Positions 1 through 64,000 of a stretch of 64,000 bases of DNA are shown in pieces (positions within the stretch are counted from its first letter, which is position 1; every line of letters begins with the position of its first letter). Source of the DNA: Patescibacteria group bacterium UBA661. GTDB taxonomy: Bacteria; Patescibacteriota; Minisyncoccia; Phycocordibacterales; UBA918. Under the pieces are notes generated by a model. It was not told the DNA's origin, did no database searches, and saw nothing but the letters and a program-made list of their open reading frames with translations. The translations under genes were made by a program, and so were the position numbers. The DNA is taken from contig DBNX01000018.1 of assembly GCA_002299465.1 (NCBI GenBank), positions 11,987-75,986 of the forward strand. The letters are read 5' to 3'.

Positions 1-5
1 TAGAG

Positions 6-230
6 GTGATTATTGAAGATCCTAAAGAAGTCGCACCAGCACCAAAAGAAGTCATACAACCCCGCACTAGACGCTCGACTAGTTCATTTATAAAACCAAC
101 AATCCCAATGCCACTAGTGGCTGGTGTTGCTACTAGTGCGATAATGACGGAAGCGGAGTACTTGGCAGAATTAGCAAGGTTATTGCGAGAATTACAGCGA
201 TTATTAGAGTTGTATAAAAAAGCATTATGA
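6..230 (+). CDS. 3' end of a gene that starts upstream of the window; its C-terminus ends in a Leu-rich amphipathic tail (…LARLLRELQRLLELYKKAL). The stop overlaps the start of the next gene (ATGA).
   Basis: The ORF is open to the window edge. The tail motif is reiterated as 18-codon mini-ORFs at the next two gene junctions. Confidence 0.4.
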   Translation: MIIEDPKEVAPAPKEVIQPRTRRSTSSFIKPTIPMPLVAGVATSAIMTEAEYLAELARLLRELQRLLELYKKAL

Positions 231-631
231 AAACCACTGGAATAACAATGATCGTTGTTTTGATTATATCTACAATCATTTTCTTCATTTCTCGGTATGC
301 GGTGTATTTAAATCTTTGTATCCCAGAGGATTACTCTTGCCGTTTGCGTTTCGATACAATCGAAAACCTTTTTCTGTTTGGACCAATTCTGCTAGTTGTT
401 TTGATTCCTATATTTCTTCTCCCCACCCACTACTTCACCGCCTTCTTCCAGTTTGCCCGGTTTGGTCTACCCCTCACCATCGCCGCACTTTTCTACATCA
501 ATCTCACCTACGACAGCGGACTCTTTGGCTTTGGTGCTGGATTAGACCTGCTCCTAATTGGGTTGTGTTATTCACTTTTCATCCTCGGTTCACTCAGCGC
601 TCTTGGCTGGGCGTGGTGGCGGGGCAGGTAA
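227..631 (+). CDS. small 4-TM membrane protein, paralogue 1 of a tandem array (134 aa)
   Basis: Hydrophobic helices are present. The C-terminal half is ~96% identical at nucleotide level to copy 3 (421-631 vs 1313-1526). ATGA start/stop coupling with the upstream ORF. Confidence 0.6.
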   Translation: MKTTGITMIVVLIISTIIFFISRYAVYLNLCIPEDYSCRLRFDTIENLFLFGPILLVVLIPIFLLPTHYFTAFFQFARFGLPLTIAALFYINLTYDSGLFGFGAGLDLLLIGLCYSLFILGSLSALGWAWWRGR

Positions 632-683
632 TGAATTTTTGTCTTGAGCTGATAAGATTATTAGAGCTGTCTAAAAAAGTGCT

Positions 684-1076
684 ATGAAAAATATTACTTT
701 AGGGTTGGTTGTTGGTATGAGTATGGTGTGGGCGGTGATTTACTTTTCAAGAGATCTCCGAGATTTTTTACGCCCTTTGCTTGGGGGTGAAGGAATTAGT
801 TTGTTGGTAGAAATATCGTTGTTGTTTGTGATTTTCTTGCCAATATTCATAGTAATCGTTTTTCTACCTTCGTATTACTTTAGATATTGGTTTCGATTTG
901 CTCTCATTGGCTTACCGCTCACGCTTGGCGCTATTATTTACCTTAATATCATACATACACCAGGACTTTTTGGTTGGAACTCCATTTTTTACCCACTATT
1001 TTATTTAATTTTTGTCTCTTTTTTCATCCTCGGTTCACTCAGCGCTCTGGGCTGGGCGTGGTGGCGGGGCAGGTAA
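684..1076 (+). CDS. small 4-TM membrane protein, paralogue 2 (130 aa)
   Basis: Shares the C-terminal motif LGSLSALGWAWWRGR and the last ~60 nt with copies 1 and 3. Preceded by a coupled 18-aa mini-ORF (631-687). Confidence 0.6.
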   Translation: MKNITLGLVVGMSMVWAVIYFSRDLRDFLRPLLGGEGISLLVEISLLFVIFLPIFIVIVFLPSYYFRYWFRFALIGLPLTLGAIIYLNIIHTPGLFGWNSIFYPLFYLIFVSFFILGSLSALGWAWWRGR

Positions 1077-1112
1077 TGGGGTTTTTAGGATCGGGGCGAT
1101 TATTAGATTTGT

Positions 1113-1526
1113 ATGAAAATTATGTGGAATAAAAAGATAAATTTTATAGGTAGTTTGGCAATAACGTTTACATTGCTGGGTTATGGTATTTATTTGGATG
1201 TACTTGGTGGCTGTGAAAGACACATCGAGTGGTGTGTAGCGAGTTTAGATGTCACTCAGAGTATTTTTTATACAATTATTTTGTACACAATTTTTTCCTT
1301 CATCACATTTCTTCTCCCCACCCACTACTTCACCGCCTTCTTCCAGTTTGCCCGGTTTGGTCTACCCCTCACCATCGCCGCACTTTTCTACATCAATCTC
1401 ACCTACGACAGCGGACTCTTTGGCTTTGGTGCTGGATTAGACTTGCTCCTTATTGGGTTGTGTTACTCACTTTTCATCCTCGGTTCACTCCTTGCTCTGG
1501 GCTGGGCGTGGTGGCGGAATAGATAA
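1113..1526 (+). CDS. small 4-TM membrane protein, paralogue 3 (137 aa). By homology the start may be the second ATG at 1122.
   Basis: The C-terminal 70 aa are near-identical to paralogue 1. Preceded by a degenerate mini-ORF (1076-1132). Confidence 0.6.
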   Translation: MKIMWNKKINFIGSLAITFTLLGYGIYLDVLGGCERHIEWCVASLDVTQSIFYTIILYTIFSFITFLLPTHYFTAFFQFARFGLPLTIAALFYINLTYDSGLFGFGAGLDLLLIGLCYSLFILGSLLALGWAWWRNR

Positions 1527-1676
1527 CACTGGGTTGTTTTGTACAGAATGTTTGTCTCACTCACTTCTAATACTTCCTAAGACGAACCACTGACATCACA
1601 CCCCGGCATCTTTTCTACAGCCGTCATAAAGCATAAAATAGTGACTCTGTAAGAGAACAGAGTTCGCTACGTCAGT

Positions 1677-1925
1677 ATGTTTGTTATTACGGCTATGTTC
1701 GAAAAAGTTAAACAATTTATCAGCCTGCGCCCGCGCTTTAAGAAGACGGTGGGTTGGGTGTTGGTTGTTGTTGGGGGAATTGCTTTTGTTGTGCCGCTGG
1801 TGCCGGGCTTTCCGCTACTAATCATTGGTGCGCAGTTGGTGGGCCTGCAATTATTGTCAGAACGTTTAAACAAGACCCAGCCCGCTACTGTCACCGTGCC
1901 GGTTTTGGCAGAAAAAAGTGAGTAG
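1677..1925 (+). CDS. small hypothetical membrane protein (82 aa)
   Basis: ORF with a central hydrophobic helix (VGWVLVVVGGIAFVVPLVPGFPLLIIGA). Confidence 0.35.
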   Translation: MFVITAMFEKVKQFISLRPRFKKTVGWVLVVVGGIAFVVPLVPGFPLLIIGAQLVGLQLLSERLNKTQPATVTVPVLAEKSE

Positions 1926-2235
1926 AAATTAGGTGTGGCTGTTCCTGGTCAGTCCTAAAAGTCAGTCACTGAGTCAGTTTAACTTGGTTTGAATGGCAAA
2001 ACGCCGTCATCCAAAATAGGGAGCACGCCATTTTTGTTGACTTTTTTCAGATTTTTCGGTATCGTAGCCCCTGTTCCACCTCAAGTGAGTAGTGTCACTC
2101 ACAAAATTGAAAAGAAGCTGAGGAAAAGCATAAAAATAAGCTGGGAACCTCTGTTAAGGACGGCCGTTACCTTTCTTTGCAAGAGGTTCTCACTACGGGC
2201 GCGTAAGCGCTCGATTATACGTAGTTAAATAAAAT

Positions 2236-2577
2236 ATGTCACGATCACTCTATAAAGGACCATACGTAGACGAACGTCTACTCAAGAAGATCGCCGGAAA
2301 AAAACCCGGAGAGGGTGGTGCCATCAAAACCTGGGCACGCGCTAGTGTTATCTCACCGGAAATGGTTGGTTTCACTTTTGGTGTACACAATGGCAAAGAA
2401 CACGTCTCGGTATTAGTGGCGGAAGAAATGGTTGGACATCGTTTGGGAGAGTTTTCACCCACGAAGAAATTCCATCGTCACGGCGGTAAAATGCAGAAAG
2501 AACTCGAACAGAAGAAAAAAGATGCTGAAGTAGCGGCCGCTAAAGCAGCCAAGACGGCAGCGACTAATAAGAAATAG
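2236..2577 (+). CDS. rpsS: 30S ribosomal protein S19, with a Lys/Ala-rich C-terminal extension
   Basis: Protein reads [19 protein letters not shown]…[13 protein letters not shown], the canonical S19. Confidence 0.95.
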
Positions 2578-2595
2578 TCAATCACTGAAATCATT

Positions 2596-2919
2596 ATGAA
2601 AGCACTACTAAAAAATTATCGTCAATCACCGCGTAAAGTCCGGTTGGTGGCAGATGTGATTAGAGGTAAAAAAGTGATTGATGCCCTCAATCTTCTTAAG
2701 TTTGTTGATAAGCGAGCCGCGGGACCATTTGCCAAAGTGGTAGCTTCGGCCTTAGCCAACGCCGTACAGGCCGGTAAAGACCAAAGTCGACTCTTTGTGA
2801 AAAAGGTTGCGGTTGACAAGGGAACCATATTGAAACGTTCGATGCCTCGAGCCCGTGGTTCGGCCTCACGAATTAACAAGCGAAATAGCCACATCTCGGT
2901 TGAGCTTGGCGAAAAATAA
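2596..2919 (+). CDS. rplV: 50S ribosomal protein L22
   Basis: S19-L22-S3 order. Sequence MKALLKNYRQSPRKVRLVADVIRGKKV is typical L22. Confidence 0.95.
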   Translation: MKALLKNYRQSPRKVRLVADVIRGKKVIDALNLLKFVDKRAAGPFAKVVASALANAVQAGKDQSRLFVKKVAVDKGTILKRSMPRARGSASRINKRNSHISVELGEK

Positions 2920-2928
2920 TTATCACCT

Positions 2929-3669
2929 ATGACACACGTTGCACATCCATACGTACAGCGCCTAGGCGTAAATCGAGACTGGAAAAGTCGGTGGTTTACC
3001 ACTGACCCGGTTAAGTTTCGCGAATACCTACGCACTGATGCTGCTATTCGCAAATTCCTTGGAGTTAAGCTAAAGGGCATGTCAATCGACTCGATTGAAA
3101 TTGAACGTAGCCAAAAGGAGTTGCGTCTAATCATCAAGACGGCTCGACCAGGTTTGGTCATCGGTCGGAATGGTGAGGGCGCAGTAAAATTAAAAAAAGA
3201 AATTGATATGCTCCTGCGGACTTCCAAATTGTCCCAGAAGCCAGACGTTAAACTAGACATTGAGGAAGTACGCTCGCCAGAATCAAGCGCTCATATTATG
3301 GGTCAAATGATTGCTGAAGGACTTGAGAAACGCCTCACGTTTAGACGCGTGATGAAGCAAGCGATTGAAAAAATAATGGCTAACCGCGATGTGGAAGGAG
3401 TGCGTATTACGCTATCCGGCAGACTAGGCGGAGCTGATATGGCGCGGCGGGAGGAGCTCAAAAAAGGTCGTATCCCACTACAGACATTGCGAGCAGACAT
3501 TGATTTTGCTCGCGTCACAGCGCGCTTGCCTTATGGGGCTATCGGTATCAAGGTTTGGATTTACCGCGGACAAGTTTTTGCTGACCGCAAGAGTGGCCAA
3601 GCCGAAACCGCGCCACGCACTACCACTCGCACTACTCGCACTACTCGCAATACTCGTACTAATGCCTAA
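2929..3669 (+). CDS. rpsC: 30S ribosomal protein S3, with a Thr/Arg-rich C-terminal tail
   Basis: KH/S3 C-domain motifs (GIKVWIYRG). Position in the operon. Confidence 0.95.
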   Translation: MTHVAHPYVQRLGVNRDWKSRWFTTDPVKFREYLRTDAAIRKFLGVKLKGMSIDSIEIERSQKELRLIIKTARPGLVIGRNGEGAVKLKKEIDMLLRTSKLSQKPDVKLDIEEVRSPESSAHIMGQMIAEGLEKRLTFRRVMKQAIEKIMANRDVEGVRITLSGRLGGADMARREELKKGRIPLQTLRADIDFARVTARLPYGAIGIKVWIYRGQVFADRKSGQAETAPRTTTRTTRTTRNTRTNA

Positions 3670-3677
3670 TCATTCAT

Positions 3678-4112
3678 ATGTTATTTCCTAAGAAAGTTAA
3701 GCACCGCAAATGGCAAGTCGGTCGCAAGAGTGAAGCGAAACGAGCGTTACCAGAGACGCGAGGGATTACAGTGGCTTTTGGTTCCTACGGACTTAAAGCA
3801 ACTTCACCGTCAAGAGTTAAGAGCAATCAGATTGAAGCCGCCCGCCGAGTTATCTCTCGTACTTTAGGCAAGACTGGAAAAATCTGGATTCGTATTTTCC
3901 CAGACAAACCAATTACCAAAAAAGCAGCTGAATTGCCGATGGGTAAGGGTAAGGGAGACCCAGATCACTTCGTCTTTGAGGTAAAGCCGGGGCGAGTCAT
4001 CTTTGAGATTGAAGGGGTGAGTGAGGATATTGCCCGCGAAGCATTTCGTAAGGCAACAGCCAAACTACCATTACAAGGTAAGCTCGTGCGTCGTGAAGAC
4101 ACACGTGCCTAA
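3678..4112 (+). CDS. rplP: 50S ribosomal protein L16
   Basis: [16 protein letters not shown]…[11 protein letters not shown] is canonical L16. Confidence 0.95.
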
Positions 4113-4124
4113 GCAAATATCATT

Positions 4125-4325
4125 ATGATCAATATGTCAGACATTCGCAAGAAAACAGACACCGAGCTCGTAGAGTTTGCGCAAAAGGCACGCGAGACTC
4201 TCCGCGGGGAACGGTTTAAGGATAAATTTAGCCGTAAGGCAAATGTGATTACTACTGCAAAAAAGGAAATTGCTCGCACTCTCACGGAGCTTAATACCCG
4301 CTGTCGTAACGCAAAGACTAAATAA
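4125..4325 (+). CDS. rpmC: 50S ribosomal protein L29
   Basis: Small basic protein between L16 and S17 with an L29-like sequence. Confidence 0.85.
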   Translation: MINMSDIRKKTDTELVEFAQKARETLRGERFKDKFSRKANVITTAKKEIARTLTELNTRCRNAKTK

Positions 4326-4330
4326 TTGGT

Positions 4331-4591
4331 ATGACAACAGAACAAACAATCGTCGCCAATCGACGCGTCCTCCGCGGTACAGTAGTATCAACGAAAATGA
4401 AGGATACTATCACGGTCGCTGTCGAACGCTACGTAAAGCACCCAAAGTACAAAAAGTATCTGAGACGAACAAAAAAATATCTGGTTCATGACGCTGGCAA
4501 CACTGCCAAAGAAGGTCAACAGGTCGACATTAGAGAAACCCGCCCACTCTCAAAACGCAAACATTTTGAGCTCGTGGCTAACACCAAGTAA
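4331..4591 (+). CDS. rpsQ: 30S ribosomal protein S17
   Basis: RRVLRGTVVSTKMKDTITVAVERYVKHPKYKK matches the S17 signature. Confidence 0.9.
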   Translation: MTTEQTIVANRRVLRGTVVSTKMKDTITVAVERYVKHPKYKKYLRRTKKYLVHDAGNTAKEGQQVDIRETRPLSKRKHFELVANTK

Positions 4592-4593
4592 GT

Positions 4594-4965
4594 ATGATTC
4601 AACCACAGTCAATCGTAAAAATTACCGATAATTCAGGCGCTAAGATTGGGCGCGTCTTTAAAGTTCTTGGTGGTTCTAAAAAGCGTTATGCTGAGCTTGG
4701 TGAGATGGTGGTACTTTCGGTACAAACTGCCGAACCAAGAAAAATGGTGAAGAAAAAAGATGTGGTGTACGGTGTGGTGGTGCGACAACGCAAACCTTTT
4801 CGCCGCCAGGATGGTTCGTACGTTAGTTTTGATGACAACGCAGTAGTGTTGATTGACAAAGCTAAGCGCGAGCCGCGAGCGAACCGTGTCTTTGGACCGA
4901 TTCCACGGGAGATTGCTGAGTCTGGTTATCAGAAAATCGTATCACTAGCACCAGAGGTGGTGTAA
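4594..4965 (+). CDS. rplN: 50S ribosomal protein L14
   Basis: MIQPQSIVKITDNSGAK is canonical L14. Confidence 0.95.
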   Translation: MIQPQSIVKITDNSGAKIGRVFKVLGGSKKRYAELGEMVVLSVQTAEPRKMVKKKDVVYGVVVRQRKPFRRQDGSYVSFDDNAVVLIDKAKREPRANRVFGPIPREIAESGYQKIVSLAPEVV

Positions 4966-4992
4966 GTATTTCGCTAAATTAAATTAGTTTGT

Positions 4993-5304
4993 ATGAAAAT
5001 TAGAAAAGGTGATACGGTCCAGGTAATGGCTGGCAAAGACAAGAAAAAAGTTGGCACAGTGTTAAGCACTATGCCGAAACTTGGTCTTGTGGTCGTGGCG
5101 GGTGTTAACGTGGTTAAGCGACACAAGAGGAGTCGTCGCACTCGTTCGCAAGGACAAATTATTGAAAAAAGTATGCCTATACAAGTATCAAATGTTTCGC
5201 TTAAGGAAGGAGACAAACCGGTACGGGTCGGGTATATCTTTGAGGGTGAGGGAGAGAAGCGTAAAAAGGTACGCGTCGCTCGCCCGAGTGGTAAGAAAAT
5301 CTAA
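4993..5304 (+). CDS. rplX: 50S ribosomal protein L24
   Basis: MKIRKGDTVQVMAGKDKKKVGTVL carries the KOW motif. Confidence 0.9.
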   Translation: MKIRKGDTVQVMAGKDKKKVGTVLSTMPKLGLVVVAGVNVVKRHKRSRRTRSQGQIIEKSMPIQVSNVSLKEGDKPVRVGYIFEGEGEKRKKVRVARPSGKKI

Positions 5305-5306
5305 AT

Positions 5307-5840
5307 ATGGAAACAACAAACACTCGCTTAAAGAATGCTTACACTGCTCTCAAGGGAGAGTTCGGTTATAAAAATGTGATGCAAGCCCCCAAGATTGAGA
5401 AAGTGGTGGTTTCGGTTGGTACGGGTCGGGTTCAGGATAAGGCGAAAATCGCACTTATTCAGGATCGTCTGGCGCGAATTACCGGCCAAAAAGCCGCCCC
5501 TCGTCCAGCCAAACAATCAATTGCTTCTTTCAAATTGCGTGAGGGTGACATCATTGGCTACCAGGCAACCTTGCGTGGAAAGCGAATGATTCACTTCCTC
5601 GATAGATTGATTCACTTAGCTTTGCCGCGGACTCGTGACTTCCACGGACTCAAAGTTAGCGCTATTGATGAAATGGGTAATTACACGATTGGCATAAAGG
5701 AAAATACTATTTTTCCAGAGTGCGGCGATGAAGAAATCAAAGACGTTTTTTCGATGGCGGTTACTATTGTGACAACTACTCGTGACAAAAAAGCAGCCGA
5801 AGCTTTGTTGCGACATCTCGGCCTACCGCTGAAGCGTTAG
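5307..5840 (+). CDS. rplE: 50S ribosomal protein L5
   Basis: Position after L24. The sequence is L5-like. Confidence 0.95.
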   Translation: METTNTRLKNAYTALKGEFGYKNVMQAPKIEKVVVSVGTGRVQDKAKIALIQDRLARITGQKAAPRPAKQSIASFKLREGDIIGYQATLRGKRMIHFLDRLIHLALPRTRDFHGLKVSAIDEMGNYTIGIKENTIFPECGDEEIKDVFSMAVTIVTTTRDKKAAEALLRHLGLPLKR

Positions 5841-5884
5841 TTGGTTTTGGTGGAGGAATAAGAGGAGAGCTGTTTAAGCAAAAA

Positions 5885-5919
5885 AGCACCGCGCCCCAAA
5901 GGGGCGCGGTGCTTTTTTG
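5885..5919 (+). terminator. rho-independent terminator after rplE
   Basis: 13-bp GC-rich stem AGCACCGCGCCCC / GGGGCGCGGTGCT with loop AAA, followed by TTTTTT. It lies inside the r-protein cluster. Confidence 0.6.
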
Positions 5920-5966
5920 CTTAATTCGGGGGTATGCAATTTAGGTGGGGAGGGATTAAGTTAAGC

Positions 5967-5994
5967 TTGACACTAGGCACTTTTCTGATAATGT
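5967..5994 (+). promoter_or_regulatory. sigma70-like promoter for the downstream rpsZ…secY transcript
   Basis: TTGACA followed by ~15-16 nt and (G)ATAATG. It is followed by a ~120-nt leader before rpsZ. Confidence 0.4.
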
Positions 5995-6116
5995 TGCGAT
6001 ATGGCTAAGTGGGAGCAATTCTCCGAATTTCCCACTGCCGGTAGCGTTTCGCTATATTAATCGGGAGCAAGTTACGAATTACTACGTAATACTGTTCCAT
6101 AATCAAAATAATTCTC

Positions 6117-6302
6117 GTGGCACGAACATCAATCAAGGTGCGCGCAACGCGCCCACCGAAGTACGCTTGCCGTATCGTTCGACGTTGCAAGCTTTGTGGC
6201 CGCAAGCGAGGTTATATGCGCGATTTTGATATCTGTCGCATTTGCTTCCGCGAGTTGTCACACGAAGGACACATACCAGGCGTTAAGAAATCATCATGGT
6301 AG
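6117..6302 (+). CDS. rpsZ: 30S ribosomal protein S14, type Z (zinc-binding, 61 aa)
   Basis: CxxC…CxxC in [46 protein letters not shown]. Confidence 0.9.
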
Positions 6303-6688
6303 GAGACACAATTGGCGATTTCATTATTCGCCTTAAAAATGCTGGAGCAGTGGGTAAGTCAGAAGTACTGATACCCTATTCAAAACTTAAGCACGCGGTC
6401 GCGGACAAACTAGTCGCCGCTGGTTATATTGAAAATGCTCGGCAAGAAGGTAAAAAAGTACAGAAGAATTTGGTGGTGATTTTGAAGTATGAGAATGGGG
6501 CACCAGTCATCAATGGTGTAAAGCGTATCTCAAAACCAGGTCGTCGCCTCTACACAAAGGTCGCAGATATTCACAAAGTTAAATTCGGTCAAGGGCATAT
6601 GATCCTCTCGACACCAGCGGGCATCCTCACCAACGAGGAAGCTAAAGCAAAAAATGTCGGTGGAGAACAGCTTTTTATCATTTGGTAA
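6296..6688 (+). CDS. rpsH: 30S ribosomal protein S8
   Basis: S8-like sequence, overlapping the rpsZ stop. Confidence 0.95.
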
Positions 6689-7224
6689 TTATGAGTCGTC
6701 TAGGAAAACAACCAGTTACAATTCCCGCCGGCGTTACAGTAACGTGCGCTGATGGAATTTTAACTGTGACCGGTCCCAAAGGGACACTTACTCGTCCGGT
6801 GCGAACCAAAGATGTGGCTATTGAAGTCGCTGGTGAAACAGTGACAATCGTGCCAGGCAAAACTACTCTAGCACCAGCTTTATGGGGTACTTACGCTGCG
6901 CACTTGCGTAATATGATTAAGGGAGTGACAGTCGGTTTTGAGAAAATACTCGACATTGAAGGAGTCGGTTATCGCGCGGAGATTAAGGGAAACCAAATTG
7001 TTCTTAACGTTGGTTTTTCACACCCAATTGCTCTCGATATTCCCGACGGCGTAACGGCCGTAGTCGAGAAGACCGTTGTTACTCTAAAGAGCGCTGATAA
7101 AGACGTTCTGGGTCAGTTCGCGGCTAACGTACGCAAAGTAAAAGAACCAGAACCCTACAAAGGCAAAGGTATTCGTTACCGCGGTGAGTTCATTATTCGT
7201 AAGCAGGGCAAGAAGGCAGCTTAA
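6682..7224 (+). CDS. rplF: 50S ribosomal protein L6
   Basis: MSRLGKQPVTIPAGVTV is canonical L6. Confidence 0.95.
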   Translation: MVIMSRLGKQPVTIPAGVTVTCADGILTVTGPKGTLTRPVRTKDVAIEVAGETVTIVPGKTTLAPALWGTYAAHLRNMIKGVTVGFEKILDIEGVGYRAEIKGNQIVLNVGFSHPIALDIPDGVTAVVEKTVVTLKSADKDVLGQFAANVRKVKEPEPYKGKGIRYRGEFIIRKQGKKAA

Positions 7225-7246
7225 GGCGCTTCGGTAATAAACTACT

Positions 7247-7594
7247 ATGAACACAGCACACAAAAAATTAAAAAGAGTGACTCGTCATAAGCGGATTCGA
7301 GCCAAGATTGTCGGTACCGCCACTAGGCCAAGACTGGCAGTATTTCGTAGCAATCGTTACGTTTATGCTCAGATTATTGACGATAACGCCAAACACACCT
7401 TGGCAGCCGCTGACTCACGGACTGTCGCCGGAAAAACCTTAACCGAAAAAGCCACTGCTGTGGGGACGGAGATTGCCAGTAAAGCAATCAAGGTAGGAGT
7501 TAAAGAGGTGGTATTTGATCGTGGCGGCTTTCGCTACCAAGGAGCGGTGGCGGCTTTAGCAGAAGCGGCTCGCACCGGCGGTCTTGAGTTTTAG
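7247..7594 (+). CDS. rplR: 50S ribosomal protein L18
   Basis: [20 protein letters not shown] matches the L18 signature. Confidence 0.9.
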
Positions 7595-7652
7595 AGAATT
7601 ATTAAAAAACAGTTAGATAGCGTTTTTATTGCGTTATCATAATAAAAAAACA

Positions 7653-8294
7653 ATGTCAGAAAAAAAACAGCAGGCAGCTATAACTGACCTAGGGTCAGAA
7701 AATGAAGTGGTGGCAACACCAACTTCAACCGATGCACCGGCTGTTCCCGTTACTGAAGGTGAGGTCGAAGCGACCACACCGCGCGGTCGGCGTGGAGCAG
7801 ATGGCGATCGTCGTAAAGAACGCCGACCCCGTCGCGGTGGTCGTCCCGAACGCGTTCGTCCGGAGTTTGATCAAAAAATAATCAGTATCCGACGAGTGAC
7901 GCGTGTGATGGCAGGGGGACGACGCTTTAGCTTTTCGGTGGCGATCGTTATCGGGGATCGGCGAGGTAAGGTGGGGGTTGGTATTGGTAAGGCTGGAGAC
8001 ACGCAACTGGCGATTGAGAAGGCAGTTCGTAACGCTAAAAAGCATATGATTACAGTGCCACTCAACAAAGACGGGCATATCAAGAACGATGTACACATCA
8101 AATATTCTGCCAGTGAAGTGATGATTATGCCGGCGCCCGGTCGTGGGGTGGTGGCTGGTTCTTCAGTTCGAACCGTCCTTGAACACGCTGGAGTTAAAGA
8201 TGTAACAGCTAAAATCTTTTCTCGAAGTAAGAACAAGCTTAACAATGCACGGGCTGCTGTCGAAGCCCTCAAGCTGCTAAAAAATCATAAATAA
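7653..8294 (+). CDS. rpsE: 30S ribosomal protein S5 with a ~90-aa low-complexity N-terminal extension. The ORF is open from 7629.
   Basis: S5 core GRRFSFSVAIVIGDRRGKVGVGIGKA. The N-terminal region is Glu/Arg/Thr-rich. Confidence 0.9.
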   Translation: MSEKKQQAAITDLGSENEVVATPTSTDAPAVPVTEGEVEATTPRGRRGADGDRRKERRPRRGGRPERVRPEFDQKIISIRRVTRVMAGGRRFSFSVAIVIGDRRGKVGVGIGKAGDTQLAIEKAVRNAKKHMITVPLNKDGHIKNDVHIKYSASEVMIMPAPGRGVVAGSSVRTVLEHAGVKDVTAKIFSRSKNKLNNARAAVEALKLLKNHK

Positions 8295-8295
8295 T

Positions 8296-8748
8296 ATGCA
8301 GTTACATGAATTAAAACCAACCGCCCCACGTCCAGCAGCTAAGCGGATTGGTCGCGGTGGTAAGCGCGGAAAGACCTCGGGTCGCGGTGGTAAGGGTCAA
8401 ACCGCCCGAACTGGTAATAGTACAAGACCAGAAATGCGTGACTTTATCAAAAAATTACCGAAGCTTCGTGGTCACGGTGTGAATCGAGCGCAGACAGTAA
8501 ACTCGGAAAGAGTTAGACCAGTGGTGGTAAATCTAGCCAAGCTGGAAGAAGTTTTTAAAGCGGGTGATACTGTGTCGCCAAAGACGCTAGTCTTGGCAGG
8601 AGTGGTGGCAACCGTAGCTAAAAGAGCGCCTAAAGTAAAGATTTTGGCCAACGGAGAAATTACCAAGAAATTAAGTATTGAGGGCTGTGAGGTGTCAATG
8701 TCGGCTCGAGTCAAACTAGAGAAGGCTGGCGGAACGATTGCCAAGTAA
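8296..8748 (+). CDS. rplO: 50S ribosomal protein L15
   Basis: MQLHELKPTAPRPAAKRIGRGGKRGKTSGRG is canonical L15. Confidence 0.9.
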   Translation: MQLHELKPTAPRPAAKRIGRGGKRGKTSGRGGKGQTARTGNSTRPEMRDFIKKLPKLRGHGVNRAQTVNSERVRPVVVNLAKLEEVFKAGDTVSPKTLVLAGVVATVAKRAPKVKILANGEITKKLSIEGCEVSMSARVKLEKAGGTIAK

Positions 8749-8764
8749 GGTACTATAAGTACAT

Positions 8765-10033
8765 ATGCAAAAATTCTTTCGCAAGGTCAGCATCATTTTT
8801 ACCGAACCAGCTATTCGCAACCGAGTACTGTTTGTCTTGGCAGCATTGGTCGTGTTTCGTTTATTGGCAACGATTCCGATTCCGGGTGTTGATCAAGCAG
8901 TGCTTGAGCAATTCTTCGCTGACAATCAGTTTCTTGGTCTACTAAACATTTTCTCGGGTGGTGGTTTAGCTAATATGTCGATTGTGATGCTTGGGGTTGG
9001 TCCTTTCATTACCGCCGCCATCATTATGCAGTTGATGACTGTAATGTCACCGAAATTGAAGGCGATGCACACCGAAGAAGGTGAAGCGGGACGGGCGAGA
9101 TTTACTCAGTACAGTCGTCTGCTTACTTTGCCCCTGGCCATTTTGCAGGGCTTTGGTTTCCTTTCTCTCTTACAGAGTCAGGGTGTGATTGTTGGTCTGT
9201 CGACCTTTGAGTTTATCGTGAACGTGATTCTGGTAGTCGCTGGTTCGATTCTGTTGATGTGGATTGGTGAGTTGGTAACGGAGTACGGTGTTGGTAATGG
9301 TGTGTCAATCATCATCTTTGCTGGTATCGTGGCGACTTTGCCGGCGACGGTTAGTCAGCTAGCTTTTACTTTTGACCCTTCACAATTACCGCTCTTTGTT
9401 GGCTTTGCTTTCATTGCTCTCTTCATTATCTACGCAGTGGTCTTTATGACTGAGGCGGAGCGGCCGGTGCCGATTACTTATGCTAAGCAAAGTCGTGGGG
9501 GAGTAACTTACGGTGGTAGCTCGTCTTATCTACCGCTCCGCCTCAACCAAGCTGGAGTTATTCCAATCATCTTTGCTCTGTCGATCCTACTCTTCCCCCA
9601 GATGGTGCTCAATGTCTTGGCAGCCTTTGATTTGCCGTGGGTGCCACGGGCAACAGAGGTGATTAATGAGTTGTTGGCTAATCAGCTACTCTATGGAGCA
9701 GCGTACTTCATTCTGGTGTTTCTCTTCACCTTCTTCTACACAGCTGTCACTTTTGACCCCGATTCGGTAGCAAAAAATCTGCAGCGAAACGGTGCTTACA
9801 TCTCAGGTATTCGTCCGGGTGAGAACACAGCTGAGTATCTAGGTAACTTGACTACTCGATTGACTCTAGTCGGCGCCCTCTTTCTTGGTGTGGTGGCTGT
9901 CTTCCCTCTTGGTATGCAAGCCGCCACAGGTATTATGGCGCTAGCCATCGGTGGAACGGCGGTACTAATCGTAGTGTCGGTGGTACTTGATATCATTAGA
10001 CGACTTGATGCCCAAGTCGCACTGCGCGAGTAA
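8765..10033 (+). CDS. secY: preprotein translocase subunit SecY
   Basis: 10-TM protein located after rplO, with SecY-typical motifs. Confidence 0.95.
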   Translation: MQKFFRKVSIIFTEPAIRNRVLFVLAALVVFRLLATIPIPGVDQAVLEQFFADNQFLGLLNIFSGGGLANMSIVMLGVGPFITAAIIMQLMTVMSPKLKAMHTEEGEAGRARFTQYSRLLTLPLAILQGFGFLSLLQSQGVIVGLSTFEFIVNVILVVAGSILLMWIGELVTEYGVGNGVSIIIFAGIVATLPATVSQLAFTFDPSQLPLFVGFAFIALFIIYAVVFMTEAERPVPITYAKQSRGGVTYGGSSSYLPLRLNQAGVIPIIFALSILLFPQMVLNVLAAFDLPWVPRATEVINELLANQLLYGAAYFILVFLFTFFYTAVTFDPDSVAKNLQRNGAYISGIRPGENTAEYLGNLTTRLTLVGALFLGVVAVFPLGMQAATGIMALAIGGTAVLIVVSVVLDIIRRLDAQVALRE

Positions 10034-10092
10034 ATAAAACAATTCTTTACTGACTACGTAAAAAGAAAAACCACTCGCTAGAGTGGTTTTTC

Positions 10093-10740
10093 TTAGTATT
10101 GATTCTTGAAAGAAAAGCCAAGCGGGATTGAGCTAAATTCTTGTTTCCATTTCTCAGTTTTGAGCCAGCGGCGATAAACATCAAAGATGGTTAGAGCAAC
10201 TGTCTGAGGACTGTGTCGGGAAGTGTCGATAACCAAATCAAAATGAGCTTGATTATAGGGATCAACGTTGTAAAGCTCTTTGAAGCGCCGGCGTTCTTGC
10301 TCAACGCGTTCGCGTACCTGCACGGCTACCAATTCGAGTGAGCTAACTGTCTCACCACTCTTTAGTCGCATATTATTACTGACTGCGTCTTTGTAAATTC
10401 TTACAGTGGCAACTTGGATATCAAGATCAAGATAGACTTTAAACGATTCTGGTATCCAGTAGAAACCTAGGCGGGAATCAACGACGATGTTTTTCTTATT
10501 GCGGAGGTTTCTTAAATATTCATCAATTTTAGCATCAAGAGAATGATCGTCAGTAGCCGCCAAGTTGTATTCGCGAAGAGTTTTTCCTTCCCGCTGGAGT
10601 ATGGTACGTACCATATCACCAGAAGAGTGTCTGGTGTAGCCTAGGAGCTCGGCTACCTGGTTGGCAGTGGAGGATTTTCCGCTACCGGGTTTACCGGAAA
10701 TAGTGATTATGTGCTTTTTTTCCATATACCGCTTTAGCAT
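10093..10740 (-). CDS. P-loop nucleotide kinase, cytidylate-kinase-like
   Basis: Walker A ISGKPGSGKSS followed by GDMVR (cf. Cmk GAMYR). Convergent with secY. Confidence 0.5.
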   Translation of the reverse strand: MLKRYMEKKHIITISGKPGSGKSSTANQVAELLGYTRHSSGDMVRTILQREGKTLREYNLAATDDHSLDAKIDEYLRNLRNKKNIVVDSRLGFYWIPESFKVYLDLDIQVATVRIYKDAVSNNMRLKSGETVSSLELVAVQVRERVEQERRRFKELYNVDPYNQAHFDLVIDTSRHSPQTVALTIFDVYRRWLKTEKWKQEFSSIPLGFSFKNQY

Positions 10741-10801
10741 AACACAACCGTAAAGGATAGTAGTTGCGTCGAGGTTAAAAAACTGTTAACCTCGAGACAC
10801 A

Positions 10802-11374
10802 ATGAATTACACAACCAAGTATCAGAGTATTGTTTTGATGGGAAAAATTGCCTCCGGCAAAGGCACCCAAGCTCATGCCGTGATGAATCATTTTGGTGGC
10901 ACGCTATATTCTAATGGTAACAAAGTACGCGAAGCAGCACAGACAGCGACAGTCTTTGGTAAAAAAATAAAAACGATGTATGAAGGCGGGTATTTGATTC
11001 CAGAATGGGTTGCTTCGTACTGGATGACGCACGCTCTCGTTAGTCAGTACGAGCACGAACGAGTAATTTTTGAGGCAGTGGCTAAGAAACCAAATGAAGC
11101 CGAGTTGTTTCATGAGATTCACAGCTGGCTGAATCGTTCCTACGTCGTTTTTAACTTAGAGGTTAGCGATGATACCGTTAGAGAGCGGAGCCTGGCAAGA
11201 TCTAGAGATATTGTAGATTCTCCCAAATCAGTCGAAAAGCGTTTGGAAGAATATCACACCTACACCGCGCGTTCTGTGGAATTTTTCCGTACCCAAGGCA
11301 CGCTAGTTGATATAGATGGCTCCCTCTCGCCGGAAGAGGTACAACACAAAATTTTTTCTTTTTTAATGGAATAG
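10802..11374 (+). CDS. adenylate-kinase-family protein (paralogue 1)
   Basis: GKIASGKGTQA P-loop of the adk type. Confidence 0.6.
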   Translation: MNYTTKYQSIVLMGKIASGKGTQAHAVMNHFGGTLYSNGNKVREAAQTATVFGKKIKTMYEGGYLIPEWVASYWMTHALVSQYEHERVIFEAVAKKPNEAELFHEIHSWLNRSYVVFNLEVSDDTVRERSLARSRDIVDSPKSVEKRLEEYHTYTARSVEFFRTQGTLVDIDGSLSPEEVQHKIFSFLME

Positions 11375-11384
11375 TTATTTAAAA

Positions 11385-11993
11385 ATGCACACAGCCCAAC
11401 CCTACACAATAATTTTCATCGGCCCCCAAGGTAGTGGGAAGGGGACTCAAATTGAGCGTTTGAAAGCAGCGCTAGAGCGAGACGATGAGAGGCGACGCGT
11501 AGTGGATATTCAGACGGGACGACGGTTTCGTTCTCTGGCTGCTAAACAGGAAACTTTCGCTGAGGACAAAATCGCTTCCACTCTCGACTCCGGAACTTTG
11601 CAGCCAGATTTTCTCACCGCTTTACTCTGGGGTCAGGCGATGGTGGACCAGCTTGATCCCAAGAGCCATCTGCTAATTGATGGTTTTCCACGGACCCTGG
11701 CCCAGGTGCCAGATTTAGAAGACGCTTTTCGTTTTTTTGAAAGGGGAAAGCTTGATATAATCAATCTGGTGACCCCGGAAACAATCGTGCGAATGCGTAT
11801 GGAGAGCCGGTCTCGACCGGATGATACACCGGAATCAATTAACGAAAGATTGCGCTGGTACCGAGAAGAAACTCTGCCTGTAGTGCAGTTTTATCGGACG
11901 CGACCAAATACCCGAGTGCATGATATTGACGGTACAGAAGATATTGATGCGGTGCAGGCAAGTATTCTTAAAGCCCTACAACTAGAACCATAA
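11385..11993 (+). CDS. adk: adenylate kinase (paralogue 2)
   Basis: IGPQGSGKGTQ followed by DGFPRT. Confidence 0.7.
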   Translation: MHTAQPYTIIFIGPQGSGKGTQIERLKAALERDDERRRVVDIQTGRRFRSLAAKQETFAEDKIASTLDSGTLQPDFLTALLWGQAMVDQLDPKSHLLIDGFPRTLAQVPDLEDAFRFFERGKLDIINLVTPETIVRMRMESRSRPDDTPESINERLRWYREETLPVVQFYRTRPNTRVHDIDGTEDIDAVQASILKALQLEP

Positions 11994-12772
11994 TGATTAC
12001 CAAAAAAACACCAGAAGAAATCATTCGTCTACAAGCTGCGGGAGCGATTCTGGCAGAGTTTTTGCGGGAAATAGCCAAAGAAGCTGTGCCCGGCAACACG
12101 ACACTTGATTTAGACGATCGGGCGATGGAGTTGTGTGAGGAGCGTCAGGTGACACCAATTTTACTCGGTTATCATCCGGGCTTTGCGCCGCGCCCGTATC
12201 CAGCGGCGGTTTGTGTGTCGGTGAATGACTGCGTACAACATGGCGTGCCGAGTGCCGAGGTGATTCTAAAGACAGGTGACGTGGTTAATATTGATATGTC
12301 CATTGAGCACCAGGGAATGATTGTTGATTCGGGTATTACCGTGGGGGTTGGTAAGTTGTCAAAGGAGGCAGAGCGACTTCTCGCTACTACCGAGGAAGCG
12401 TTGGCACTAGGCATAAAGGCCGCTCAGCCCGGGAAGCGCATCGGTGACATCAGTTCAGCCATCCAAACTTTAGTGGAGTCACGGGGCTTTTCCTTGGTGG
12501 AGGTGTTGTGTGGACACGGGGTAGGTTACGCTGTGCACGAAGAGCCAACTATTCCCAATCTAGGCAAGCCGGGCACTGGACCCTTAATTGAAGTTGGGCA
12601 TGTTTATGCGATTGAGCCGATTGTTAATTTGGGAAAGAAAGACGTATATTTTGATGATGAGGGTGATGGCTATAGTGTCTACACCGTAGACGGTTCTATC
12701 TCAGCTCATTTCGAGCACACTGTAGCTATCACTGAACGTGGTCCATTGATTCTTACCAAACTTAGCAAGTGA
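11993..12772 (+). CDS. map: methionine aminopeptidase, type I
   Basis: adk-map order. Pita-bread fold motifs (HGVGYAVHEEP). Confidence 0.9.
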   Translation: MITKKTPEEIIRLQAAGAILAEFLREIAKEAVPGNTTLDLDDRAMELCEERQVTPILLGYHPGFAPRPYPAAVCVSVNDCVQHGVPSAEVILKTGDVVNIDMSIEHQGMIVDSGITVGVGKLSKEAERLLATTEEALALGIKAAQPGKRIGDISSAIQTLVESRGFSLVEVLCGHGVGYAVHEEPTIPNLGKPGTGPLIEVGHVYAIEPIVNLGKKDVYFDDEGDGYSVYTVDGSISAHFEHTVAITERGPLILTKLSK

Positions 12773-12827
12773 CTTGAATAAATGTCATAAAGTGGCTATA
12801 CTGCCGGCATATTTTTAAATATTTTTT

Positions 12828-13433
12828 ATGAAGAAACAACCACATCAAGAACGAACTTTTGTTATCCTCAAGCCAGACACAGTACAGCGGAGCTTGATGG
12901 GTGAAATTATCAGGCGCTTTGAGCAGACAGGACTAAAATGTTGTTCCATGAAAATGTTTGTACCGGATGAAGAGCGTTTAATTGAGCACTACAACAAAAC
13001 AGAAGAATGGTTTCAGAAAAAAGGAGCTAACGTGGTGAATGATTTGATGGCGCAGGGTTTGCCTATTACCAAAGAACCAGTTGAATACGGTCGTGATATT
13101 ATTCGTACTATCGTTAAGTATATGACAGCCGGTCCGGTGGTCGCGATGGTTTGGGAGGGTAATCAGGCGGTTAATGTTGTGATGAAGATTGTTGGCACCA
13201 CTGAGCCGTCAACTTCCGATGTGGGCACGATTCGCGGAGATTATACGATTGATTCTTACGGGCACGCTTCTTTTGAAAATCGAGCTGTCCGTAATTTGGT
13301 CCATTGTTCTGACGCTGTTTCGGAAGCTGAGCGTGAAATTGCTATTTGGTTTAGCGAGGAAGACTTAATGAAATACACTACCGCTCAGGAACGTATTATG
13401 TACGATGTTAATATTGACGGTAGGAAGGAGTAG
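12828..13433 (+). CDS. ndk: nucleoside diphosphate kinase with an internal insertion (201 aa)
   Basis: NLVHCSDAVSEAEREIAIWF matches NDK NxxHGSDS…EIALWF, including the catalytic His. Confidence 0.8.
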   Translation: MKKQPHQERTFVILKPDTVQRSLMGEIIRRFEQTGLKCCSMKMFVPDEERLIEHYNKTEEWFQKKGANVVNDLMAQGLPITKEPVEYGRDIIRTIVKYMTAGPVVAMVWEGNQAVNVVMKIVGTTEPSTSDVGTIRGDYTIDSYGHASFENRAVRNLVHCSDAVSEAEREIAIWFSEEDLMKYTTAQERIMYDVNIDGRKE

Positions 13434-13440
13434 TTTTATT

Positions 13441-13467
13441 TTGACTAAACTAATTTCGTGATACAAT
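13441..13467 (+). promoter_or_regulatory. sigma70-like promoter driving the sRNA candidate
   Basis: TTGACT, 15 nt, TACAAT. Confidence 0.4.
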
Positions 13468-13473
13468 TGGGGT

Positions 13474-13660
13474 GTGGGGACACAAATAACGTGTGTTCCG
13501 ATTAAACACACGTTCAGGGCTGCCAGCAATCGCAAGGGGCGATGAGGCCTCACTAGAGATTTCAGACACCGCTTGGAAATGGTGCCCACCTGGGATTTTC
13601 CAGGAGCACACGTGGTTGTTGTCCCCATAGCAAAAAACTCCCCCTGGGGAGTTTTTTGCT
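13474..13660 (+). ncRNA. candidate ~190-nt structured sRNA of unknown class. It runs from promoter to terminator, and its 5' and 3' ends pair.
   Basis: No ORF. The 5' end GGGGACACAA…ACGUGUGU pairs with the 3' end ACACACGU…UUGUUGUCCCC. Internal hairpins. Ends in a rho-independent terminator at 13633-13664. Confidence 0.3.
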
Positions 13661-13691
13661 TTTCCGGTAAGTTATCGATACCATATACACC

Positions 13692-14075
13692 ATGCTTAGA
13701 AAACACCAGTTAATGCCCACCTTAATATTTTTGGTATGGCTAATGTTTTTGCTTGCACATTTTTATTTTGTTAGCACCAATCTTTACTGGAAAGTTTGGT
13801 GGCTTGATTTGCCGATGCATATTTTTGGTGGGGCGTTGATCATCGTGAGCTGGCATAAACTCAACTTAGCTGTCTGTTTTGAGCGGTTGGCGCTACCTAA
13901 CCACCCACTGTTTTGGTTGCTAGTGCTAGTTTTGGGTTGGGAGATATTCAAATATGCGATTGATATCACCGTCCGGGAGGGCTATCTGGTTGATACCGGC
14001 ATTGACGTAGTTTTAGGTATGGGTGGTGGACTAATAGCTGAATTGCTACAGCGGTCGCGTAGAATAGTTAAATGA
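13692..14075 (+). CDS. small 4-TM membrane protein
   Basis: Hydrophobic ORF overlapping the next gene by 4 nt. Confidence 0.5.
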   Translation: MLRKHQLMPTLIFLVWLMFLLAHFYFVSTNLYWKVWWLDLPMHIFGGALIIVSWHKLNLAVCFERLALPNHPLFWLLVLVLGWEIFKYAIDITVREGYLVDTGIDVVLGMGGGLIAELLQRSRRIVK

Positions 14076-15439
14076 ACAATCAGTCAACATTAGGATTTTT
14101 TGGCGGAGCGGGAACGGTGACGGGGGCTAATTTTCTATTAGACACGGGCGGAGTGGCGATACTGGTTGATTGTGGTTTGGTGCAGGGCGATCGTTTTGCT
14201 TTGGCACGCAACGCCGAACCGTTCCCTTACGAACCAACTGCCGTTGACTATTTGTTGGTAACGCACGCTCACGCTGATCATATTGGCCGGATTCCGAAGT
14301 TGGTACGAGAGGGTTTTCGGGGTGATATTTACAGCACCAGCGCCACTAAAGACTTAGCCAATGTAATGTTACGAGACGCTCTTAAGGTGATGGAGCACGA
14401 AGCTGAGCGCTATGGAGTAAAGCCAATTTACGATGAAGGCGATATTAGCACAGCCCTAGCTAGATGGCGGACAGTTGGTTACGAGGAGCGGTTTTCGCTT
14501 AAAGATGGAATTGAAGCTTGGTACACCGACGCTGGGCATATTCTTGGTTCGGGTATGATACATTTGGTTCGAAACGGAAGAAAAATTGTTTTCACTGGCG
14601 ACATCGGCAATGTGCCGCAACCACTACTGCGCGCTCCGGTGATCCCACAGGACTATGATTACTTGGTGATGGAGAGTGTCTACGGTGATCGTCTCCACGA
14701 GCAGGTAGAGGAACGCACTGAACTTTTGTGTCAGTACATAAAACGTATCCAAAAAACTGGTGGCACGCTTATCATCCCCGCTTTTTCTTTGGAAAGAACA
14801 CAGTCGATGTTGTATGAGATCAATAATTTGGTGGAGTCAGGCAAATTAGAGCCAGTGCCGGTATTTCTCGATTCTCCCTTGGCGATTAGGGTGACTGATT
14901 TGTACCGCACGCACACTAGCTACTTGCGACCAGAGATCCAAAACCAGATTGCCCGCGGTGATGATATCTTTGCCTTTACTGGTCTTAAATTCACTCCAAC
15001 CATAGCCGAGTCAAATGCCATTGTCGCCACTAAAGGAGCGAAGGTAATAATTGCTGGCTCAGGAATGAGTCATGGGGGTAGAATTCGTCGTCACGAACGA
15101 GAGTATTTGGATGAAAGTAACACCATCTTGCTACTAGTTGGATATCAATCAGTTGGGAGTATTGGTCGATTGCTACAAGACGGAGCGCGAACGGTAAAAA
15201 TTGATGGTGAAAAAATCAAGGTCCGAGCGCAAATAGCTACAATTCAAGGTTTTTCTGGGCATGCTGATCGGGACCAGTTGGTTGAATTAGTGGCTTATGG
15301 CGCTGACAAGGTCAAGCAAATTTTTGTCACGATGGGCGAGGAGCGAGCGGCTCTATTTCTTACTCAGCGTCTGCGTGATTATTTGGGGGTAAAGGCAATT
15401 GCTCCCGAGGAGCGTCAGGAAGTGGAGATAGATTTTTAG
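14072..15439 (+). CDS. MBL-fold beta-CASP ribonuclease (RNase J / CPSF-like)
   Basis: HAHADHIGRIP metallo-beta-lactamase motif with a beta-CASP C-terminal region. Confidence 0.8.
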   Translation: MNNQSTLGFFGGAGTVTGANFLLDTGGVAILVDCGLVQGDRFALARNAEPFPYEPTAVDYLLVTHAHADHIGRIPKLVREGFRGDIYSTSATKDLANVMLRDALKVMEHEAERYGVKPIYDEGDISTALARWRTVGYEERFSLKDGIEAWYTDAGHILGSGMIHLVRNGRKIVFTGDIGNVPQPLLRAPVIPQDYDYLVMESVYGDRLHEQVEERTELLCQYIKRIQKTGGTLIIPAFSLERTQSMLYEINNLVESGKLEPVPVFLDSPLAIRVTDLYRTHTSYLRPEIQNQIARGDDIFAFTGLKFTPTIAESNAIVATKGAKVIIAGSGMSHGGRIRRHEREYLDESNTILLLVGYQSVGSIGRLLQDGARTVKIDGEKIKVRAQIATIQGFSGHADRDQLVELVAYGADKVKQIFVTMGEERAALFLTQRLRDYLGVKAIAPEERQEVEIDF

Positions 15440-15464
15440 GTAGATTAGTGAGAGAGGTGAGTTT

Positions 15465-15501
15465 AAAAAAGCGCAGCCCCCGTAGGGGGCTGCGCTTTTT
15501 T
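15465..15501. terminator. bidirectional rho-independent terminator between the beta-CASP RNase (+) and rplT (-)
   Basis: AAAAAA, then GCGCAGCCCCC-GTA-GGGGGCTGCGC, then TTTTTT. Confidence 0.6.
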
Positions 15502-15522
15502 AAACCAGAACTAGACTATCAA

Positions 15523-15867
15523 TTATTTAACTTGCTCTACCACTCGGGCAAAAGACTCTGGGTGGTCTTTGGCTAGTGTGGCTAGAACTTTTCGATCAAG
15601 CTCAATATTTTTTGCCTTTAGCTGTTTTATGAGGTGATTGTATTTTACGCCAAGAGCGAGCAGGGCAGCATTAATACGAACAGTCCAGAGACGGCGAAAG
15701 TCATTCTTTTTATCTTTGCGGTGCGCAAAAGCATGCAGTTGGGCGTGGTAAATTGCTTCCCGAGCCACCCGCTTTTTTTTCGAACGTTGCAAGCGATAAC
15801 CTTTTACTTCGTCGAGGATGTTGCGGCGACGCTTTTGCGCCATTACCCCTCCTTTTACACGTGCCAT
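15523..15867 (-). CDS. rplT: 50S ribosomal protein L20
   Basis: MARVKGGVMAQKRRRNILDEVKGYR is canonical L20. Confidence 0.95.
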   Translation of the reverse strand: MARVKGGVMAQKRRRNILDEVKGYRLQRSKKKRVAREAIYHAQLHAFAHRKDKKNDFRRLWTVRINAALLALGVKYNHLIKQLKAKNIELDRKVLATLAKDHPESFARVVEQVK

Positions 15868-15907
15868 AGTTTATGTTTTACGTACGGATGATTAATAAAA
15901 TAATTGC

Positions 15908-16099
15908 TTACGCACCAGTCTTGGGTAGGAAACGACGGGTAATTCGCTTGCCGAGGGTTAAGAGTTGGGTACGTTTCCGGCGTAGACGCTGTCTACCAGT
16001 TTGTCTGGCGTTAAAGTGGTTTTGACCAGGCTTACGCGCCACTAACTTACCGTTTTTTGTCACTTTAATACGCTTTGTAAATGATTTATTTGTCTTCAT
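15908..16099 (-). CDS. rpmI: 50S ribosomal protein L35
   Basis: MKTNKSFTKRIKVTKNGKLVARKPGQNHF. The tracked ORF extends upstream to 16204. Confidence 0.85.
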   Translation of the reverse strand: MKTNKSFTKRIKVTKNGKLVARKPGQNHFNARQTGRQRLRRKRTQLLTLGKRITRRFLPKTGA

Positions 16100-16188
16100 A
16101 TCTAATTCTAGCCGAAGCCGAAGTGTCGCAACTATAGCGTATAGTGAGGTTGCTGTCAAAGCCTGACTAGGACGTTTGCCAACAACTC

Positions 16189-16869
16189 TTAATTCATTCC
16201 CCAAGCCAGCAAATCATCTAAGTCTTTTTTCTTAGATTTTAAGATTTTTTCAGGATCAACATCTTTTTTTTCGACGGTCTTAGTTTTTACTGCCGGGCCG
16301 CTTGTTTTTACTACGGGGATTGACTTAGTTGTACCCGGTACGCGCTCTAGGGTAATCGTGAATCCTTTGGGGCTTTTTTTAATTTCGTCAGCAATTTTAT
16401 ACTCAGTGGGAATTATTTTTAGGAAGCGATCCAGGCGTTCTTTAAGAAATCCTTGTTCCATATACTTATAACGACCCCAAAGAAAAAGATCGACTTTAAC
16501 GCGATGACCTTCTTCAATCCATTCCGCGGCACGCTTGGCTTTGAGTTGCTGATCGTGTTCACCAGTACCAATCTTTACTTGAATACTTTTAGTTTCGGTA
16601 GTGTGAGACTTGGCTTTTACCTCACGGGCTTTTCGCCCAGTTTGGTAACGGTATTTGCCATAATCCATTATTTTAGCTACGGGAGGCGTGGCATTCGGTG
16701 AAATTTCTATTAAATCTAGGTTGCGAGTTTCAGCCAGCTTAAGGGCTTCAGCCAAAACCAAAACGCCCAGATTCTCACCTTCTGGTCCAACTACCCGCAA
16801 CTCTTTAGCGCGGATGGCGTGGTTAATTCGCGTCTTTATGTTTTTGTCGCTTGAATATGATTTCAACAA
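16189..16869 (-). CDS. infC: translation initiation factor IF-3 with a Lys-rich C-terminal tail
   Basis: infC-rpmI-rplT order. IF3 N- and C-domain motifs. Confidence 0.9.
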   Translation of the reverse strand: MLKSYSSDKNIKTRINHAIRAKELRVVGPEGENLGVLVLAEALKLAETRNLDLIEISPNATPPVAKIMDYGKYRYQTGRKAREVKAKSHTTETKSIQVKIGTGEHDQQLKAKRAAEWIEEGHRVKVDLFLWGRYKYMEQGFLKERLDRFLKIIPTEYKIADEIKKSPKGFTITLERVPGTTKSIPVVKTSGPAVKTKTVEKKDVDPEKILKSKKKDLDDLLAWGMN

Positions 16870-16998
16870 GTGGAATTTTTCTTAAGTAATAAAATTATAT
16901 AAGGAGTGCCGCCTGACGCTACAGAGCGTCACCAATGTAGGCAACGATTGGTATTTAGAAATCTAACATATAAAAGATAATTGGCAACTGGCAGGTGT

Positions 16999-17826
16999 TT
17001 AATCTGAGCGTGGCCACCAGGGTATAAAGTAACTGGTTTGGGCTTGGTATTTTTGGTAGGCACTGGAGTAGCGGTTTAGGAATAATTGTTCCAGCATCGG
17101 TCCAGTTATTTTGGTGACAATGTAAGTTATGACTAAGGGGCTAATCAAAGCTAGGTACCCAAAGGGTAGGGGTAAGACAATAATGGCTAATCCCCACCAG
17201 ATTACTGTCTCGCCAAAGTAGTTGGGTCGACGACTGTACCGAAAAAGACCACTCGTCATAAAAGGAGAAGGTTCTTTGCCGACGCGCTTGTTGGCGAGGA
17301 AGCGATCCAGTTGCCAGTCAGCGACAGCCTCCAGAATAAAGCCGACAAAAAATATTATCGCGCCAGTGATTAAAGAATATTTAAGCCAGGGTAATTCAGT
17401 AAAAGTGATTGTTGTGTAATTTAGGCTTAGGATAATTGGTAGTGAAATTAAGACGATAATAAAACCCTGGAGCAGGTTAATCTGCAAATAACTACGCACA
17501 ATAAAATAAATTTTGCCATGAGCTTGCCAGGCGTGTCGCCAATTGGCATAACGCTCATCCTCGGGTCGATTTTTATTTTTGTTTCTAATGCGCCAACCTA
17601 AACGAATTGACCAAATAGCCACGAGTAACAGTACCACAATCGCGACTGGAGAAATATTAGTCAGGATTAAAGCAGTGCCAACGCCAGCGAAAAGAAAAAT
17701 CGGCCCATAAGCAATATCCATAATACTGTTGTTGGCTTTAAGTTGGGCTACCAAAAAAACTGCTGTAACTAAAATCAGTACGAACAAGGAAAAGAGGGTA
17801 AGTGTAAATAGAATTGGGATAGTCAT
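16999..17826 (-). CDS. DUF1295 / ICMT-like membrane methyltransferase-family protein
   Basis: Polytopic protein with FRYSRRPNYFGE (RHPxY-like motif). Confidence 0.55.
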   Translation of the reverse strand: MTIPILFTLTLFSLFVLILVTAVFLVAQLKANNSIMDIAYGPIFLFAGVGTALILTNISPVAIVVLLLVAIWSIRLGWRIRNKNKNRPEDERYANWRHAWQAHGKIYFIVRSYLQINLLQGFIIVLISLPIILSLNYTTITFTELPWLKYSLITGAIIFFVGFILEAVADWQLDRFLANKRVGKEPSPFMTSGLFRYSRRPNYFGETVIWWGLAIIVLPLPFGYLALISPLVITYIVTKITGPMLEQLFLNRYSSAYQKYQAQTSYFIPWWPRSD

Positions 17827-17870
17827 TATTTATATTTATTGTAGCATCTGCTACAATAGTATTTAAGTTT

Positions 17871-18521
17871 ATGCCACGTACCACAACTACAAAAAATGAA
17901 ACAGAAACAACTAGTGTTAAGCGTGCCGTTAGACGCACGGTGACTAAAAGAGTGATTACTTCCGACACTGCCGGAGTACGAGCGAGACGATCGGCTGATA
18001 GTTCCTCCAATGCAAATAGTACTTCTAGCAACACAATCCGCCGTAAGGCACCAACCAATCTAGTTGAAGACGTCGGCGAAGCTAGGGACACGACAAAAAA
18101 AAGTTCTGGGTTCAGACGTTTTTATGTGGCGGGAGGGGTGTTAGTGGCTAGTTTAATTGGAGCAGTAATGATTGGTCGTTCTGATACAGGACCAATTAAT
18201 ACCGCCGCGATTATTGCCGAGCGTAACGCCCAGATTATTGCAGGTACAGAAAACCAAGCGGGAAATAATGGGGAAGTGGCAACGGAACAAATTATCCCGG
18301 TGCAAAGTCCAGACAATCAATTGCCAAACCGGGGATTGATACCCAGTACCGAGGCGGATCTGGCTGCTGTCCCTAGACAAAATCAAGCACAAACAGCGCC
18401 AGATTTAACTGAGTCTCCGGTGGAGGAGATCGCCACATCAAGTGAGGGTCAGGCAGACGCTATTCCGCCACCAGCCGCGGAGACAACTGAAGTTGTGCCA
18501 GCTGAACCAGCTCAGCCCTAG
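17871..18521 (+). CDS. hypothetical membrane-anchored protein. Basic N-terminus, one TM helix, acidic low-complexity C-terminus.
   Basis: The only long ORF in this interval. Divergent from the DUF1295 gene. Confidence 0.45.
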   Translation: MPRTTTTKNETETTSVKRAVRRTVTKRVITSDTAGVRARRSADSSSNANSTSSNTIRRKAPTNLVEDVGEARDTTKKSSGFRRFYVAGGVLVASLIGAVMIGRSDTGPINTAAIIAERNAQIIAGTENQAGNNGEVATEQIIPVQSPDNQLPNRGLIPSTEADLAAVPRQNQAQTAPDLTESPVEEIATSSEGQADAIPPPAAETTEVVPAEPAQP

Positions 18522-19024
18522 GCGAGAGAGGGGTCTTTAGCAGCGACTGTCTTAGAGATACAGGCAAAACATCGACATTTTCCCGCGCTCAGGTATTCAT
18601 TGAAGTACATTTTTCCGTAGTTGTAGGTTAGCTCCTCACCAGATTTTATGCCGCGTTTAGCGTAGATAAAAATTCTTGTTTCATCTTCATTTAATTCTGG
18701 TTCACAATTAGGTTTACAAGAATGATTAAGATAACGCGCCAAATTATCCCGACCCTTACCATCAATTGTCCAAGCGTCGTTTAACTCAAATAAATATTTT
18801 CCACCGCGTCGATTAGCCTCAGCTTCGGTGATGCGTTCTCCCGTGTACTCGATTACCAAATCGCCTTTTTTAAAATCGGCAGTAGCAAACAAACCGAGTC
18901 CGGCTGAGGATTTTTTTACGACAAATTTTTTGTCGACAGTGGCGGCGGATTTATTTTTCATATGGGTGAGAGTATAACAATTACAAAAATTTTTTGTAAT
19001 TGTTTTTAACAGTCGCTGACGCAA
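18518..19024 (-). CDS. SET-domain protein (putative lysine methyltransferase)
   Basis: NHSCKPNCE…ELTYNYG SET signature with a post-SET Cys cluster (CRCFAC). Confidence 0.75.
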   Translation of the reverse strand: MRQRLLKTITKNFCNCYTLTHMKNKSAATVDKKFVVKKSSAGLGLFATADFKKGDLVIEYTGERITEAEANRRGGKYLFELNDAWTIDGKGRDNLARYLNHSCKPNCEPELNEDETRIFIYAKRGIKSGEELTYNYGKMYFNEYLSAGKCRCFACISKTVAAKDPSLA

Positions 19025-19050
19025 ATTTAGATTGTTATCTGTTACTATGA

Positions 19051-21414
19051 TTGGGTATGCACAAAGCCCTTTCTGAGTTCATTCGAGTTGCTGATTATAT
19101 GTCAGCGGCACAAATATATTTACGAGACAATTTTTTATTAGAAGAACCGCTTAAGCGCGAGCATATCAAGCCGCGACTTTTAGGACACTGGGGGACCTGT
19201 CCCGGTATCAATTTTACTTACGCACACCTAAACCGCGCTATCATTGCTCACGATTTGGATATGTTGTTTGTGCTCGGGCCAGGGCACGGTTTTCCCGCGG
19301 TACAGGCAAATCTTTTTATGGAAGGTACGCTTAGTGAGTATTATCCAAATATACCGCGTACTGGTGGTGGTTTCGCGCATATGACGAAGCAGTTTAGCTG
19401 GCCCTACGGTTTTCCTAGTCACAGTAATCCTGAAGCGCCGGGGGTAATCCTAGAGGGTGGGGAACTCGGCTACGCTCTGTCTACTTCCTATGGTGCCATT
19501 CTCGATAATCCTGAACTCATCGTGGCTTGTCTCGTTGGAGACGGGGAAGCCGAGACTGGTCCCACCGCTACTGCGTGGCACCTCTCAAAATTAATTGATC
19601 CAGCTAAAAATGGTGCCGTTTTACCGATAGTACACCTCAATGGCTACAAAATCTCAGGACCGACTTTTTACGGACGAATGAGTGATGAGGAACTGGAAGC
19701 TTTGTTTACCGGATATGGTTACCGCCCGCTGTTTGTTGACTCTTACGTTAGTGATGATGTGCATGAGGTGATGATTAAAGCCCTAGATGAAGCCGTAGCG
19801 GACATTCGTTTTACACAACACTGCGCTCGGGAAGGGTCTTTGCAAAAACCACCACGGTGGCCAGTTATTATCCTACGCACTCCAAAAGGTTGGCACAGCA
19901 TAAAAGAGATAAGAGGCAAGCGCATTGAAGACAACTGCGCTTCACACCAAGTCATCGCCGATGGCGCCCATCACGACGACGAGGAACTCCGCCTGCTTGA
20001 GGAATGGCTACGCTCGTATCGGATTGAAGAATTATTCAATGACGGTGCGTTTACAGCCGATATTCAATCTTTATTGCCGCGACCAGAACGAAGGATGGGA
20101 AGTAACAAAAGAGCCCACGGGGGCACGCCGCACTATCGACCTTTGGCTTTGCCGGATTTGGCTGGCTACGCTGCTGCCAATACCTGTGATCTCAATAATC
20201 CAATTTGTGGGGAGGTCAGCAGTATGGAAAAGATTGGGCAATATTTACGTGATGTGATGCGCTACAACGAAGCAGAGCGAAACTTCCGACTTTTCTCTCC
20301 CGATGAAACTTATTCCAACAAATTACACGCGGTATTTGAGTACACCAAGCGAGCTTTTGTCTGGCCACACCAAGAGTGGGACCGGGATCTGGCCTGGGAT
20401 GGGCGAGTGCTTGAGATGCTTTCTGAACACAGCCTGCAAGGCTTGATTCAGGGTTACGTATTGACTGGTCGCCATGGGGTGTTTGCTTCCTACGAAGCGT
20501 TTGTCCAGATTGTGGCGAGTATGGCTGACCAATACGCAAAGTTTCTTAAAATTGCCAGAGGAGTTTCTTGGCGAGGTGAGATTCCTTCACTCAACTACAT
20601 TTTGACTTCGGGAGCATGGCGACAAGAACACAATGGATTTTCTCACCAAAATCCGGGCTTTATTGACGGCGTGCTACAACGTCAAGGTTGCTTTACCAAT
20701 GTCTATTTTCCCCCAGACGCCAACACCGCTCTCGCCACGATGAAGCATATGTTGGCTTCTACTCGAGAAATAAATGTTTTGGTTTGTGAAAAAAGACCGC
20801 TACCAAGTTGGCGGACTCTGACCGAAGCTGAGCGTGACGTTCGTGACGGTGTGTCAATCTGGGATTTTGCTAGTGATGAAGATCCGCATTTGGTGTTGGC
20901 AGCTGCCGGCGATTATCCGACCTTAGAGACGCTAGCGGCAATCAGCTTGGTTCGTCAAGAAATGCCAGAATTAAGAATGCGTTTTGTAAACATCCTGTCG
21001 TTGTCTGCGCTAGGCATTGGTAACTCGTCTTGTCGAGTTCTACCGCACAGTTTTTCCGACTACTTCACAGCTGACAAACCAATCATTGTTAATTTCCATG
21101 GCTACCCACAGACGATAAAACAAGTACTCTTTGATTACGGTTGTACTTCGGAACGAGTCTATGTGCATGGTTATGAAGAGGTAGGTTCTACTACTACCGT
21201 TTTCGATATGATGATACGCAATCGAGTGGACCGCTTCCACCTAGCTTTAGAAGTCTTTGCTTTGGCTGAGAAGACTAAGGTGGCCAGCGCAAAAACAGTG
21301 GCGGCTCTCAAGAAAAAGTATGAGACCTTACTTTCTCAACACCGCGAGTACATTATTGAGAATGGTGATGATCCCAAAGACATTACAAATTGGACATGGC
21401 AGTCACGCTCATAG
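19051..21414 (+). CDS. xfp: xylulose-5-P / fructose-6-P phosphoketolase
   Basis: 787 aa. GHWGTCPGINFTYAHLNRAI and other TPP-phosphoketolase motifs. Confidence 0.9.
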   Translation: MGMHKALSEFIRVADYMSAAQIYLRDNFLLEEPLKREHIKPRLLGHWGTCPGINFTYAHLNRAIIAHDLDMLFVLGPGHGFPAVQANLFMEGTLSEYYPNIPRTGGGFAHMTKQFSWPYGFPSHSNPEAPGVILEGGELGYALSTSYGAILDNPELIVACLVGDGEAETGPTATAWHLSKLIDPAKNGAVLPIVHLNGYKISGPTFYGRMSDEELEALFTGYGYRPLFVDSYVSDDVHEVMIKALDEAVADIRFTQHCAREGSLQKPPRWPVIILRTPKGWHSIKEIRGKRIEDNCASHQVIADGAHHDDEELRLLEEWLRSYRIEELFNDGAFTADIQSLLPRPERRMGSNKRAHGGTPHYRPLALPDLAGYAAANTCDLNNPICGEVSSMEKIGQYLRDVMRYNEAERNFRLFSPDETYSNKLHAVFEYTKRAFVWPHQEWDRDLAWDGRVLEMLSEHSLQGLIQGYVLTGRHGVFASYEAFVQIVASMADQYAKFLKIARGVSWRGEIPSLNYILTSGAWRQEHNGFSHQNPGFIDGVLQRQGCFTNVYFPPDANTALATMKHMLASTREINVLVCEKRPLPSWRTLTEAERDVRDGVSIWDFASDEDPHLVLAAAGDYPTLETLAAISLVRQEMPELRMRFVNILSLSALGIGNSSCRVLPHSFSDYFTADKPIIVNFHGYPQTIKQVLFDYGCTSERVYVHGYEEVGSTTTVFDMMIRNRVDRFHLALEVFALAEKTKVASAKTVAALKKKYETLLSQHREYIIENGDDPKDITNWTWQSRS

Positions 21415-22577
21415 TAAACCCTGGATCAGCTTCAAAAAAATACGCCCTTTACGACGAGACGGGTTTGCGCATTGCGGCTCATATTGAGTACGTGGAGACG
21501 GGAGGAGTGTCTGTCTGTACCACGCTAGCGGGAATGGATGACCGATGTGTGCTGGCGGGAGCGACGGTTTTTGAGACCAGCTTACTGGATTTCATTGAAC
21601 GTGCTATCAACGAAAAAGTCATCACGAGTGTTACGGAGATTGCCGAGGTCGCCATTCGGGTGGTGTCGCCCGGTACCTTTTTTCAGGCGCATCGAGTGAT
21701 TGATGAGGAATGGCTAAGACGTTTGCGGGCTAATGTTAATCTGGCACCGCTTCATGTTCCGCATACTGAAAAAGAACTAACGATGATTAGACGCGCTTTG
21801 CCGCACGCGCGTGGTTTGGGTATTTCTGACAGTGCTTTTCATTCGACATTGCCACCCCGGGCCCGGCACTACAGTTTGCCCGTTACCGAAGCGGCACAGT
21901 ATGACTTGTATCGTTTTGGTTATCACGGCCTTTCGGTCGGAGCGGCGTTGCGCCGGCTACCGATAGTGATAAAAGCAACCGCACCTGAACGGATAGTTGT
22001 TTGTCATCTCGGAAGTGGCGTGAGTGTAACGGCTGTTAAAGATGGTAAGAGCATCGACACCACGATGGGTTACGCTCCGGGGAGTGGCTTGCTTATGGGT
22101 AGTCGGTCGGGGGATGTTGATGCTGGGGCTTTGCTTGCCCTAATGCAGGAACGCTCGCTTAAACCAATTGATGCTCAGCTGTATCTGCAGAAGCAGGGCG
22201 GTTTGCGTGGTTTGGCTGGGGTTACTGATTTACGCTTGCTTTTAGAAAGGCGAGCACAAGGAGACCGCGCGGCTAACTTAGCCATTGAATCATTTGTTTA
22301 CCAAATCCAAAAAGCCATCGGTGGGGCGGTGGTGGCTTTGGGGGGAGTGGAGGTTCTTATTTTTACAGCCACCGCGGGCGAACGCAGTCCAATCTTACGC
22401 TCCCTTATCACCACGCCACTTTCAGTCCTCGGTTTGGTTATAGATGATGCAAAGAACGACGCCTGTATTAGCCGGGATGGTGTGATTGGTGGTGGAATCG
22501 ACACCGCCCCGCTCATAGCTGTCATCCGCACCACCGAAGCCGATGAAATGTGGCGAATTGCCAAGGGCCTTAGCTAA
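21390..22577 (+). CDS. ackA: acetate kinase
   Basis: LIVNPGSASKKYALYDE N-terminus. Overlaps xfp as an operon. Confidence 0.9.
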   Translation: MDMAVTLIVNPGSASKKYALYDETGLRIAAHIEYVETGGVSVCTTLAGMDDRCVLAGATVFETSLLDFIERAINEKVITSVTEIAEVAIRVVSPGTFFQAHRVIDEEWLRRLRANVNLAPLHVPHTEKELTMIRRALPHARGLGISDSAFHSTLPPRARHYSLPVTEAAQYDLYRFGYHGLSVGAALRRLPIVIKATAPERIVVCHLGSGVSVTAVKDGKSIDTTMGYAPGSGLLMGSRSGDVDAGALLALMQERSLKPIDAQLYLQKQGGLRGLAGVTDLRLLLERRAQGDRAANLAIESFVYQIQKAIGGAVVALGGVEVLIFTATAGERSPILRSLITTPLSVLGLVIDDAKNDACISRDGVIGGGIDTAPLIAVIRTTEADEMWRIAKGLS

Positions 22578-22600
22578 AGGTAAGAGTTTTTTACTAAACT

Positions 22601-22633
22601 AAAACCCACCCACGCAAAGCGTGGGTGGGTTTT
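22601..22633. terminator. bidirectional terminator between ackA (+) and the XRE gene (-)
   Basis: ACCCACCCACGC-AAA-GCGTGGGTGGGT flanked by A- and T-runs. Confidence 0.55.
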
Positions 22634-22679
22634 AACCATCCAAACACATAAAATAAAAAGTGCCTCATGGAGCAGTTTT

Positions 22680-23024
22680 CTACGAGTTAAGCACAGTCTG
22701 ATCGAAATGGAGTATTCGAATTTCTTGAAGATTGTTGATTTGTGGTGACTGGTGCATCGATACTTTTAGTGACAAATCAAGCGCTTTGGCAATTCGGCTA
22801 AGGGTCTGTAGGGAAGGGTTTCCGTCGCCACGTTCAAGGCGGGAAATCACCGGTTGGCGACTACCAATTGCTTCAGCTAGCTCAGTTTGAGACCAGCCAC
22901 GCTTCACACGCTCTCTAATAATAGTTTTTACTACTTCGTATTCGGGACAGAGTGCCTCGTACTCAGCTTTAATGACGGGGTTCTTAAGAGCTTTAATTTT
23001 AAATTGTTTGAATGAAGTACTCAT
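22680..23024 (-). CDS. XRE-family HTH protein, HigA-like antitoxin
   Basis: RGWSQTELAEAIGSRQPVISRLERG HTH. Lies immediately downstream of a toxin remnant. Confidence 0.75.
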   Translation of the reverse strand: MSTSFKQFKIKALKNPVIKAEYEALCPEYEVVKTIIRERVKRGWSQTELAEAIGSRQPVISRLERGDGNPSLQTLSRIAKALDLSLKVSMHQSPQINNLQEIRILHFDQTVLNS

Positions 23025-23093
23025 AGAGTAAATATAACTTATAAGTTATATTATTGCGAGTGTGCTTGTGCATCACGTGCCCTGGATAACTCC

Positions 23094-23270
23094 CTATCTA
23101 GAGTTTTCTGTGTCTTCTTGATATAAGCATGCAACAAGAAAGCCTTCAGACAGATGTCGACTGTGCGGCATACCAAGGTCACTACCAAATTCTTCCAGTA
23201 ATTCGATAGTGCGAATGACCTCGGCGGTTTCCTTTGCGTTTAGTAACTCAAGAAATTTTTCAACAGAATT
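23094..23270 (-). pseudogene. decayed HigB / Gp49-like (RelE superfamily) toxin gene remnant
   Basis: Frame reads …KFLELLNAKETAEVIRTIELLEEFGSDLGMPHSRHL… (Gp49/HigB N-terminus). No start codon, because of an 11-nt tandem duplication (TTCAACAGAAT x2 at 23259-23280). The C-terminus is aberrant. Confidence 0.5.
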
Positions 23271-23317
23271 TCAACAGAATCAGGGAGGATAATTTGCATA
23301 TGATAAACATATCAAAA

Positions 23318-23351
23318 CATAGAAGCTTGCTCAAATGAGCAAGCTTCTATG
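23318..23351 (-). terminator. rho-independent terminator of ssrA
   Basis: 15-16-bp perfect inverted repeat CATAGAAGCTTGCTCA / TGAGCAAGCTTCTATG, followed on the minus strand by a U-rich tract. Confidence 0.5.
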
Positions 23352-23373
23352 TTGTTCCACATGCTTCTATGTC

Positions 23374-23771
23374 GGTGGAGATGGGGAGAATTGAACTCCC
23401 GTCCGAATTAGGTGCTTAGAGCGAGTCTACAGTGTGTAGGGTATTCTTTGGTTTAAGTTTCTAATCTAGAGAATAGACAAGACAATTAGATTCCGAGTTG
23501 TGACAAAGCTCGAGCATAATGACAACGACATTTCTGCTCAAAGTCTCATGGCTATTTTGCAAGACACACGGTACGAGACCCTTGGTGCGCTCACATCACT
23601 CCGGCGAGCGTAAGATTACGCAAAGGCGGGAGCGAATCCAAACGCGCGAGCGTATGGACTTGGTACTGCTTTGTCTGCACGTACGAATGCCTGAGATTTT
23701 AACGCAGTTCTCAGACAGCTGCGACACTGCACACAATAAGACAACACTAACCGTCGATGCCTAGCATCCCC
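23374..23771 (-). ncRNA. ssrA: tmRNA (ssrA)
   Basis: 5' GGGGATGCTAGGCATCGACGG and 3' GGACGGGAGTTCAATTCTCCCCATCTCCACC resemble E. coli tmRNA termini. The acceptor stem has a G3:U70 wobble. Adjacent to smpB. Confidence 0.85.
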
Positions 23772-23853
23772 AGCACAGTTTCTTTCGTCTCGATTGGTTT
23801 TTTAAAACCAGACGGTTAAGGAAAAAACGGTGCGGGGAACGGTGTACTTAGGT

Positions 23854-24324
23854 TTATTGATTTTTCAAAAGACGATTGATGTCGCGATTGGCGTCGCGCT
23901 GCTTGAGAGCTTCTCGCTTGTCGGCTTTTTTCTTACCGCGCGCCAGAGCAATCTCAAGCTTTAGATATCTCTTTTTATTATACCACTTAATTGCGACTAT
24001 TGTCAAACCACGCTCTTCACTGGCGCGTGTCAATTCACTTAATTCTTTTTTAGAAAGTAGGAGCTTTCGCACCCGTTCGGGGTCGTAGTTTTTGGGAGTA
24101 TTGGCGACTTGGTAGGGGCTGATGGAAGCGTTCACCAGGTACGCCTCGCCGCCGCGAATAATAGCGTACGCACCAGTCAGGCTAGCCTTGCCGGCACGGA
24201 CAGATTTCACTTCTTGACCACTAAGCAACACCCCCGCTTCGTAGCGTTCTAGTATCTCGTAATCAAAAGAGGCCTTTTTGTTTGTGACTGAGGTGTTGTT
24301 GCTCATAATATAGTTAATCCTCAT
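23854..24324 (-). CDS. smpB: SsrA-binding protein SmpB
   Basis: SmpB-like sequence (…KKASFDYEILERYEAGVLLSGQEVKSVR…) located immediately upstream of ssrA. Confidence 0.9.
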   Translation of the reverse strand: MRINYIMSNNTSVTNKKASFDYEILERYEAGVLLSGQEVKSVRAGKASLTGAYAIIRGGEAYLVNASISPYQVANTPKNYDPERVRKLLLSKKELSELTRASEERGLTIVAIKWYNKKRYLKLEIALARGKKKADKREALKQRDANRDINRLLKNQ

Positions 24325-24416
24325 ACTATAGATGGTATTGCCGGGAAGGGCAATCGGCTTAATTGTCTATAGCAAAACTCGTAATTTCTTGGTTTTTTTG
24401 TATAATGCGCCTACCT

Positions 24417-26519
24417 ATGACAAAACCAGAATTAGATAAAAAAGTCGATGAGACAAATGTTCCGGCTGATAAAGAAGAAGTGAAATTACCAGACGAAGAA
24501 AGTTCTGAGGATAAGGACAAATCCGAGGCAAGCCGTCCGCCCAAAAAAGAACAGCAGACCACCTTACCTAAGTTTAGTGAAGTCAGACAGCGGGTGCCAC
24601 TGGGTCCGGGTAATTTTTGGAACAACGTACTTTCAACCGTCTTACTCTTAATATTGGTAATGTTGGCCTTTAGTTACCTTTCGGAACAACAAGTGCCGCC
24701 CGAGGAACTCACGCTGTCTCAAGTCGTGTCGCAAGTAAAGGCGGGCGAGGTCAAGGAGATTGTTGTGCGCGGTACGCGGTTAGAAATAATGTACCACGAT
24801 GCCACCAGAACTCCGGGCGAAGCCAAGCGGGAGGTAGACGCATCGGTTTCCGAGTCACTCACTAATTTTGGTGTGACTTACGAGCAACTACAAGCCGTGA
24901 CTATTGATGTCCAGCGGGAGACGGGCTTTGCTTATTGGTTTGGGCAATTTGCTCCATTTTTGTTTCCGATTATTTTGCTCATTTTGATCATCTGGTTCTT
25001 CATGCGTTCGGTGAAGGGGGCTGGTATGCAAGCGCTTAATTTTGGTTCTTCTAAAGCGCGGATGATTGACCCGAATGATACTACTCAGAAAGTGACATTC
25101 AAGGATGTGGCAGGAGCTAAGGAAGCCAAACAAGAGCTCGAGGAAATTGTTGATTTTCTTAAGAATCCCAAAAAGTTTCTTGACATTGGGGCGGAGATTC
25201 CGAAGGGAGTCATGATGATGGGTGCACCAGGAACAGGTAAGACTTTATTGGCGCGAGCGGTAGCTGGGGAAGCGGGAGTACCGTTTTTCTCTATCTCGGG
25301 TTCGGAATTCGTTGAGATGTTCGTTGGGGTCGGGGCGTCCAGAGTGCGAGATTTGTTCTCGATGGCGAAAAAGGCAGCACCGGCTATTATCTTTGTTGAC
25401 GAGATAGATGCGGTGGGTCGAATCCGAGGGACGGGAGTAGGTGGCGGTAATGATGAGAGGGAACAGACACTCAATCAGATTCTGGTGGAGATGGATGGTT
25501 TTGAGCCAAACGCTAAAGTTATTGTAATGGCAGCGACCAACCGACCAGATGTACTTGATCCAGCTCTACTGCGTCCGGGTCGTTTTGACCGACGAGTCAC
25601 CATCGACTTACCAGACCGCAAAGACCGCGAAGAGATTTTGGCAGTCCACTCTAGAAAAAAGCCTTTAGCCGAAGATGTAGATTTGGCAGTAATTGCACAA
25701 CGGACGCCTGGTTTTTCGGGGGCCGATCTTTATTCTCTGATGAACGAAGCGGCAATTTTGGCAGCACGCGAGAAACGCAAAAAAGTGTCACAATTTGACA
25801 TCATTCGCTCGATTGAAAAAGTAATGCTCGGTCCAGAACGGAAGAGTCACGTTTTGTCACAACGTGAAAAACTGGTGACCGCCTACCATGAAGTTGGTCA
25901 CGCCTTGGTGGCATCAGTGTTACCATACGCTGACCCAGTACAAAAAATTTCCATCATCTCGCGGGGACGAGCGGCTGGTTACACGCTCAAGCTGCCAGAT
26001 GAAGACCGCCGAATGCATACCAGAAAAGAATTTTTGGATGATATTGCGATGACGCTCGGTGGTTATGTGACAGAGGAAATGGTGTTTGGTGATTTAACAA
26101 CGGGCCCTTCTAACGACTTGCAAGTGGTGGCAAATCTCGCTCGCGATATGGTGACTAAATATGGCATGAGCCCACTGGGTCCGATTGCTCTTGAGGGTAC
26201 GGGCGGACGACTTATCGGTGGTGGTATGAGCGAAGATCGAGGGTATTCGCCACAGGTGGCCAAAGCCATTGATGACGAAGTTGCCAAAATCATTCAAGAA
26301 GGAAAAGATCGTGCCAAAGAAGTTCTTACCAAATATCGAAAAGCTCTCGATGTCATCTCTATGAAGTTGGTTGAACTGGAGACTTTAGAAAGAGAAGCTT
26401 ATGAAGCGTTGCTTAAGCAAGAGGGGGTAGAGATTCAAGACGCCTACAAGAAAATGCGAGAGGATGAGATTAAAGTAGCCGACCCAACCAGTGTGTTGGC
26501 GACGCCAGCCGCCAAATAA
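24417..26519 (+). CDS. ftsH: ATP-dependent zinc metalloprotease FtsH. The ORF is open from the TTG at 24363; a TATAAT box sits at 24400.
   Basis: Two N-terminal TM helices, AAA+ Walker [16 protein letters not shown] zinc motif. Confidence 0.9.
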
Positions 26520-26540
26520 ACTGAGCGTCTCAATTACTAA

Positions 26541-26565
26541 AAACGCGTCAAGCAGACGCGTTTTT
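26541..26565. terminator. bidirectional terminator between ftsH (+) and the ABC operon (-)
   Basis: AAACGCGTC-AAGCA-GACGCGTTT plus a T-run. Confidence 0.5.
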
Positions 26566-27322
26566 AGTTGGGTGGATTTTGGTAGCGAGCAAAATTATCC
26601 GACACAGCAGGCGCTGGTTTGAAATCCTTTACTTGGTTGTAGGTTCTGTCTTCGGTGCGGGTAATGCAGCCATCTTCCAGATAGATAACGCGGTCGCAGT
26701 GGGCCGTGTATTCGGGTTCGTGGGTGACCATCACAATCGTCTGTCCCTCGCGGTGCAACTGGGCGAGTAAAGAGATCACGGTATCACCAGAAACACTATC
26801 AAGATTGGCGGTGGGTTCGTCCGCAAAAATAATCTTTGGTTTACCAGCGACAGCCCGAGCAATGGAGACACGTTGCTGTTCGCCACCGGAAAGTTGTGAG
26901 GGCAGATTGTTGTATTTATCAGGCAATCCGACTGAGGAGAGAGTAGTTTGGGCCGTCTGCCGGGCGCTTTCCCAATCAATACCACGCATCAGTAACGGGA
27001 GAACGACATTTTCCCCGGCCGTCAGTTCGGGGATAAGGGCGTAGTCTTGAAAGATGTAGCCCAATGTGTAAAGGCGAAAGTTAACCAGAGCGGTTTCTGA
27101 GAGGGCGAGAATATCTTGCCCGTCAATCAAGATATTGCCCGATGATGGTCTGTCTAAGGCAGAGAGTTGGTAGAGTAGGGTGGATTTACCAGCCCCAGAT
27201 TTACCCATAATCGCTACAAACTCACCCTGATTAACATTGATATCAACACCCTTAAGAACGCGCGTGGTGAGTGCGCCAGTGCCGAAAGTTCTTGTGATTG
27301 CTTGTCCTTGTATGATGTGCAT
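26564..27322 (-). CDS. ABC transporter ATP-binding protein (MacB/LolD/FtsE family)
   Basis: Walker A GKSGAGKST, signature LSGGEQQRVSIARA, Walker B IIFADEPT. Confidence 0.85.
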   Translation of the reverse strand: MHIIQGQAITRTFGTGALTTRVLKGVDINVNQGEFVAIMGKSGAGKSTLLYQLSALDRPSSGNILIDGQDILALSETALVNFRLYTLGYIFQDYALIPELTAGENVVLPLLMRGIDWESARQTAQTTLSSVGLPDKYNNLPSQLSGGEQQRVSIARAVAGKPKIIFADEPTANLDSVSGDTVISLLAQLHREGQTIVMVTHEPEYTAHCDRVIYLEDGCITRTEDRTYNQVKDFKPAPAVSDNFARYQNPPN

Positions 27323-27331
27323 ATTTTTATT

Positions 27332-28603
27332 TTACCTTCTACCCAAGATCGCGTTTAAGGTGTTCTGACGGGTAATCATCCAGGCGGGAATGAAGCCGGC
27401 TATTAAGGTGACAGCAAATAAAGCCCCCGAACGCAACAACATATCATCGAGACTGATACTTAAAGAGGCGTTGGCGAACGGGAAGTTAATAGGATTTTGT
27501 TCGAAATAGGGAATGATAATAAATTGAGTAATCAAAATACCGATGATAGCGCCAGTGATGGCATAGAAAGCCGCCTGAGTGATGTAGGCGTACTCGATGG
27601 CGCGCCGACTGATGCCGATAGCTTTTAGGATACCAATCTGACGGCGGCGAGAAATGGCGTTAATAAAAATCACAATGAAGATAGTAATCGAAGCGACCAC
27701 CAAGCCGATGGCTCCAGTAAACAAGCCGAGCAGATTAAAAGTGGTGCGCATATCAATAAGAAACTTCGGAATATCCTCAGTAAAGGAATTGATGGTAGCC
27801 AGAGTGGCTAGTTCGCTCGCCCGTAGTCGATCACGAATAGTGTACTCATTAAATCCCGGTTGTAGTCTAACGGCAATTTGATTGGCATCGTGATCAGTGC
27901 GATTAAATAATCTCCTAAACTCTCGTTCGGGAATGTAGACTGCTGTAGAGATTAAATCAACTTTAGAGTCAACAATACCTTTGACCGTAAACTCCCGACT
28001 CTGTCCATCTACAGTGATCATTACCGTATCCCCCGGATAAACATTTTTGAGTGAATCAAAAGCATCGCCGAACTCAGCGGCATAGCGTTCAATGTTTAGC
28101 TTGCCCATAAGAATGTAGCCAGTTTCACCAGCCGAAAAATATTCACCCGCACTCACCATCTGGCTTAAGCCTGAAGTAAGATCCTCAGCCACAGGGTCAA
28201 TACCGGTCAACATGACGGTGATGACGTCGGCATCATCACGTAAATCGCGGCGTTCTTGGTAGTTAGCTTCGATAGTAGCTAAGCCGGTCAAGCGAGGAGA
28301 GAAAGTGGCAATCTCGGGATGGTTTGGTAGTGTTTTTAGGAAGCGTTCGGTTTCTTTAATTTGGGTCTCACCAGTGAGTGGGCTAATGGTGATGTCGCCG
28401 AGGGCTCCGGTTCGTACTTCTCGCAGGGAGCTATCAATAATACCAATTAGAATACCGCTTAAAGCGACTAAATTTATAAAGGTAAATAAAATTACAGCGA
28501 TAATTAGTAATGTCGTCCACAGACTCGCTCTTTGGATTTGTCTAATTCCCAGCAGTAGACCAATGCGTAAGTCTTGCATAGGGTAATTAAGGTAAAACGA
28601 CAA
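27332..28603 (-). CDS. ABC transporter permease, FtsX/MacB type
   Basis: N-terminal TM, large periplasmic domain, C-terminal 3-TM FtsX-like region. Confidence 0.8.
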   Translation of the reverse strand: MSFYLNYPMQDLRIGLLLGIRQIQRASLWTTLLIIAVILFTFINLVALSGILIGIIDSSLREVRTGALGDITISPLTGETQIKETERFLKTLPNHPEIATFSPRLTGLATIEANYQERRDLRDDADVITVMLTGIDPVAEDLTSGLSQMVSAGEYFSAGETGYILMGKLNIERYAAEFGDAFDSLKNVYPGDTVMITVDGQSREFTVKGIVDSKVDLISTAVYIPEREFRRLFNRTDHDANQIAVRLQPGFNEYTIRDRLRASELATLATINSFTEDIPKFLIDMRTTFNLLGLFTGAIGLVVASITIFIVIFINAISRRRQIGILKAIGISRRAIEYAYITQAAFYAITGAIIGILITQFIIIPYFEQNPINFPFANASLSISLDDMLLRSGALFAVTLIAGFIPAWMITRQNTLNAILGRR

Positions 28604-30095
28604 CAGTGCCGACTGGCAAATCTAGTAATTCAGTCGTGCCGTCAGTACCGACGAGCCCAATCGAGACGGGTGTCTTGGTTGGTTGGTTGTCCTGTAAAGT
28701 ATAGACAAAAGATTCGTTACCGACTAATTCAATAAAGCGTTTTGGTAAAGTTGGTACGGCTATCTTGCGCTCACTTTCAATCGCCACGTCAGCGTTGAGT
28801 CCTTCGCGTAGCCAGGTGGGTATTTCCGCTAGGGTGAAGTGCGCTTCAAAATACGCCACGCCGCCAATTCGGGTGGAGAGGGGGGAGATAAAACTGATGG
28901 TGGCCTCGTGTTGACTAGCGGGGTTGGCATCAAAAGTAACTAAGGCTGTATCACCAACATTTATTTTGGTGATGTCTACTTCCGGGATATTAGCCCGTAA
29001 TTCATAATCACCTTCGTAGATGATGGTAATAGTTTTGTCAGAATTAGTGGTTTCACCGACTTTCATAGCCACTTCACTGATGCTGCCAGCAAAGGGCGCT
29101 CTGATCGTGTAGTCAGAAACGCGAGCAACGCTTGCCCCGAGTCTTGATTCAGCCATGGCTAAGTTTGCCTCCGCTTGGGCTAGAGTCTCTCTGGTTGGTG
29201 GGGCCAGGAGTACAGCTTCGGTTCTTTCTGCTAAACGCAAATTTTCCTCAGCCGCTCGCACTGCGTTTCGTTCTTCGAGTTGGGAAGAGTTGTAAGCGTT
29301 TCTCAAGCTAACGTAAGAAGCCCCACGGCGGTTGGGGATTTCGATTATCCAATCATCATTACGATAAAATTCGCTGGCGGTTAATTGCATATATAAACCA
29401 CAAGTGCCGAGCGGTTGAGCGGTGTCCATCGTAGCAGCAAAGGTTCCGGATTCTAGACCAGACAGACGATAGGAGCGACCAGATACTGCCGAGGAACTAT
29501 AAAGAGAGATGATATAACGACCCTCTTCAGCACAAAGGTAATTGCCAGTGATGGTAGGTGGAGTGTTTCTATTTTCGGGGTCAGTGGGGTAGGCAAATAA
29601 ATTGGCGGAAAGTAGGTTTTTGCGGGCATTGGCTACGGCTTGGGCAAAATCGGAACGGGTTCGTTCCAGTGCGATACGGGCAGTGGTGACGTTGGTGCTG
29701 GCTACCGCTCGTTCCTCCGCGGTAGCGCCGCGGAGGAGTTGTTGCTTAACTTGCTCGGCATAACGCACTCCTTCCAGCGCGGCGTTGTAATCAGCGATAG
29801 CGGCGTCGTTGGTAAGAGTGGCGATTATTTCGCCCGGAGCTACTGACTCGCCCGCTTGTTTGTAGATGTTGCGGATAGTACCGTTTACCGGAAAGCCAAG
29901 CCTGGCTACTTGGAGAGCTTCAATTTTTCCGGAGATGGTGATGGTTTTTCTAACATCACCTAATTGCACAGCGGTAGTTTCTGGTGGCGGTTCGTTGGCG
30001 ATGTTGTATTCTCGCCAGATAAACCAACCAGAAACCGCCACGGCGACAAGCAAAAAGATATACAGCCAGAAATGTTTAGCAAAAAGAAGACGCAT
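28587..30095 (-). CDS. periplasmic adaptor (membrane-fusion protein, HlyD/MacA family)
   Basis: Single N-terminal TM, then a coiled-coil and beta-barrel-like region. Operon partner of the ABC pair. Confidence 0.75.
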   Translation of the reverse strand: MRLLFAKHFWLYIFLLVAVAVSGWFIWREYNIANEPPPETTAVQLGDVRKTITISGKIEALQVARLGFPVNGTIRNIYKQAGESVAPGEIIATLTNDAAIADYNAALEGVRYAEQVKQQLLRGATAEERAVASTNVTTARIALERTRSDFAQAVANARKNLLSANLFAYPTDPENRNTPPTITGNYLCAEEGRYIISLYSSSAVSGRSYRLSGLESGTFAATMDTAQPLGTCGLYMQLTASEFYRNDDWIIEIPNRRGASYVSLRNAYNSSQLEERNAVRAAEENLRLAERTEAVLLAPPTRETLAQAEANLAMAESRLGASVARVSDYTIRAPFAGSISEVAMKVGETTNSDKTITIIYEGDYELRANIPEVDITKINVGDTALVTFDANPASQHEATISFISPLSTRIGGVAYFEAHFTLAEIPTWLREGLNADVAIESERKIAVPTLPKRFIELVGNESFVYTLQDNQPTKTPVSIGLVGTDGTTELLDLPVGTVVVLP

Positions 30096-30254
30096 AAATT
30101 ATTTACCTTGCTCAGTATAGCAGTTGCTAGGCGATTTTTTCGACGAGGCTGTTTGAAAGTTGATAGCTGGGGGTGAAATTTTTTGCCAAACTGAGATGGG
30201 GATAGGCGCGAGCTAGTTTGCCCGGCTGGGCAAACTAGCTCGCGCCAGAGACAG

Positions 30255-30327
30255 TCCGCCAACCTGGACTCGAACCAGGGACCACAGAGGTATAAGCTCT
30301 GCGCTCTACCAACTGAGCTATTGGCGG
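30255..30327 (-). tRNA. tRNA-Ile with anticodon UAU
   Basis: 73-nt clean cloverleaf CCGCCAA-TA-GCTC-AGTTGGTA-GAGC-G-CAGAG-CTTATAC-CTCTG-TGGTC-CCTGG-TTCGAGT-CCAGG-TTGGCGG-A. The anticodon loop CT-TAT-AC gives UAU. CCA is not encoded. Confidence 0.85.
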
Positions 30328-30419
30328 AAGTTAATGCGAGAACTATACCGCATCGATTGGGCTAAGACAAATTAGTGTCGGGTCCGCGCCGAGACCGACA
30401 TTTTTTTGGATAAGAAAAT

Positions 30420-30460
30420 CCAAAAAAGTAAAGGGGTCGGCAGAGTTAATGCCGACCCCT
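30420..30460 (-). terminator. recG terminator
   Basis: Hairpin GGGGTCGGC…GCCGACCCC followed on the minus strand by a U-run. Confidence 0.5.
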
Positions 30461-30587
30461 CTTTAAACGCCTTCCTCCTTTCGAACGTGGCGTAGTTGCA
30501 AAGAACAAACGAAGCTCTGATAAGGTGTGAATATACAGCTAAACTTCGAAAGCTTACTTTAATAAATTGCCAATGATTGTCAACTGC

Positions 30588-32774
30588 CTACTCCAGATGC
30601 AGGGATTGACTTAGGACACTAATTTTTTTAGCAATAAGTGGCTGGTCACGGAGTTCGTAATCAGCGGCGATAAGTTGTTTGGCTTCTTTTCTAGCAGCTT
30701 CAACTAACTTTAAGTTTTTAAGCGCTTCCATTCCTAGGTCAGAGAGACCCCATTGCTTTAGGCCATAGAGCTCCCCGGCGCCGCGTTGGGTAAGATCGTA
30801 CTCAGCTAGCGCAAAACCATTTTTGGCTTCAAGTAAGGCGCGTAGTCGCTCTTGAGTTTTACCACTTTTACCAACGCTGTCTTTAGAGGTGACAGCAAAA
30901 CAATAGGGCTGGTGAGTACCGCGAATGACTCGCCCCCGCAATTGGTGTAATTGTGCCAAACCAAAACGTTCCGCCCCTTCAATAATTATGTTGGTGGCGT
31001 TAGGAACATTGACACCCACCTCAACGACGGAAGTGGCAACCAAAATATCAATCTCGTGGGCGAGAAATTTTTCCATAACGGAAGTTTTTTCACTCGGAGT
31101 CATTTTACTATGCAGAATGGCGATGCGGGCATTTTTGAAAATGTTTGTCTGCAAACGTTCGGCTTCTTGTTTCACTGATTTAAGTTGGAGGGCGGTTTCT
31201 TTACTGGGGTCGGGTTCGTCGATGCGAGGGCAAATTACATAGACTTGTCGTCCGGCTTGAAGCTCCTGTCTGAGGTGAGTGTAAACCTCCTCAATTTTAC
31301 TGGGGCTGGAGATTTTTGTGATGATCGGTTTGCGACCTTTCGGCATTTCGTCGAGAAGAGAAATGTCCAAATCACCATAAATAGTGAGGGCGAGAGTGCG
31401 TGGAATGGGCGTGGCGGTCATCGACAAGAGATGGGGCAGACGAGTGTCTTTTTTTGCCAGGGCGCGGCGTTGGTTGGTACCAAAACGGTGTTGTTCGTCA
31501 ATAATAACGTAGGCGAGATGTTTGAATTCAATAGTTTTGTAAATCAAGGCGTGAGTGCCAATCACAATCGGTATCTCGCCATTCTTAATCCACTTGGCGA
31601 GTTGTGCTTTGGAAATCCGAGTCGGCTTAGTGGGGTCTGATTTCGAGGGAAACTTGTAACAGCCGCTACCAGTAATCAATCCAAGAGAAATTGGCAAGTG
31701 TTTGAAATATTCAATGAAAGAAGCGAAATGTTGTTTAGCTAAAATTTCGGTCGGTGCCATATAGGCGACTTGCAAGTTTCCGTATCCGATTTTCTTGCCC
31801 AGCCCTTCGGGCGGTAGAGAAGTCGCTACGGCATAGGCGGTAGTGGCAGCCACGGCCGTTTTGCCACTACCGACATCACCCTCCAGTAATCGAGACAGCG
31901 GGTGTTTACCGCCAAAATCTTTGATGATGTCAGCAATCGCGCGGTGTTGTCCGGAGGTGAGTGAAAAAGGAAAACGTTTAATAAAAGCAGCTAGATGTTC
32001 TGGGTCGGTCTTTATTAAATAACTAGAAGCAGCACTTACCGCTGCCCGTTCGCGCGCCTTAGCAGTTTGAATGTAGAAAACTTCCTCAAAGGCGAAGCGT
32101 TTACGAGCACTCGCCGCGTGATCTTGTTTTTTGGGAGTATGTATCCAGATTAAGGCCGTTGCCAATGAGGGCAAGTTATAGCGGTTTAAGATGGTTGCAG
32201 GAATTGGGTCAGTGAGACGGGTGAGAACACCAGTGGCAAAACATTTTTGCACAGCGTGAAAAATCCACTTGGAGGTAATGCCTTTCGTCTCACGATAGAT
32301 AGGGTAAATGGTTTCGTCTAAAGTTTCGGTATTTCTAAAAATGGAATCGTGGCGGTCGATGGGTAAAGTGTCGAGCTTTTCCACCTCGGGATTGGCTAAA
32401 TATAATTTGCCGACACTGCCTGTCACGCGGCCGGCCACTTTGACGTACATACCGTCAGTCAACATCTTAGCCAAGTAGGGTTGGTTGAACCACATAATTT
32501 TAATACGAGCGGTGCCATCCTCAACCCAGCCTTCAGAAATTGGCGTGCGACTCTTCCACGACTTGCGAGTGTTTAAACCACCGAGTTGACCATAAACAAC
32601 CGCCTCTTGGTCTTTTACGAGTGAACTAACAGACTGAATAGAAGAGATGTCTTCATAGCGTTGGGGAAGGTGCAGGAGGAGTTGTTCAACGGTATTAAGG
32701 TTGAGTTTTTTAAGAGCGCGGCGGTGCGCCTCATCCAGACGAAAGTGAAGTGAAATTAAATCAGTTGGTAACAT
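30588..32774 (-). CDS. recG: ATP-dependent DNA helicase RecG
   Basis: 728 aa. Wedge domain, then SF2 helicase motifs (DVGSGKT, DEQHRFG). Confidence 0.9.
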   Translation of the reverse strand: MLPTDLISLHFRLDEAHRRALKKLNLNTVEQLLLHLPQRYEDISSIQSVSSLVKDQEAVVYGQLGGLNTRKSWKSRTPISEGWVEDGTARIKIMWFNQPYLAKMLTDGMYVKVAGRVTGSVGKLYLANPEVEKLDTLPIDRHDSIFRNTETLDETIYPIYRETKGITSKWIFHAVQKCFATGVLTRLTDPIPATILNRYNLPSLATALIWIHTPKKQDHAASARKRFAFEEVFYIQTAKARERAAVSAASSYLIKTDPEHLAAFIKRFPFSLTSGQHRAIADIIKDFGGKHPLSRLLEGDVGSGKTAVAATTAYAVATSLPPEGLGKKIGYGNLQVAYMAPTEILAKQHFASFIEYFKHLPISLGLITGSGCYKFPSKSDPTKPTRISKAQLAKWIKNGEIPIVIGTHALIYKTIEFKHLAYVIIDEQHRFGTNQRRALAKKDTRLPHLLSMTATPIPRTLALTIYGDLDISLLDEMPKGRKPIITKISSPSKIEEVYTHLRQELQAGRQVYVICPRIDEPDPSKETALQLKSVKQEAERLQTNIFKNARIAILHSKMTPSEKTSVMEKFLAHEIDILVATSVVEVGVNVPNATNIIIEGAERFGLAQLHQLRGRVIRGTHQPYCFAVTSKDSVGKSGKTQERLRALLEAKNGFALAEYDLTQRGAGELYGLKQWGLSDLGMEALKNLKLVEAARKEAKQLIAADYELRDQPLIAKKISVLSQSLHLE

Positions 32775-32907
32775 AACGTCATCATAGCAAAAGTCTGAGG
32801 AAAAGTTATAGAAGAAGTTTTTTGTGGAGAAGTCTAAATCGATACTAGATAATAGTTTTTGGGTAGGATTGAGAGGGTAGGCACTCTCGGGACTTTACAA
32901 ATTTTAT

Positions 32908-32936
32908 TTGACAAATAGCATAAATAATGTTATTAT
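32908..32936 (+). promoter_or_regulatory. consensus sigma70 promoter
   Basis: TTGACA, 17 nt, TATTAT. Confidence 0.5.
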
Positions 32937-32942
32937 CAAAAC

Positions 32943-33297
32943 GTTGTAAAGTTCTTAAACCAGCAGCAAAAAAGGAGAAATTATGCTCTGCTGCGCTTAT
33001 GTCGACGGCAACTTGTTTTTTTTGGCAGCGGTTTCGTCAGTTGGCGAAACCGCTGCCCGTAGCCCCACCCAACAGGGTGGTCGCATTCGCCGCAAACCCG
33101 CTTTGCGGCGGCGGGGCGGCAAGATCACCAATTTCTGGCTGGACAGCTGGAAGCGTACCCGTTCGCGCGCTAACGAGAGCAACCACCGGCGGCGGCAGTG
33201 CTTTGAGACCAACCGCCGCCTGGGCGTGATTGTCTGGTAGCGGTAACCGACAAGCCATGCCGATTCAAAACACCTTCCTAGGAGGGTGTTTTTTCAT
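32943..33297 (+). other. GC-rich, highly structured ~350-nt transcription unit. Either an 85-aa Arg-rich small protein (32983-33240, SD AAGGAGA) or a structured ncRNA.
   Basis: Consensus promoter upstream. Perfect 13-bp hairpin at 33024-33057, with further hairpins at 33065-33080, 33090-33108 and 33188-33220. Terminator at 33267-33297. GC ~65% against a ~45% background, with ORFs open on both strands. Confidence 0.3.
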
Positions 33298-33480
33298 AAA
33301 ATTACCAGCTGCATAATTAAGAATTTCTCACGCGGATTTATCCACGGGGTTCAAAACAAGCCCTAGCCATTTAGTCATTGACGCAACGCGTTGTCGTGGT
33401 ACTATCTAGGTCAGAGTGGATTGTTCTTTAACAAAACAATCCGTAAACAACTTTTAACTAACTCGTAAAGGAGTGTTGAG

Positions 33481-34137
33481 ATGCTCACAAAAAAAGTTGA
33501 GTTTGACCAAGTTTGGCTTGAGCTTATGTTGGGTAGATACCAAGAGGTCGTCTCGGTCAAGCGGCAGTCTGCTGACTCCAGAACTTACTGGATATGGATT
33601 CAGCTTGTGAAAAAGTCCAAAACAAAGAGTGGCAAAAAAATCTTGGCGGTGCGTTACGGCAACAGCACTGCCGTCCACTGTGAACTGTTGCCGCTAACAG
33701 CTCTCTATCAGACTGTTTGTCCGCCGACCTTGAACAGAGGACAGCAGTTGATCTGGAGTATTTTGCGCCGGCAGTTTCGTCGTGAATTAGACTTGATTGC
33801 GAGTTCGTTTATGACTATCTGTGGGGTGCACTATCCGCCACTTCGACCCAGTCATCTTTTGCCAAGAAAAGTCCCAGAGCGATTTTTCTCGCTAGCTACA
33901 CCGGCTGGCACATTGAGTTTTTTGCGTCAAGTTGAGTTTGGTGCGGTCACTCTTGTGCTCGTTTCGGCTACTTTGGGACATCCCTTTCGCCAGTCTCTGG
34001 AAGAAGGTGTGAACATAAAAATAAGAATAGCCGATGGGACATTTGCCCCATACCTGAAATCGAGCCGAGAGGAGCGTCTGGTGTTGGCCTTGCGGTCGGC
34101 GCTCATTCCGACTGGGCGACCACAGCAACTGTCTTAA
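33481..34137 (+). CDS. hypothetical protein (218 aa) with a strong SD (AAAGGAG)
   Basis: Long ORF in a GC-rich cassette. No recognisable motif. Confidence 0.5.
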   Translation: MLTKKVEFDQVWLELMLGRYQEVVSVKRQSADSRTYWIWIQLVKKSKTKSGKKILAVRYGNSTAVHCELLPLTALYQTVCPPTLNRGQQLIWSILRRQFRRELDLIASSFMTICGVHYPPLRPSHLLPRKVPERFFSLATPAGTLSFLRQVEFGAVTLVLVSATLGHPFRQSLEEGVNIKIRIADGTFAPYLKSSREERLVLALRSALIPTGRPQQLS

Positions 34138-34152
34138 GCTAGGAGGTGTTTT

Positions 34153-34353
34153 ATGGGTACGCAAGCTAGGGTGAGTCGTTTTCATCAGGAGTTGCAAGCG
34201 GTGGTAGAGGTGGCCAACCAGCAATATGATGACAATTACGAAGCACACCAAAAGGCGTTTCGAGTCAGAGAGAAAGAACTCGATGCTCTCTTTGACAAAT
34301 ATCGGCATCGTTTTAAGGTTGGACTTCCGTACGTTCCGTCACCGCGGCGGTAG
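34153..34353 (+). CDS. small hypothetical protein (66 aa) with SD AGGAGG
   Basis: ORF with a strong SD at 7-nt spacing, followed by a strong terminator. Confidence 0.4.
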   Translation: MGTQARVSRFHQELQAVVEVANQQYDDNYEAHQKAFRVREKELDALFDKYRHRFKVGLPYVPSPRR

Positions 34354-34360
34354 GGCATTT

Positions 34361-34412
34361 AAGCCCCGCTCGCTGACAACTTTCGTTGTCAGCGAGCGGG
34401 GCTTTCTCTTTT
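34361..34412 (+). terminator. rho-independent terminator with a 20-bp perfect stem
   Basis: AAGCCCCGCTCGCTGACAAC-TTTC-GTTGTCAGCGAGCGGGGCTT plus TCTCTTTT. Confidence 0.6.
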
Positions 34413-34647
34413 CAGATATTTAATCTGTCGTATACGGTTGAGATAATTTTATACACACATTTATACGCACACTGCTTTTGAATCAATTTTTTGAATAATC
34501 ATTACTCTACTCGATTGCGCGCAATCTAGTAAAGCCAAGTCGAAAAATGACCGCTGGTCTAATCTTAAAGGCCGCCTGTTAAGGCTCACCCCTCTTCCTC
34601 GTTGGATTTTATATTAGCAAGAGAATCTGGAGCTGGCCCTCGCAAAA

Positions 34648-35706
34648 TCAAAATAATCCAAGACTACCCACATAATCTACCCCGGCTGATCTAACTTCTG
34701 TAAATGTACGTAGGGTTCTGGCTGCTCTTAAGAGACCAAAGGTGCCCGCTCCACTAATTTCAACATCATATAGAGAAAGTAATCCGCCTGATCTGACACA
34801 GATGACCTCCCCTCCAACCTGAGTGAGGATTTCTTCTATCCTGTCTGGAGAAGTACCTTCCTGAAAGCTGACCATTAATTTATCCTCAATAAATGTTCCA
34901 AATATCAAACTTCTCACCACCCTTACCTCTGCTGAGCCATAGCCCCGACAGGTGGTGGAAAATCTTGTGACCAGAAGAGCTATAGTCGGGGAATAGACTT
35001 TTTCACTTGGTTTTTCTGGAACTACCAAGGCCGCGCGGAAATAAACATTGGTTTCTTCTGGGTAGGGACCAATAATAAGATTTCTGCCGTAAAGAAAATT
35101 CCCAGCAACCAGATCACCATCTTTCCCGTCATCAAATAATTGACCAATCTCCCTGACAACTTTTCCGTGCTCATCAATCTCTTCCACCACCACCGAAATC
35201 GCTCGTTCCTGCACACCGGAATATCTAAGACTGAAAAAAACTTCCTGTGACTGATTTACTGAAATAACATCGGGATGGAACCCTAACGAATTGATGTTTC
35301 TTTGCGCTGGCTTGGGGTCTGCTTCCAATTGGCATTGTTCTCTATGTGTTGCGTTCCCAATAAAGCTGCAAAGAGTGACGTCCTTTTCCGACTGGGCGTA
35401 AACAAAATAGCAATAATCTCTTGAGTCGGCGTACTTTATTTCTTCACAACCTGGAATCGCTTGTGGCGCAAGAGCGGGTGCTGTGATTGCTCCGCTTTCC
35501 TGTACTAGTTCTGTATGTACACCAATTTCTTCCGTATCTAGTACTAACGACTCCTCCGCGGCGGGGTTCATAACGGTATAGATACCAAAACCAGCCAATA
35601 CTACAAATAGAAAACTGGCCACTATTACCAGCACAAAAAACCACCGCGAAACGGGTGGCTTTCCAGCAACCTTATTAACTAGATTTGTGGGCTTGTGATT
35701 GTTCAT
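34648..35706 (-). CDS. membrane-anchored extracytoplasmic hypothetical protein (352 aa)
   Basis: Single N-terminal TM helix, Cys-rich region, no confident domain. Confidence 0.5.
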   Translation of the reverse strand: MNNHKPTNLVNKVAGKPPVSRWFFVLVIVASFLFVVLAGFGIYTVMNPAAEESLVLDTEEIGVHTELVQESGAITAPALAPQAIPGCEEIKYADSRDYCYFVYAQSEKDVTLCSFIGNATHREQCQLEADPKPAQRNINSLGFHPDVISVNQSQEVFFSLRYSGVQERAISVVVEEIDEHGKVVREIGQLFDDGKDGDLVAGNFLYGRNLIIGPYPEETNVYFRAALVVPEKPSEKVYSPTIALLVTRFSTTCRGYGSAEVRVVRSLIFGTFIEDKLMVSFQEGTSPDRIEEILTQVGGEVICVRSGGLLSLYDVEISGAGTFGLLRAARTLRTFTEVRSAGVDYVGSLGLF

Positions 35707-36036
35707 AAAAATAGTTGTTAAAACACTTACTATGTTACCACTTTCTGTCGAGGTTGGTGTTAGAGATATTAGACACTGTTAGGAAAACTCTTTACCTACG
35801 GTAGCCAAGGCACTTTATCAAGCTCCGCGGTGGATAGTCACAGGTAAGACTTGCGTAAAAATGTTGTTATGTTATATTCGACAGTAAGAAACATTCTCTC
35901 CTGTTCGCGCTAAGTGCGAACTCCAGCCATTTTAAATTACTCAGGTTGGCAGTTTGTTGCTGTGTATGAAATCGGAAATTGCGAGTGTTTCTTAGTTAAT
36001 GTTAATTTAGATTACCAAGTTTAACGGAGCTGATTT

Positions 36037-36891
36037 ATGGAACCAATTGTTTTAGCGACTTTAGTGACGTTGGGAGCTGGACTCGCTACCGGTATCGGTA
36101 GCTTGTTGGCCTTTACCCAAAAGAGACCGAGTGATAAATTCCTGTCTTTTATGCTCGGGTTGTCGGCGGGTGTGATGTTGTATGTCTCGATGATCGAGAT
36201 TTTTCAGAAGGCCGTTGGCAGTCTGACAGAAGCAACAGGCAGTGATGGGCAGGGATACTTGTGGGCTACGATCGGTTTTTTTGCGGGCTTTATAGTTATC
36301 GCCATTATCGACCATGTCTTTGATTACATCCACCAAGATAAAATGGAGGGAGAACCACACACTCACTCACACCGACTCCTTAATGAGGATGAAAATGGGC
36401 GAACACCACTGGAGCGCACCGCAGAAAGTGTCGAGCGCAAGGGGTTAATGCGGATGGGTGTATTTATGGCAATTGCGATTGCCATCCACAACTTTCCGGA
36501 AGGATTGGCGACGTTTATGGCGGTGCTCGAAGAGCCAGCTCTCGGTATAGCGATTGCCATAGCGATTGCCATCCACAACATTCCAGAAGGGATTGCTGTG
36601 TCGATTCCCATTTACCGCGCGACGGGTAGCCGACTTAAAGCTTTTTGGTATTCGTTTGCTTCCGGTCTAGCTGAGCCAGCCGGAGCGTTGCTCGGCTTCT
36701 TTCTCCTCAGCTACTTCATCAACGATTACTTCTTTGGTGTCGTGTTTGCGGGAGTGGCCGGTATCATGGTTTACGTGGCACTTGACCAGCTCTTGCCGAC
36801 TGCCCAAAAGTACAATCACCACTTGCCTATAATCGGCGTGTTTGTGGGTATGGCAGTGATGGCTTCTAGCTTGGTGCTGTTTGCGCTGTAG
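36037..36891 (+). CDS. zupT: ZIP-family divalent metal transporter (ZupT-like) with an internally duplicated AIAIAIHNxPEG motif
   Basis: AIAIHNFPEGLA and AIAIHNIPEGIAV ZIP signatures. 8 TM helices. His-rich loop. Confidence 0.85.
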   Translation: MEPIVLATLVTLGAGLATGIGSLLAFTQKRPSDKFLSFMLGLSAGVMLYVSMIEIFQKAVGSLTEATGSDGQGYLWATIGFFAGFIVIAIIDHVFDYIHQDKMEGEPHTHSHRLLNEDENGRTPLERTAESVERKGLMRMGVFMAIAIAIHNFPEGLATFMAVLEEPALGIAIAIAIAIHNIPEGIAVSIPIYRATGSRLKAFWYSFASGLAEPAGALLGFFLLSYFINDYFFGVVFAGVAGIMVYVALDQLLPTAQKYNHHLPIIGVFVGMAVMASSLVLFAL

Positions 36892-36915
36892 GAAGGTAAT
36901 CTGATTAGAGTTTTA

Positions 36916-36952
36916 AAAGCCCCGTGACGCGAAGCGTCACGGGGCTTTCTTT
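36916..36952 (+). terminator. zupT terminator
   Basis: AAAGCCCCGTGACGC-GAA-GCGTCACGGGGCTTT plus CTTTGGG. Confidence 0.6.
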
Positions 36953-36975
36953 GGGTTGTTGTCCGCAAATCTACT

Positions 36976-37004
36976 ATGTACAAAACCATCTAAATATGCT
37001 ATAA
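36976..37004 (+). promoter_or_regulatory. promoter of the small-ORF cassette
   Basis: TGTACA, 17 nt, TATAAT. Confidence 0.4.
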
Positions 37005-37052
37005 TTAAAAGTGGATTCAGATAAACCATACGACACAAGAAAGGACTTTGAC

Positions 37053-37301
37053 ATGGCTAAAAAAAGTGCACGCCCACCGCGCGTACAGGCGGCGGTGCTA
37101 CGGGGTGACCGAGCTGCCTGCAGTGAGTTCGGGAAAAGAGGTGCGAAAAAACGCGCCGAAATAAAAGCAGAAGAAATAAAGGAGAAAGAAGAAGATCAGC
37201 TCGTGGAAGATGTCTTTAAAAAGATTCGAGCTGACGAATTATTGAAAGCTTTTGCAAGGCGCGACAGGCAAGCAAACCTGGACGTCTGCCCAATAGACTG
37301 A
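37053..37301 (+). CDS. small basic hypothetical protein. The ATG at 37053 follows SD AGAAAGGA; the tracked ORF runs from the GTG at 37011.
   Basis: GC-rich ORF with promoter and SD. No known motif. Confidence 0.4.
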   Translation: MAKKSARPPRVQAAVLRGDRAACSEFGKRGAKKRAEIKAEEIKEKEEDQLVEDVFKKIRADELLKAFARRDRQANLDVCPID

Positions 37302-37319
37302 TTTTTTAGGAGGAGAAGG

Positions 37320-37511
37320 ATGAGCAAACAAAGCAAGTGTCGACAAAGGGGCGCGCTCAAAGTCGCCCAAAATCGGTCAGCTCGCCGGCAAGCAAACGAA
37401 GGCTTGCGGGAGATTTTGCAATCCCTGCCTGAAGAAGTCGAGCATCCTTCTGAGTGGCAGTTGTCAGATCGCGAAGATGCCCGAGCGCTCAAAACAGACC
37501 GTTTTGAGTAA
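37320..37511 (+). CDS. small hypothetical protein (63 aa) with SD AGGAGGAGAAGG
   Basis: Strong SD. Followed by terminator CCCGCGCCACCGCGCGGG plus a T-run. Confidence 0.4.
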   Translation: MSKQSKCRQRGALKVAQNRSARRQANEGLREILQSLPEEVEHPSEWQLSDREDARALKTDRFE

Positions 37512-37558
37512 AACAAACCCCCGCGCCACCGCGCGGGATTCTTTTTAGGAGAAGTGAG

Positions 37559-37924
37559 ATGTCTCAGTATGAAAATCTGGGCGGAGCAAGTCCGCGCACT
37601 GCCGATGGCGTGGTTACCGTTATGGGGGGCACCAACCAACAGCTTACCGCCGTGGCTTGTGTGCCAATGAGCGTTCAGGCAAAAGCACTTAGTCGTTGTA
37701 TGGCAGCCCTGTACGAGTTCGGCGAATTTTTCGAGTTTGGGGCTGGGAACAGGTGCTACTTTAGTGTGACTTGCGACGCTAACAGCAAAGTGATCTTCGT
37801 TAGCTTCACGCTGGAGGAAAAGTCGTTTAATTTGGTACTCATTCGCTTCCTTGAGTACTTGCGACAAAGTCGCGTTATGGTGAATCCGATTGTTGTGGAC
37901 CTCACCCAGGCACGGTTGCGGTGA
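37559..37924 (+). CDS. hypothetical protein (121 aa) with SD AGGAGAAG
   Basis: Strong SD. Two terminators downstream (37940-37975, 38000-38030). Confidence 0.45.
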   Translation: MSQYENLGGASPRTADGVVTVMGGTNQQLTAVACVPMSVQAKALSRCMAALYEFGEFFEFGAGNRCYFSVTCDANSKVIFVSFTLEEKSFNLVLIRFLEYLRQSRVMVNPIVVDLTQARLR

Positions 37925-38024
37925 TGCCGTAATTGTAATTTTTTTGGTTTTCTCAACCACGAGTACTACTCGTGGTTTTTGTTTTACAAAAACCCGCGGC
38001 GTTGGCGCGCGGGTTTTTTAAAAA

Positions 38025-38240
38025 CTAGGAAAGCTGCTGGCGGATTTCTTGCGGGGAATCTCCGCAAAGATGCCCTTTATCGATGTGGACGAGAACGTGA
38101 GCGAGCAGTCCGGCCGCATTGTTGTCCCCTTGTTCTCTAGCTTTTGCTATCAGACAAAGAGCGTTTTGAGCAGTCACTTCTCCTTCAAAGTGGTAACCCA
38201 GGCGTTCCAGGTGGGGTAGCAGGTGTTTGGGTACGTACAT
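38025..38240 (-). CDS. small hypothetical protein (71 aa)
   Basis: ORF only. Confidence 0.25.
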   Translation of the reverse strand: MYVPKHLLPHLERLGYHFEGEVTAQNALCLIAKAREQGDNNAAGLLAHVLVHIDKGHLCGDSPQEIRQQLS

Positions 38241-38390
38241 TACAATACTCCTTTCCGACTAAGAGCTTAGCACTGAATTGTTGTAAATTCAATCAGAAAA
38301 AGATAGCCGGTGTGAGTAAACAAGTATCCCCCAAAAATTCGTTTGCTTTTAAAAAGGAATTGTGTTATAAATTCAAACTAACTTTCCTCC

Positions 38391-38465
38391 CCACCGGACG
38401 GGTCAAATGAAATCACAAAACACCTTGGTGTGTGGATAGGTGATTTTATTTGACCCGTCCGGTGG
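38391..38465. repeat. 26-nt near-perfect inverted repeat (one mismatch) around a 23-nt spacer
   Basis: CCACCGGACGGGTCAAATGAAATCAC … GTGATTTTATTTGACCCGTCCGGTGG. Confidence 0.6.
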
Positions 38466-38698
38466 TCGGATGTGGTGTTTATCACAAAAGAAAGAGGAAC
38501 TTTAGAGTGGAGTTCACAAAGGAAAACAAAGGCGGATTGTTCGAGCTGTCACGCCAAATTCGAGAAGCCTTGTTGGCTGGAATCAACCCCTTCTCAGTTT
38601 TGCCGGTTTCGTCGCAAAACAGAGGGACTGATTTCACCGACACGCGACCGACAATGCACGTCGTCGAACACTACGACACCGAGTGTCGTTGGCGATAA
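38450..38698 (+). CDS. hypothetical small protein. A GTG start near 38508 after an AGAGGAA SD is possible.
   Basis: ORF followed by a terminator at 38728-38762. Confidence 0.3.
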   Translation: MTRPVVGCGVYHKRKRNFRVEFTKENKGGLFELSRQIREALLAGINPFSVLPVSSQNRGTDFTDTRPTMHVVEHYDTECRWR

Positions 38699-38839
38699 AA
38701 ACTAAACCGAAGCAAACGCCACGGTTAAAAAACAAGCACACTCCGCGGAGTGTGCTTTTTACTGGCTCAGAATAAGATAATAAGTTGGCTTACCTAGGGA
38801 ATGGCTAAGAGTAGTTTTTTATTGTAAAAAATATGGTAT

Positions 38840-39388
38840 TTAAGAGCGGTTAGAGCGTAGCAGGTTGATATAAATAATTATGAGAAAGGCAAAAGTGACG
38901 GCTGACAGAAAGGGAAAAGTGACAAAACCATACATCTCAAATACTTTCGCGGCACAGTCAGAACTGCCATCGGTGAGGCAAGGCAATACTCCGGCTGCCA
39001 ACATTTCTGAGGGCAATGATTGATAAATGTAGTGATAAACAGCTACCCCCAGCCCAAAAATTGATAAAGCCAGGCCATAGAGAGGGAACATAACCTGATC
39101 TTTTAAGCGGTAAGCAATGACTGAGAGCAGGGCTTGTGGATACAGAGCGATGCGTTGTAGCCAACAGAGGGAACACGGCACAAATCCAAAATATTCTGAA
39201 TAAACAAGTGATAGCACCAAACTACCGGTCGTGGTCGCGATCATTAGGTACCAAGCATAAGGACGTAAGTAACGCTGGAAAATTTTGCTGTCATTTAGAA
39301 AATAATCCACAAACAAAGCAATCGTCACACCCAGCAAGATTAACCCGCCAGTGGCCAATAAGAGATTTAAGGTGTGAAGTGGTGACAT
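38840..39388 (-). CDS. disulfide bond formation protein B (DsbB/BdbC family)
   Basis: 4-TM protein with PCSLCWLQRI (cf. BdbC PCxLCWYQRI) and a second Cys pair. Confidence 0.7.
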   Translation of the reverse strand: MSPLHTLNLLLATGGLILLGVTIALFVDYFLNDSKIFQRYLRPYAWYLMIATTTGSLVLSLVYSEYFGFVPCSLCWLQRIALYPQALLSVIAYRLKDQVMFPLYGLALSIFGLGVAVYHYIYQSLPSEMLAAGVLPCLTDGSSDCAAKVFEMYGFVTFPFLSAVTFAFLIIIYINLLRSNRS

Positions 39389-39486
39389 AGTTAACGGTCA
39401 TTGTAACACGTCAACGCACTCATAAAAATCTCAGCCGAAGGGCAGAGGGTAGGGGAGTTTTTTTCTGACAAACAATTAGTTTTGTC

Positions 39487-39690
39487 CCAAAACACAGCCG
39501 AGGTACTAATTACGCTCGGAGAGAGATTTTTTCTACCAGCAGTTGACTGGTAGAAAAGGCGAACCATATACTTCAGCTGTGTTTTGGATATCAGTTTTTA
39601 TAAACTCAATCGCGGCTTAAAATTAACCAAGTTAATTTTAAGCCGCGAATAAAGTGGGGAAGATTTTTTAATACAAATCTTCCCCAGCCG
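39487..39690. repeat. cluster of nested and stacked perfect hairpins (structured intergenic element)
   Basis: 12-bp long-range inverted repeat CCAAAACACAGC / GCTGTGTTTTGG (39487-39498 and 39576-39587) encloses hairpins at 39498-39519 and 39527-39557. Then a 15-bp-stem hairpin at 39613-39647 and an 11-bp-stem hairpin at 39656-39686. Confidence 0.45.
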
Positions 39691-39725
39691 CTTAGCGGCC
39701 GGCTATCTTGTCGGACAGCAGCCAC

Positions 39726-40478
39726 TCAGCGTGGCATGTGTCTAAGTCCTTGCCTAACGTATGGAACAACCTTACGCAGACAAACTCCTGCCACTCCTTC
39801 GAGTGGCAGGGCAAGACTAGCCTGCCCCACGGACCGGCGTCGATCACGACGTCGGTGCCTTTTTTTAGTAAGGACACCTCGCGCAGGTCTGCAAGACAGG
39901 CGATGGCGTCGGTGTAACCGGTATGTGACTTCATTTTCTTTCCTTTGGGGGTTGGTTAAAAGAACTTTATCTCTTTGAGGATTCCAATCAAAGCTCATCG
40001 CCCGAATCACTGCCTCCTGGACATTTTCGTCCAGCTTCAGTTTTTCGGAGATCGAGGTCGGTGTCGTGCGTCGGCGAACGCGTCCGTCTGAGAAAACTTG
40101 CCGGTCTTCTGTTAAGCGGAAACGCTTGCCGTCAATGTCCGCGAGGACATCCACGCCGAGCACCGCGACGCGACGAACAAGCCGTCCGCCCTCATCGCGC
40201 GCGAACTGCGCGCGGATGAGGGCAACCCCGAGGTCCCGCCGCCGATCCACGAGCTTCATCAGCGCGGGGAACGGGGCCTGGGCCTCGACCGCGACGACCT
40301 TCTGGCCGTCGGTCTCGGTCTTGGCGACGAGCGCCTTGACCGCGCCCCCCGGGTCGTCCCCGTAGGGTATGTCTACGGTGACAACGCGAACGTCGTCACC
40401 GTAGACCGCCTGCAGGAACTGCAGGCGGTCTACGTCTGTAGGGTCGCGGGTTATGAAGAACTGTCCTGGGAACCATTC
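39726..40478 (-). pseudogene. GC-rich foreign gene remnant. The frame is open from 40478, the first ATG is at 40259, and there is a probable frameshift near 39930.
   Basis: ~62% GC island. Reading frame …FFITRDPTDVDRLQFLQAVYGDDVRVVTVDIPYGDDPGG… has no start codon. Overlapping alternative-frame ORF 39692-39934. ORFs are open on both strands. Confidence 0.4.
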
Positions 40479-40794
40479 CTAGGACATTTTCGGTAAGAAG
40501 CGGTGGTTAATCGCTTCCGACCGATCGATGTCCTCTCGAGCTGTGCTCGAGGTTGATCGGGTGAAGTAGTCCAGCTGCCGTCACCAGTTGACGGTATCAG
40601 TCGGTGGAGTCTGGTTTGCGGCCTACTCCCAACTTCGTGCAAACGAATCAAGTTTTAATGCGAGTTGTTCCGAGACTCTCTCTTCCTGCCACACTTTCGG
40701 CTGTGGTCACCGCTTAGGTTTCCCTAAGGCGAGCGTCTCGGCTCGTATCTCTCTCCTGATTCCCTGTAAAAAACTTTCTTTCTGCACTCGCTCG

Positions 40795-40822
40795 GAAATG
40801 AACAAATGTATTTGTTCATTTC
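40795..40822. promoter_or_regulatory. perfect 13-bp palindrome (operator-like)
   Basis: GAAATGAACAAAT-GT-ATTTGTTCATTTC. Confidence 0.5.
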
Positions 40823-41008
40823 GCTCACTCGTTTGAAAGTAAGGTACTCTCTCCGAAAGTGATGAAGCTCTCTCTCCCACCTCTTTCTTAACTGCATACA
40901 TCATACCAGAGGTTAAATGTATTGTCAAGAAGTATATACAAAAAACGGCTAAATGTGGCTAAAATTACTATTTTTAAATAAAAAACTGCATAGTTATCAA
41001 CATATAAA

Positions 41009-41026
41009 TGTCACGGTAACGTGACA
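41009..41026. promoter_or_regulatory. 7-bp perfect palindrome 10 bp upstream of the TrmB-like gene
   Basis: TGTCACG-GTAA-CGTGACA. Confidence 0.45.
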
Positions 41027-41036
41027 ATAACGATAG

Positions 41037-41849
41037 ATGTGCTATTGTGTAAGGATGATTCAATTAGAATATACAAAAGAAATCACTGATACTGGCCTCT
41101 CTAAAGAGCAGGCGGTTGTGTATGAAGTCTTATTAAAGCTTGGGGAATCCCCAGCAAGCGCTATTGCGAAGGCAATTCCAAATGGCACTACACTGTCTCG
41201 ACCACTTGTATATAAAGTGCTTGAGGAATTGATTGGTCTTGGTCTAGCCAGTAAATCGGAAGAAGCTAATAAAATTGCCAAGTTCACTCCAAAGCACCCC
41301 GTGGCTATTACGAAGGTGATTGACGAGCAGAAAGAGCGTATCGAACGCACGAAAAAGCAGTTTTTGGCTACATCAGGCAAGCTCTCATCACTCTTTAATC
41401 TGAGTGTCGGAAAGCCGGGGGTTCAATTCTATGAAGGTGAAGACGGGGTGTGGGAGGTACTTATGGATAGTCTTTCTGCTACCGAGGAGATTCTCACCTA
41501 TGCTGATCTTGAGGCTATCACCAAATATATCCCGGCACTTAATGCCGAATACTCTGCGCTGCGCGAGGAACAGGATGTGAAGAAACGTGGACTGGTGATT
41601 GATTCACCAGAGGCACGAAAGTTCCTCAAGTCATACGACGGCAAGGTCACGAATACCAAGCTCATTACCGCTTCAGAAGGCTTTTCACCATTTCAGACTG
41701 TGGTTCAGATATACGACAACAAAGTATCGTATATCACGCTCACTGATGAATATCTGGTGGGAGTAATTATTACTGACCAGTACATTGCAAATACACACAA
41801 ATATCTCTTTGAGAGTCTGTGGAAGTTGAGTAGCGGAGAAGTGATCTAG
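41037..41849 (+). CDS. TrmB-family winged-helix transcriptional regulator
   Basis: N-terminal LSKEQAVVYEVLLKLGESPASAIAKAIPNGTTLSRPLVYKVLEELIGLGL matches the TrmB HTH. Confidence 0.7.
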   Translation: MCYCVRMIQLEYTKEITDTGLSKEQAVVYEVLLKLGESPASAIAKAIPNGTTLSRPLVYKVLEELIGLGLASKSEEANKIAKFTPKHPVAITKVIDEQKERIERTKKQFLATSGKLSSLFNLSVGKPGVQFYEGEDGVWEVLMDSLSATEEILTYADLEAITKYIPALNAEYSALREEQDVKKRGLVIDSPEARKFLKSYDGKVTNTKLITASEGFSPFQTVVQIYDNKVSYITLTDEYLVGVIITDQYIANTHKYLFESLWKLSSGEVI

Positions 41850-44263
41850 GCCGCTTTCTTCAAATCCTCTTGCGGTGGAGTGAACTCGTCTCGGAGGGTG
41901 TCACTGAGCTTTTCAAAGACGAGATATGTCTTGCCTTGGTGTGTGAAGTATCGAGTTAATCCCATAGCATTTTGTAGCTCGGGATAGGTTTCAGCGCTTG
42001 ATTGTTCGCGAACCACAATTGACCCAGATTCTTCAGTCTGATTCAACAGTTCCTCAATTGATTTCTGCTTGCTTTCGAGTTGTCTGGTTGAGTCTTTAGA
42101 GCGCCAGATTTCAAAGCTTGGTTTACCAGCGAGTGAATAGAATCCGGTAGCAACAAAACCATCTTCAATATATTTTTTAGTGATTGCCTGCGTGGGGTCA
42201 CAGTGAGCCATCATGGGGCGACCGTTCCCAAGCTGATCCTTGATGGTTTCTTCAAGCATTATTCCACCGACACCACTGTATGCCGGATCGGCGTTAAAAG
42301 AACCGAAGTACGACACTTCTTTCCCAGTATAGTCGCGAAGCGTATCAAAGCGGTTGAAACTGACAATCTTACCTTGGTCGCGCAATATGCGATATGTTGT
42401 GTTTGGGTTATCAAAACTTTTCACGAGTGAACCAGCTACCGTTGCCTTAAATTCATTATTTTCAGGTTCTGGGTACGCCGTATCATAATTCTTTCTGAGG
42501 AGTTCCTGCATACGAACCTTATCTTCTTCGGTTAGAGCCTCGGGTGAGACCGATTCAATTTTTTCTGTGCCGACTTCTTGGAGTAGGGCAACATACTCTT
42601 TCGCAGCCGCTACATAGTTTTCGATTTGTGAAGCAACCTCGCTTGGATTATGTGCTCGCACTGCTTTTTCAAGATCCTTTTGTGCTCTGTTTAAAATGTT
42701 TTCGCGGACCTGATTTGCCAGATCGGTACATAGATCTCCCTCGCAATTAGATACTTCGCGGACCAATTGCTCTGCACGATCAGCACTATTAAGGAGGTCA
42801 CTGTAATATCTAAAAACCGTACCCGCGACTTCCTCATGCTGACCGAAAGCAACGATGTTGTCGCCAAGTGTTTCGTCTCCTCGTTCAAGCGATAGAAAGG
42901 TGCGCATTCCGTTGACACCGTAGCGTGAAGTAAATTGTTTTATGGATTCAATAAATTCAGGAGTAACACTCTTCAGGTAGTTGAGAAAGAAGTACTGTTC
43001 CTTTAGGTTCAAGTCAAGTAGCTTAAAACCAAAGGCTTTTTCCAATGATGCACGCACACGGAGATCCATAAGTGATCGATATTCAGCAACACCATCATTA
43101 CTTACTGCCGAACCACCGATACCTCTACTTTCGAGAAGGTTCTTGATGGTTATTGGTCTATAGTTACCTTGAACATCTCTCTCAATTACATAGAATGCGT
43201 CGTTGGCAACATAATCAGCAAAACAATCTTTTGTTAGGCCGAGCATCAGGCTAGCTCTGTCGTGTATATGGAAAGATTCAACGGATCTATTTGCGTTTGA
43301 TTCTTTTATTAACGCATCAAGCTGATTTTCTGAAATGGTTATTTCTGAACCGTCAGTGTAATCATTATTTGAATTTCCCCACGCTTCCATCACTGCATCG
43401 TACTTGATTGTTTCAAAAACCGTGTGAAGGCGGGGCTCTAGTCTATTCTCAATATAGTCAATAAGCACATACCTGAAACCAACATCGCGATACTCATGAA
43501 TTCTTCGATCAATCTCATGTACAGGATCATCAAAAGCATCATAATCTTCTTTTTCCAATTCTTGTGATTGATATAGAAGATCAATCACCATCGGTATTCG
43601 TCGAGGATCGATGTTTTTTATATCAAAGTAGGTATCGATAGCATCAAATACACCTTCTATGTCAAGGTCTGATTCATGTCTAGCATATCCAAGGATGCTT
43701 ATAATATCACTGGAAATCTTCGATCTCCAACCAAGTGTCGAGAGGGGGTCTTCGTTGCGTATAATCTGATAGAATCTTTGCCACTCATTATCAAATTTAG
43801 AAATATATATATCACAATCAAGATCGTCCCACTCACCGTCTCCTGTATAGAGTTTTTTAATTAAACGGTTTATGTGCAAGTTCTCGAATCTCTCCCCGTT
43901 CAGGTCGAGTTGTGCGTATACGGCATGTTCTTGTTTTTCGTATTCTGCTACTATATTTTCATACTCCTGGTAGATTTGTGATATCTGCCCAATTGTTGTT
44001 TCTAAATACGTTGTGCCAATGTCAGGGAGTTTCTCTAAGATTCGTTCAATTACATGACCATTTATTTTTTTAAGATTTGACCCAAAGTAAAGTACTAAAA
44101 ACTCTCGCACATCACCTACGCACTGGGGGTGATTTCGAAAATAATCCCCAATCTCCGGCACTGCTGGAAGTTCGGATTCTATGCGCTGAATCGTTTCGAG
44201 TCGTTTATCTTTTAGTGCTATCGACTCGGCTTCTTTGTTGATAATGGCTGGTCTTTCAGACAT
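41846..44263 (-). CDS. large hypothetical protein (805 aa), acidic, no recognised domain
   Basis: Uninterrupted 2.4-kb ORF convergent with the TrmB gene. Confidence 0.6.
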   Translation of the reverse strand: MSERPAIINKEAESIALKDKRLETIQRIESELPAVPEIGDYFRNHPQCVGDVREFLVLYFGSNLKKINGHVIERILEKLPDIGTTYLETTIGQISQIYQEYENIVAEYEKQEHAVYAQLDLNGERFENLHINRLIKKLYTGDGEWDDLDCDIYISKFDNEWQRFYQIIRNEDPLSTLGWRSKISSDIISILGYARHESDLDIEGVFDAIDTYFDIKNIDPRRIPMVIDLLYQSQELEKEDYDAFDDPVHEIDRRIHEYRDVGFRYVLIDYIENRLEPRLHTVFETIKYDAVMEAWGNSNNDYTDGSEITISENQLDALIKESNANRSVESFHIHDRASLMLGLTKDCFADYVANDAFYVIERDVQGNYRPITIKNLLESRGIGGSAVSNDGVAEYRSLMDLRVRASLEKAFGFKLLDLNLKEQYFFLNYLKSVTPEFIESIKQFTSRYGVNGMRTFLSLERGDETLGDNIVAFGQHEEVAGTVFRYYSDLLNSADRAEQLVREVSNCEGDLCTDLANQVRENILNRAQKDLEKAVRAHNPSEVASQIENYVAAAKEYVALLQEVGTEKIESVSPEALTEEDKVRMQELLRKNYDTAYPEPENNEFKATVAGSLVKSFDNPNTTYRILRDQGKIVSFNRFDTLRDYTGKEVSYFGSFNADPAYSGVGGIMLEETIKDQLGNGRPMMAHCDPTQAITKKYIEDGFVATGFYSLAGKPSFEIWRSKDSTRQLESKQKSIEELLNQTEESGSIVVREQSSAETYPELQNAMGLTRYFTHQGKTYLVFEKLSDTLRDEFTPPQEDLKKAA

Positions 44264-44388
44264 TGCCTTATTTTAGCAGATTCGGAGAAACACCCCTAGT
44301 TGAGAGGCAGATAAAGGCGTCTGAGTTGCGGTTTATGTACAACAAAGCCAGCCTCATTTTGGATAGGGTAATGAGATATGTGAGTCAA

Positions 44389-45243
44389 CTAAAAAATTTC
44401 TTTTTTGACATCAGACTCTTCATACATCACTTCAGCGGTATTTGTCCACAAAGTTTCTTCTCTAATTTTGTTTTTGGTATTTTTTTCGTAAAAGACACGA
44501 TTTAAGACATTACAGCGATATAATTTGTTTGTTTGTTTTGATTTAATAAAAAAACTCTCTTTTTCCTCCAGTTTTATGAAATAATCAAGTGATACCGGGC
44601 TATCTAAGCTGCCGCGGAGTTGCGTGTCGGTAGTGCGTAAATTGAGCTTGATTGGAAAAGGGTAGGGGTTTTTGATTTTCAGATCAATCAGATTAAAGAA
44701 AATGGTTGCTCCGGATGCGAAGGGTACGGTCCTATTGTTGTCAGGGAATACATCTTTGGAGTGATGTTTTCTTTCTATAAAAACACACTCACTACAGGCA
44801 AACATATAAGCAATAAGATTTGATAGCTGACACAATCCTCCCCCCACATCTTCCCTTAAGCGACCGTTTGATAGGACTAAACCATTTTTAAAACCTCTTT
44901 TGGGCGATGGTCTGCCGACTTATTTCCAAAATGAAAAAACTTTTCCAGGAGGAATGATGGTTTCTTTTAAACTGCTGATGGCAATTTTTATGTTTTCGAT
45001 TTTACCTTCATCCAATTCTCGCTTGTTGTATTTTCTGTACAAAGGGGAAGAGTGTTCAGTTAAATGAAACCAGGAAGATATTTTTGGGTTTGCGGTTTTG
45101 AATTTTGGATGAAAATTATAAAACAGCAAGCGTGTAGCTCGTCGCGTCTCCAGCACAAATGGTAACAGCGCTGGATGTTTACTAGTTAAAGCAATCCTGT
45201 TGTCGTTTTCGATTTTTTTAATTTCGTCTAAGAAAAAATCCAT
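44389..45243 (-). pseudogene. VanW-domain protein gene interrupted by a single in-frame TAA (44920-44922)
   Basis: The N-part (…GKVFSFWK*) and C-part (VGRPSPKRGFKNGLVLSNGRLREDVGGGLCQLSNL…ERKHHS) are in the same frame, separated by one stop. Together they match the VanW consensus FSFNE…GGGxCQ. Confidence 0.65.
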
Positions 45244-45392
45244 AATCAGAAATTAAGAATCAACTTAGCTGTCTTGGCGGGCTATATGGGTTAAGTGCCC
45301 CACAGGTAAGGCCTTATAAGGGTATTCTAGCACCTTTTGACTAGGTCAATTTAAGTAAGTGGGTCGAGACATTCCAATCCTATAAAAAGAAA

Positions 45393-45420
45393 AGCGAGAG
45401 GGTTGTTACCCTCTCGCCCA
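45393..45420 (-). terminator. tmk terminator
   Basis: GCGAGAGGGT-TGTT-ACCCTCTCGC followed on the minus strand by UUUUCUUUUU. Confidence 0.5.
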
Positions 45421-45990
45421 TTAGCCACGACGCAGTCCGGCATGCAGTTTGATGGCACGTACCACGTGATTTGCAACCTGCTTTGCGGTTCGATTGTCAG
45501 TGGAGACACTTTTGTTGATGAAGAGCTCTTGATTGAACAGCTCGTCATATTCCTGCCGCAACTGCAGATTTCTTGGCACCATCTGCGTGTCATTGATAGA
45601 CATGCCACGCTCGATGAGACGTTGCAGCTGGTGCTCAGGACTGGCGGTAAGCAAAACGGTCAGGTCCGGCTGCAGCAAGCTTGAGAAGTCACTCTCTGCG
45701 ACTTGGACACCGATAACCTTGTGATAGACATAGGTCGTCATCCAGTACCGATCGCATACAACCGACTTACCCTCCGAAATCAGTTGCCTGATTTCGTCAG
45801 CCGCAACGACAACCCCATCGCGGAAGAAGTTGAACTTCTGCTGTGGAGATCCATTCAGGTCGACTTCTCTCCGTCGCTCCATATACTCTTTCGGAGGAGT
45901 AGCATAAGGAACGAAGCCGAGCATTTCTGCAACAAGACGGGTTACGGTTGACTTGCCAACCCCGTCTATACCTTCAAGAACAACGAACAT
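45421..45990 (-). CDS. tmk: thymidylate kinase. The true start at 45990 follows AAGGAGG; the tracked ORF extends to 46182.
   Basis: MFVVLEGIDGVGKST P-loop and LID region. Confidence 0.8.
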   Translation of the reverse strand: MFVVLEGIDGVGKSTVTRLVAEMLGFVPYATPPKEYMERRREVDLNGSPQQKFNFFRDGVVVAADEIRQLISEGKSVVCDRYWMTTYVYHKVIGVQVAESDFSSLLQPDLTVLLTASPEHQLQRLIERGMSINDTQMVPRNLQLRQEYDELFNQELFINKSVSTDNRTAKQVANHVVRAIKLHAGLRRG

Positions 45991-45991
45991 T

Positions 45992-46477
45992 TCAGCCTCC
46001 TTTTTTGATTGCAGTAAGCAACAATGATGTTCGCTTACCTTTGATTTGAACATCTGCTTCAGTGCCAACTTCTGTTCCCATGAAGGGAGAGATAATTGGT
46101 GCCCCGTACTCCAGCGTCGGTGGATCGCTCCGAAGATCGGTTTCACCATAGCCAGCAACCAGGAACTCACGCACTGAACCATCCTCGTCTTCGAGCGAAA
46201 TCACATGCCCAATCTGGACATATTTTTCATCGGTAGGCGGAGAAACAAGAACCTGTTGGTCTTGCAAAGCACGAATATCGGAAATCTGACGATTGAACAT
46301 CATTTCTTGACGATTGAGTTCCTCAAACGCAAAGTTATCGTGCCAATTATCACCACCGACGTCGTATGCTTCTCCTTTCTGACTCTGTGTTTGTCGAAGT
46401 TTTTCGATCGCTTCATTCAGTTTCTGAGTGAGCAGATCCATTCCTTTACGGGTCACATAAATTGAGGGCACAGTCAT
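45992..46477 (-). CDS. GreA/GreB-family transcription elongation factor-like protein
   Basis: N-terminal coiled-coil plus C-terminal FKBP-like domain. Alternative start at 46531. Confidence 0.5.
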   Translation of the reverse strand: MTVPSIYVTRKGMDLLTQKLNEAIEKLRQTQSQKGEAYDVGGDNWHDNFAFEELNRQEMMFNRQISDIRALQDQQVLVSPPTDEKYVQIGHVISLEDEDGSVREFLVAGYGETDLRSDPPTLEYGAPIISPFMGTEVGTEADVQIKGKRTSLLLTAIKKGG

Positions 46478-46613
46478 CTCCAAAGTTGGTTTGTCTGACA
46501 ACAAATTACCTGAATCTAGACAAAATGTCAAAGTTATTGACTTATATTGAATTCAGATTTACACTTCCCTCGGAGTGCTATCTGCACAAAAGCAAACAAC
46601 TTAGGAGGCTCAA

Positions 46614-48332
46614 ATGGAGTACCTTTACAATTCTCGCTTTGCGCCTTCTCAATTCATTCAAGAAAAAATCTTGAAGAATGGGAAAATCTGCGCAGTACAC
46701 GAAACTCCTGATCAAATGGTGAATCGTGTCGTCGGTGCAATCTATGCTGCCGATCAAAAATTCACTACCAGCAAGTTGGCTGGGGCGTTCGCTGATAGCA
46801 TCGGGTCAATGATGGATGCTGGTAGTATTGTCTTCAGTACACCGATCATGACAAATGCTGGTAGGCTGGACTTTCGCAGGCCGCTTTCCGCCTGCACCGT
46901 TCCGCCTGTGAATCTCAATGGCGACTGGTCAAACATCCGCAAGATGGTTGATACTTACCATGCTGAGGCGATGGGAACAGGTTTCAACTTCGATATGGTC
47001 AATGATCCTGTCGAGGTATTGCTAAAACTGAACGAAATCGCTGTAGCGGGAAGCAAAAGTGGCAACGAAGATCGACCGGTTGGCAATATGGGTATTTGCT
47101 CTATCGACCATCCTCAAATCGCAAACTTTGTGGTCGCCAAATCGCTTCGTCGTGGTCTCGACTGGAAATTCAACATATCAGTCGATACCCCCGAGGTCTT
47201 CTGGTTGGCAGCAGAGTCTGCGTCAAACTGGAGACTGCGAGATGGCAGCGCAATATCTGCATCAGCACTACTCGACCTGATCGTAGAGTCAGCACATCAC
47301 TGTGCTGATCCTGGGATTGTGTTCATGGATCGAATCAACCGAGACAATCCGATCCCTGGTGCGGGCAGATATATGAGTATTGCTCCATGTGCCGAAGTAG
47401 GTCTCGTGCCCGGCGAGACTTGTCAATTTGGTTACCTTAACTTGGGTGCTTTTGTGTCAAATAAGACTATCGACATAGAAGCGTTGCAATCAGTCACGGC
47501 ACTGATGACACGGGCCCTGGATGATTGTCTGGAAATCAGCTTGGAAAGTTACCAAGTTGAAGAAAGCAAGGAGGTTGTAGGTTTGCGACGGAAGATAGGT
47601 ATCGGCATTTGCGGCCTTGCCGACATGCTAGTGAAACTGAATATTCCGTATGACAGCGAGGAAGGCAGAGAAATCTCCAGAGACGTTGTCGCATTGATAA
47701 ACTACACTTCTAAGGTAGCCTCACACGAACTAGCACAGGTTCGCGGTTCGTTTCGGGCGATGGATCTCCTTTATGGGTGTCGACACATTGAGGAACCGTC
47801 CTACGTTCAACAGCGTTACGGGAATCACTCTACACGCTGGGTAAGCGAAGCGGATTGGTACAGTCTGGGTAACAAAATTAGAAAAACCAAACAGCTCAGA
47901 CACAGCACTACAATCGCTCTGCCTCCAACGGGAAGGAGTGGGCTGGTTATCAACGCTTCACCTGGTGTTGAGCCTCTGTTCAGTTTCAAAAATCCTGACG
48001 GAGAAATCCGTGAGGTTGTGCGTCAGCTTATCCCTGATAATGAAATCTTGCAGAAGATATCAGAATCAGGGAAGATACCAGCGAGCGTATCCGAAACAAC
48101 CAGACGAGTTCTTGTAACCAGTACAGACATTGCTGCAATCGATCACCTGAAAATGGTGGCGGCTCTGCAAACAGTCGTAGACGAGTCAATTTCAAAGACG
48201 ATCAATCTTCGTGCCGAAGCAACGGTGTCAGAAGTGCGAGAAATCTACGAAAGCGCCTATCGTCTGGGACTGAAGGGTATGACGATGTACCGTGAAGGTT
48301 CTTCAATATCCCAACCAGTACGACTGAAATGA
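46614..48332 (+). CDS. ribonucleotide reductase class II-like protein (572 aa) with SD TAGGAGG
   Basis: Finger-loop region SIAPCAEVGLVPGETCQFGYLNLGAF resembles NPCGE…CNLGSINL of class II RNR. Confidence 0.55.
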   Translation: MEYLYNSRFAPSQFIQEKILKNGKICAVHETPDQMVNRVVGAIYAADQKFTTSKLAGAFADSIGSMMDAGSIVFSTPIMTNAGRLDFRRPLSACTVPPVNLNGDWSNIRKMVDTYHAEAMGTGFNFDMVNDPVEVLLKLNEIAVAGSKSGNEDRPVGNMGICSIDHPQIANFVVAKSLRRGLDWKFNISVDTPEVFWLAAESASNWRLRDGSAISASALLDLIVESAHHCADPGIVFMDRINRDNPIPGAGRYMSIAPCAEVGLVPGETCQFGYLNLGAFVSNKTIDIEALQSVTALMTRALDDCLEISLESYQVEESKEVVGLRRKIGIGICGLADMLVKLNIPYDSEEGREISRDVVALINYTSKVASHELAQVRGSFRAMDLLYGCRHIEEPSYVQQRYGNHSTRWVSEADWYSLGNKIRKTKQLRHSTTIALPPTGRSGLVINASPGVEPLFSFKNPDGEIREVVRQLIPDNEILQKISESGKIPASVSETTRRVLVTSTDIAAIDHLKMVAALQTVVDESISKTINLRAEATVSEVREIYESAYRLGLKGMTMYREGSSISQPVRLK

Positions 48333-48335
48333 GAA

Positions 48336-48367
48336 ACGCCCGGCAGGTTTGCCGGGCGTCTTTTTTA
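48336..48367. terminator. bidirectional terminator between the RNR-like gene (+) and the CYTH gene (-)
   Basis: ACGCCCGGC-AGGTTT-GCCGGGCGT plus CTTTTTT. Confidence 0.6.
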
Positions 48368-48973
48368 GAAAGTGATTTCTTGGTTAAAGGCTCTTTGATT
48401 CATGATTATGTTTGTAACGCTTTTGGGTACAATTTCATCTTCGCCTAATCCGAGATCGTTAATCAGCAAATTTCTAATCTTAATTTTGCTGGCTTCTTCC
48501 TCGCCAGGCATACACATGATTTCAACCTCGATCGCACCCCCAAAATCAGTGATCTCTTCTACCAGGATTTCCATGTCGCCAAATTCGTATATGTGACGAT
48601 GCTTCTCTAGCTCAAAAAATGGTTTGAACTCTGTAGTGGCAAGTATGAGTGCGGCCTCCCGAAAATTATCAATTTTTATCTCATGCTCTTCCCACGCATT
48701 ATGGTCACCTTCGTTAGTAATTGTCTTGGTGTTAAGACTAATTACTTCAGTGTCACCTTTTCGCGCAACACGCAGACGAAGACTGTATGAGCCAACTTTA
48801 TCCATTTCTACATCGGCGACAGAGGTAGCTTTTTTTTCACAAAAATATACATCTTTTAGGTAAGAAGAATTTTTATATTCAGCTCCTTTTTCCTTTAACT
48901 TTTCTTGAAATCCTTTTGGATCATTCACTAAAGCACGTAATTCCACCTCAATATTTTTTTCCATATTAAACAT
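48365..48973 (-). CDS. CYTH-domain protein (triphosphate tunnel metalloenzyme / class IV adenylyl-cyclase-like)
   Basis: N-terminal EVELRALV (ExExK-type) and a beta-barrel pattern. Confidence 0.6.
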   Translation of the reverse strand: MFNMEKNIEVELRALVNDPKGFQEKLKEKGAEYKNSSYLKDVYFCEKKATSVADVEMDKVGSYSLRLRVARKGDTEVISLNTKTITNEGDHNAWEEHEIKIDNFREAALILATTEFKPFFELEKHRHIYEFGDMEILVEEITDFGGAIEVEIMCMPGEEEASKIKIRNLLINDLGLGEDEIVPKSVTNIIMNQRAFNQEITF

Positions 48974-49040
48974 GATTTTAACATAAATTCAGATTTTTTA
49001 GCGGTGATCACAGGATATTGCCAGGCTAAAATGCCAAACA

Positions 49041-49847
49041 ATGCCAAATTTTGTGATGTATAATAGACACATGACTGTAGGAGAACAAATATACAAACAG
49101 GCAGTGGAGGCAGGATACAGCCCTGCTTTTGCTAGTACCTTAGTTTCACCTGCAAACGAGGCTTTTAAATCAATCCAAGAGCTTTCTGGATCTCTTAAAA
49201 AACCGATGAAAATGATGGCTGAAGCATTTAAAACTATTCAGCCTCATCTTAAAGTAATCGAGGAAATGAATCTTCCAGAAAAGCTGAAGTACTTTCAAGA
49301 ACCAATTGCAGGGATAACTCTTCCAGAACTAATTGCAGAGAGGTCATCATTAATACCAAGCTCTTTTTACGGTGAAGATAATGAATTATTGATACCTCAA
49401 TATACTAACCCTGTTCAGGAAGTTCGAATTGTAAATGTAGATGAAATTGCAGGTGCCCAAATAAAACGGGAGAAGGATTATCTCGTTGGTTCATACCACC
49501 TACCGCAAAACGCTGTCTGGGAATCTCTTGAAATCCAGTTTATAGATGGTCATTTCGTAAAGGTTTCATATCTCGGTATGGAGTCAAAGAAGTTTGATTA
49601 TAAGGACATGGGCTTTATCAATATGAAAACCATGCGACCAGACCATAAATGGCAATTACTCTTAGCTATAGCTGAAAATGGCGGTGCTCTCACTAATGCG
49701 AAATGGGACCGTAAGTTTGCACGAAACGTTAAATATGAGCTAAATCGGGGTCTTAAGCGTTTCTTTGGTATGTCCTCAAACCCGATTCCTCACTACACCA
49801 AGCAGCACGGCTACCGAGTCCTCTTTACCCTCCGACCAGAAAAATAG
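49041..49847 (+). CDS. hypothetical protein (268 aa)
   Basis: ORF followed by a terminator at 49873-49910. Confidence 0.5.
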   Translation: MPNFVMYNRHMTVGEQIYKQAVEAGYSPAFASTLVSPANEAFKSIQELSGSLKKPMKMMAEAFKTIQPHLKVIEEMNLPEKLKYFQEPIAGITLPELIAERSSLIPSSFYGEDNELLIPQYTNPVQEVRIVNVDEIAGAQIKREKDYLVGSYHLPQNAVWESLEIQFIDGHFVKVSYLGMESKKFDYKDMGFINMKTMRPDHKWQLLLAIAENGGALTNAKWDRKFARNVKYELNRGLKRFFGMSSNPIPHYTKQHGYRVLFTLRPEK

Positions 49848-50023
49848 TCATTTGGTATGAAATGACGAAATAAAGACCTTCTGCATGTACCTGCAGAAGG
49901 TCTTTATTTTTAGAGGTTATTTTGTCATTTAATCTGATCCCCTAGAGTGAGAATGTCATTTTGTCATTCAATGACGAATAAGGGTAAGAAGAGCTTAGTA
50001 AAACCCTCTTCCACATTCTCTTA

Positions 50024-51307
50024 ATGGAAACACAAAAGTTAACGTGGTCATCCACCACTCGTAAGGTAAAGGACCTTACACCAAATGGATACAACCCGAG
50101 AAAGATAAGCAATGATCAAAAGCACGACCTGCAGAAATCGATTGAGCAGTTTGGTGCGGTAGTGCCAGTTGTACTGAATATCGGTTCCCGAGCTAATACC
50201 CTCATCGGAGGAGAACAGCGACTAAAAATCTATGCTGACCTCGGCTATACCGAAGTCGAGTGTATGATCCCGTCACGAGAGCTGACTCTCGCTGAAGAGC
50301 AAGAACTAAACCTTCGTTTAAACAAAAATACAGGAGCATGGGATGAAGAGCTTTTAAAGAACTTTGATCTTTCTCTGTTGCTTGATGTGGGATTTAACGA
50401 GGATGAGATACAAGACTTTTTTGACGATGTCGAAATTGCTGATGATGATTATGATGTTGAGAAAGGACTGGAGGAAAATGCCACTCCAAGGGTAAAGGCT
50501 GGAGAGATATGGCAACTCGGTGACCATCGCCTACTCGTGGGCGACTCGACTGATAAAGAGTTGGTCGCTAAACTGATGGGCGAAACGAAGGCCCACTTCA
50601 TCTATCAAGATATGCCCTATAACATTGGGCTTTCCTATGACAAAGGTATCAGTAACCAAAAGCAGTATGGTGGCGAGTATTCAAGCTCAAAGGACTCGAT
50701 GAGTGATGAGAAGTACTACGCTTTTATTGAAGCTAGTATTAGTACTGCCAAATCTATTGCCCACACCAATGCCCACTGGCTGTACTGGTGCGATGCTCGC
50801 AATATAGGATCAATTCAAGATCTATACAAACAGTACGGTATTCATTTTAGGCGTGTCTGCTATTGGGTAAAGAACAACCAAAACATGACGCCTCAGGTGG
50901 CATTTAACCGAGTGCACGAGCCAGCTGTCTATGGCACTACTGGTAAAGCGTACCTAAACAATAACCTCAAGAACGTAAACGAGATCTTGAATCAGGAAGT
51001 GACGACTGGAAATCAGCTTCATAACGAGTTGCTCGATATGATCGACCTCTGGATTGTGAAGCGTGACAATGTGCAAGGGTACCTACACCCGACCCAGAAG
51101 CCGGTTGGTCTGAGCGAAAAGCCAATCAAACGATGTACCGCTCCCGGTCACGTTGTGTTCTCTGGTTTTGGTGGAAGTGGGAGCGATTTGATTGCCTGCG
51201 AGCAGTTACACCGAAAGTGGTATGGGGTTGAACAAGACCTTGTCTTTGCGAGTGTCATCATCGACCGCTGGGAGAAATTTACCAAGCTAACCGCCAAGCG
51301 AGTATGA
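50024..51307 (+). CDS. ParB-like nuclease domain fused to an N4/N6 DNA methyltransferase (beta class)
   Basis: N-terminal ParB/Srx-like region. DMPYN (DPPY variant) and FSGFGGSGS (FxGxG). Confidence 0.75.
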   Translation: METQKLTWSSTTRKVKDLTPNGYNPRKISNDQKHDLQKSIEQFGAVVPVVLNIGSRANTLIGGEQRLKIYADLGYTEVECMIPSRELTLAEEQELNLRLNKNTGAWDEELLKNFDLSLLLDVGFNEDEIQDFFDDVEIADDDYDVEKGLEENATPRVKAGEIWQLGDHRLLVGDSTDKELVAKLMGETKAHFIYQDMPYNIGLSYDKGISNQKQYGGEYSSSKDSMSDEKYYAFIEASISTAKSIAHTNAHWLYWCDARNIGSIQDLYKQYGIHFRRVCYWVKNNQNMTPQVAFNRVHEPAVYGTTGKAYLNNNLKNVNEILNQEVTTGNQLHNELLDMIDLWIVKRDNVQGYLHPTQKPVGLSEKPIKRCTAPGHVVFSGFGGSGSDLIACEQLHRKWYGVEQDLVFASVIIDRWEKFTKLTAKRV

Positions 51308-52077
51308 AAACCGTAATGACTGGAGATATCTATTCTGTTGGAAGTCACATAGTTGGGTGCGGCGATTCACTCGATAAGGACTTTGTTGCCAAGGTAGTGG
51401 GTACACACAAAATTCAAGCGGTTGTGACCGATCCGCCGTATGGAGTGGCGTATGTTGAGAACAAAGTAGGAGTAGCTCAGCTTGGCAAAAAGGATGCCAA
51501 GGCTATCAAAGGCGATCACATTCAAACTGAGTACGAATACGCTCGCTTTACCCAGTCATGGGTTGAGGCAGTATTACCTCACCTCGACTCATACAACACC
51601 TTCCATATCTTCAACTGTGACAGTATGTTCCTCGCTCTTCGGACAGGTATGCAAACCGCAGGGCTACACTTCAGCCAGATGTTGATCTGGATTAAGAATC
51701 AGTCTGTTATGGGACGAATGGACTATCTGCCACAGCAAGAGTTGATTGCCTATGGTTGGTATAAAAAGCACAAGCGGATTAAGGCACAAATGAGCAGTGC
51801 GATTTATCATCCGCGACCACAGAAGTCGAAGCTCCATCCTACGCAAAAACCAATAGGCCTCTTACGCCGACTTATCTTGAATGTCACTAATGTTAACGAC
51901 TGTGTCTACGACGGCTTCTTAGGGAGTGGTAGTACAGCCCTTGCTTCTGAACAGCTCGGTAGAACCTGTATTGGTATTGAGCAGGATGCTGAGTATGTAG
52001 AAATATGTCTGAAGCGACTGGAAAAGCTCACTAAGAAAGAGCGGGTATTAATCATGAGCCATGAACCGACCCCATAA
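51304..52077 (+). CDS. N4/N6 DNA methyltransferase (beta class), a paralogue of the MTase half of the upstream gene
   Basis: VVTDPPYGV and DGFLGSGST. The HPTQKPIGL block is shared with the upstream gene. Confidence 0.8.
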   Translation: MKTVMTGDIYSVGSHIVGCGDSLDKDFVAKVVGTHKIQAVVTDPPYGVAYVENKVGVAQLGKKDAKAIKGDHIQTEYEYARFTQSWVEAVLPHLDSYNTFHIFNCDSMFLALRTGMQTAGLHFSQMLIWIKNQSVMGRMDYLPQQELIAYGWYKKHKRIKAQMSSAIYHPRPQKSKLHPTQKPIGLLRRLILNVTNVNDCVYDGFLGSGSTALASEQLGRTCIGIEQDAEYVEICLKRLEKLTKKERVLIMSHEPTP

Positions 52078-52447
52078 TGAAAAACCGCATATTGGCGTCT
52101 ACCGCAAGCAGGACTTTGTTACCTATGTCACATGGAAGTCACTCCCTACGTTTCTACGAGGTCAACCTGAAACGGTCCTTCGCAAAATGGGTATTGATGA
52201 CGATATGGCAATTGAGCTTCTTCAGATCAAAACCCAGCGAGACTTTGCTGAGCGATTTGGTATTAAAGACCTCGGGACGCTGACTGACTGGAATAAGCGA
52301 ATTGAGGATGAGGGCTTAGTTGAGCATATCAATACATGGGCACGGAAGCTGACACCAAACGTCGTCTTGGCTTTGTATAAAAATGTCACAAAGCATGGAA
52401 AGTCGAAGGAGGTAAAGACGTGGTTTGAAATAATCGAAAACTTTTAA
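52061..52447 (+). CDS. hypothetical protein (128 aa)
   Basis: ORF in an operon with the MTases. Confidence 0.4.
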   Translation: MNRPHNEKPHIGVYRKQDFVTYVTWKSLPTFLRGQPETVLRKMGIDDDMAIELLQIKTQRDFAERFGIKDLGTLTDWNKRIEDEGLVEHINTWARKLTPNVVLALYKNVTKHGKSKEVKTWFEIIENF

Positions 52448-52449
52448 GT

Positions 52450-52662
52450 ATGAACGAAACTAAAACATCACTAGGACTAGCTGAGGTAAATGAGATCCTC
52501 TCGACTGCTTTACTACAGGTCACGACTGGCAAGATTTCTCCAAAACGAGCACAGGTAATTTCTCGGATCGCATTGGCTCTCTCAAAGAACATCGCAAACG
52601 TTGAACTCAAGCAAAGAATTGATGTCCTCGAACAGATGCTGCTGGAACGTAAAAGAAAATGA
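52450..52662 (+). CDS. small hypothetical protein (70 aa)
   Basis: ORF with overlapping stop/start chaining. Confidence 0.35.
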   Translation: MNETKTSLGLAEVNEILSTALLQVTTGKISPKRAQVISRIALALSKNIANVELKQRIDVLEQMLLERKRK

Positions 52663-54128
52663 AAGATTTAACTAAGATAATTCAAAAAGGAAATCTGACA
52701 CCTCGGGAACGAGCATTATTGATAGTGAGACACGATGCCCAGCTGGAGCAGACAGGTAAGGCTTTACTGAGTGAGGCTGATTTGGTGGCTTTGACTAACT
52801 GGAGACCGGTCACTAACTATGAAGCCGAGCAATACAACAAAGTGATCACGCTCTGGGATCTGTATCAGAAACTACAAATTGATATGCAGACCTGCTATCT
52901 GACTACTCAATTAGCTTTGTCCCGTCTGCAGAATTCAGCCAGCTTGCTCTACCATAGAAGCGATAGTTTTAAGCAGTCACGACCTAATATCAATAGCCGT
53001 CTTTGGGTCGAGAATGATGCAGAATTTCAAGCATACTTTTTAGAGCATTCAGGCTATGAGTATGACCGTCTGACCCATCTTTATACATTTCACTCCCTAC
53101 CAAGCACTATCCAAAAAGACATCCTACTCCTAGATCCTAGTGTGAAGTATGACCATACGTATTTCTCTCAAGAAGAGCAGATCGCAAGAATCATGGGTGG
53201 TAAAAAGACCTTAAACGCCGAAGGTGTTGAAGCTCTCACAAAAGCGATTGTAGACTCAATACCGTGTGGTCATGAGCTTAGGTTACCAAACGCTCAAATA
53301 AGCTTCAGAGAAGTCATTTTCAATCTACACTTCGCTGGCTATCCAATTATGGAGTTCGGCAGGCGTCTGGCTTCTCGCCACAACATTACGTATCAAAGTG
53401 AGGATGAATTGCGAGACAAGTTAAGTGAGATAGATGACTTGCAGTATAAGCTTGAAAAGGTTGTTCGCGATGCCGTTAGTGACGGGTCATTTTTCGATGA
53501 CTTTACGCCTTTATGTCTGAGTCACGGTCACCTTACTCACGAAGGCAAAACTAGACTTCCACACGACAGACTCATGCACGAATGGATACAAGCTAAAGAT
53601 ACAGTACTTAAAACTCTAGAAACCCATATCGATACTGGCGAATTGGAAGTCCGTGAATGTCCGACACGATTTTTTGAGGTAAGTATAAATAAAACATACG
53701 TCACCGGCACAAGCCTAAGTCAGGCAAACCTTTCGCTTCCGTTCCTTAAAGATTTCCAATCACAGATAGATGAATATTCACATTACTGTCTTCCGGTATT
53801 TTTACTACACAAAGCAACTGCTTTTGAGAACTACCAGTACCTGCTCAAATTTAAAGAGATCAGTCTAGAGCTATCTGAACTACTTGGAGTGGATCTGTCG
53901 CAAACCATAGAGAGTCACCTTGAAGCCGTTCGTGAATCGGTTGATACTCTAAATTTTTATCTGCGACAAATATCTGATCTTAGGTTAGAAAAGGTTTATA
54001 AGTCAGACATCGAGTATCCCTTACAAGTCTTTATACCTGATCCAAGCCTAGTACTCAGTGGTTTACCGCCTAAACAAAATGAAAGCCTTGAGATCTTTAG
54101 TGAGAAACTAGAATCTCTCGTACGTTAA
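52659..54128 (+). CDS. hypothetical protein (489 aa)
   Basis: Long ORF convergent with the defence-like cluster. Confidence 0.5.
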   Translation: MKDLTKIIQKGNLTPRERALLIVRHDAQLEQTGKALLSEADLVALTNWRPVTNYEAEQYNKVITLWDLYQKLQIDMQTCYLTTQLALSRLQNSASLLYHRSDSFKQSRPNINSRLWVENDAEFQAYFLEHSGYEYDRLTHLYTFHSLPSTIQKDILLLDPSVKYDHTYFSQEEQIARIMGGKKTLNAEGVEALTKAIVDSIPCGHELRLPNAQISFREVIFNLHFAGYPIMEFGRRLASRHNITYQSEDELRDKLSEIDDLQYKLEKVVRDAVSDGSFFDDFTPLCLSHGHLTHEGKTRLPHDRLMHEWIQAKDTVLKTLETHIDTGELEVRECPTRFFEVSINKTYVTGTSLSQANLSLPFLKDFQSQIDEYSHYCLPVFLLHKATAFENYQYLLKFKEISLELSELLGVDLSQTIESHLEAVRESVDTLNFYLRQISDLRLEKVYKSDIEYPLQVFIPDPSLVLSGLPPKQNESLEIFSEKLESLVR

Positions 54129-54790
54129 GCAACTTTTTCAGTATAGTCACACTTCGGATACGTACTGCATCCAAGGAATGCTCCGTATTTACCATTTCTT
54201 TTTACTAGATCACTCCCGCACTTTGGACAGAAGTGGGTGGTACTTACAGGGACTAAGGGAACATCCACCATCTTCATATATTCCATTAGTTTGAATTTAT
54301 CGACGAGTTCAATCGGCTTGTCCTCAGCAAACTTTTCAGCATCTAGGGTAAAGACATTGGTGGTAATAAAGAAAGACTTTCCGCCATCGATTCTATCCGC
54401 AATAGCTCCGTAAAAATCCCGAACCGCTCCGACTGGTACTTTAGAGGTAATAAACTTCTTGCACTGGATGTAGTGGGCGTGACCGTCTTTCTCCGCCTCC
54501 ACATCTACACCACCATCACCTTTACCGCCCGTTACTCGAGTCTTGTATCCAAGACGCTGGAACAAAACAGCAATGTAGTCTTCAAATTGTGCAGGAGTTA
54601 GCTTCTGTAATTCTTGCACTTTCTTTTTACCTAAGAGCCACTTGATTTGGCTTCGGCGACTCATGAGATCGACTACAATACGAAAAGCTAGAGCGAGAAC
54701 CACAATGCCAATCATCATGAAATACAGCTCTTTCATTGCCCACATGCCCTGTAGTATTGGTATTAATAGGTTTGATGAGGAAAACTCCAT
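54125..54790 (-). CDS. membrane-anchored Mrr-like restriction endonuclease with a C-terminal topoisomerase-type C4 zinc ribbon
   Basis: N-terminal TM helix. Mrr_cat-like GGKGDGGVDVEAEKDGHAHYIQCKKF. CPKCGS…CSTYPKCDY. Confidence 0.7.
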   Translation of the reverse strand: MEFSSSNLLIPILQGMWAMKELYFMMIGIVVLALAFRIVVDLMSRRSQIKWLLGKKKVQELQKLTPAQFEDYIAVLFQRLGYKTRVTGGKGDGGVDVEAEKDGHAHYIQCKKFITSKVPVGAVRDFYGAIADRIDGGKSFFITTNVFTLDAEKFAEDKPIELVDKFKLMEYMKMVDVPLVPVSTTHFCPKCGSDLVKRNGKYGAFLGCSTYPKCDYTEKVA

Positions 54791-54811
54791 ATCTAGTATG
54801 ATAGCAGATGA

Positions 54812-56320
54812 CTATATCTGCTTAATTACTTTCCAGATTTCAACCATCGCCAAAGTGTCCAAGTGACAATATTTTCGCAAGGCTTGAATTTTACCCTCAG
54901 CTTCCTCTTTTGAATATTCACCAGATACAATTCGATTCCACGTATCAGCCGCAGCACCTCCTTCTTGAATCTCTAACTCTTTGTAAGATAACTCAGGCAC
55001 TAAGGCTGGCAAGACAAATTTAATCGATGACTTACCAAGAAAGTTCGGATGCCAATATACAGCAGTCTTTCCATCAAACGGTTCGATAAGGTCAACAATT
55101 CTATCCTGAACGCTTGTAATAAAAGTAGCATCTGAGGGTAGTCTCTGAGCAATCTGATCGTTGATTCCTTTCTCAAACCTTTCGCTCCAAACCAACACAC
55201 TACCAGTAGGAGGTAAGTGTCTTTTCATCGCTTCAACAAATTGTTGGTCTGGATTTGAATTATCAATGTGAAGAAAATCTGCGTGCTGAATCTCACCGCC
55301 CTCTTCGTGAATTATATGAAGTGAGAACTGGAATGGTATCTGCTGGTAGGGGCGGTAACCAGAAAATCTTGGTATTGCTGACGGGTATGTCTCGTAATCA
55401 ATAAAAGCCAACGGGTACTCTAATTTACTCAAGAAGGCCTCGAGCCCTTCTTGATCAATTATGGTTCTGCCTGACTGAGCCACGTCAACCTGTTTGCGCT
55501 GGTTATCCGATAATTCAAAATCATGAGGCACATGTTGAATATCAATTACTTCACTTTCAACTAGAGCTGAGAGCTTCTTAGGACTTAATCCTATTCGAGA
55601 AATTTGGTGCACTGAGTATTCAGGGGTGTCAGGATTTGAGTACCAGAAAGTGGTGCAGTGGTTACTCTTTGATTTAATCCAGCAATCACAGTGACCTGCA
55701 GGTTCTTCGACTCGATTTATATACTCATGAACTCCTGCCATCTGACTAGAAATATCATCAACTATAGCCTCAACATCCTCGGTTATATCTTTGATTATAA
55801 AAAGTTCTTTGATCGAAAGGTCTCCTGAGCGTACATAACTTTTGTCGAGTCTGACCAAATGAAGTTTACCGACTGGTATGGCAAGATTATCCATAACAAT
55901 CTTTTGAAACGCAACGTCATTTTTATATTCCTCAGCTCGTCTGCCTCCCTCGCCTTCGTGGGTAGCGGTTGAAGACTTTACCTCATACAGATCGTAGACT
56001 TCAGTCTGGTTATTCCAGACGATAATGTCAGCAATTGCTGAGTACTTATCGCTGATAAAGACTGGCTGGTAAATAATTGGTGTACGTTTAGCAATAAGTT
56101 CATTAGTATACGCAGAATCTGTACGGTCTTCGACCAGCACACCACCAGGGAATAGCTCTCTAGCAAGAGCGTCGATCTCATTACCCGTATCGATAATATT
56201 TAACTCAAAAGCAGATAACTCTTTGGCGTGATAAATATCTGGCTTGTGAACCTTTAACCAAGCATTTTTATTGCAGTTTTTAGATATTAGAAAATCAGTT
56301 TTAGTTAAAATATGATTCAT
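54812..56320 (-). CDS. DUF2779-like protein: N-terminal PD-(D/E)xK nuclease plus C-terminal DEDD/RNase-H-like exonuclease fold
   Basis: ADIIVWN…YDLYEVKSS (D…ExK). FIDYETYP … YCHLDTLAMVEIW. Confidence 0.6.
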   Translation of the reverse strand: MNHILTKTDFLISKNCNKNAWLKVHKPDIYHAKELSAFELNIIDTGNEIDALARELFPGGVLVEDRTDSAYTNELIAKRTPIIYQPVFISDKYSAIADIIVWNNQTEVYDLYEVKSSTATHEGEGGRRAEEYKNDVAFQKIVMDNLAIPVGKLHLVRLDKSYVRSGDLSIKELFIIKDITEDVEAIVDDISSQMAGVHEYINRVEEPAGHCDCWIKSKSNHCTTFWYSNPDTPEYSVHQISRIGLSPKKLSALVESEVIDIQHVPHDFELSDNQRKQVDVAQSGRTIIDQEGLEAFLSKLEYPLAFIDYETYPSAIPRFSGYRPYQQIPFQFSLHIIHEEGGEIQHADFLHIDNSNPDQQFVEAMKRHLPPTGSVLVWSERFEKGINDQIAQRLPSDATFITSVQDRIVDLIEPFDGKTAVYWHPNFLGKSSIKFVLPALVPELSYKELEIQEGGAAADTWNRIVSGEYSKEEAEGKIQALRKYCHLDTLAMVEIWKVIKQI

Positions 56321-56323
56321 AAA

Positions 56324-59300
56324 TTATTTCTTATCTTCAGTCCAAGAGCTTTCGGTTCTCACACCTTTCGAGATACGTCCGATAACTGCGTTATCGCTCA
56401 ATGAATAAATTATTCCAAAGAATTGGGTTTTGAAACCGAGCATGGTCTTAACTCTTACAGAAATTGCAAGCTTGCCATGGTCAGGGGACATTTTGAAATA
56501 CTCTAGTTCTATTTTTCTATTCTTTAGAGTATTAGTTATATTTTCAGTAACAGACTGGATGTTTTCGATTTCTTCGTGACTGCGCAATGTTCCATCTAAC
56601 AGATCCCCTAAAATCTTGAATTTACTACCCACTGAATCACTGACAGTATATTTAAAATGGTAAGGCAAATTAGACAATCTGCACATGATGATATCGTCAG
56701 GATGATAAGGTGTAGCATCCCAAGTACAAGACTGGGCTTCAACAGGCAAACAATATTTGCCTGTTGAAGATTTTACCCCTTCGCTTTCGATGAACTTTGC
56801 TTCCGAAACGCTGCTTGATTCAAAAAATTTCTTCAACGCTTTCTTTCCCGAAAGAGAACTTTTCTCTAGTAGGTTTGGCATTACCTTTTTGCCAGATACT
56901 GAACATTCTTCGAGCAAACCCTTTGTCACTGAACTCTCTGATACTTCACACTTTTCTGATTCTTTAGGAAGTATAGGATTATCCGTGATTGCACAAAGGA
57001 TGAACTCAGATTTATGACCAGTCTTTCCTGAAACAACAGATTTAGATTCTTCATCAATACGGTACTTCTTACCTGAAACCTTACTCACAGCTAATTCCGT
57101 TTTAAGAACGGTTACGTCTGAAAATTCGCACGTATCAAACATTTCAGGCTCAGCCTTTTTTCCGCTTATTGGAGAACTAGCGATAAGCGAGTTTAACACT
57201 AGTTTACCGGTAACATCAGACTCGGTTAGCTGATCCTCTAGCACTTTTTTTCCAGATACTGAACACTCCTTTAGTAACCCTTTCTTTACTACTTTCCCAG
57301 TTATTTCACAAGTTTCTGATTCTTCAGGAGCAATTAAATCATTTGTTAGAGCACAATTAATGAATTCACTTTTATGTCCAAGCTTACCAGATACAGAAGA
57401 TTTTGACTGTTCGTCAATTCGATATTTTTTATTTGAGATTTCACTTATTGCCAATTCTTCTTTAAGAACCTCAGTATCAGAAAATGCGCAGGTATCGAAA
57501 GATTCTGGCTCTGCCTTTTTGTTACTTAAGGCTGAGGTCCTAATAAGTGATGTAAGTATAAATTTCCCTGAAGTGTCTGACTTAACAAGCTCATCTTGAA
57601 GCACCTTTTTACCAGTCAGTTCGCATGGGTGTATAAATCTTTTTAATGCATATCTGTCACTCACTTCAGACTTGATGAGTAAATCTTTATTCACTAGTAA
57701 CCCACTTAAATCACAAACTGAAAGGCAATCTACTGGCAAGCTTATCTTTGTTTCTTCACAGACACCCATCTCTGGTTGAGAGGTGATTTCCCCAGATGAT
57801 GGAATTAAGGTGAGTTTACTTTTATAGATTTTGTCTGAGTTGAGAGAATAAGAAACTTCAACAATTACTTGTCTTCTGACGTAGCCTTCGAGACCGACAA
57901 GGGTTAATTCAACTCGAGGAGTGAAATCATTCTCAATCTTCTTTTTCTTTATACTATTATCGCCCGTATTATTTAACTCATGGGCTAACCTTTCATTATA
58001 GAAACGACAAAACTCAGAAATCCCTTCATTTGACATCACCTCTTCAGATAGTAACTCTTTAGAAATTCCAATTGTCCGAACGTCTGTGATGAAGGAATCT
58101 TGTAGTGGCTCAATTGCTTCACTGTCAGCTGGACCGATATGCTCATAATGAGAACATATGACATCGACTAACCGTTCATAACTATCATGAGCAACTGTAA
58201 CTCGTGCCCTCACTAATGCAGAACCGCTGTATGTTTTTCTTATTTTCCCAATTTTTATATCATCAAATTTCCCCTTAAATTCTTTAAGCCATTTCTTAAC
58301 CTCTTTATTTGCCTGATCGACAAGATGATCATCCGCATCTTCTACTCTGTGAAGACCTACTTTTGTTAAAGTAACAATTAGTTTCTCAAACGCTGGACTA
58401 CCTGGGGCGTAAAGTACATTTTTGAAGAGTGACCCGTCTGGTATAGGTAGGCTTAAATTATTATCAAAACGAATCATTTCCAACCTACCATCCAATTCAG
58501 ATGAATAGAGATTTGGTGTTTTTTCGACTAGTTTAGCTCCGAGGCTTTTCAACCCATCGATAACCAAATCCTTCGCTTCCATCGACTGAATGGTCCGAGG
58601 TAATGAGGGGCAACGTGGACCTTCATCATCACCCATTTTCCCGAGCAGATTGTTTATATTGGACTCTTCTTTCTTTAGCTGCTCTTTTGCCTTTTCAATA
58701 CTTGCTACAGTTCTTTCGGCTGCTTTTTTAACATCTTTTCCCTGCAGTGATTCAAGAACCAGTTTAAGAATCTTATCCTCAAAAGCTTCGCCACTATCTT
58801 CTCCTTCACTGATACCCGAGGCCTCTAGCAAGGATTCAATATCGCCAATTGCACTTGATGCTAACTGAAGTTTCTCCATCAGTCGTCCTACTACATATTC
58901 CTCAAATGTCTTATCAAGAACAATGTTAAAAATAATCACTTTCTCATGCGGTGATCCAAGACGTTGAATACGCCCAATGCGTTGCTCAACCACCATTGGG
59001 TTCCAAGGCAAATCGTAATTAACCAAGACATTAGCAATTTGCATGTTGACCCCTTCCGAGCCAGCCTCTGTAGAGATAATGACATTTATTTTCGGCTTGT
59101 CTTCTCGAAACTGTTCAAGAGTATCGACATTAAGAGAACCAGTTGATCCATTTATTAGACCGCAAGATACACCTTTATTTTCGAGGAAGTTTTGAATTGA
59201 GGTTTGAGTCTCCAAACGAGTAGTGAAAATAACAACTCGCCAGTCATCAGGTTTTTCGGCTCGAAGTTTATCGATCAAACTTTCGAGACCCTGAAGCTTG

Positions 59301-60406
59301 GCTGTTATTTCAATTCTCTTAACCACCTCATTCACAGCCTCATAAAATGGTTTTTCTATCGTTCCTTTTTCTGACATTCTTCTGAGAAGTAAAACAAGTG
59401 CTTCTGGACTACTTACCAATGTCTTTAAAATTCCAATTTGAGTCAAACGATCCAGCTTCCCAATTGAGTCTGCTACGATTTTTATTATCTCTAATTCTTC
59501 TGGGGACGGATCGACTGAATGTAAATGCACCTCTCTTTGAGGAAAGTGCAGATCAGCATCTCCTCGTCTGACTCGGGACATGTACCGATAGATGATTCCA
59601 CGAAATTCTTCTTGTGCTTCTGGGCGAAGCCTTCTGGCATCAGCTTTGTTGTCAGCAATAAACTTTCTTGCGAACATTCCAGGATTACCAAAAGGGTTTT
59701 CATGTCCTCGTGCGACTGTAAGAAGTTCAACTAGCGAATAAAGATCCCAGAGTCTATTCTGAATAGGGGTGGCGGTAAGTAGTAGTACGTATTTAAACCA
59801 CCGCTGGGAGAGAGCTTGTTTAAACTTTAAAGCTACTTGTGGTGCAACTTCAGTCCCGTGCAGGTTTCTTAACTTATGTGCCTCATCAAGAATAAGCATA
59901 TCGAATCCAGCGTGTTCAAGTGCATCAAGATGCATTCGAGCCGAGTTGTATGTAGTTATTACTGCACCAATTTCGTCAGGTGGTTCAGCTGTCTTAAGAT
60001 CTTTTCCAGTAGCAATAACTGAGGTGATTCCAAATTTAGTTTTTAACTCCTCTTGCCACTGTGGACCAAGAATTTTAGGGCATACAATGAGGATTTTTGA
60101 TAAACGACCTCGTGATATCAGCTCACTAGCAACCAACCCAGCACTGATTGTTTTACCGAGTCCAACATCGTCGGCAAGCAGGGTTACAGGCAAACGCCTA
60201 CAAAAGTTAATGAGGTTTGAAACTTGATGATTAAATGGATCAACTTTGTCTTGCCAAAAAGCTGATGATTTCAGGTCGTCTCTTTTCTCAATTACGATAG
60301 GGTCAATAAGATCCCATTCCAAAGCTGCTTTGTATAAAAGATAGTCATTAGGATTACTGGCGTGTCTGACGGGTTTTATTTGTATAGTGATTTGTTTGTC
60401 AGACAT
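56324..60406 (-). CDS. SNF2-family helicase (1360 aa) with an ~800-aa C-terminal extension that contains tandem Cys-containing repeats
   Basis: DVGLGKT (motif I), LILDEAHKLRN (DEAH), helicase C motifs. Two ~360-bp tandem repeats at 56885-57610. Confidence 0.8.
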   Translation of the reverse strand: MSDKQITIQIKPVRHASNPNDYLLYKAALEWDLIDPIVIEKRDDLKSSAFWQDKVDPFNHQVSNLINFCRRLPVTLLADDVGLGKTISAGLVASELISRGRLSKILIVCPKILGPQWQEELKTKFGITSVIATGKDLKTAEPPDEIGAVITTYNSARMHLDALEHAGFDMLILDEAHKLRNLHGTEVAPQVALKFKQALSQRWFKYVLLLTATPIQNRLWDLYSLVELLTVARGHENPFGNPGMFARKFIADNKADARRLRPEAQEEFRGIIYRYMSRVRRGDADLHFPQREVHLHSVDPSPEELEIIKIVADSIGKLDRLTQIGILKTLVSSPEALVLLLRRMSEKGTIEKPFYEAVNEVVKRIEITAKLQGLESLIDKLRAEKPDDWRVVIFTTRLETQTSIQNFLENKGVSCGLINGSTGSLNVDTLEQFREDKPKINVIISTEAGSEGVNMQIANVLVNYDLPWNPMVVEQRIGRIQRLGSPHEKVIIFNIVLDKTFEEYVVGRLMEKLQLASSAIGDIESLLEASGISEGEDSGEAFEDKILKLVLESLQGKDVKKAAERTVASIEKAKEQLKKEESNINNLLGKMGDDEGPRCPSLPRTIQSMEAKDLVIDGLKSLGAKLVEKTPNLYSSELDGRLEMIRFDNNLSLPIPDGSLFKNVLYAPGSPAFEKLIVTLTKVGLHRVEDADDHLVDQANKEVKKWLKEFKGKFDDIKIGKIRKTYSGSALVRARVTVAHDSYERLVDVICSHYEHIGPADSEAIEPLQDSFITDVRTIGISKELLSEEVMSNEGISEFCRFYNERLAHELNNTGDNSIKKKKIENDFTPRVELTLVGLEGYVRRQVIVEVSYSLNSDKIYKSKLTLIPSSGEITSQPEMGVCEETKISLPVDCLSVCDLSGLLVNKDLLIKSEVSDRYALKRFIHPCELTGKKVLQDELVKSDTSGKFILTSLIRTSALSNKKAEPESFDTCAFSDTEVLKEELAISEISNKKYRIDEQSKSSVSGKLGHKSEFINCALTNDLIAPEESETCEITGKVVKKGLLKECSVSGKKVLEDQLTESDVTGKLVLNSLIASSPISGKKAEPEMFDTCEFSDVTVLKTELAVSKVSGKKYRIDEESKSVVSGKTGHKSEFILCAITDNPILPKESEKCEVSESSVTKGLLEECSVSGKKVMPNLLEKSSLSGKKALKKFFESSSVSEAKFIESEGVKSSTGKYCLPVEAQSCTWDATPYHPDDIIMCRLSNLPYHFKYTVSDSVGSKFKILGDLLDGTLRSHEEIENIQSVTENITNTLKNRKIELEYFKMSPDHGKLAISVRVKTMLGFKTQFFGIIYSLSDNAVIGRISKGVRTESSWTEDKK

Positions 60407-60410
60407 ATGA

Positions 60411-63400
60411 TCATACTGGCATCAATTTATCTATCTCCTTCATGAGTTTGATTGTTTCACTTAATGAGACGATCATTTTTTCGTAGTTCTCGAATTCAGC
60501 AGTAGTCAGTTTGTGATCCTTGCGATCCTTGAGGTACTTTTGAGCTGGCTGGTAACCACCCACGTAAAATTCCCAAACCTCTTTGGGGACGCCATCCCAA
60601 TACTGGGTATCGTTTATGTACACTTTGTTATTTTTGTATACAGGTTTTACCACAACATCAGAACCTGCTTCAGGGAAAGATGTGATGCATTTAATGACCT
60701 GTTTCTGGTCTAGGAGGTGTATCTCACGTAAAGATCGACCTAAACTAACAAGGTCCATATATTGCTTCTTTGAGGTTGGATAAGGTACACGAGGGAAATT
60801 AGCGTTCAAAAATTCCTTATATTTCAATCGATATGAAGGTGAATATAAATAGGCGTATACATAGTCAAGAATATCCTCAGGGGTAGTTTCTTGTGATGTT
60901 TTCTCAATTTGCGAGACAATCGACTGATCTAAGTTAGGGATTTTCTTTTCACCTTCGTAAATATACAAAGGACACACTACCTCTCCACCTCGGCGGAAGA
61001 AATTTAGATCTACTGGCGAATTAGAAATAAAAATAGTGTCATACTCTTTTGGATTTGCTGCACCACCTTGTCTACTAAACAGCAGTGCCAAATTGTCCGA
61101 GTGGAGCAAGTGCTGCATTACAGAAATACGCGGACGCCACACCAAACCAGTTGTTAAAGAAGTGTATCGTTTGTCAAAGGGCCTGTAATTTAGTGGTGTG
61201 AGAGTCTTCTTAAAATCACCAATTTTATTAGCCCGTTTATTTTCGATGACCCATCGAGCATAGTTTTTACCAAGTGAGTATTTCTCCGTAAGGTATGACT
61301 CAGATACATCATTCTCTAACAAATTATCGATTCTATTTACTAAATCATTCTCACTACTAGATACGATGAATCCATCACCAAGGGTAAATACCCCCGTTGT
61401 ATTTTTAGGAAATAAATCAGCCAGAGAAAAACCTTTCATGTATTCGCTTTTACCTTCACCCTCTATTCTCCATATATCTGCGTCGTCGGGTAATTTATTC
61501 CATTTAACTGACTCTATACTTGATTTAGATAGCTCAATAAATTTCTCAGACCTTTTTCCATATAAATCAGCAATGTAGACATCAGCAAGTTTTTTTGACT
61601 TGTCGATCGATGATTTCTTGACTCCAAAAATTATTGAGACTCCAGTCTTGATATCAAATACGTTCACGTCAGGACTACCATCTGGAGCCGTTTCTTTTTT
61701 GGTCGAATTTCCATGTAAGTCAAAGACATAAATGGAGTCAAAAGTACTTCGTAAATGCCATCTCATTCCACGGAATGACAGGTTGTCGATATATCCGTGA
61801 TTTGTGATCATTCCAACAATACCTTCTCCATTTTTTTCGACCATGCTTTCAGCAAAGCGAATAAATTTAACATAATCATCATCAAGAAAATTCTTATCTT
61901 CCTTGAGTTTTTTCAGACCTCCTGGTTCAACTTTATAAACTTGATTGTCAGTGTAATGTAAGTTTTGTGAAACTACAGAATATGGGGGATTACCCATCAC
62001 CACCATGATAGGCGTATCATTCTTCACTTCAGAAGCAAGTCGACTTTCTTGAGCAATACTGTCTACAACTCCAAAGAGAGAACTGGTTAAAGGTATGTCA
62101 TGAGCGTCATCAAGTGTGTTGCTGAGGTAGACACCCAGTCGCTTTCCGAACTTCTGTACACCACTCTTCTTGAGTGTCATGGCAAGTTTAAGATGGGCAA
62201 TGGTATAGCTTGCCATCATAAGCTCAAAGCCATGCAGACGAGGAAGCAGATCGTCCTCTACATAGGCATTCCAGCGACCCTGATTCGCTTTCTGGGACTC
62301 GTGAATATGATTGACAGTCTCGTTCAAAAAGGTACCTGTTCCTACAGCAACATCGAGCATCTGCACTCGGTGTATCTCACGAGTATCTTTAATAGTTTTA
62401 CCTCGTTCATCGATATGCGATTTTGTAACGGTGATTTTTTCATTATCAGCCAAACCTTTAGCAATACCGAATTCACGCTTAAGAAGTTCATCAATACCTC
62501 GAATAATAAATCTGACCACTGGTAGCGGTGTATAAAAAACACCCATCTCCATCTTCTTAGATGGGTCGTATTCACGGAGAAAGTCTTCATAGAAGTGAAT
62601 AACAGGATCTGGACTTTCATGGTCAGTGCCGAACAAATCAGTTGTCTTAAAGTAGTCCTCCATCAAAGCTTTTACATCAGCATGTGTAAAGACTTCGCAA
62701 AGCTCATTAACGATAAGCTCCAGTCGGCGTGGGAATGATGTACCAGAAATATGGTCAAAGAAGCTCTTTAGGAACGGGTTAGTAGCTGGCACCAAGTCAC
62801 GTGCTTCTTGTCTACTAAAGCTAACGAGGGACTCATCATTGTATCTCGCAGCAAAAAGACCGTAGACGAGTGTTTGAGCGTACATGTCAGCAAAATCCTC
62901 GTCAGTAAAATTTTCAATAAGGTGTTCTTTGATAAACTTACGCATTCGTATTAGTTCATCTTTGTCAGTACTTTCGGTCTGAAGGAAAGCAATTACGTTA
63001 TCTCTAATACGCTGAGCCTTACCGCCCATAATCTTCGCGAGATGTTTTCCGCTCTTGATTGGCTCTTTTTGACTTTCGATAAAGTCCTGCATTGTCCTAA
63101 CAAGACGTTCCGCATTTTCTGGCTTAAGAGAAACTGCTCGAGCTTTAACCTGAACATCACCAAGAGAAATCGTATCGTCATATCTCTGACCGTTTCTGAA
63201 AAAACGAAACTCAACATAGTCACTGATGATCAGGTTGGTGTAACCGAAGTATCTATCAGCTTGATTTGAGTTCTCAATCTTATTTAAATCTTCTCCGACT
63301 TTTTTAACTTCAATATACAAAAGAGGGACTTTGTTCTTGAGGACAATATAGTCTGGTTTGTTACCGTTTATAGCACGCTGATCCTGCTGAATAAAATAAC

Positions 63401-63548
63401 CCTCTGTTTCAGGAAAAATAGTTGCTAAGTAATTTTGAAATGATGTTCTATATGAATGTTCAGAACTGTTTTCATCTTCAAAGTACTTGGCTATCTCAGA
63501 AAGATAGTCGTTTACTGAGTACATATAGTTATTTATAGCATAAAACAA
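60411..63548 (-). CDS. MmeI-like (Type IIL/IIG) single-chain restriction-modification protein: PD-ExK nuclease plus gamma-class N6-adenine MTase plus target recognition domain (TRD)
   Basis: N-terminal KPDYIVLKNKVPLLYIEVKKVGEDL…ADRYF (cf. MmeI VDLFWPGILLIEMKSRGKDL). NPPY motif (VVMGNPPYS). Confidence 0.7.
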   Translation of the reverse strand: MFYAINNYMYSVNDYLSEIAKYFEDENSSEHSYRTSFQNYLATIFPETEGYFIQQDQRAINGNKPDYIVLKNKVPLLYIEVKKVGEDLNKIENSNQADRYFGYTNLIISDYVEFRFFRNGQRYDDTISLGDVQVKARAVSLKPENAERLVRTMQDFIESQKEPIKSGKHLAKIMGGKAQRIRDNVIAFLQTESTDKDELIRMRKFIKEHLIENFTDEDFADMYAQTLVYGLFAARYNDESLVSFSRQEARDLVPATNPFLKSFFDHISGTSFPRRLELIVNELCEVFTHADVKALMEDYFKTTDLFGTDHESPDPVIHFYEDFLREYDPSKKMEMGVFYTPLPVVRFIIRGIDELLKREFGIAKGLADNEKITVTKSHIDERGKTIKDTREIHRVQMLDVAVGTGTFLNETVNHIHESQKANQGRWNAYVEDDLLPRLHGFELMMASYTIAHLKLAMTLKKSGVQKFGKRLGVYLSNTLDDAHDIPLTSSLFGVVDSIAQESRLASEVKNDTPIMVVMGNPPYSVVSQNLHYTDNQVYKVEPGGLKKLKEDKNFLDDDYVKFIRFAESMVEKNGEGIVGMITNHGYIDNLSFRGMRWHLRSTFDSIYVFDLHGNSTKKETAPDGSPDVNVFDIKTGVSIIFGVKKSSIDKSKKLADVYIADLYGKRSEKFIELSKSSIESVKWNKLPDDADIWRIEGEGKSEYMKGFSLADLFPKNTTGVFTLGDGFIVSSSENDLVNRIDNLLENDVSESYLTEKYSLGKNYARWVIENKRANKIGDFKKTLTPLNYRPFDKRYTSLTTGLVWRPRISVMQHLLHSDNLALLFSRQGGAANPKEYDTIFISNSPVDLNFFRRGGEVVCPLYIYEGEKKIPNLDQSIVSQIEKTSQETTPEDILDYVYAYLYSPSYRLKYKEFLNANFPRVPYPTSKKQYMDLVSLGRSLREIHLLDQKQVIKCITSFPEAGSDVVVKPVYKNNKVYINDTQYWDGVPKEVWEFYVGGYQPAQKYLKDRKDHKLTTAEFENYEKMIVSLSETIKLMKEIDKLMPV

Positions 63549-63695
63549 CGAAATACGCTTATATTACGGGGTGAAATCGTCATTTGAGTACCTTAACTTA
63601 CATTAGGGGCTTTGCGAAGTATTTGCCTACTCAAAAGCCTAGACTTATGTGGGTCGTTGCGTCATTGATGTGTTTGTATGAATCAAACAATATCA

Positions 63696-64000
63696 ATGCC
63701 ACACGGGACCGTTATTCAGGAAATAGTCCCGACAAAGGTCAAATACTGCCTCTACGCCCGAAAGTCGACAGAATCTGAGGAACGCCAAGTCCTATCGATA
63801 GATAGCCAGATTAAAGAAATGCTCCAGATGGCTGATCGAGAGTGTCTAGAAATAGTTGAAATGAAGCGAGAGTCTCACTCGGCTAAGGAGACTGGTCAAA
63901 GGCCAGTGTTCAATGAAATAGTCGAGGAAATACGTGAAGGTAAATACAACGGTATCCTAACGTGGGCACCAGACCGCATCAGTAGAAATGCTGGAGACCT
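63696..64000 (+). CDS. serine recombinase (resolvase/invertase catalytic domain), 5' end only. The gene continues past the window.
   Basis: MPHGTVIQEIVPTKVKYCLYARKSTESEERQVLSIDSQ… is the Ser-recombinase catalytic motif. The frame is open to the window end. Confidence 0.75.
   Translation, partial: MPHGTVIQEIVPTKVKYCLYARKSTESEERQVLSIDSQIKEMLQMADRECLEIVEMKRESHSAKETGQRPVFNEIVEEIREGKYNGILTWAPDRISRNAGD

What the first reader, a model, noticed from the sequence alone, without database searches (positions are those of the whole stretch)
1..1530. Tandem array of three paralogous small 4-TM proteins, each translationally coupled to a reiterated Leu-rich tail of the upstream gene
The three genes (227-631, 684-1076, 1113-1526) have variable N-terminal halves. 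Copies 1 and 3 have near-identical, GC-richer C-terminal halves (~96% nt identity), and all three share the last ~60 nt.

Each junction carries an 18-codon mini-ORF (631-687, 1076-1132) that reiterates the C-terminal tail of the upstream truncated gene (…LLELYKKAL). Its stop overlaps the next ATG (ATGA).

This architecture resembles orphan immunity-gene cassettes that build up by recombination downstream of polymorphic toxin or bacteriocin genes. The window edge cuts off the upstream gene, so it cannot be assessed.
Basis: seen in the sequence. Interest (0 to 1): 0.55.

Follow-up and report, generated by a model that had tools for sequence, protein, structure and literature searches.

The report
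Lipase-linked membrane-protein cassette array
Three related small membrane-protein genes sit behind a secreted phospholipase-like gene in an ultra-small (CPR) bacterium, each carrying a leftover of the lipase gene's last codons. This looks like a stack of spare "immunity" cassettes, of a kind not yet described in these bacteria, though the function is untested.

Summary
Three paralogous 4-TM genes (227-631, 684-1076, 1122/1113-1526) are each preceded by a copy or relic of the upstream gene's Leu-rich tail. A 211-nt tract shared by genes 1 and 3 (96.7%) and a 58-nt tract shared by genes 1 and 2 (98.3%) show gene conversion.

The cut-off upstream gene was recovered from the source contig. It encodes a 929-aa Sec-signal protein with an LCAT/LPLA2-like phospholipase fold. 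It ends in a disordered linker, a VAGV motif and a 25-aa amphipathic helix.

The small proteins belong to an unannotated family of about 150 clusters. In all 11 lineages examined, a member lies directly after, or overlapping, such a lipase gene. At least three other arrays (L013/L014, L015-17, L021) also hold stacked cassettes of lipase-tail relic plus 4-TM gene, some derived from foreign lipase types. Array content differs between close relatives. The N-terminal ~45 codons form a hypervariable, AT-rich cassette between conserved flanks.

Best reading (about 0.5): the 4-TM proteins are cognate and orphan self-protection partners of a surface phospholipase, accumulated by displacement recombination. 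The main rival (about 0.25) is a docking partner. No function was tested. I rate it a new variant of a known kind.

The parts
1..230 (+). 3' end (last 76 codons plus stop) of a 929/935-aa secreted LCAT/LPLA2-like alpha/beta-hydrolase gene. The rest lies upstream of the window (L002:7197/7215-10004).
   Evidence: The window is identical to L002 from position 9775. Pfam PF02450 E 2.7e-13, 50.4 bits against a cut-off of 21. AF2 pLDDT 82. Foldseek to LPLA2 E 7e-13, LCAT about 1e-11, Tle4 6e-9.
117..227 (+). Conserved C-terminal tail: the VAGVATS motif followed by a 25-aa Leu-rich amphipathic helix (about 150-227), ...EAEYLAELARLLRELQRLLELYKKAL.
   Evidence: A tail HMM built without this sequence hits it at E 1.5e-18. 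The alignment of 24 tails is. AF2 models a disordered linker at 862-898 and a helix at 910-934.
227..631 (+). 4-TM gene 1 (134 aa, N-half type C with a Cys pair in outer loop 1). Its ATG overlaps the lipase stop codon (ATGA). Presumed cognate partner.
   Evidence: 4-TM family HMM E 6e-45. AF2 pLDDT 92 with four TM helices.
631..687 (+). Junction 1: an 18-codon mini-ORF that is a relic of a lipase tail (MNFCLELIRLLELSKKVL*). It starts at TAATG and ends in ATGA.
   Evidence: 199-233 vs 656-690 are 85.7% identical, E 1e-6. Motif count.
684..1076 (+). 4-TM gene 2 (130 aa, N-half type B without a Cys pair). It has its own AT-rich C-half, except for the last 58 nt, which are converted to the gene-1 sequence.
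   Evidence: The type-B orthologue P0006 follows a lipase directly in L011.
1076..1132 (+). Junction 2: an 18-codon mini-ORF that is a relic of a lipase tail of the ...LYxxxYV(K/E)* type (MGFLGSGRLLDLYENYVE*). Its stop codon lies 11 nt inside gene 3.
   Evidence: 197-220 vs 1096-1119 are 91.7% identical. The same 11-nt overlap and tail ending occur in the natural pairs L005, L007 and L010.
1122..1526 (+). 4-TM gene 3 (134 aa from ATG 1122, or 137 aa from the alternative ATG 1113; N-half type A). Its C-half is 96.7% identical to that of gene 1.
   Evidence: Its N-half is closest to P0004 of L010 (58%).
412..622 (+). Gene-conversion tract shared with 1307-1517 (GC-rich C-terminal half).
   Evidence: 96.7% over 211 nt. 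The identity profile jumps from about 0.3-0.5 to 1.0.
1677..1925 (+). 82-aa predicted membrane ORF after the array. It occupies the position where relatives have DUF1360. Whether it belongs to the system is uncertain.
   Evidence: Only weak DUF454 similarity. Synteny.

Best explanation
**What it is.** The locus is a two-gene module of Patescibacteria (CPR; Paceibacteria-like). The first gene encodes a Sec-secreted LCAT/LPLA2-type phospholipase. Its C-terminus is a flexible linker ending in a 25-aa amphipathic helix. The second gene encodes a small membrane protein with four TM helices and is started by overlap with the lipase stop codon.

**Proposed function (inferred).** The 4-TM protein is the producer's self-protection partner. 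It holds or neutralises the lipase at the producer's own membrane. The most likely contact is the tail helix against the conserved TM3-TM4 half.

**How the array arose.** Recombination has repeatedly replaced the lipase 3' end together with the 4-TM gene. This pushes older or foreign cassettes downstream, where the lipase part decays to a tail relic of 13-58 codons while the 4-TM gene stays intact. The result is an array of cognate plus orphan genes that would protect against lipase variants of related cells. Within the array, gene conversion homogenises the C-terminal halves. The first ~45 codons (TM1, outer loop 1, start of TM2) are swapped as a hypervariable cassette.

**Mini-ORFs.** In this window the relics remain open from TAATG to the next start codon. 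Ribosomes could therefore be passed from gene to gene.

**Shown:** the anatomy, the lipase linkage, the relics, the conversion tracts, the mosaicism and the lipase fold.

**Inferred:** lipase activity, the protective function, the tail/4-TM contact and the translational coupling.
For: **Linkage.** In 11 lineages a 4-TM family gene lies from -29 to +4 nt of the stop codon of an LCAT-like lipase gene or lipase tail. The loci are the window, L005, L007, L010, L011, L013/14, L015-17, L018, L019, L020 and L022. L022 holds a member only 28% identical to gene 1, in a different genomic context.

**Lipase.**
- Signal peptides are present in all full-length homologues.
- AHSNGG, D652 and H689 are invariant in 31 homologues.
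- Foldseek matches LPLA2 (E 7e-13, TM 0.64-0.69), LCAT, and the T6SS phospholipase toxin Tle4 (E 6e-9).

**Orphan-like cassettes elsewhere.**
- L013: the resident lipase has a P0024-type tail. The second 4-TM gene is preceded by a relic, YYKELQKTLEDIAELLVLIEGQYEK*, of the P0022-type tail. Its N-half (70%) and C-half (58%) are both closest to the P0022 cognate.
- L021: a 58-aa relic ORF is identical to the last 29 aa of P0022 and precedes an intact 4-TM gene.
- L015: the relic ...ILQKIQKVVDLYKLMNKS*.

**Plasticity.** L015 and L021 are 90-94% identical in flanking DNA but differ in array content.

**Hypervariable cassette between conserved flanks.**

**Co-variation.** Tail similarity tracks C-half similarity (rho 0.70, Mantel p 2e-4).

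**Precedent.** The staphylococcal lipase toxins TslA and TslM have C-terminal helical domains and arrays of non-identical membrane-bound or lipoprotein immunity genes at recombination hot spots (PMC13560087). Patescibacteria lack lipid synthesis, and their phospholipases are proposed to attack host envelopes (PMC11665869).
Against: - No toxicity or protection was tested.
- The catalytic domain is conserved and central, unlike the swapped C-terminal toxin domains of polymorphic toxins.
- The 4-TM outer loops are only about 10-12 residues, too small to occlude a lipase active site in the way Tli or Til proteins do.
- The variable N-half does not co-vary with the tail (rho -0.09), so its specificity partner is unknown.
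- The tail/C-half correlation may simply reflect shared descent.
- No 4-TM gene was found away from a lipase locus, whereas orphan immunity genes are often scattered. Only about 12 loci were seen, however.
- The module is syntenic next to rplJ in many lineages, which looks like core physiology rather than an accessory weapon.
- The relics are too short for protein-HMM significance (E 3.4). The evidence for them is at the nucleotide level and from position.
Confidence: 0.5

Rival explanations
1. Docking or anchoring partner, with no conflict role. The tail helix on its flexible linker plugs into the 4-TM protein, which tethers the secreted lipase to the surface of a cell that has no outer membrane. 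It may also orient or activate the lipase toward the host cell. Extra copies are alternative docks produced by ordinary tandem duplication, and the relics are by-products of the duplication unit.
For: AF2 models a disordered linker of about 40 aa followed by a single terminal helix, which is tether-like. The lipase family uses three alternative C-terminal modules, as expected for alternative anchoring devices. Pairing is strict, with start/stop overlaps that suggest stoichiometric co-production. Tail similarity tracks the conserved C-half. The module is syntenic and widespread, like a core function.
Against: This does not explain why intact foreign-type 4-TM genes are kept behind a mere relic of their own lipase (L013, L021). 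It does not explain why the N-half is hypervariable, AT-rich and swapped as a cassette. It does not explain why array content differs between close relatives.
Confidence: 0.25
2. Lipid-acquisition partner. The lipase releases lysolipids or fatty acids from host membranes. The 4-TM protein takes them up or flips them into the membrane of a bacterium that cannot make its own lipids.
For: Patescibacteria lack lipid synthesis, and no uptake route is known (PMC11665869). The lipase has an LPLA2/LCAT-type fold with transacylase relatives. The 4-TM family has conserved polar motifs at the membrane interfaces (WWKFAR, LHHxPGGW, RGY).
Against: The HH/PGGW motif is not kept in the window's own clade (LTYDSGLFGFGAG). 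A transporter would not be expected to show hypervariable N-terminal cassettes, orphan-like arrays or lipase-tail relics. There is no structural match to any transporter.
Confidence: 0.1
3. Coincidental neighbours. The array is a plain tandem duplication of an unrelated membrane-protein gene that happened to include the end of the preceding gene, with no functional link to the lipase.
For: The two window junctions share one breakpoint (TAATG) and are homologous to each other. At least one step was therefore a simple duplication of a ~445-nt unit.
Against: In 11 of 11 lineages the family is adjacent to a lipase or lipase tail, in at least three different genomic contexts. Relics of different lipase lineages occur within one array.
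Confidence: 0.05
4. Sub-hypothesis about the mini-ORFs. They are translated and act as relays for termination-reinitiation coupling, passing ribosomes from one 4-TM gene to the next in a genome that shows no Shine-Dalgarno motifs.
For: Both mini-ORFs start at an ATG overlapping the previous stop codon (TAATG). They end overlapping or inside the next gene, just as the lipase stop does in natural pairs. No SD-like sequence precedes these genes or the ribosomal-protein genes. No convincing promoter or terminator lies inside the array: counts are close to the shuffled-sequence expectation.
Against: In other arrays the relics lack a start codon or are separated from the neighbouring genes (L013, L015). 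The frame may therefore be open only because the relic is young or was recently converted. There are no expression data.
Confidence: 0.3

Closest known systems
Orphan toxin-CT/immunity modules of polymorphic toxin loci (CDI cdiA-CT/cdiI, Rhs; Zhang et al. 2012, PMC3482391)
   Same: A large secreted protein gene is followed at once by a small cognate gene. Downstream lie stacked cassettes made of a 3' fragment of the large gene plus an intact small gene. Some cassettes are of foreign type, and content differs between close relatives.
   Different: The exchanged piece is only a tail helix of about 30-50 aa, not a toxin domain. The catalytic domain is central and conserved. Export is by a plain Sec signal. 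The small gene encodes a 4-TM protein with its own internal hypervariable cassette.
Staphylococcal T7SS 'reverse' lipase toxins TslA/TilA and TslM/TilM (PMC13560087)
   Same: A phospholipase toxin with a C-terminal helical region. Arrays of non-identical immunity genes (membrane proteins for TslM, lipoproteins for TslA) sit at recombination-prone loci.
   Different: There is no LXG-like domain: AF2 shows a single 25-aa helix. There is no WXG/Lap partner. Secretion is Sec-dependent. The immunity families DUF576 and DUF1433 are unrelated (no Pfam hit), and they have a globular outer domain that can cover the active site.
T6SS phospholipase effector Tle4 with Tli4 (PDB 4r1d)
   Same: The lipase model matches Tle4 structurally (E 5.8e-9) and weakly by sequence profile. 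Tle4 is an antibacterial membrane-targeting phospholipase with a dedicated immunity protein.
   Different: LPLA2 and LCAT are closer matches. There is no T6SS context. Tli4 is a periplasmic protein, not a 4-TM protein.
Immunity proteins of pore-forming colicins (Cai, Cei) and other small polytopic immunity proteins
   Same: Proteins of about 110-180 aa with 3-4 TM helices, encoded next to the toxin gene. They recognise a helical toxin segment within the membrane. (From general knowledge, not tested here.)
   Different: No sequence or fold similarity was found. Here the partner is an enzyme with one amphipathic helix, not a pore-forming domain.
LCAT / lysosomal phospholipase A2 family (PF02450)
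   Same: The Pfam hit is above the gathering score. The Ser-Asp-His residues are invariant and in the LCAT order. These are the best Foldseek matches.
   Different: The bacterial protein is about 930 aa, with extra N-terminal and C-terminal beta-sandwich domains and the linker-plus-helix tail. Only about 15-17% identity to the solved structures.

Membership tests
Polymorphic toxin / orphan immunity cassette systems | Small cognate gene immediately downstream of the secreted toxin gene | tested here: met
   11 lineages, with spacing from -29 to +4 nt.
Polymorphic toxin / orphan immunity cassette systems | Downstream orphan modules made of a toxin 3' fragment plus an intact immunity gene, variable between strains | tested here: met
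   Window junctions. L013 foreign-type relic plus gene. L021 58-aa relic ORF. L015 vs L021 content differences.
Polymorphic toxin / orphan immunity cassette systems | Conserved N-terminal trafficking region with a variable C-terminal toxin domain | tested here: not met
   The catalytic domain is central (about 280-710) and conserved. The N-terminal ~270 aa are the most variable part. Only a short tail is exchanged.
Polymorphic toxin / orphan immunity cassette systems | Co-variation of the toxin's variable part with the immunity protein | tested here: inconclusive
   Tail vs C-half: rho 0.70, Mantel p 2e-4, not separable from shared descent. Tail vs variable N-half: rho -0.09 (11 pairs).
Polymorphic toxin / orphan immunity cassette systems | Toxicity of the large protein and specific neutralisation by the small one | not testable with these tools
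   Needs expression experiments.
LCAT/LPLA2-like alpha/beta-hydrolases (PF02450) | Profile match above the curated cut-off | tested here: met
   50.4 bits against 21, E 2.7e-13.
LCAT/LPLA2-like alpha/beta-hydrolases (PF02450) | Nucleophile elbow and Ser-Asp-His triad conserved | tested here: met
   H433-S434-N435-G436-G437, D652 and H689 are invariant in 31 homologues. Assigning these residues as the triad is an inference from order and spacing.
LCAT/LPLA2-like alpha/beta-hydrolases (PF02450) | Fold similarity to solved members | tested here: met
   LPLA2 E 7e-13, TM (target) 0.64-0.69. LCAT E 4e-11.
T7SS reverse lipase toxins (Tsl1/Tsl2) | C-terminal LXG-like helical domain and WXG/Lap partner genes | tested here: not met
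   A single 25-aa helix follows a disordered linker. The protein has an N-terminal Sec signal. No small helical partner gene lies in the locus.
T7SS reverse lipase toxins (Tsl1/Tsl2) | Immunity proteins of the DUF576 or DUF1433 families | tested here: not met
   No Pfam or NCBIfam family matches the 4-TM proteins.
Lipase-specific foldase (Lif) pairs | Downstream gene encodes a single-TM protein of about 340 aa with a large helical periplasmic domain | tested here: not met
   The partner is 130-137 aa with four TM helices and short loops.
New 4-TM family (no name) | About 125-150 aa, four TM helices, motifs LPxxxFxxWWKFARxxIP and GSxIQIxRGY | tested here: met
   153 representative clusters at E<=1e-3 and 29 at E<=1e-10 among 1.84 billion proteins. 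Alignment. AF2 pLDDT 92.

The most novel reading that the evidence does not exclude
This would be the first lipase toxin/immunity-type conflict system described in Paceibacteria-like CPR bacteria. The Sec-secreted surface phospholipase would be recognised in the membrane through its tethered C-terminal helix by a new family of 4-TM proteins. The N-terminal ~45 codons of those proteins would be a dedicated hypervariable cassette, exchanged between two conserved recombination arms: the lipase tail upstream and the C-terminal half downstream. The relic mini-ORFs would double as translational relays. Such a system could decide which epibiont strains can share a host and how the cell avoids digesting its own scavenged membrane.
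Probability: 0.3. Interest if true: 0.75.

Novelty: new variant of a known kind. Interest (0 to 1): 0.6.

Why it matters
Patescibacteria cannot make lipids, and they are thought to attack host envelopes with surface phospholipases (PMC11665869). How they avoid damaging their own membrane, and whether they compete with one another, is unknown.

This locus supplies a concrete and widespread candidate pair: a lipase with a helical tail and a 4-TM partner. It has the genomic signatures of an arms race, namely orphan cassettes, gene conversion and a hypervariable segment.

The pair is small enough to test directly in heterologous hosts.

It also defines two unannotated sequence families: the 4-TM protein and the VAGV-plus-helix tail. 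Neither Pfam nor NCBIfam covers them.

Tried and rejected
**Family scans.** Pfam and NCBIfam scans of the three 4-TM proteins gave only sub-threshold noise (DUF996, DUF3681).

**Structure.**
- Foldseek of the 4-TM model against the PDB found nothing below E 3.
- The single-sequence PDB search with the lipase found nothing. The profile search gave only weak hits around AHSNGG.

**Collection scans.**
- The genome-contig scan gave one hit, in a Hydrogenedentota contig (L012). It did not score with the family HMM and is taken as spurious.
- The metagenome scan returned only L013 and L014.
- The viral-contig scan with the lipase found nothing.

**Tail searches.**
- A tail-profile search of 5.8 billion proteins found only two short relic or fragment ORFs. 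The tail is therefore not a general sorting signal detectable at this sensitivity.
- A tail HMM found no other tail-bearing protein in the 64-kb window.

**Ideas dropped.**
- I expected the tail to co-vary with the variable N-half, as interacting partners would. It does not, so I dropped that idea.
- I considered the GC-rich C-halves to be a sign of foreign origin. The contrast between an AT-rich N-half and a GC-richer C-half is family-wide, so I dropped that too.
- A sortase-, exosortase- or holin-like role for the 4-TM protein has no support. There are no conserved catalytic residues in the window clade, and the lipase has its own signal peptide.

**Literature.** Searches for LCAT, lipase or immunity in CPR bacteria found no description of this system.
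Full report
**1. The observation**

The three ORFs are present at 227-631, 684-1076 and 1113-1526. They are clear paralogues.

A BLAST self-comparison of the first 1.7 kb gives four repeats:
- 412-622 vs 1307-1517: 96.7% over 211 nt.
- 576-633 vs 1021-1078: 98.3% over 58 nt.
- 199-233 vs 656-690: 85.7% over 35 nt.
- 197-220 vs 1096-1119: 91.7% over 24 nt.

Two motif counts serve as chance controls. The junction motif GATTATTAGANNTGT occurs only at 199, 656 and 1098 in 64 kb, against 0.08 expected. The 45-nt gene-end motif occurs only at the three gene ends.

The two 18-codon mini-ORFs (631-687 and 1076-1132) are real. Both begin with an ATG that overlaps the preceding stop codon (TAATG). The first ends in ATGA on the start of gene 2. 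The second ends 11 nt inside gene 3.

By homology, the start of gene 3 is more likely 1122 (MWNKK...) than 1113.

The arrangement is recorded independently in two JGI samples and on an NCBI contig, so it is not an assembly artefact.

**2. The upstream gene**

The window is identical to JGI contig Ga0326330_1000006, which supplies the missing sequence.

The truncated gene encodes a protein of 929 aa (935 aa from an upstream TTG start). It has:
- an N-terminal signal peptide;
- a Pfam LCAT domain (E 2.7e-13);
- the nucleophile motif AHSNGG.

In an alignment of 31 homologues, H433-S434-N435-G436-G437, D652 and H689 are invariant.

The AlphaFold2 model has a mean pLDDT of 82. It shows:
- a signal helix;
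- an N-terminal beta-sandwich plus helical region;
- an alpha/beta-hydrolase core (about 280-710);
- a C-terminal beta-sandwich (about 729-860);
- a disordered linker (862-898);
- one terminal helix (910-934).

Foldseek places the core closest to lysosomal phospholipase A2 (E 7e-13, TM 0.64-0.69) and LCAT. The next match is the T6SS phospholipase toxin Tle4 (E 5.8e-9).

At least 165 homologues exist. Every named source but one is Paceibacteria, Parcubacteria or Patescibacteria; the exception is an Acidimicrobiales-labelled MAG. The ribosomal operon lacks L30. The organism is therefore very probably a CPR bacterium. This is an inference.

The closest lipases all end with the same tail. It is a basic/Ser-rich stretch, then (Q/E)VAG(V/I), then a Leu-rich amphipathic helix. 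A tail HMM built without the window sequence recognises the window tail at E 1.5e-18.

**3. The small proteins**

No Pfam or NCBIfam model matches them.

A word-indexed search of 5.8 billion proteins found only seven close relatives. An exhaustive profile search of 1.84 billion cluster representatives found 153 members at E<=1e-3 and 29 at E<=1e-10. Nearly all are 125-150 aa.

Conserved motifs lie in the second half of the protein: LPxxxFxxWWKFARxxIP, a short outer loop, and GSxIQIxRGY. The first half is poorly conserved.

AlphaFold2 (pLDDT 92) gives four membrane-length helices at 2-23, 36-64 (kinked), 67-94 and 104-133. No solved structure resembles the model.

The charge distribution and the Cys pair in loop 1 suggest an N-in/C-in topology with two short outer loops. 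This is an inference.

**4. Linkage to the lipase**

Every family member whose upstream DNA could be read lies directly after an LCAT-like lipase gene, after its recognisable tail, or inside an array that follows one:

| Locus | Evidence (calls) |
|---|---|
| window | 6 |
| L005, L007 | 13-16 |
| L010 | 17, 53 |
| L011 | 18, 21 |
| L013/L014 | 38-40 |
| L015-17 | 42 |
| L018 | 43 |
| L019, L020 | 51-55 |
| L022 | 81, 82 |

L022 holds a member only 28% identical to gene 1, in a different genomic neighbourhood.

The 4-TM start codon overlaps the lipase stop by 4, 8, 11 or 29 nt, or follows it within 4 nt.

The usual neighbourhood is lipase, 4-TM (n copies), DUF1360, rplJ, rplL. In the window's organism the block lies instead between rplB and rpsS.

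**5. Relics and arrays elsewhere**

- **L013/L014.** The resident lipase ends ...LLSELQVLLSELEKMYD* and overlaps a first 4-TM gene. The 147-nt spacer that follows contains ...YYKELQKTLEDIAELLVLIEGQYEK*. This is the tail type of a different lipase lineage (P0019/P0022), and it overlaps a second 4-TM gene by 11 nt. Both halves of that second gene are closest to the P0022 cognate.
- **L021.** A 58-aa ORF between 4-TM genes matches the last 29 residues of P0022 exactly and precedes an intact 4-TM gene.
- **L015-17.** The P0022 lipase is followed by five small membrane-protein genes, four of which score with the family HMM (two strongly, two weakly). At least one further relic is present (...ILQKIQKVVDLYKLMNKS*).
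- **L015 vs L021.** They are 90-94% identical in flanking genes but differ in which cassettes they hold.
- **The window.** Relic 2 (RLLDLYENYVE*) has the ending and the 11-nt overlap typical of the lipases paired with type-A 4-TM genes (L005, L007, L010). The N-half of gene 3 is closest to the L010 protein (58%).

**6. Mosaic structure**

In three independent arrays, non-adjacent paralogues share near-identical C-terminal halves but unrelated N-terminal halves. These are window genes 1 and 3, L021, and L015 genes c and e.

I compared the L015 lipase end plus gene a with the L021 relic plus gene c'. Identity is:
- 90-100% over the tail;
- 33-50% over the first ~130 nt of the 4-TM gene;
- 80-97% over the rest.

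The first ~45 codons therefore behave as a cassette between two conserved flanks.

Across 11 natural pairs:
- tail similarity tracks C-half similarity (rho 0.70, Mantel p 2e-4);
- tail similarity does not track N-half similarity (rho -0.09).

Across 150 family members, presence of the loop-1 Cys pair is independent of the C-half loop class. This is a crude classification.

N-halves are AT-rich (24-39% GC) and C-halves are richer (41-54% GC) in every lineage.

**7. Most likely mechanism**

*Shown:*
- a conserved, start/stop-overlapped gene pair of a secreted phospholipase-fold enzyme and a 4-TM protein;
- repeated stacking of cassettes made of a lipase-tail relic plus a 4-TM gene, some of foreign type;
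- gene conversion of the C-halves and cassette-like replacement of the N-halves.

*Inferred:*
- The 4-TM protein protects the producer's membrane from its own surface lipase.
- It probably does so by engaging the tethered tail helix through its conserved half.
- The downstream copies are orphan protectors against lipase variants of related cells.
- They accumulated by the same displacement recombination that builds orphan modules in CDI and Rhs loci.

The strongest argument is that intact foreign-type 4-TM genes are retained behind mere relics of their own lipase.

The open mini-ORFs in the window could pass ribosomes along the array. This genome shows no Shine-Dalgarno motifs. There are no convincing internal promoters or terminators either.

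**8. Rivals**

- **Docking or anchoring partner.** This fits the linker-plus-helix anatomy and the existence of alternative C-terminal modules in the lipase family. It does not explain the orphan-like cassettes or the hypervariability.
- **Lipid-uptake partner.** This fits CPR biology (PMC11665869) but not the arms-race signatures.
- **Pure coincidence.** This is excluded by the 11 of 11 linkage.

None of these could be tested functionally here.

**9. Comparison with known systems**

The architecture matches the orphan cassette arrays of polymorphic toxin loci. It differs from them in three ways:
- the enzyme domain is not the exchanged part;
- export is by Sec;
- the partner is a polytopic membrane protein.

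The nearest functional analogy is the staphylococcal pair TslA/TslM. These are phospholipase toxins with C-terminal helical domains and rafts of non-identical membrane or lipoprotein immunity genes (PMC13560087). The domains and families involved are unrelated. Tle4/Tli4 is a structural relative of the enzyme only.

No paper in the searchable library describes this lipase tail, the 4-TM family or their pairing.

**10. Limits**

- Look-ups of genomic context were capped, so only about a dozen loci were seen.
- What follows lipases with the other two C-terminal modules is unknown.
- The relics are too short for protein-level statistics. They rest on nucleotide identity, position and frame.
- No complex prediction could be run.
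- Taxonomy is inferred from homologue names and operon content.

Noticed in passing
window 1-2235 (L002:4473-12010): The lipase/4-TM block is inserted between rplB and rpsS and splits the S10 ribosomal-protein operon. The block also contains a DUF2103 gene on the minus strand, a 192-aa hypothetical gene, an ECF sigma factor and a DUF7282 protein. In other lineages the lipase/4-TM module sits upstream of DUF1360-rplJ-rplL instead.
   Followed up: partly
window 2236-5840 and L001/L002:17400-18600: There is no L30 gene between rpsE and rplO, consistent with a CPR/Patescibacteria genome. No Shine-Dalgarno-like motif precedes any of the ribosomal-protein genes inspected.
   Followed up: partly
window 1677-1925 (+): An 82-aa predicted membrane ORF with only weak DUF454 similarity follows the array. 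It occupies the position where relatives have a DUF1360 gene.
   Followed up: partly
lipase homologues P0026/27/33/34 and P0039 onward: The lipase family carries three alternative C-terminal modules. The first is the linker plus VAGV plus helix tail. The second is a helical end of about 100 aa. The third is a long Ig-like extension ending ...G.V.V.Y. The N-terminal decorations also vary (beta-helix, DNRLRE, lamin-tail). The genes downstream of the last two classes were not examined.
   Followed up: no
L021:2139-3170: A 343-aa ORF inside the array looks like a stand-alone copy of the lipase C-terminal beta-sandwich (SPLHMY...IDYDGDGEVD). It may be a larger displaced lipase fragment.
   Followed up: no
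L015:418-2090: PemK and RelB toxin-antitoxin genes and a Y1 transposase lie 3-4 kb upstream of the P0022 lipase locus. This hints at a mobile or recombination-prone neighbourhood.
   Followed up: no
window 23373-23771 (-) and 30255-30327 (-): A tmRNA gene (93.5 bits) and one tRNA gene are the only Rfam matches above gathering score in the window.
   Followed up: no
L002:1-1682: A 1250-aa LVIVD/Big_2/CARDB surface-type protein gene lies just upstream of rplC.
   Followed up: no

Follow-up and report, generated by a model that had tools for sequence, protein, structure and literature searches.

A region of mostly small, fast-evolving, apparently inherited protein genes in a probable Paceibacteria genome, with two imported-looking exceptions

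Results

Genes and expression signals of the region

The window analysed here is a stretch of 64,000 nucleotides, within which the region 32900-40480 carries a series of small gene cassettes (Table 1). A preliminary description had reported three GC-rich patches in this region, with open reading frames on both strands and, in the first two, near-consensus promoters, AGGAG-type Shine-Dalgarno (SD) sites and strong terminators, and had read them as recent horizontal acquisitions from another lineage or a phage.

The signals are as described. Both promoters are found, each with an upstream TG, and AGGAG/GGAGG-type SD sequences lie 5-9 nt 5′ of the starts of six genes (o85, o218, o66, o63, o121 and o71). 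Terminator-like hairpins are enriched (25 found vs 9.7 ± 3.3 in shuffles) and open frames are present on both strands. The surroundings are indeed SD-poor: an SD-like motif precedes 5 of the 57 non-overlapping window ORFs of at least 100 aa, and the ribosomal-protein genes, ftsH, recG and the 1360- and 1045-aa genes have none. The third patch is start-less and frameshifted, again as reported.

The small cassette proteins have no PADLOC, Pfam, NCBIfam or PHROG match, and no Rfam family matched. Among the ORFs scanned there are no integrase, transposase or phage families, and no flanking direct repeats were noticed on a non-exhaustive reading of the junctions.

Table 1. Features of the region in window coordinates; identities, pN and pS are relative to the L095 homologue.
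Feature	Position	Strand	Description
Lineage-specific insertion	32800-33370	+	AT-rich spacer, promoter, o85 unit, terminator, spacer; between recG and o218 promoter
Cassette 1 promoter	32908-32936	+	TTGACA-17-TGnTATTAT; 11/12 positions match, with TG
o85	32983-33240	+	85 codons, orphan ORF; arginine-rich, 62% GC, GC3 0.73, SD AAGGAG
Cassette 1 intrinsic terminator	33262-33296	+	Hairpin AACACCTTCCTAGGAGGGTGTT, then T-run
Cassette 2 promoter	33378-33405	+	TTGACG-16-TGgTACTAT; conserved in L095
o218	33481-34137	+	Uncharacterised family of about 210-230 aa, adjoins recG in this clade; 40% identity, E 2e-53; pN 0.42 vs pS 0.81
o66	34153-34353	+	Small helical protein, SD TAGGAGG, predicted co-transcription with o218; 59% identity to 68-aa gene 3′ of L095 o218 homologue; pN 0.32 vs pS 0.88
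Cassette 2 terminator	34361-34404	+	20-bp stem
Cassette 3 promoter	36977-37005	+	TGTACAAA...ATGCTATAAT; TGTACA-17-TATAAT, upstream TG; conserved in L095, L009, L012
o82	37053-37301	+	Small basic protein; 39% identity to 81-aa gene, E 8e-11; pN 0.43 vs pS 0.83
o63	37320-37511	+	Small basic protein; SD TAGGAGGAG
GC hairpin and U-run between o63 and o121	37520-37545	+	Attenuator or internal terminator
o121	37559-37924	+	Small alpha/beta protein; 52% identity, E 3e-30; pN 0.36 vs pS 0.73
Two terminator hairpins	37955-38020		Common to converging cassette 3 and o71
o71	38025-38240	-	Small protein, SD AAAGGAG; 58% identity; pN 0.26 vs pS 0.80
Long inverted repeat/hairpin	38386-38461	+	5′ of 63-aa gene; perfect 18-nt arms
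63-aa gene	38507-38698	+	GTG start; terminator 38734-38757; 59% identity; pN 0.28 vs pS 0.94
o80	39692-39934	-	Orphan ORF of 80 codons at the 3′ end of patch 3, in another frame; then terminators 39686-39655 and 39648-39610
geneB internal fragment	39990-40140	-	Nudix-like; in-frame fusion to geneA fragment
geneA fragment	40194-40478	-	Start-less; first gene of Csx3-AAA operon family; C-terminal third absent
Promoter and leader of remnant	40480-40928	-	TTGACA-17-TATGAT (40928-40900) facing patch 3; ~410-nt ORF-less leader

GC content averages 0.449 (sd 0.056) in sliding 200-bp windows. Within the region, values above the mean plus 2 sd are confined to 32951-33300 (maximum 0.66) and 39701-40550 (maximum 0.73), and the description as GC-rich stands for 32951-33300 and 40001-40550 alone. 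The remaining ORFs (o218, o66, o82, o63, o121 and o71) have an ordinary GC content of 0.49-0.53, compared to 0.47-0.53 for many housekeeping genes here. Likewise, codon usage deviates in o80 (z = -4.1, GC3 0.74) but little in these six ORFs (z = -0.6 to -2.1).

Most cassette genes are conserved in place in a relative

A syntenic relative, L095 (RecG 82% identical), has o218, o66, o82, o121, o71 and the 63-aa gene in the same order as the window, between recG, ZIP and dsbB, at 39-59% identity. It is the only syntenic relative with the full cassette gene set, apart from near-identical contigs. L095 retains the promoters, SD sites and hairpins of these genes, and cassettes 2-5 are conserved as proteins with DNA similarity absent. 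With the exception of the o85 unit and patch 3, most of the region thus has positional homologues in relatives.

Across the cassette genes pN is 0.26-0.45 and pS 0.73-0.94, at which synonymous sites are saturated, giving pN/pS ratios of 0.30-0.59 (recG, 0.13/0.87). These values indicate that the cassette genes are under purifying selection; their amino-acid change is ~2-3 times faster than that of recG.

The o218 promoter and 5′UTR (33378-33480) can be aligned to the L095 intergenic region. A full HMMER scan found o218 homologues P0014 (41%, E 1e-46) and P0015-18, and the family has twelve invariant columns, two of them His. Homologues adjoin recG in L095, L099 and L104, and a 224-aa ORF beside recG in L006 is remotely related (hhalign 75%, E 2.6e-5). 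These comparisons indicate that o218 is a real family adjoining recG in four or five lineages, with no Pfam, NCBIfam, PADLOC or PDB match.

In cassette 3, o82 is also weakly similar to a 110-aa ORF of L009 (E 5e-5). The position of o63 holds a 62-aa SD-led ORF in L095; BLAST found no match between the two, and a forced alignment gives 38% identity with pN 0.45 vs pS 0.77. The hairpin between o63 and o121 is conserved in L095 (11889-11915) with a different loop. The basic proteins o82 and o63 may bind nucleic acid or the ribosome. A single-sequence AF2 model of o121 has a beta-alpha-beta-beta-alpha-beta fold (pLDDT 57) and only generic ferredoxin-like matches in the PDB. Further along, o71 has a 37% identical homologue in L104. 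The inverted repeat before the 63-aa gene overlaps a TTGACC -35-like box with its 3′ arm, and in L095 the two arms of the repeat have both changed in a compensatory way.

Because they have positional homologues in L095, saturated synonymous sites and pN below pS, patches 1b and 2 are not recent acquisitions. Nor do they deviate in composition. The proposed recent transfer thus fails for o218, o66, o82, o121, o71 and the 63-aa gene. The units o218-o66, o82-o63-o121, o71 and the 63-aa gene are instead very likely old, resident, vertically inherited and protein-coding, restricted to this lineage, each probably with a native sigma-70-type promoter, a 40-70 nt leader, an SD-led translation start and an intrinsic terminator at its end.

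The o85 unit is specific to one lineage

Acquisition holds up better for the o85 unit. The gap between recG and o218 is 706 bp here compared to 156 bp in L095, the o218 homologue directly follows recG in L099 and L104, and the unit is missing from all three. Among 5.8 billion proteins o85 has identical copies only; no homologue exists in 160 related loci, and its DNA has no match in phage or plasmid collections. Its absence from the three relatives, its orphan status and its 62% GC support an acquisition, in which a GC-rich unit of ~570 bp (promoter, SD, o85 and terminator) would have entered the space separating recG from the o218 promoter, and would have done so in no other lineage.

The o85 frame has a well-placed SD and ATG, and its GC3 exceeds GC1 and GC2. 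The predicted transcript (32943-33296) is strongly folded (z = -3.6) and contains a 15-bp perfect hairpin. By our own rough estimate, chance alone would leave a frame of 85 codons open at 62% GC with a probability of ~0.08. Thus o85 may encode a protein or may be part of a structured sRNA: the unit would be an autonomous, moron-like expression unit, and its product a small protein rich in arginine or else a structured sRNA of ~350 nt.

Patch 3 resembles a remnant of a Csx3-AAA operon

Elsewhere in CPR contigs an intact operon consists of geneA, Csx3-AAA, a Nudix-like geneB and a ~300-aa gene. The Csx3-AAA protein matches PADLOC PDLC01045 (E 7e-42) and is encoded between geneA and geneB; intact geneB has a weak NUDIX match (E 0.003). 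The geneA fragment of patch 3 (GC 0.69, GC3 0.86) has 66-74% amino-acid and 64-75% nucleotide identity to geneA of L091, L086, L087 and L093, and the geneB fragment has 70-72% amino-acid identity to geneB of L092 and L088. Patch 3 lacks the Csx3-AAA gene as well as both gene ends, with no Csx3 sequence within the window, and a frameshift lies near 39945. No homologue of o80 occurs in any locus compared. A divergent TrmB neighbour is found beside the operon in L086 and likewise in the window.

The operon is GC-rich in all low-GC CPR carriers (0.50-0.58 vs 0.36-0.52), and synonymous divergence between the patch 3 genes and intact copies (pS 0.47-0.57) is below that of core genes between congeners. 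Both observations support acquisition of patch 3, although the low pS could partly reflect a shared GC3 bias and not recent transfer. Patch 3 would be the dead remnant of a GC-rich operon moving among CPR genomes, in which a deletion would have removed the Csx3-AAA gene and so joined the front part of geneA with the middle part of geneB.

The leader of the remnant is highly structured (fold z = -4.6) with no Rfam match. Hammerhead ribozyme type III (RF00008) has no match in 39550-41050 (E up to 10) or 32700-41100 (E up to 5), and the only matches, which at 30-38 bits fall short of the gathering score (48.5), come from the intact operons in L087, L088 and L091. R1, a model built in this analysis for a ~190-nt rod-like operon-associated RNA, gives 182-219 bits in L087-L092 and 9.9 bits (E 2.6) at window positions 39476-39592(-), which have only a hairpin plus AAAAAATCTCTCTCC in common with that RNA.

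SD sites accompany predicted leadered genes in the clade

The discordance between cassette and core-gene signals had been read as a sign of foreign origin. The consensus promoter is native, since it occurs in perfect form at the tmRNA gene. We surveyed about 80 related loci for leaderless geometry, and found that the -10 box ends at -10 to -7 before the start in 176 of 729 genes, compared to about 7 per position elsewhere. This geometry and an SD are nearly exclusive (both in 5 genes) and partitioned by GC excess. SD sites are found in 43 of 207 GC-richer genes vs 62 of 994 others (odds ratio 3.9, p = 2e-9; decoy rates ≤ 3%).

The cassette genes combine an SD site with a leader of 40-70 nt, whereas in many ordinary genes the -10 box ends 7-10 nt before the ATG. 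This promoter geometry implies that the latter would make leaderless mRNAs. The SD-less core genes go with leaderless-type promoters, and the SD contrast is probably not a foreign mark. The cassette genes may be conspicuous only since most genes of the clade would be leaderless, or SD-less inside operons.

Alternative explanations

The best-surviving alternative, in our view doubtful, is that the GC-rich stretches hold genes for structured non-coding RNAs, with ORFs that are open by chance. The ORFs open on both strands, the folding of the cassette 1 transcript and of the patch 3 leader, and the arginine-rich o85, which resembles random GC-rich frames and has the chance probability given above, all fit it. 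Nonetheless the protein-level conservation of cassettes 2-5 without DNA similarity and with pN below pS, the lack of conservation of the 254-aa antisense ORF in L095 and the absence of Rfam matches count against it, as do the start signals and GC3 of o85. This reading keeps some plausibility in two places only, the o85 unit and the leader of patch 3.

Modules for toxin-antitoxin, defence or anti-defence functions are typical of variable islands, but the cassettes are unlikely to be of this kind. While the genes are small and paired (o218/o66), occupy a variable neighbourhood next to the remnant of a Csx3 operon and in one case have a promoter overlapped by an inverted repeat (38386-38461), none matches the four databases above and their inheritance is stable, not patchy.

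Less likely again is the original proposal that all three patches are recent foreign cassettes keeping the promoters, SD sites and composition of a donor. SD sites, strong promoters and terminators do cluster in the region, SD sites are commoner in GC-richer genes clade-wide, the slot upstream of recG carries different GC-rich genes in different relatives, and o85 and patch 3 are consistent with it. Recent import of cassettes 2-5 is nevertheless refuted by their L095 positional orthologues with saturated synonymous sites; their GC content is ordinary and their promoter consensus that of the native tmRNA gene. A phage source is without support, with no phage or mobility genes among the ORFs scanned, no PHROG matches and no relatives in viral contigs. 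Finally, an assembly chimera of two organisms' DNA, to which the local GC jumps might point, has next to no probability and is refuted by the gene order common to L095 and by five independent assemblies from different samples that are 99.97-100% identical over 23481-44137, all junctions included.

Discussion

We consider it very likely that the whole interval is a mosaic with three kinds of content in a Paceibacteria/Parcubacteria (CPR) host. Most of it looks like small, fast-evolving, inherited protein genes, and only the o85 insert and the Csx3-type operon remnant look imported.

The inherited genes resemble the small ORFan genes of CPR/Patescibacteria in being short, Pfam-less, of narrow clade distribution, fast-evolving but under purifying selection, and placed between core genes. 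They differ in that each unit has its own strong promoter, SD leader and terminator, while the surrounding core genes are leaderless or SD-less. A recent genomic island would compare poorly: cassettes 2-5 are in the same order in L095, and site absence applies only to the o85 unit and patch 3. Composition deviates at 32951-33300 and 39701-40550 only. Unlike integron cassettes, which are promoterless ORFs with attC sites beside an intI gene, each unit here has its own promoter, and there is no integrase family in the ORFs scanned.

Like phage morons, the o85 unit has its own promoter (from 32908) and terminator, exceeds the genome in GC content by 17 points and is inserted between two resident transcription units. 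It differs from them in lying outside any prophage (its neighbours are recG, ZIP and dsbB), with no phage genes near, and its ORF is putative. As for Csx3-AAA neighbourhoods, the intact relatives of patch 3 encode Csx3-AAA and the window keeps adjacent same-strand homologues of geneA and geneB, but as fused flanking-gene fragments only, without a Csx3 gene or a CRISPR array; hammerhead-like ribozymes and the unclassified ~190-nt rod-like RNA are further components of the CPR operons.

Leaderless mRNA translation occurs in Actinobacteria, Deinococcus and archaea. In common with these systems, the putatively leaderless genes of this clade lack an SD and have the -10 box a short, constant distance ahead of the start codon. 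The difference is that leaderless expression is here deduced from sequence alone, in a Paceibacteria clade, where it would coexist with a minority of leadered, SD-dependent, GC-richer genes.

We tentatively propose that this clade runs two initiation regimes, with core genes leaderless or SD-less and a GC-richer, largely uncharacterised fast-turnover class leadered and SD-dependent. Among its members would be the recG-adjacent slot, with a different gene per lineage, and the Csx3-AAA operon together with the hammerhead-like ribozymes and the rod-like RNA that it carries. If true, an SD together with a leader would mark a pool of accessory or mobile genes in CPR bacteria that is regulated separately.

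Positional homologues of the cassette genes

The GC-rich cassettes beside recG had been read as recent arrivals from a different lineage or a phage, encoding proteins with no recognisable motif. The latter point holds: the small ORFs (o85, o218 and so on, named by length) have no Pfam, PHROGs, PADLOC or NCBIfam match. For o218 and o85, a word-indexed search of 5.8 billion proteins returned self-matches only; for o218, a metagenome scan and PDB profile searches with its family were likewise empty. Single-sequence AF2 was unusable for o218 (pLDDT 38) and gave only a generic ferredoxin-like fold for o121. An exhaustive HMMER scan recovered full-length o218 homologues, P0014 (41% identity, E 1e-46) and P0015-18 (29-31%), and the family alignment has 12 invariant columns.

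P0014 is encoded on L095, a contig of a relative whose gene order is that of the window: ftsH, ABC transporter, ftsX, czcB, recG, o218 homologue, 68-aa gene, ZIP, 81/62/151-aa genes and dsbB. By tblastn, o218 (40% identity, E 2e-53), o66 (59%), o82 (39%, E 8e-11), o121 (52%, E 3e-30), o71 (58%) and a 63-aa gene (59%) all find counterparts on L095, the flanking core genes being 62-96% identical. This overturned the absence of the cassettes from relatives first suggested by blastn and tblastn against 80 GTDB relatives, in which just ZIP and dsbB were conserved. Window and L095 also share promoters, SD sites, a hairpin in the o63-o121 interval and a long hairpin before the 63-aa gene; both arms of the L095 copy of this long hairpin carry compensatory changes. 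The 3′ arm of this long hairpin overlaps a -35-like TTGACC, and the element might serve as an operator or a structured leader. A 254-aa ORF antisense to o82-o63-o121 is not conserved in L095.

Based on Nei-Gojobori counts against L095, the cassette genes are saturated at synonymous sites (pS 0.73-0.94) with pN of 0.26-0.45; the pN and pS of recG are 0.13 and 0.87. Because of the positional homologues, saturated pS and low pN, cassettes 2-5 (o218-o66, o82-o63-o121, o71 and the 63-aa gene) appear to be real protein genes, vertically inherited since before synonymous saturation, and they evolve 2-3 times faster than recG. Homologues at matching positions were what the preliminary description itself had named as refuting recent acquisition, which is thus contradicted for these cassettes. 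Given the synteny, the foreign reading is overturned for most of the region, the bulk of which consists of lineage-specific genes that are ordinary but little understood. In L099 and L104, too, o218 homologues adjoin recG on its upstream side, and the 224-aa ORF at this place in L006 is remotely homologous (hhalign 75%, E 2.6e-5).

RecG of the window shares 80-83% identity with that of many metagenome-assembled genomes of Paceibacteria/Parcubacteria (CPR, Patescibacteria). Five samples independently yielded assemblies of this strain, whose contigs match the window at 99.97-100% identity over 23481-44137; an assembly chimera is thereby excluded. Samples that contain the strain include JGI 3300031936, SRR2058407 and SRR1636513.

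Features of the window and of related loci (coordinates are those of the window unless a locus is named)
Feature	Location	Strand	Remarks
Three tandem ORFs	227-1526	+	130-137 aa
tmRNA gene	23373-23771
tmRNA promoter	24006-23976	-	TTGACA-18-TGnTATAAT
tRNA-Ile	30254-30327	-	anticodon TAT; adjoins recG
recG	30588-32774	-	product RecG
Insertion	~32800-33370		promoter, SD site, 85-codon ORF o85, terminator
Promoter	32908-32936		TTGACA-17-TATTAT
o218 promoter and leader	33378-33480
352-aa gene	34648-35706	-
Promoter	36977-37005		TGTACA-17-TATAAT
Long inverted repeat/hairpin	38386-38461		upstream of 63-aa gene; perfect 18-nt arms
Its L095 copy	L095 12727-12785
63-aa gene	38507-38698
Doubtful rod-like RNA copy	39476-39592	-
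geneA fragment	40478-40194	-	66-74% identity to first two thirds of geneA
Promoter	40928-40900	-	TTGACA-17-TATGAT
805-aa gene (p805)	41846-44263	-
Thymidylate kinase	45421-45990	-	SD AAAGGAGG
Ribonucleotide reductase	46614-48332	+	SD TTAGGAGG
Hammerhead matches	L087 778-858, 1898-1978; L088 393-473; L091 3287-3351
Rod-like RNA	L087 3552-3739; L088 2078-2266; L091 3360-3552; L092 2355-2547

Expression signals and composition

The near-consensus promoters of the preliminary description are real, each with an upstream TG, and a third is directed at patch 3, a GC-rich remnant. Equally genuine are the strong terminators (25 terminator-like hairpins vs 9.7 ± 3.3 in shuffles), the strong SD sites 5-9 nt before the starts of o85, o218, o66, o63, o121 and o71, and the SD-poor surroundings, just 5 of the 57 larger ORFs of the window having any SD-like motif. 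GC enrichment is narrower than described. In 200-bp windows (mean 0.449, sd 0.056), the sole outliers inside the region are 32951-33300 (maximum 0.66) and 39701-40550 (maximum 0.73). The remaining ORFs, o218, o66, o82, o63, o121 and o71, have a GC of 0.49-0.53, as in many housekeeping genes, and their codon-usage z-scores are only -0.6 to -2.1.

The best promoter match of the entire window (12/12, with TG) is that of the tmRNA gene. Since a perfect consensus promoter drives this gene, such a promoter is a native signal. Rfam searches, whether run at gathering or at permissive thresholds, recovered tmRNA and tRNA-Ile as the sole matches of the window and none in the patches; a RAGATH-6 match (20.7 bits vs a gathering score of 170) was rejected as noise.

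Leaderless-type and leadered genes

We surveyed start sites in the window and about 80 related loci (L006-L085; 1,200-1,530 ORFs). In 176 of 729 genes, a -10-like hexamer precedes the ATG and ends 7-10 nt from it, compared to about 7 genes at each other position. This is the geometry of leaderless mRNA and implies that leaderless mRNAs may be widespread in the Paceibacteria clade. Such starts are found in 17-21% of ordinary-GC genes vs 1.6% of genes whose GC exceeds that of their own genome by more than 8 points. Strong SD sites follow the opposite trend (6% vs 26%), and the classes are near-exclusive, only 5 genes combining both. SD sites are enriched in GC-richer genes (43/207 vs 62/994, odds ratio 3.9, p = 2e-9; decoy rates at most 3%).

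In the window, leaderless-type starts are found for recG (32774), p805 (44263), a 252-aa ABC-transporter gene (start 27322) and others; the leaders of cassette genes measure 40-70 nt. Based on the native promoter, the -10 geometry and the near-exclusive split, we suggest that the SD contrast in the window mainly separates leaderless or SD-less core genes from leadered SD genes. A literature search on SD or leaderless use in CPR found no relevant paper in the library searched.

Strong SD sites are rare among larger genes; those for ribonucleotide reductase and thymidylate kinase have them. The three tandem ORFs are seemingly paralogues with near-identical upstream sequences (tattagag.tgt.taaaaaag). 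Neither the 352-aa nor the 805-aa protein matches Pfam or PADLOC or has a homologue among 160 related loci, and relatives have a malic-enzyme gene at the site of the 352-aa gene.

The o85 unit upstream of recG

The gap between recG and o218 is 706 bp in the window vs 156 bp in L095, and in L099 and L104 the o218 homologue directly follows recG. The L095 intergenic region aligns with the promoter and leader of o218, so the DNA between these and recG (~32800-33370) is an insertion. Its ORF, o85 (62% GC, GC3 0.73, 15 arginines), is an orphan in all databases tried, related loci included, and DNA searches of phage and plasmid collections were empty. The transcript of the unit is unusually structured (fold z = -3.6) with one perfect 15-bp hairpin, and frames are open on both strands. 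We lean slightly towards a small basic protein over an sRNA.

About twelve relatives (L009, L010, L012, L014, L015, L017, L021, L037, L040, L049 and L061 among the carriers) have non-homologous, GC-rich (0.60-0.69), SD-led genes in a slot ~100-900 nt upstream of recG, with a similar promoter in front (ATTGACTTT...TGnTATAAT). Double cold-shock-domain proteins, small membrane proteins, orphans and a ~320-aa family whose tail is rich in K/R are among their products, and just 7 of 46 slot-type proteins contain a Pfam domain. Gene turnover makes the recG-upstream site a hot spot. When 213 SD-led small ORFs of relatives were clustered, the result was largely singletons and antisense artefacts.

A degraded Csx3-AAA operon in patch 3

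Patch 3 is, as first described, a frameshifted remnant without a start codon; its Csx3 gene is deleted besides. The intact operon, found in other CPR contigs, comprises geneA, a Csx3 or Csx3-AAA gene, geneB (weak NUDIX match) and a ~300-aa gene. In the window, the geneA fragment runs in frame into a fragment of the middle of geneB (70-72% identity), beyond which homology stops and an orphan 80-codon ORF follows in a different frame. This copy is dead, a pseudogene remnant. PDB profile searches with the geneA family found no match.

A divergent TrmB gene adjoins the operon in L086, likewise in the window, the two being only 28% identical. Operon GC is 0.50-0.58 vs 0.36-0.41 for the carrier contig in five carriers and 0.52 in the sixth, and pS between operon and window copy (0.47-0.57) is below that of core genes of the window vs L095. 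This pattern would fit horizontal spread among CPR lineages. Acquisition thus fits the o85 insertion and patch 3 only, and the proposed phage source found no support: viral-contig scans (o121, o218, geneA), PHROGs and a phage DNA search with the o85 unit were all empty. The preliminary observations are partly confirmed and their interpretation partly supported.

Just downstream of the Csx3-AAA operon lies a conserved ~190-nt rod-like RNA without Rfam family; 13 of its 61 predicted pairs show compensatory changes (four sequences). Between genes of intact operons we also found type III hammerhead-ribozyme matches with intact CUGAUGA/GAAA cores (30-38 bits, E 3e-5 to 6e-3, below the gathering score of 48.5). 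No hammerhead was found in the window, and no relevant paper linking Csx3 to hammerhead ribozymes turned up in a literature search. The patch 3 leader (~410 nt) is highly structured (z = -4.6) and matches no RNA family. Each end of the Csx3 operon has a GGAGAGAG motif, as does this leader. The motif could reflect terminal inverted repeats or leader-sRNA pairing; the window copy fails R1, our covariance model of the rod-like RNA (9.9 bits only). The 642-kb uncultured huge phage LR756502.1 carries, at about 90 kb (L094 3764-4363), a 199-aa Nudix-like geneB homologue with neither geneA nor Csx3 close by.

Implications

When CPR genomes are annotated, foreign DNA cannot be reliably recognised by SD sites, consensus promoters or modest rises in GC. 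Evidence at the sequence level suggests that these bacteria commonly use leaderless starts, with a minority of genes leadered and carrying an SD. The o218 proteins form a new uncharacterised family tied to recG in one CPR clade. Finally, patch 3 leads to an intact CPR operon in which Csx3-AAA occurs with ribozyme-like elements and a structured, unclassified RNA; this operon may merit its own study.

Follow-up and report, generated by a model that had tools for sequence, protein, structure and literature searches.

The window analysed here, a 64,000-nt stretch of contig DBNX01000018.1, encodes SecY, FtsH, RecG and a tmRNA, so the locus is chromosomal (Patescibacteria, Paceibacteria-like). Near one end it carries four minus-strand ORFs, here g1 to g4, separated by spacers of 4, 3 and 21 nt (g1/g2, g2/g3, g3/g4), much as the first-pass annotation had it (four minus-strand genes, 3-21-bp spacers). 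The tight spacing is compatible with co-transcription, which is probable; promoter-like sites are fewer than in shuffled sequence (13 vs. 24 +/- 5), and terminators are at chance level, which is no guide to operon structure. On the left, the cluster is flanked by the 5' part of a divergent large serine recombinase gene (63678..64000, plus strand), recognised from its translation and cut by the window end. On the right, the 3' end of g4 overlaps by 4 nt with that of a convergent plus-strand gene (52659-54128), within a plus-strand block (50024..54128) in which Pfam identifies a ParB_N-DNA methylase and a second methylase (N6_N4), and which also holds a 128-aa and a 489-aa ORF, neither with any family or PADLOC match. 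GC content is 0.37-0.42 within the cluster, vs. 0.45-0.49 over most of the window. The 9.4-kb cluster has no megablast match in phages or plasmids; with this result, a like one from tblastn (below) and the chromosomal genes in the window, a phage or plasmid origin was rejected.

The first gene, g1 (60411..63524, minus strand), encodes a single-chain restriction-modification (RM) enzyme, with an N-terminal PD-ExK nuclease, a gamma-class N6-adenine methyltransferase (MTase) and a Type-ISP-type target recognition domain (TRD), in that order. Pfam matches are Type_ISP_C (2e-69), N6_Mtase (9.5e-10) and HSDR_N (3e-5), with no helicase or ATPase family among them, and the PADLOC Type IIG profile REase_MTase_IIG (PDLC03610) is matched over its full length (5e-254). 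The motifs P65-D66...E80-x-K82, DxAxGxG (399) and NPPY (520) show no variation among 22 homologues with identities as low as 53% (residues P65, D66, E80, K82, D399, G403, G405 and N520-Y523), which bears out the PD-ExK block and NPPY gamma-MTase first read from the sequence. The 1045-aa ORF described at the same time is also real, its upstream end being TTG 63548, but public gene calls start at ATG 63524, giving 1037 aa, a protein whose exact sequence is on record; lengths in the family are uniform (~1030-1045 aa). The original assignment to the MmeI family was less precise. The MmeI_Mtase score, 19.1 bits, is below the cutoff of 27, Pfam reports no other MmeI domain, and no MmeI chain is among the PDB matches at E<=0.01, so MmeI proper was rejected; the nearest solved relatives are DrdV (2e-37, the best match) and the MTase-TRD halves of LlaBIII (8e-35 over residues 792-1521) and LlaGI.

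Like DrdV and other Type IIG enzymes, g1 is a single chain of ~1030 aa with PD-ExK, NPPY gamma MTase and TRD but no ATPase; it differs in that the sequence alignment with DrdV is limited to the MTase-TRD part, and in being embedded in a variable island beside helicase and nuclease genes. The likeness to the Type ISP enzymes LlaGI and LlaBIII is one of homologous MTase-TRD modules (some g1 homologues carry the NCBI name “type ISP restriction/modification enzyme”), but g1 has no SF2 ATPase in its chain, where Type ISP enzymes carry one between nuclease and MTase, the adjoining SNF2 gene is dispensable in sister islands, and homologues of g1 occur alone, one of them (64% identity; L180) among the cell-division genes mraZ, ftsI and murE. 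Judged by its sequence, g1 is a DrdV-like RM enzyme of Type IIG/IIL that would work autonomously and without ATP. DrdV is a bifunctional Type IIL enzyme that requires multiple sites and works without a motor (bioRxiv 10.1101/2021.01.06.425610); by analogy, the one chain of g1 would recognise an asymmetric site, methylate one adenine, and cleave at a distance once several unmethylated sites are brought together.

The second gene, g2 (56324..60406, minus strand), encodes a 1360-aa SNF2-family ATPase/translocase (Pfam SNF2-rel_dom, 2.6e-28; Helicase_C, 9e-19) with the helicase motifs GLGKT, DEAH and QRIGR all present. Its C-terminal extension of ~770 aa is family-specific, and within it lies a repeat array (aa ~883-1200; 56807..57760) of ~20 copies, in which the motif [CS]-x-[LIV]-[ST]-G-[KR] recurs exactly every 15 residues between aa 898 and 1183. 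Superimposed on this is a duplicated 120-aa super-repeat (83/125 identities; self-alignment score 429, vs. 36 +/- 7 for shuffles), and AlphaFold2 models the array (mean pLDDT 84.9) as one regular strand-turn-strand-loop unit per 15 residues. The array has no Pfam match, and on a SNF2 translocase such a 15-residue array is unprecedented; it is probably a long binding or scaffolding arm of a motor that would translocate on dsDNA. Conservation in the family extends along the whole protein, with about 50% identity kept between phyla, and homologues are often solitary. The protein misses every curated cutoff for DrmD, ZorD, RapA and DpdE, and its specific region has no tblastn match in 72,556 plasmids and 50,697 phages.

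The third gene, g3 (54812..56320, minus strand), encodes a DUF2779 protein (PF11074, 2.8e-36; 125 bits, cutoff 23.3) without a match to any PADLOC model. Across 26 sequences, D98/E113/K115 and four cysteines (C16/C211/C213/C222) are invariant in one half and D308/E310/D410/Y484/D488 in the other, identifying g3 as a Cas4-like PD-ExK nuclease fused to a DEDDy RNase-H-like 3'-5' exonuclease domain. In the DUF2779 protein MMSYN1_0389, quasi-essential in JCVI-syn3.0, the DEDD half is likewise described as resembling the repair exonuclease MrfB and the N-terminal half Cas4 (PMC13621843), and in the related COG2251 architecture the same nuclease pair is fused to an SF1 helicase (PMC3985635), a fusion also found at one locus here (L103). 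In small-genome Patescibacteria, DUF2779 proteins are 57-63% identical across classes and mostly solitary; most DUF2779 genes have small, unrelated neighbours, and in IMG/VR the family is rare (7 loci).

The last gene, g4 (54125..54790, minus strand), encodes 221 aa: a single hydrophobic N-terminal transmembrane helix (aa 22-40, KD19 = 2.55), then Mrr_cat (1.3e-26; 93.4 bits, cutoff 21, full-length profile match), then a C-terminal topoisomerase-type zinc ribbon (Zn_ribbon_Top1, 2.4e-16; Cys pattern). Pfam reports no N-terminal DNA-binding domain as in E. coli Mrr; the helix found by hydropathy and the zinc ribbon stand instead. This would be a membrane-tethered Mrr-type nuclease, likely acting as a stand-alone, Type IV-like restriction factor; it accompanies g3 in close relatives only. 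For these three genes the first-pass descriptions hold: a 1360-aa SNF2 helicase with tandem Cys-containing C-terminal repeats, a DUF2779-like PD-ExK plus DEDD protein, and a TM-anchored Mrr nuclease with a topoisomerase-type zinc ribbon.

Membership in DISARM, BREX, Zorya I and Type ISP was considered and in each case rejected for lack of a defining feature. As in class 1 DISARM (DrmD + DrmMI + DrmABC), a SNF2 helicase adjoins a large N6-adenine MTase-containing protein, and g2 gives partial matches to DrmD (3e-59). However, g2 falls well short of the DrmD models (NF038317, 209 bits, cutoff 610; NF038318, 201 bits, cutoff 950), g1 is by its domains a complete restriction enzyme rather than DrmMI, and the two genes stand in the opposite order to the SNF2 -> MTase pairs of other loci (L148, L163 and others). 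Among the scanned window ORFs, none is DrmA (helicase), DrmB (DUF1998) or DrmC (PLD), nor PglZ, BrxC or BrxL, which together with PglX define BREX; the match of g2 to BrxHI is confined to the helicase core. The absence of both gene sets had been noticed from the sequence alone, and the exclusion of DISARM and BREX drawn from it holds. Zorya I ZorD, a SNF2 helicase fused to a Mrr-like nuclease, resembles g2 in its helicase part (4e-33) and g4 in its Mrr-like end (6e-15), but g2 reaches just 54 bits against a curated ZorD cutoff of 1500 (NF041790), g3 separates g2 from g4, g4 is membrane-anchored, the window has no ZorA or ZorB, and the cluster has no MotA/OmpA-type genes. A “split ZorD” made of g2 and g4 was likewise rejected, with scores far below cutoff, g3 intervening, and g4 travelling with g3 rather than g2. 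A motor encoded beside a nuclease also recalls MrfA/MrfB (repair), Hachiman HamA/HamB and AddAB/Cas4-type pairs; g2, however, is no DExH/DUF1998 or Hel308-like helicase but belongs to the SNF2 translocases and bears a unique 15-aa array, and g3 differs in combining two catalytic domains.

Neighbourhood surveys were anchored on g3 (80 species-level DUF2779 loci) and on g2 (31 g2-family SNF2 loci, counted beyond the window and L006), with ORFs called by a simple longest-ORF heuristic. The complete four-gene order is absent from both sets and was found only in L006, from a near relative (88-93% identity), where an OLD/AriA-like ATPase precedes the RM (78%) and SNF2 (88%) genes. Sister strains instead hold other genes between RM and DUF2779, a position here called slot X: DUF3644 - RM (76%) - PIF1 helicase - DUF2779 (95%) - Mrr (89%) in L174-177; DUF3644 - RM (86%) - ZorB2/ZorA2/ZorE2 - DUF2779 (83%) - Mrr (78%) in L090/091, the only sister loci where a complete Zorya II system fills the slot; and RM (78%) - 499 aa - 99 aa - DUF2779 - HEPN in L178. 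SNF2 is thus one of at least four alternative occupants of the slot. The flanks of the sister genomes are stable by comparison (94-99% identical). The recombinase flank is common to L174-177, L090/091 and L006, with 99% identity between the gene and its Resolvase/Recombinase/Zn_ribbon_recom counterpart in L174 and 96% in L090; across the sister islands, identities are 96-99% for the recombinase, 83-95% for DUF2779 and 82-94% for the ParB-MTase block, the last common to L090 and L174, with which the right flank as a whole is syntenic (52-94% identity). The RM allele of sister genomes is only 76-86% identical. The stretch from recombinase to DUF2779 (optional extra gene, RM allele, slot X) is subject to cassette replacement among sister strains; the slot replacements and the divergent RM allele make this a hypervariable defence-island segment rather than a variant of DISARM, BREX or Type ISP. 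ThsB_TIR, SduA_C and PDC-S19 lie near the island in relatives.

The locus deserves the label “defence-like” that it was first given. The accompanying proposal of one composite, distributed Type ISP-like or DISARM-like system fares poorly: its gene order is confined to L006, slot X is exchanged, and homologues of g1 and g2 are solitary elsewhere. The best-supported interpretation, which we consider likely, is that g1, g2 together with g3, and g4 are three functionally separable units within a Patescibacteria chromosomal defence-island segment beside a large serine recombinase.

One alternative is a single integrated system, in which self-marking and the recognition of foreign DNA fall to the RM enzyme, SNF2 supplies translocation, and DUF2779 and Mrr are additional effectors. 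The shared strand and the short spacers would fit this, as would the Type ISP MTase-TRD module of g1, which lacks the ATPase by which Type ISP enzymes translocate in cis. The RM - X - DUF2779 - Mrr frame persists in sister genomes, and apart from L178, whose 499-aa protein lacks an assignment, the slot always contains a motor (SNF2, PIF1, ZorAB). Very short spacers are kept in every island variant, and RM genes recur upstream of DUF2779 in two distant lineages (L054, L055), so some functional coupling of RM, slot X and DUF2779 is possible. Against integration, Zorya II is already a complete catalogued system by itself, and enzymes of the g1 type align along their whole length with a stand-alone Type IIG profile and are also found without partners. 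Outside close relatives, the 31 g2-family loci all lack both g1 and g4. In L089, SNF2-DUF2779 comes with an unrelated RM of the MmeI type and without Mrr, HEPN takes the place of Mrr in L178, and the genes between RM and DUF2779 in L055 include Fic and SocA/Panacea toxin-antitoxin-like genes. On balance, integration of all four components seems improbable. In a variant of this idea, the conserved frame “Type IIG RM - slot X - DUF2779 (- Mrr)” would act as a single system whose motor can be swapped (SNF2, PIF1 or ZorAB-type): the RM enzyme would provide the self/non-self mark, and the motor would couple recognition to processive DNA destruction by DUF2779 and Mrr. This variant strikes us as very improbable; if true, Type ISP and Type I restriction would have in it a counterpart that is split and modular.

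Within the preferred division into three units, the pairing of g2 with g3 is, on comparative evidence, the sole recurrent association among the four genes. An adjacent or fused gene combining Cas4-like and DEDD exonuclease domains (DUF2779 or PDDEXK_1+RNase_H_2) is found in 15 of 31 g2-family loci vs. 0 of 45 other SNF2 loci (Fisher p = 1e-7), although some of the 31 are mutually related (L097, L098, L111), so that 15/31 overstates the number of independent events; the window and L006 also fit the pair definition. The pairs come in both gene orders and two sequence flavours, with one fusion (P0102). BLASTP detects no homology between g3 and the N-terminus of P0102, and direct homology was rejected; the link is one of shared architecture (PDDEXK_1+RNase_H_2 vs. 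DUF2779) and of the relationships set out by Majorek et al. (2014; PMC3985635). Many genes lack the partner (16/31 g2-family loci and about 74/80 DUF2779 loci), and here DUF2779 is part of the conserved flank, remaining in place where SNF2 is missing, so the local adjacency could be incidental. Above family level, PADLOC 2023 has no system that fits the pair, and a literature search found no functional study of a SNF2 + DUF2779/COG2251-type nuclease pair. With their motifs intact, both proteins look active: the SNF2 motor may cooperate with the dual nuclease to degrade or resect DNA, the target being either invading DNA or damaged host DNA.

Were damaged host DNA the target, g2-g3 would be a helicase-exonuclease pair for repair or maintenance, akin in function to MrfAB or AddAB; its position next to defence genes would then be coincidental, and it would not be anti-phage. 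Such a role would suit the quasi-essential MMSYN1_0389 with its MrfB-like half, the strong conservation of mostly solitary DUF2779 genes in small-genome Patescibacteria, and the cross-phylum conservation of g2; the neighbours of several g2 loci are ordinary metabolic genes (purL, thiolase, MFS) and RecQ/HhH-GPD, and the g2-specific region is missing from the plasmid and phage collections, as DUF2779 nearly is from IMG/VR. Yet other g2 and DUF2779 loci sit among TIR, STAND, GmrSD, SIR2+DUF87, HsdR, RM and toxin-antitoxin genes or adjoin serine recombinases, SNF2 is exchangeable cargo in this island, and DUF2779 partners many unrelated NTPases (HerA, ResIII, AAA_13, UvrD, SF1+REase), as is typical of defence modules. 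A repair role is a possibility we take seriously while leaning against it.

The variety of those partners suggests a further alternative, that the unit is slot X plus DUF2779: a generic effector nuclease driven by whatever NTPase or motor lies immediately upstream, with RM and Mrr as independent neighbours. NTPases from at least seven families are encoded immediately upstream of DUF2779 on the same strand, 0-140 nt away, and SNF2 and PIF1 are further examples; the COG2251 architecture fuses the same nucleases to a helicase, and in L090 the ZorE2 and DUF2779 genes share 4 nt. However, such a neighbour is present in only about 10-12 of the 80 DUF2779 loci, a sample biased by the examination of only large upstream ORFs; the small, unrelated neighbours of most DUF2779 genes do not fit, and Zorya II as catalogued requires no fourth gene. 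This reading appears rather unlikely.

If the four genes are indeed separable units, the attractive over-reading of a “new four-gene system” is corrected to neighbouring modules in a fast-turnover defence island, and a defence hotspot is resolved to the level of strains in Patescibacteria, a group in which immunity has received little attention. What is isolated is a testable candidate: a SNF2 protein with its repeat array, whose gene adjoins or is fused to that of a Cas4-like/DEDD dual nuclease at roughly half of the g2-family loci, in several phyla. If anti-phage, the pair would be a helicase-nuclease system missing from PADLOC 2023; if it acts in repair, the DUF2779 family, which is quasi-essential in the minimal cell JCVI-syn3.0, would have in g2 its first functional partner.

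Four minus-strand ORFs lie exactly where the first-pass annotation had placed them: a restriction-modification (RM) enzyme gene (g1, 60411-63548), an SNF2 helicase gene (g2, 56324-60406), a DUF2779 nuclease gene (g3, 54812-56320) and a gene for a membrane-anchored Mrr_cat nuclease (g4, 54125-54790), with spacers of 4, 3 and 21 nt between them and a 4-nt overlap between the end of g4 and that of a convergent gene. Family scans of g1-g4 bear out all of the earlier domain calls, and the motifs claimed hold on proper alignments (22 homologues for g1, 26 sequences for g3). The data do not support reading the four as a single composite system, and separable modules grouped in one island account for most of the locus.

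The surrounding window is bacterial chromosome, neither phage nor plasmid. Among its genes are SecY, FtsH, RecG, phosphoketolase, acetate kinase and tmRNA. Nucleotide searches with the cluster matched nothing in phage and plasmid collections, and named homologues are from Patescibacteria, mostly Paceibacteria. Cluster GC (0.37-0.42) is below that of most of the window; an 805-aa ORF without Pfam, PHROG or NCBIfam match (41846-44263, minus strand) occupies the lowest-GC stretch outside the cluster (0.385-0.415). Divergent to g1, and starting 130 bp upstream of it, a large serine recombinase recognized by translation runs off the window. Downstream of g4 are 489-aa and 128-aa conserved ORFs, neither matching Pfam, PHROG, NCBIfam or PADLOC, followed by two overlapping DNA methyltransferase genes found by family scan (50024-52077, plus strand), of which the first carries a fused ParB N-terminal domain. 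This block is syntenic in related islands, at 52-94% identity, and the methylase pair could be orphans from a former mobile element. The tmRNA gene (23374-23771, minus strand; tag peptide ADKAVPSPYARAFGFAPAFA) is 30 kb from the island, and so is probably not its integration site. A tRNA-Ile with anticodon TAT (UAU) lies at 30254-30327 (minus strand), between RecG and a HlyD/FtsX-type transporter operon; most bacteria decode AUA with a modified CAU tRNA.

The g1 product adds a new member to an established class, Type IIG/IIL. It matches Type_ISP_C (2e-69), N6_Mtase and, weakly, an HSDR_N-type nuclease block, and a REBASE-derived Type IIG profile covers it end to end (5e-254). The PD-ExK block (P65-D66...E80-x-K82), DxAxGxG and NPPY are invariant in homologues of identity down to 53%, so that the nuclease and methylase motifs reported earlier stand; membership of the MmeI family in the strict sense does not (MmeI_Mtase 19.1 bits, cutoff 27). 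The start used in vivo is probably the ATG at 63524, which yields 1037 aa; public gene calls list exactly this product. Its nearest relatives of solved structure are the Type IIL enzyme DrdV (2e-37) and, over their MTase-TRD halves, the Type ISP enzymes LlaBIII and LlaGI. DrdV is ATP-independent and bifunctional, and it becomes competent to cleave when several unmethylated sites come together (bioRxiv 10.1101/2021.01.06.425610); by homology, g1 would act likewise. One homologue (64% identity) is solitary, among mraZ, ftsI and murE.

The 1360-aa g2 product matches SNF2-rel_dom and Helicase_C and has the helicase motifs GLGKT, DEAH and QRIGR. The tandem Cys-containing repeats in it are confirmed, and prove to be more regular than first described: [CS]-x-[LIV]-[ST]-G-[KR] recurs with an exact 15-residue period about 20 times between aa 898 and 1183, in a region covered by no family in the Pfam scan. 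These copies are grouped in a 120-residue super-repeat, duplicated in the window protein (83/125 identities; self-alignment score 429, vs 36 +/- 7 for shuffles); family members of about 1235 aa have one super-repeat and those of about 1350-1360 aa have two. For aa 590-1360, AlphaFold2 (mean pLDDT 84.9) predicts a strand-turn-strand-loop unit per 15 residues. In the family protein P0017 the extra super-repeat is positioned differently, and the SNF2 ORFs of L109, L112 and L113 (1746-1921 aa) are several hundred residues longer on the C-terminal side, presumably through more copies of the 15-aa/120-aa repeats.

The g3 product matches DUF2779 (2.8e-36) and no PADLOC model; its alignment shows no variation at D98/E113/K115, at four cysteines or at the DEDDy residues. 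One paper (PMC13621843) describes DUF2779 as a dual nuclease, Cas4-like plus MrfB-like DEDDy, that is quasi-essential in JCVI-syn3.0; Majorek et al. (2014; PMC3985635) had already placed it with COG2251 (PF13482), the two being related families of exonucleases that each carry a PD-ExK domain. The g4 product, with matches to Mrr_cat (1.3e-26) and Zn_ribbon_Top1 (2.4e-16) and one strongly hydrophobic helix (aa 22-40) where a transmembrane anchor had been called, is a variant of the Mrr-type nucleases, most simply a membrane-tethered one.

The four-gene order recurs only in a near-identical relative, L006 (identities of 78%, 88%, 93% and 88% for g1 to g4), where an OLD/AriA-like ATPase precedes it. 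Of 80 species-level loci with DUF2779 as anchor, in which partners were sought within 10 kb, 74 have none of the g1, g2 or g4 types. A g2-family SNF2 gene ends 4 nt ahead of DUF2779 in one (L038); two have a g1-type RM gene 1-3 kb upstream, separated from DUF2779 by an uncharacterised protein (L054) or by Fic and SocA/Panacea toxin-antitoxin-like genes (L055); and a g4-like gene is clear in L024 and a weak match in L039. A set of 31 loci with g2-family SNF2 genes as anchors contains neither g1 nor g4.

Decisive evidence against a fixed four-gene arrangement comes from sister islands, loci of relatives with near-identical flanks. In L174-L177 the recombinase is 99% identical to that of the window, DUF2779 95%, Mrr 89% and both methylases 94%, and the segment between recombinase and DUF2779 holds DUF3644, an RM gene (76% identical) and a PIF1/AAA_30 helicase. 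L090/L091 have the same frame as the window around DUF3644, RM (86%) and a complete Zorya type II system in B-A order (7042-10004; PADLOC ZorB2 1.7e-67, ZorA2 2e-58, ZorE2 3.6e-37). L178 has RM (78%), a 499-aa uncharacterised protein, a 99-aa ORF, DUF2779 and HEPN, and L089 an unrelated MmeI-type RM ahead of SNF2-DUF2779; both lack Mrr. From these contents, the recombinase-to-DUF2779 stretch is a hypervariable cassette site with at least four alternative contents; the SNF2 gene is one of these, and a complete independent system another. The pattern is the signature of a rapid-turnover defence island rather than of a multi-gene machine with fixed parts. A single modular system made up of the RM enzyme, the DUF2779/Mrr nucleases and a motor that can be exchanged is very improbable. 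Near the sister islands lie other defence genes, catalogued or candidate: ThsB_TIR, SduA_C and PDC-S19 (= DUF3644), the ThsB-type TIR gene and the Shedu SduA_C gene lying around the same serine recombinase (L174 1172-1819; L090 1-1333). Because Zorya requires a ZorAB motor embedded in the membrane, its presence in Patescibacteria relatives may merit study.

Neighborhood conservation thus fails for the four genes beyond L006 and holds for the pairing of g2 with g3. A Cas4-like PD-ExK plus RNase-H-like 3'-5' exonuclease protein is adjacent or fused in 15 of the 31 g2-family loci, which include close relatives of one another and have heuristically called ORFs: the partner is of DUF2779 flavour in L038, L089, L092, L096, L097, L098, L100 and L111, of PDDEXK_1+RNase_H_2 flavour in L103, L108, L110, L121, L122 and L124, and fused to the SNF2 N-terminus in a single case (P0102 in L008). 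Either gene can come first, and three pairs are convergent. Unrelated SNF2 helicases from the same metagenome scan served as negative controls, and none of 45 such loci has a nuclease neighbor of this kind (Fisher p = 1e-7). In the controls L148, L163, L166, L167, L170-L173 and others, a 1200-1400-aa MTase-containing protein typically follows directly; this SNF2-methylase order is a DISARM class 1 or BREX-like pattern.

In the window's island, DUF2779 belongs to the conserved flank and stays when SNF2 is replaced. Elsewhere (L009-L088), the NTPases directly upstream of it are from many other families (HerA/DUF87, ResIII, AAA_13, UvrD, SF1 helicase + REase_MTES_1575, AAA+), often on the same strand with gaps of 0-140 nt (e.g., L010 7689-9995; L016 2534-4747; L065 6145-9996; L077 8110-9987). 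DUF2779 may therefore be a promiscuous nuclease partner, and the pattern of neighbors suggests a module reused with many motors. One locus of this set has a TPR-PIN protein ahead of DUF2779. L092 has two DUF2779 paralogues within 6 kb (3637-5127 and 10001-11497), one after a GmrSD-SIR2_2-DUF87 block and the other after a g2-family SNF2, with NUDIX genes nearby, as also in L089 and L178.

The earlier view of a defence-like cluster matching no single catalogued system survives, including the absence of DrmA/B/C and PglZ/BrxC/BrxL from the window ORFs scanned; its suggestion of a Type ISP-like or DISARM-like variant does not. BREX falls with the second trio of genes. For DISARM, the first trio is missing, g2 scores 209 against the DrmD cutoff of 610, and g1 is a full restriction enzyme instead of DrmMI; for Type ISP, the RM chain lacks an ATPase, and sister islands do without the SNF2 gene. 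Zorya I is rejected on a ZorD score of 54 (cutoff 1500), and g2 likewise misses the curated equivalog cutoffs for RapA (136 vs 576) and DpdE (164 vs 500).

Neither the SNF2 partner nor the g2-g3 pair turned up in a literature search. Together the two would form a translocase-nuclease pair degrading or resecting DNA; the pair falls within the broad helicase-plus-nuclease theme (MrfAB, Hachiman, AddAB/Cas4), as an uncatalogued variant set apart by the distinctive g2 motor. Defence is a plausible if tentative role, at somewhat under an even chance. A function in DNA repair is somewhat less likely. Strong conservation, absence from plasmids and phages, and many ordinary gene contexts, with many g2 homologues solitary beside ordinary genes, argue for repair; contexts with TIR, STAND, GmrSD, SIR2+DUF87, HsdR, RM and toxin-antitoxin genes and recombinases argue for defence. 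The locus provides a concrete, testable candidate pair in g2-g3, and clearly exemplifies cassette turnover in Patescibacteria.
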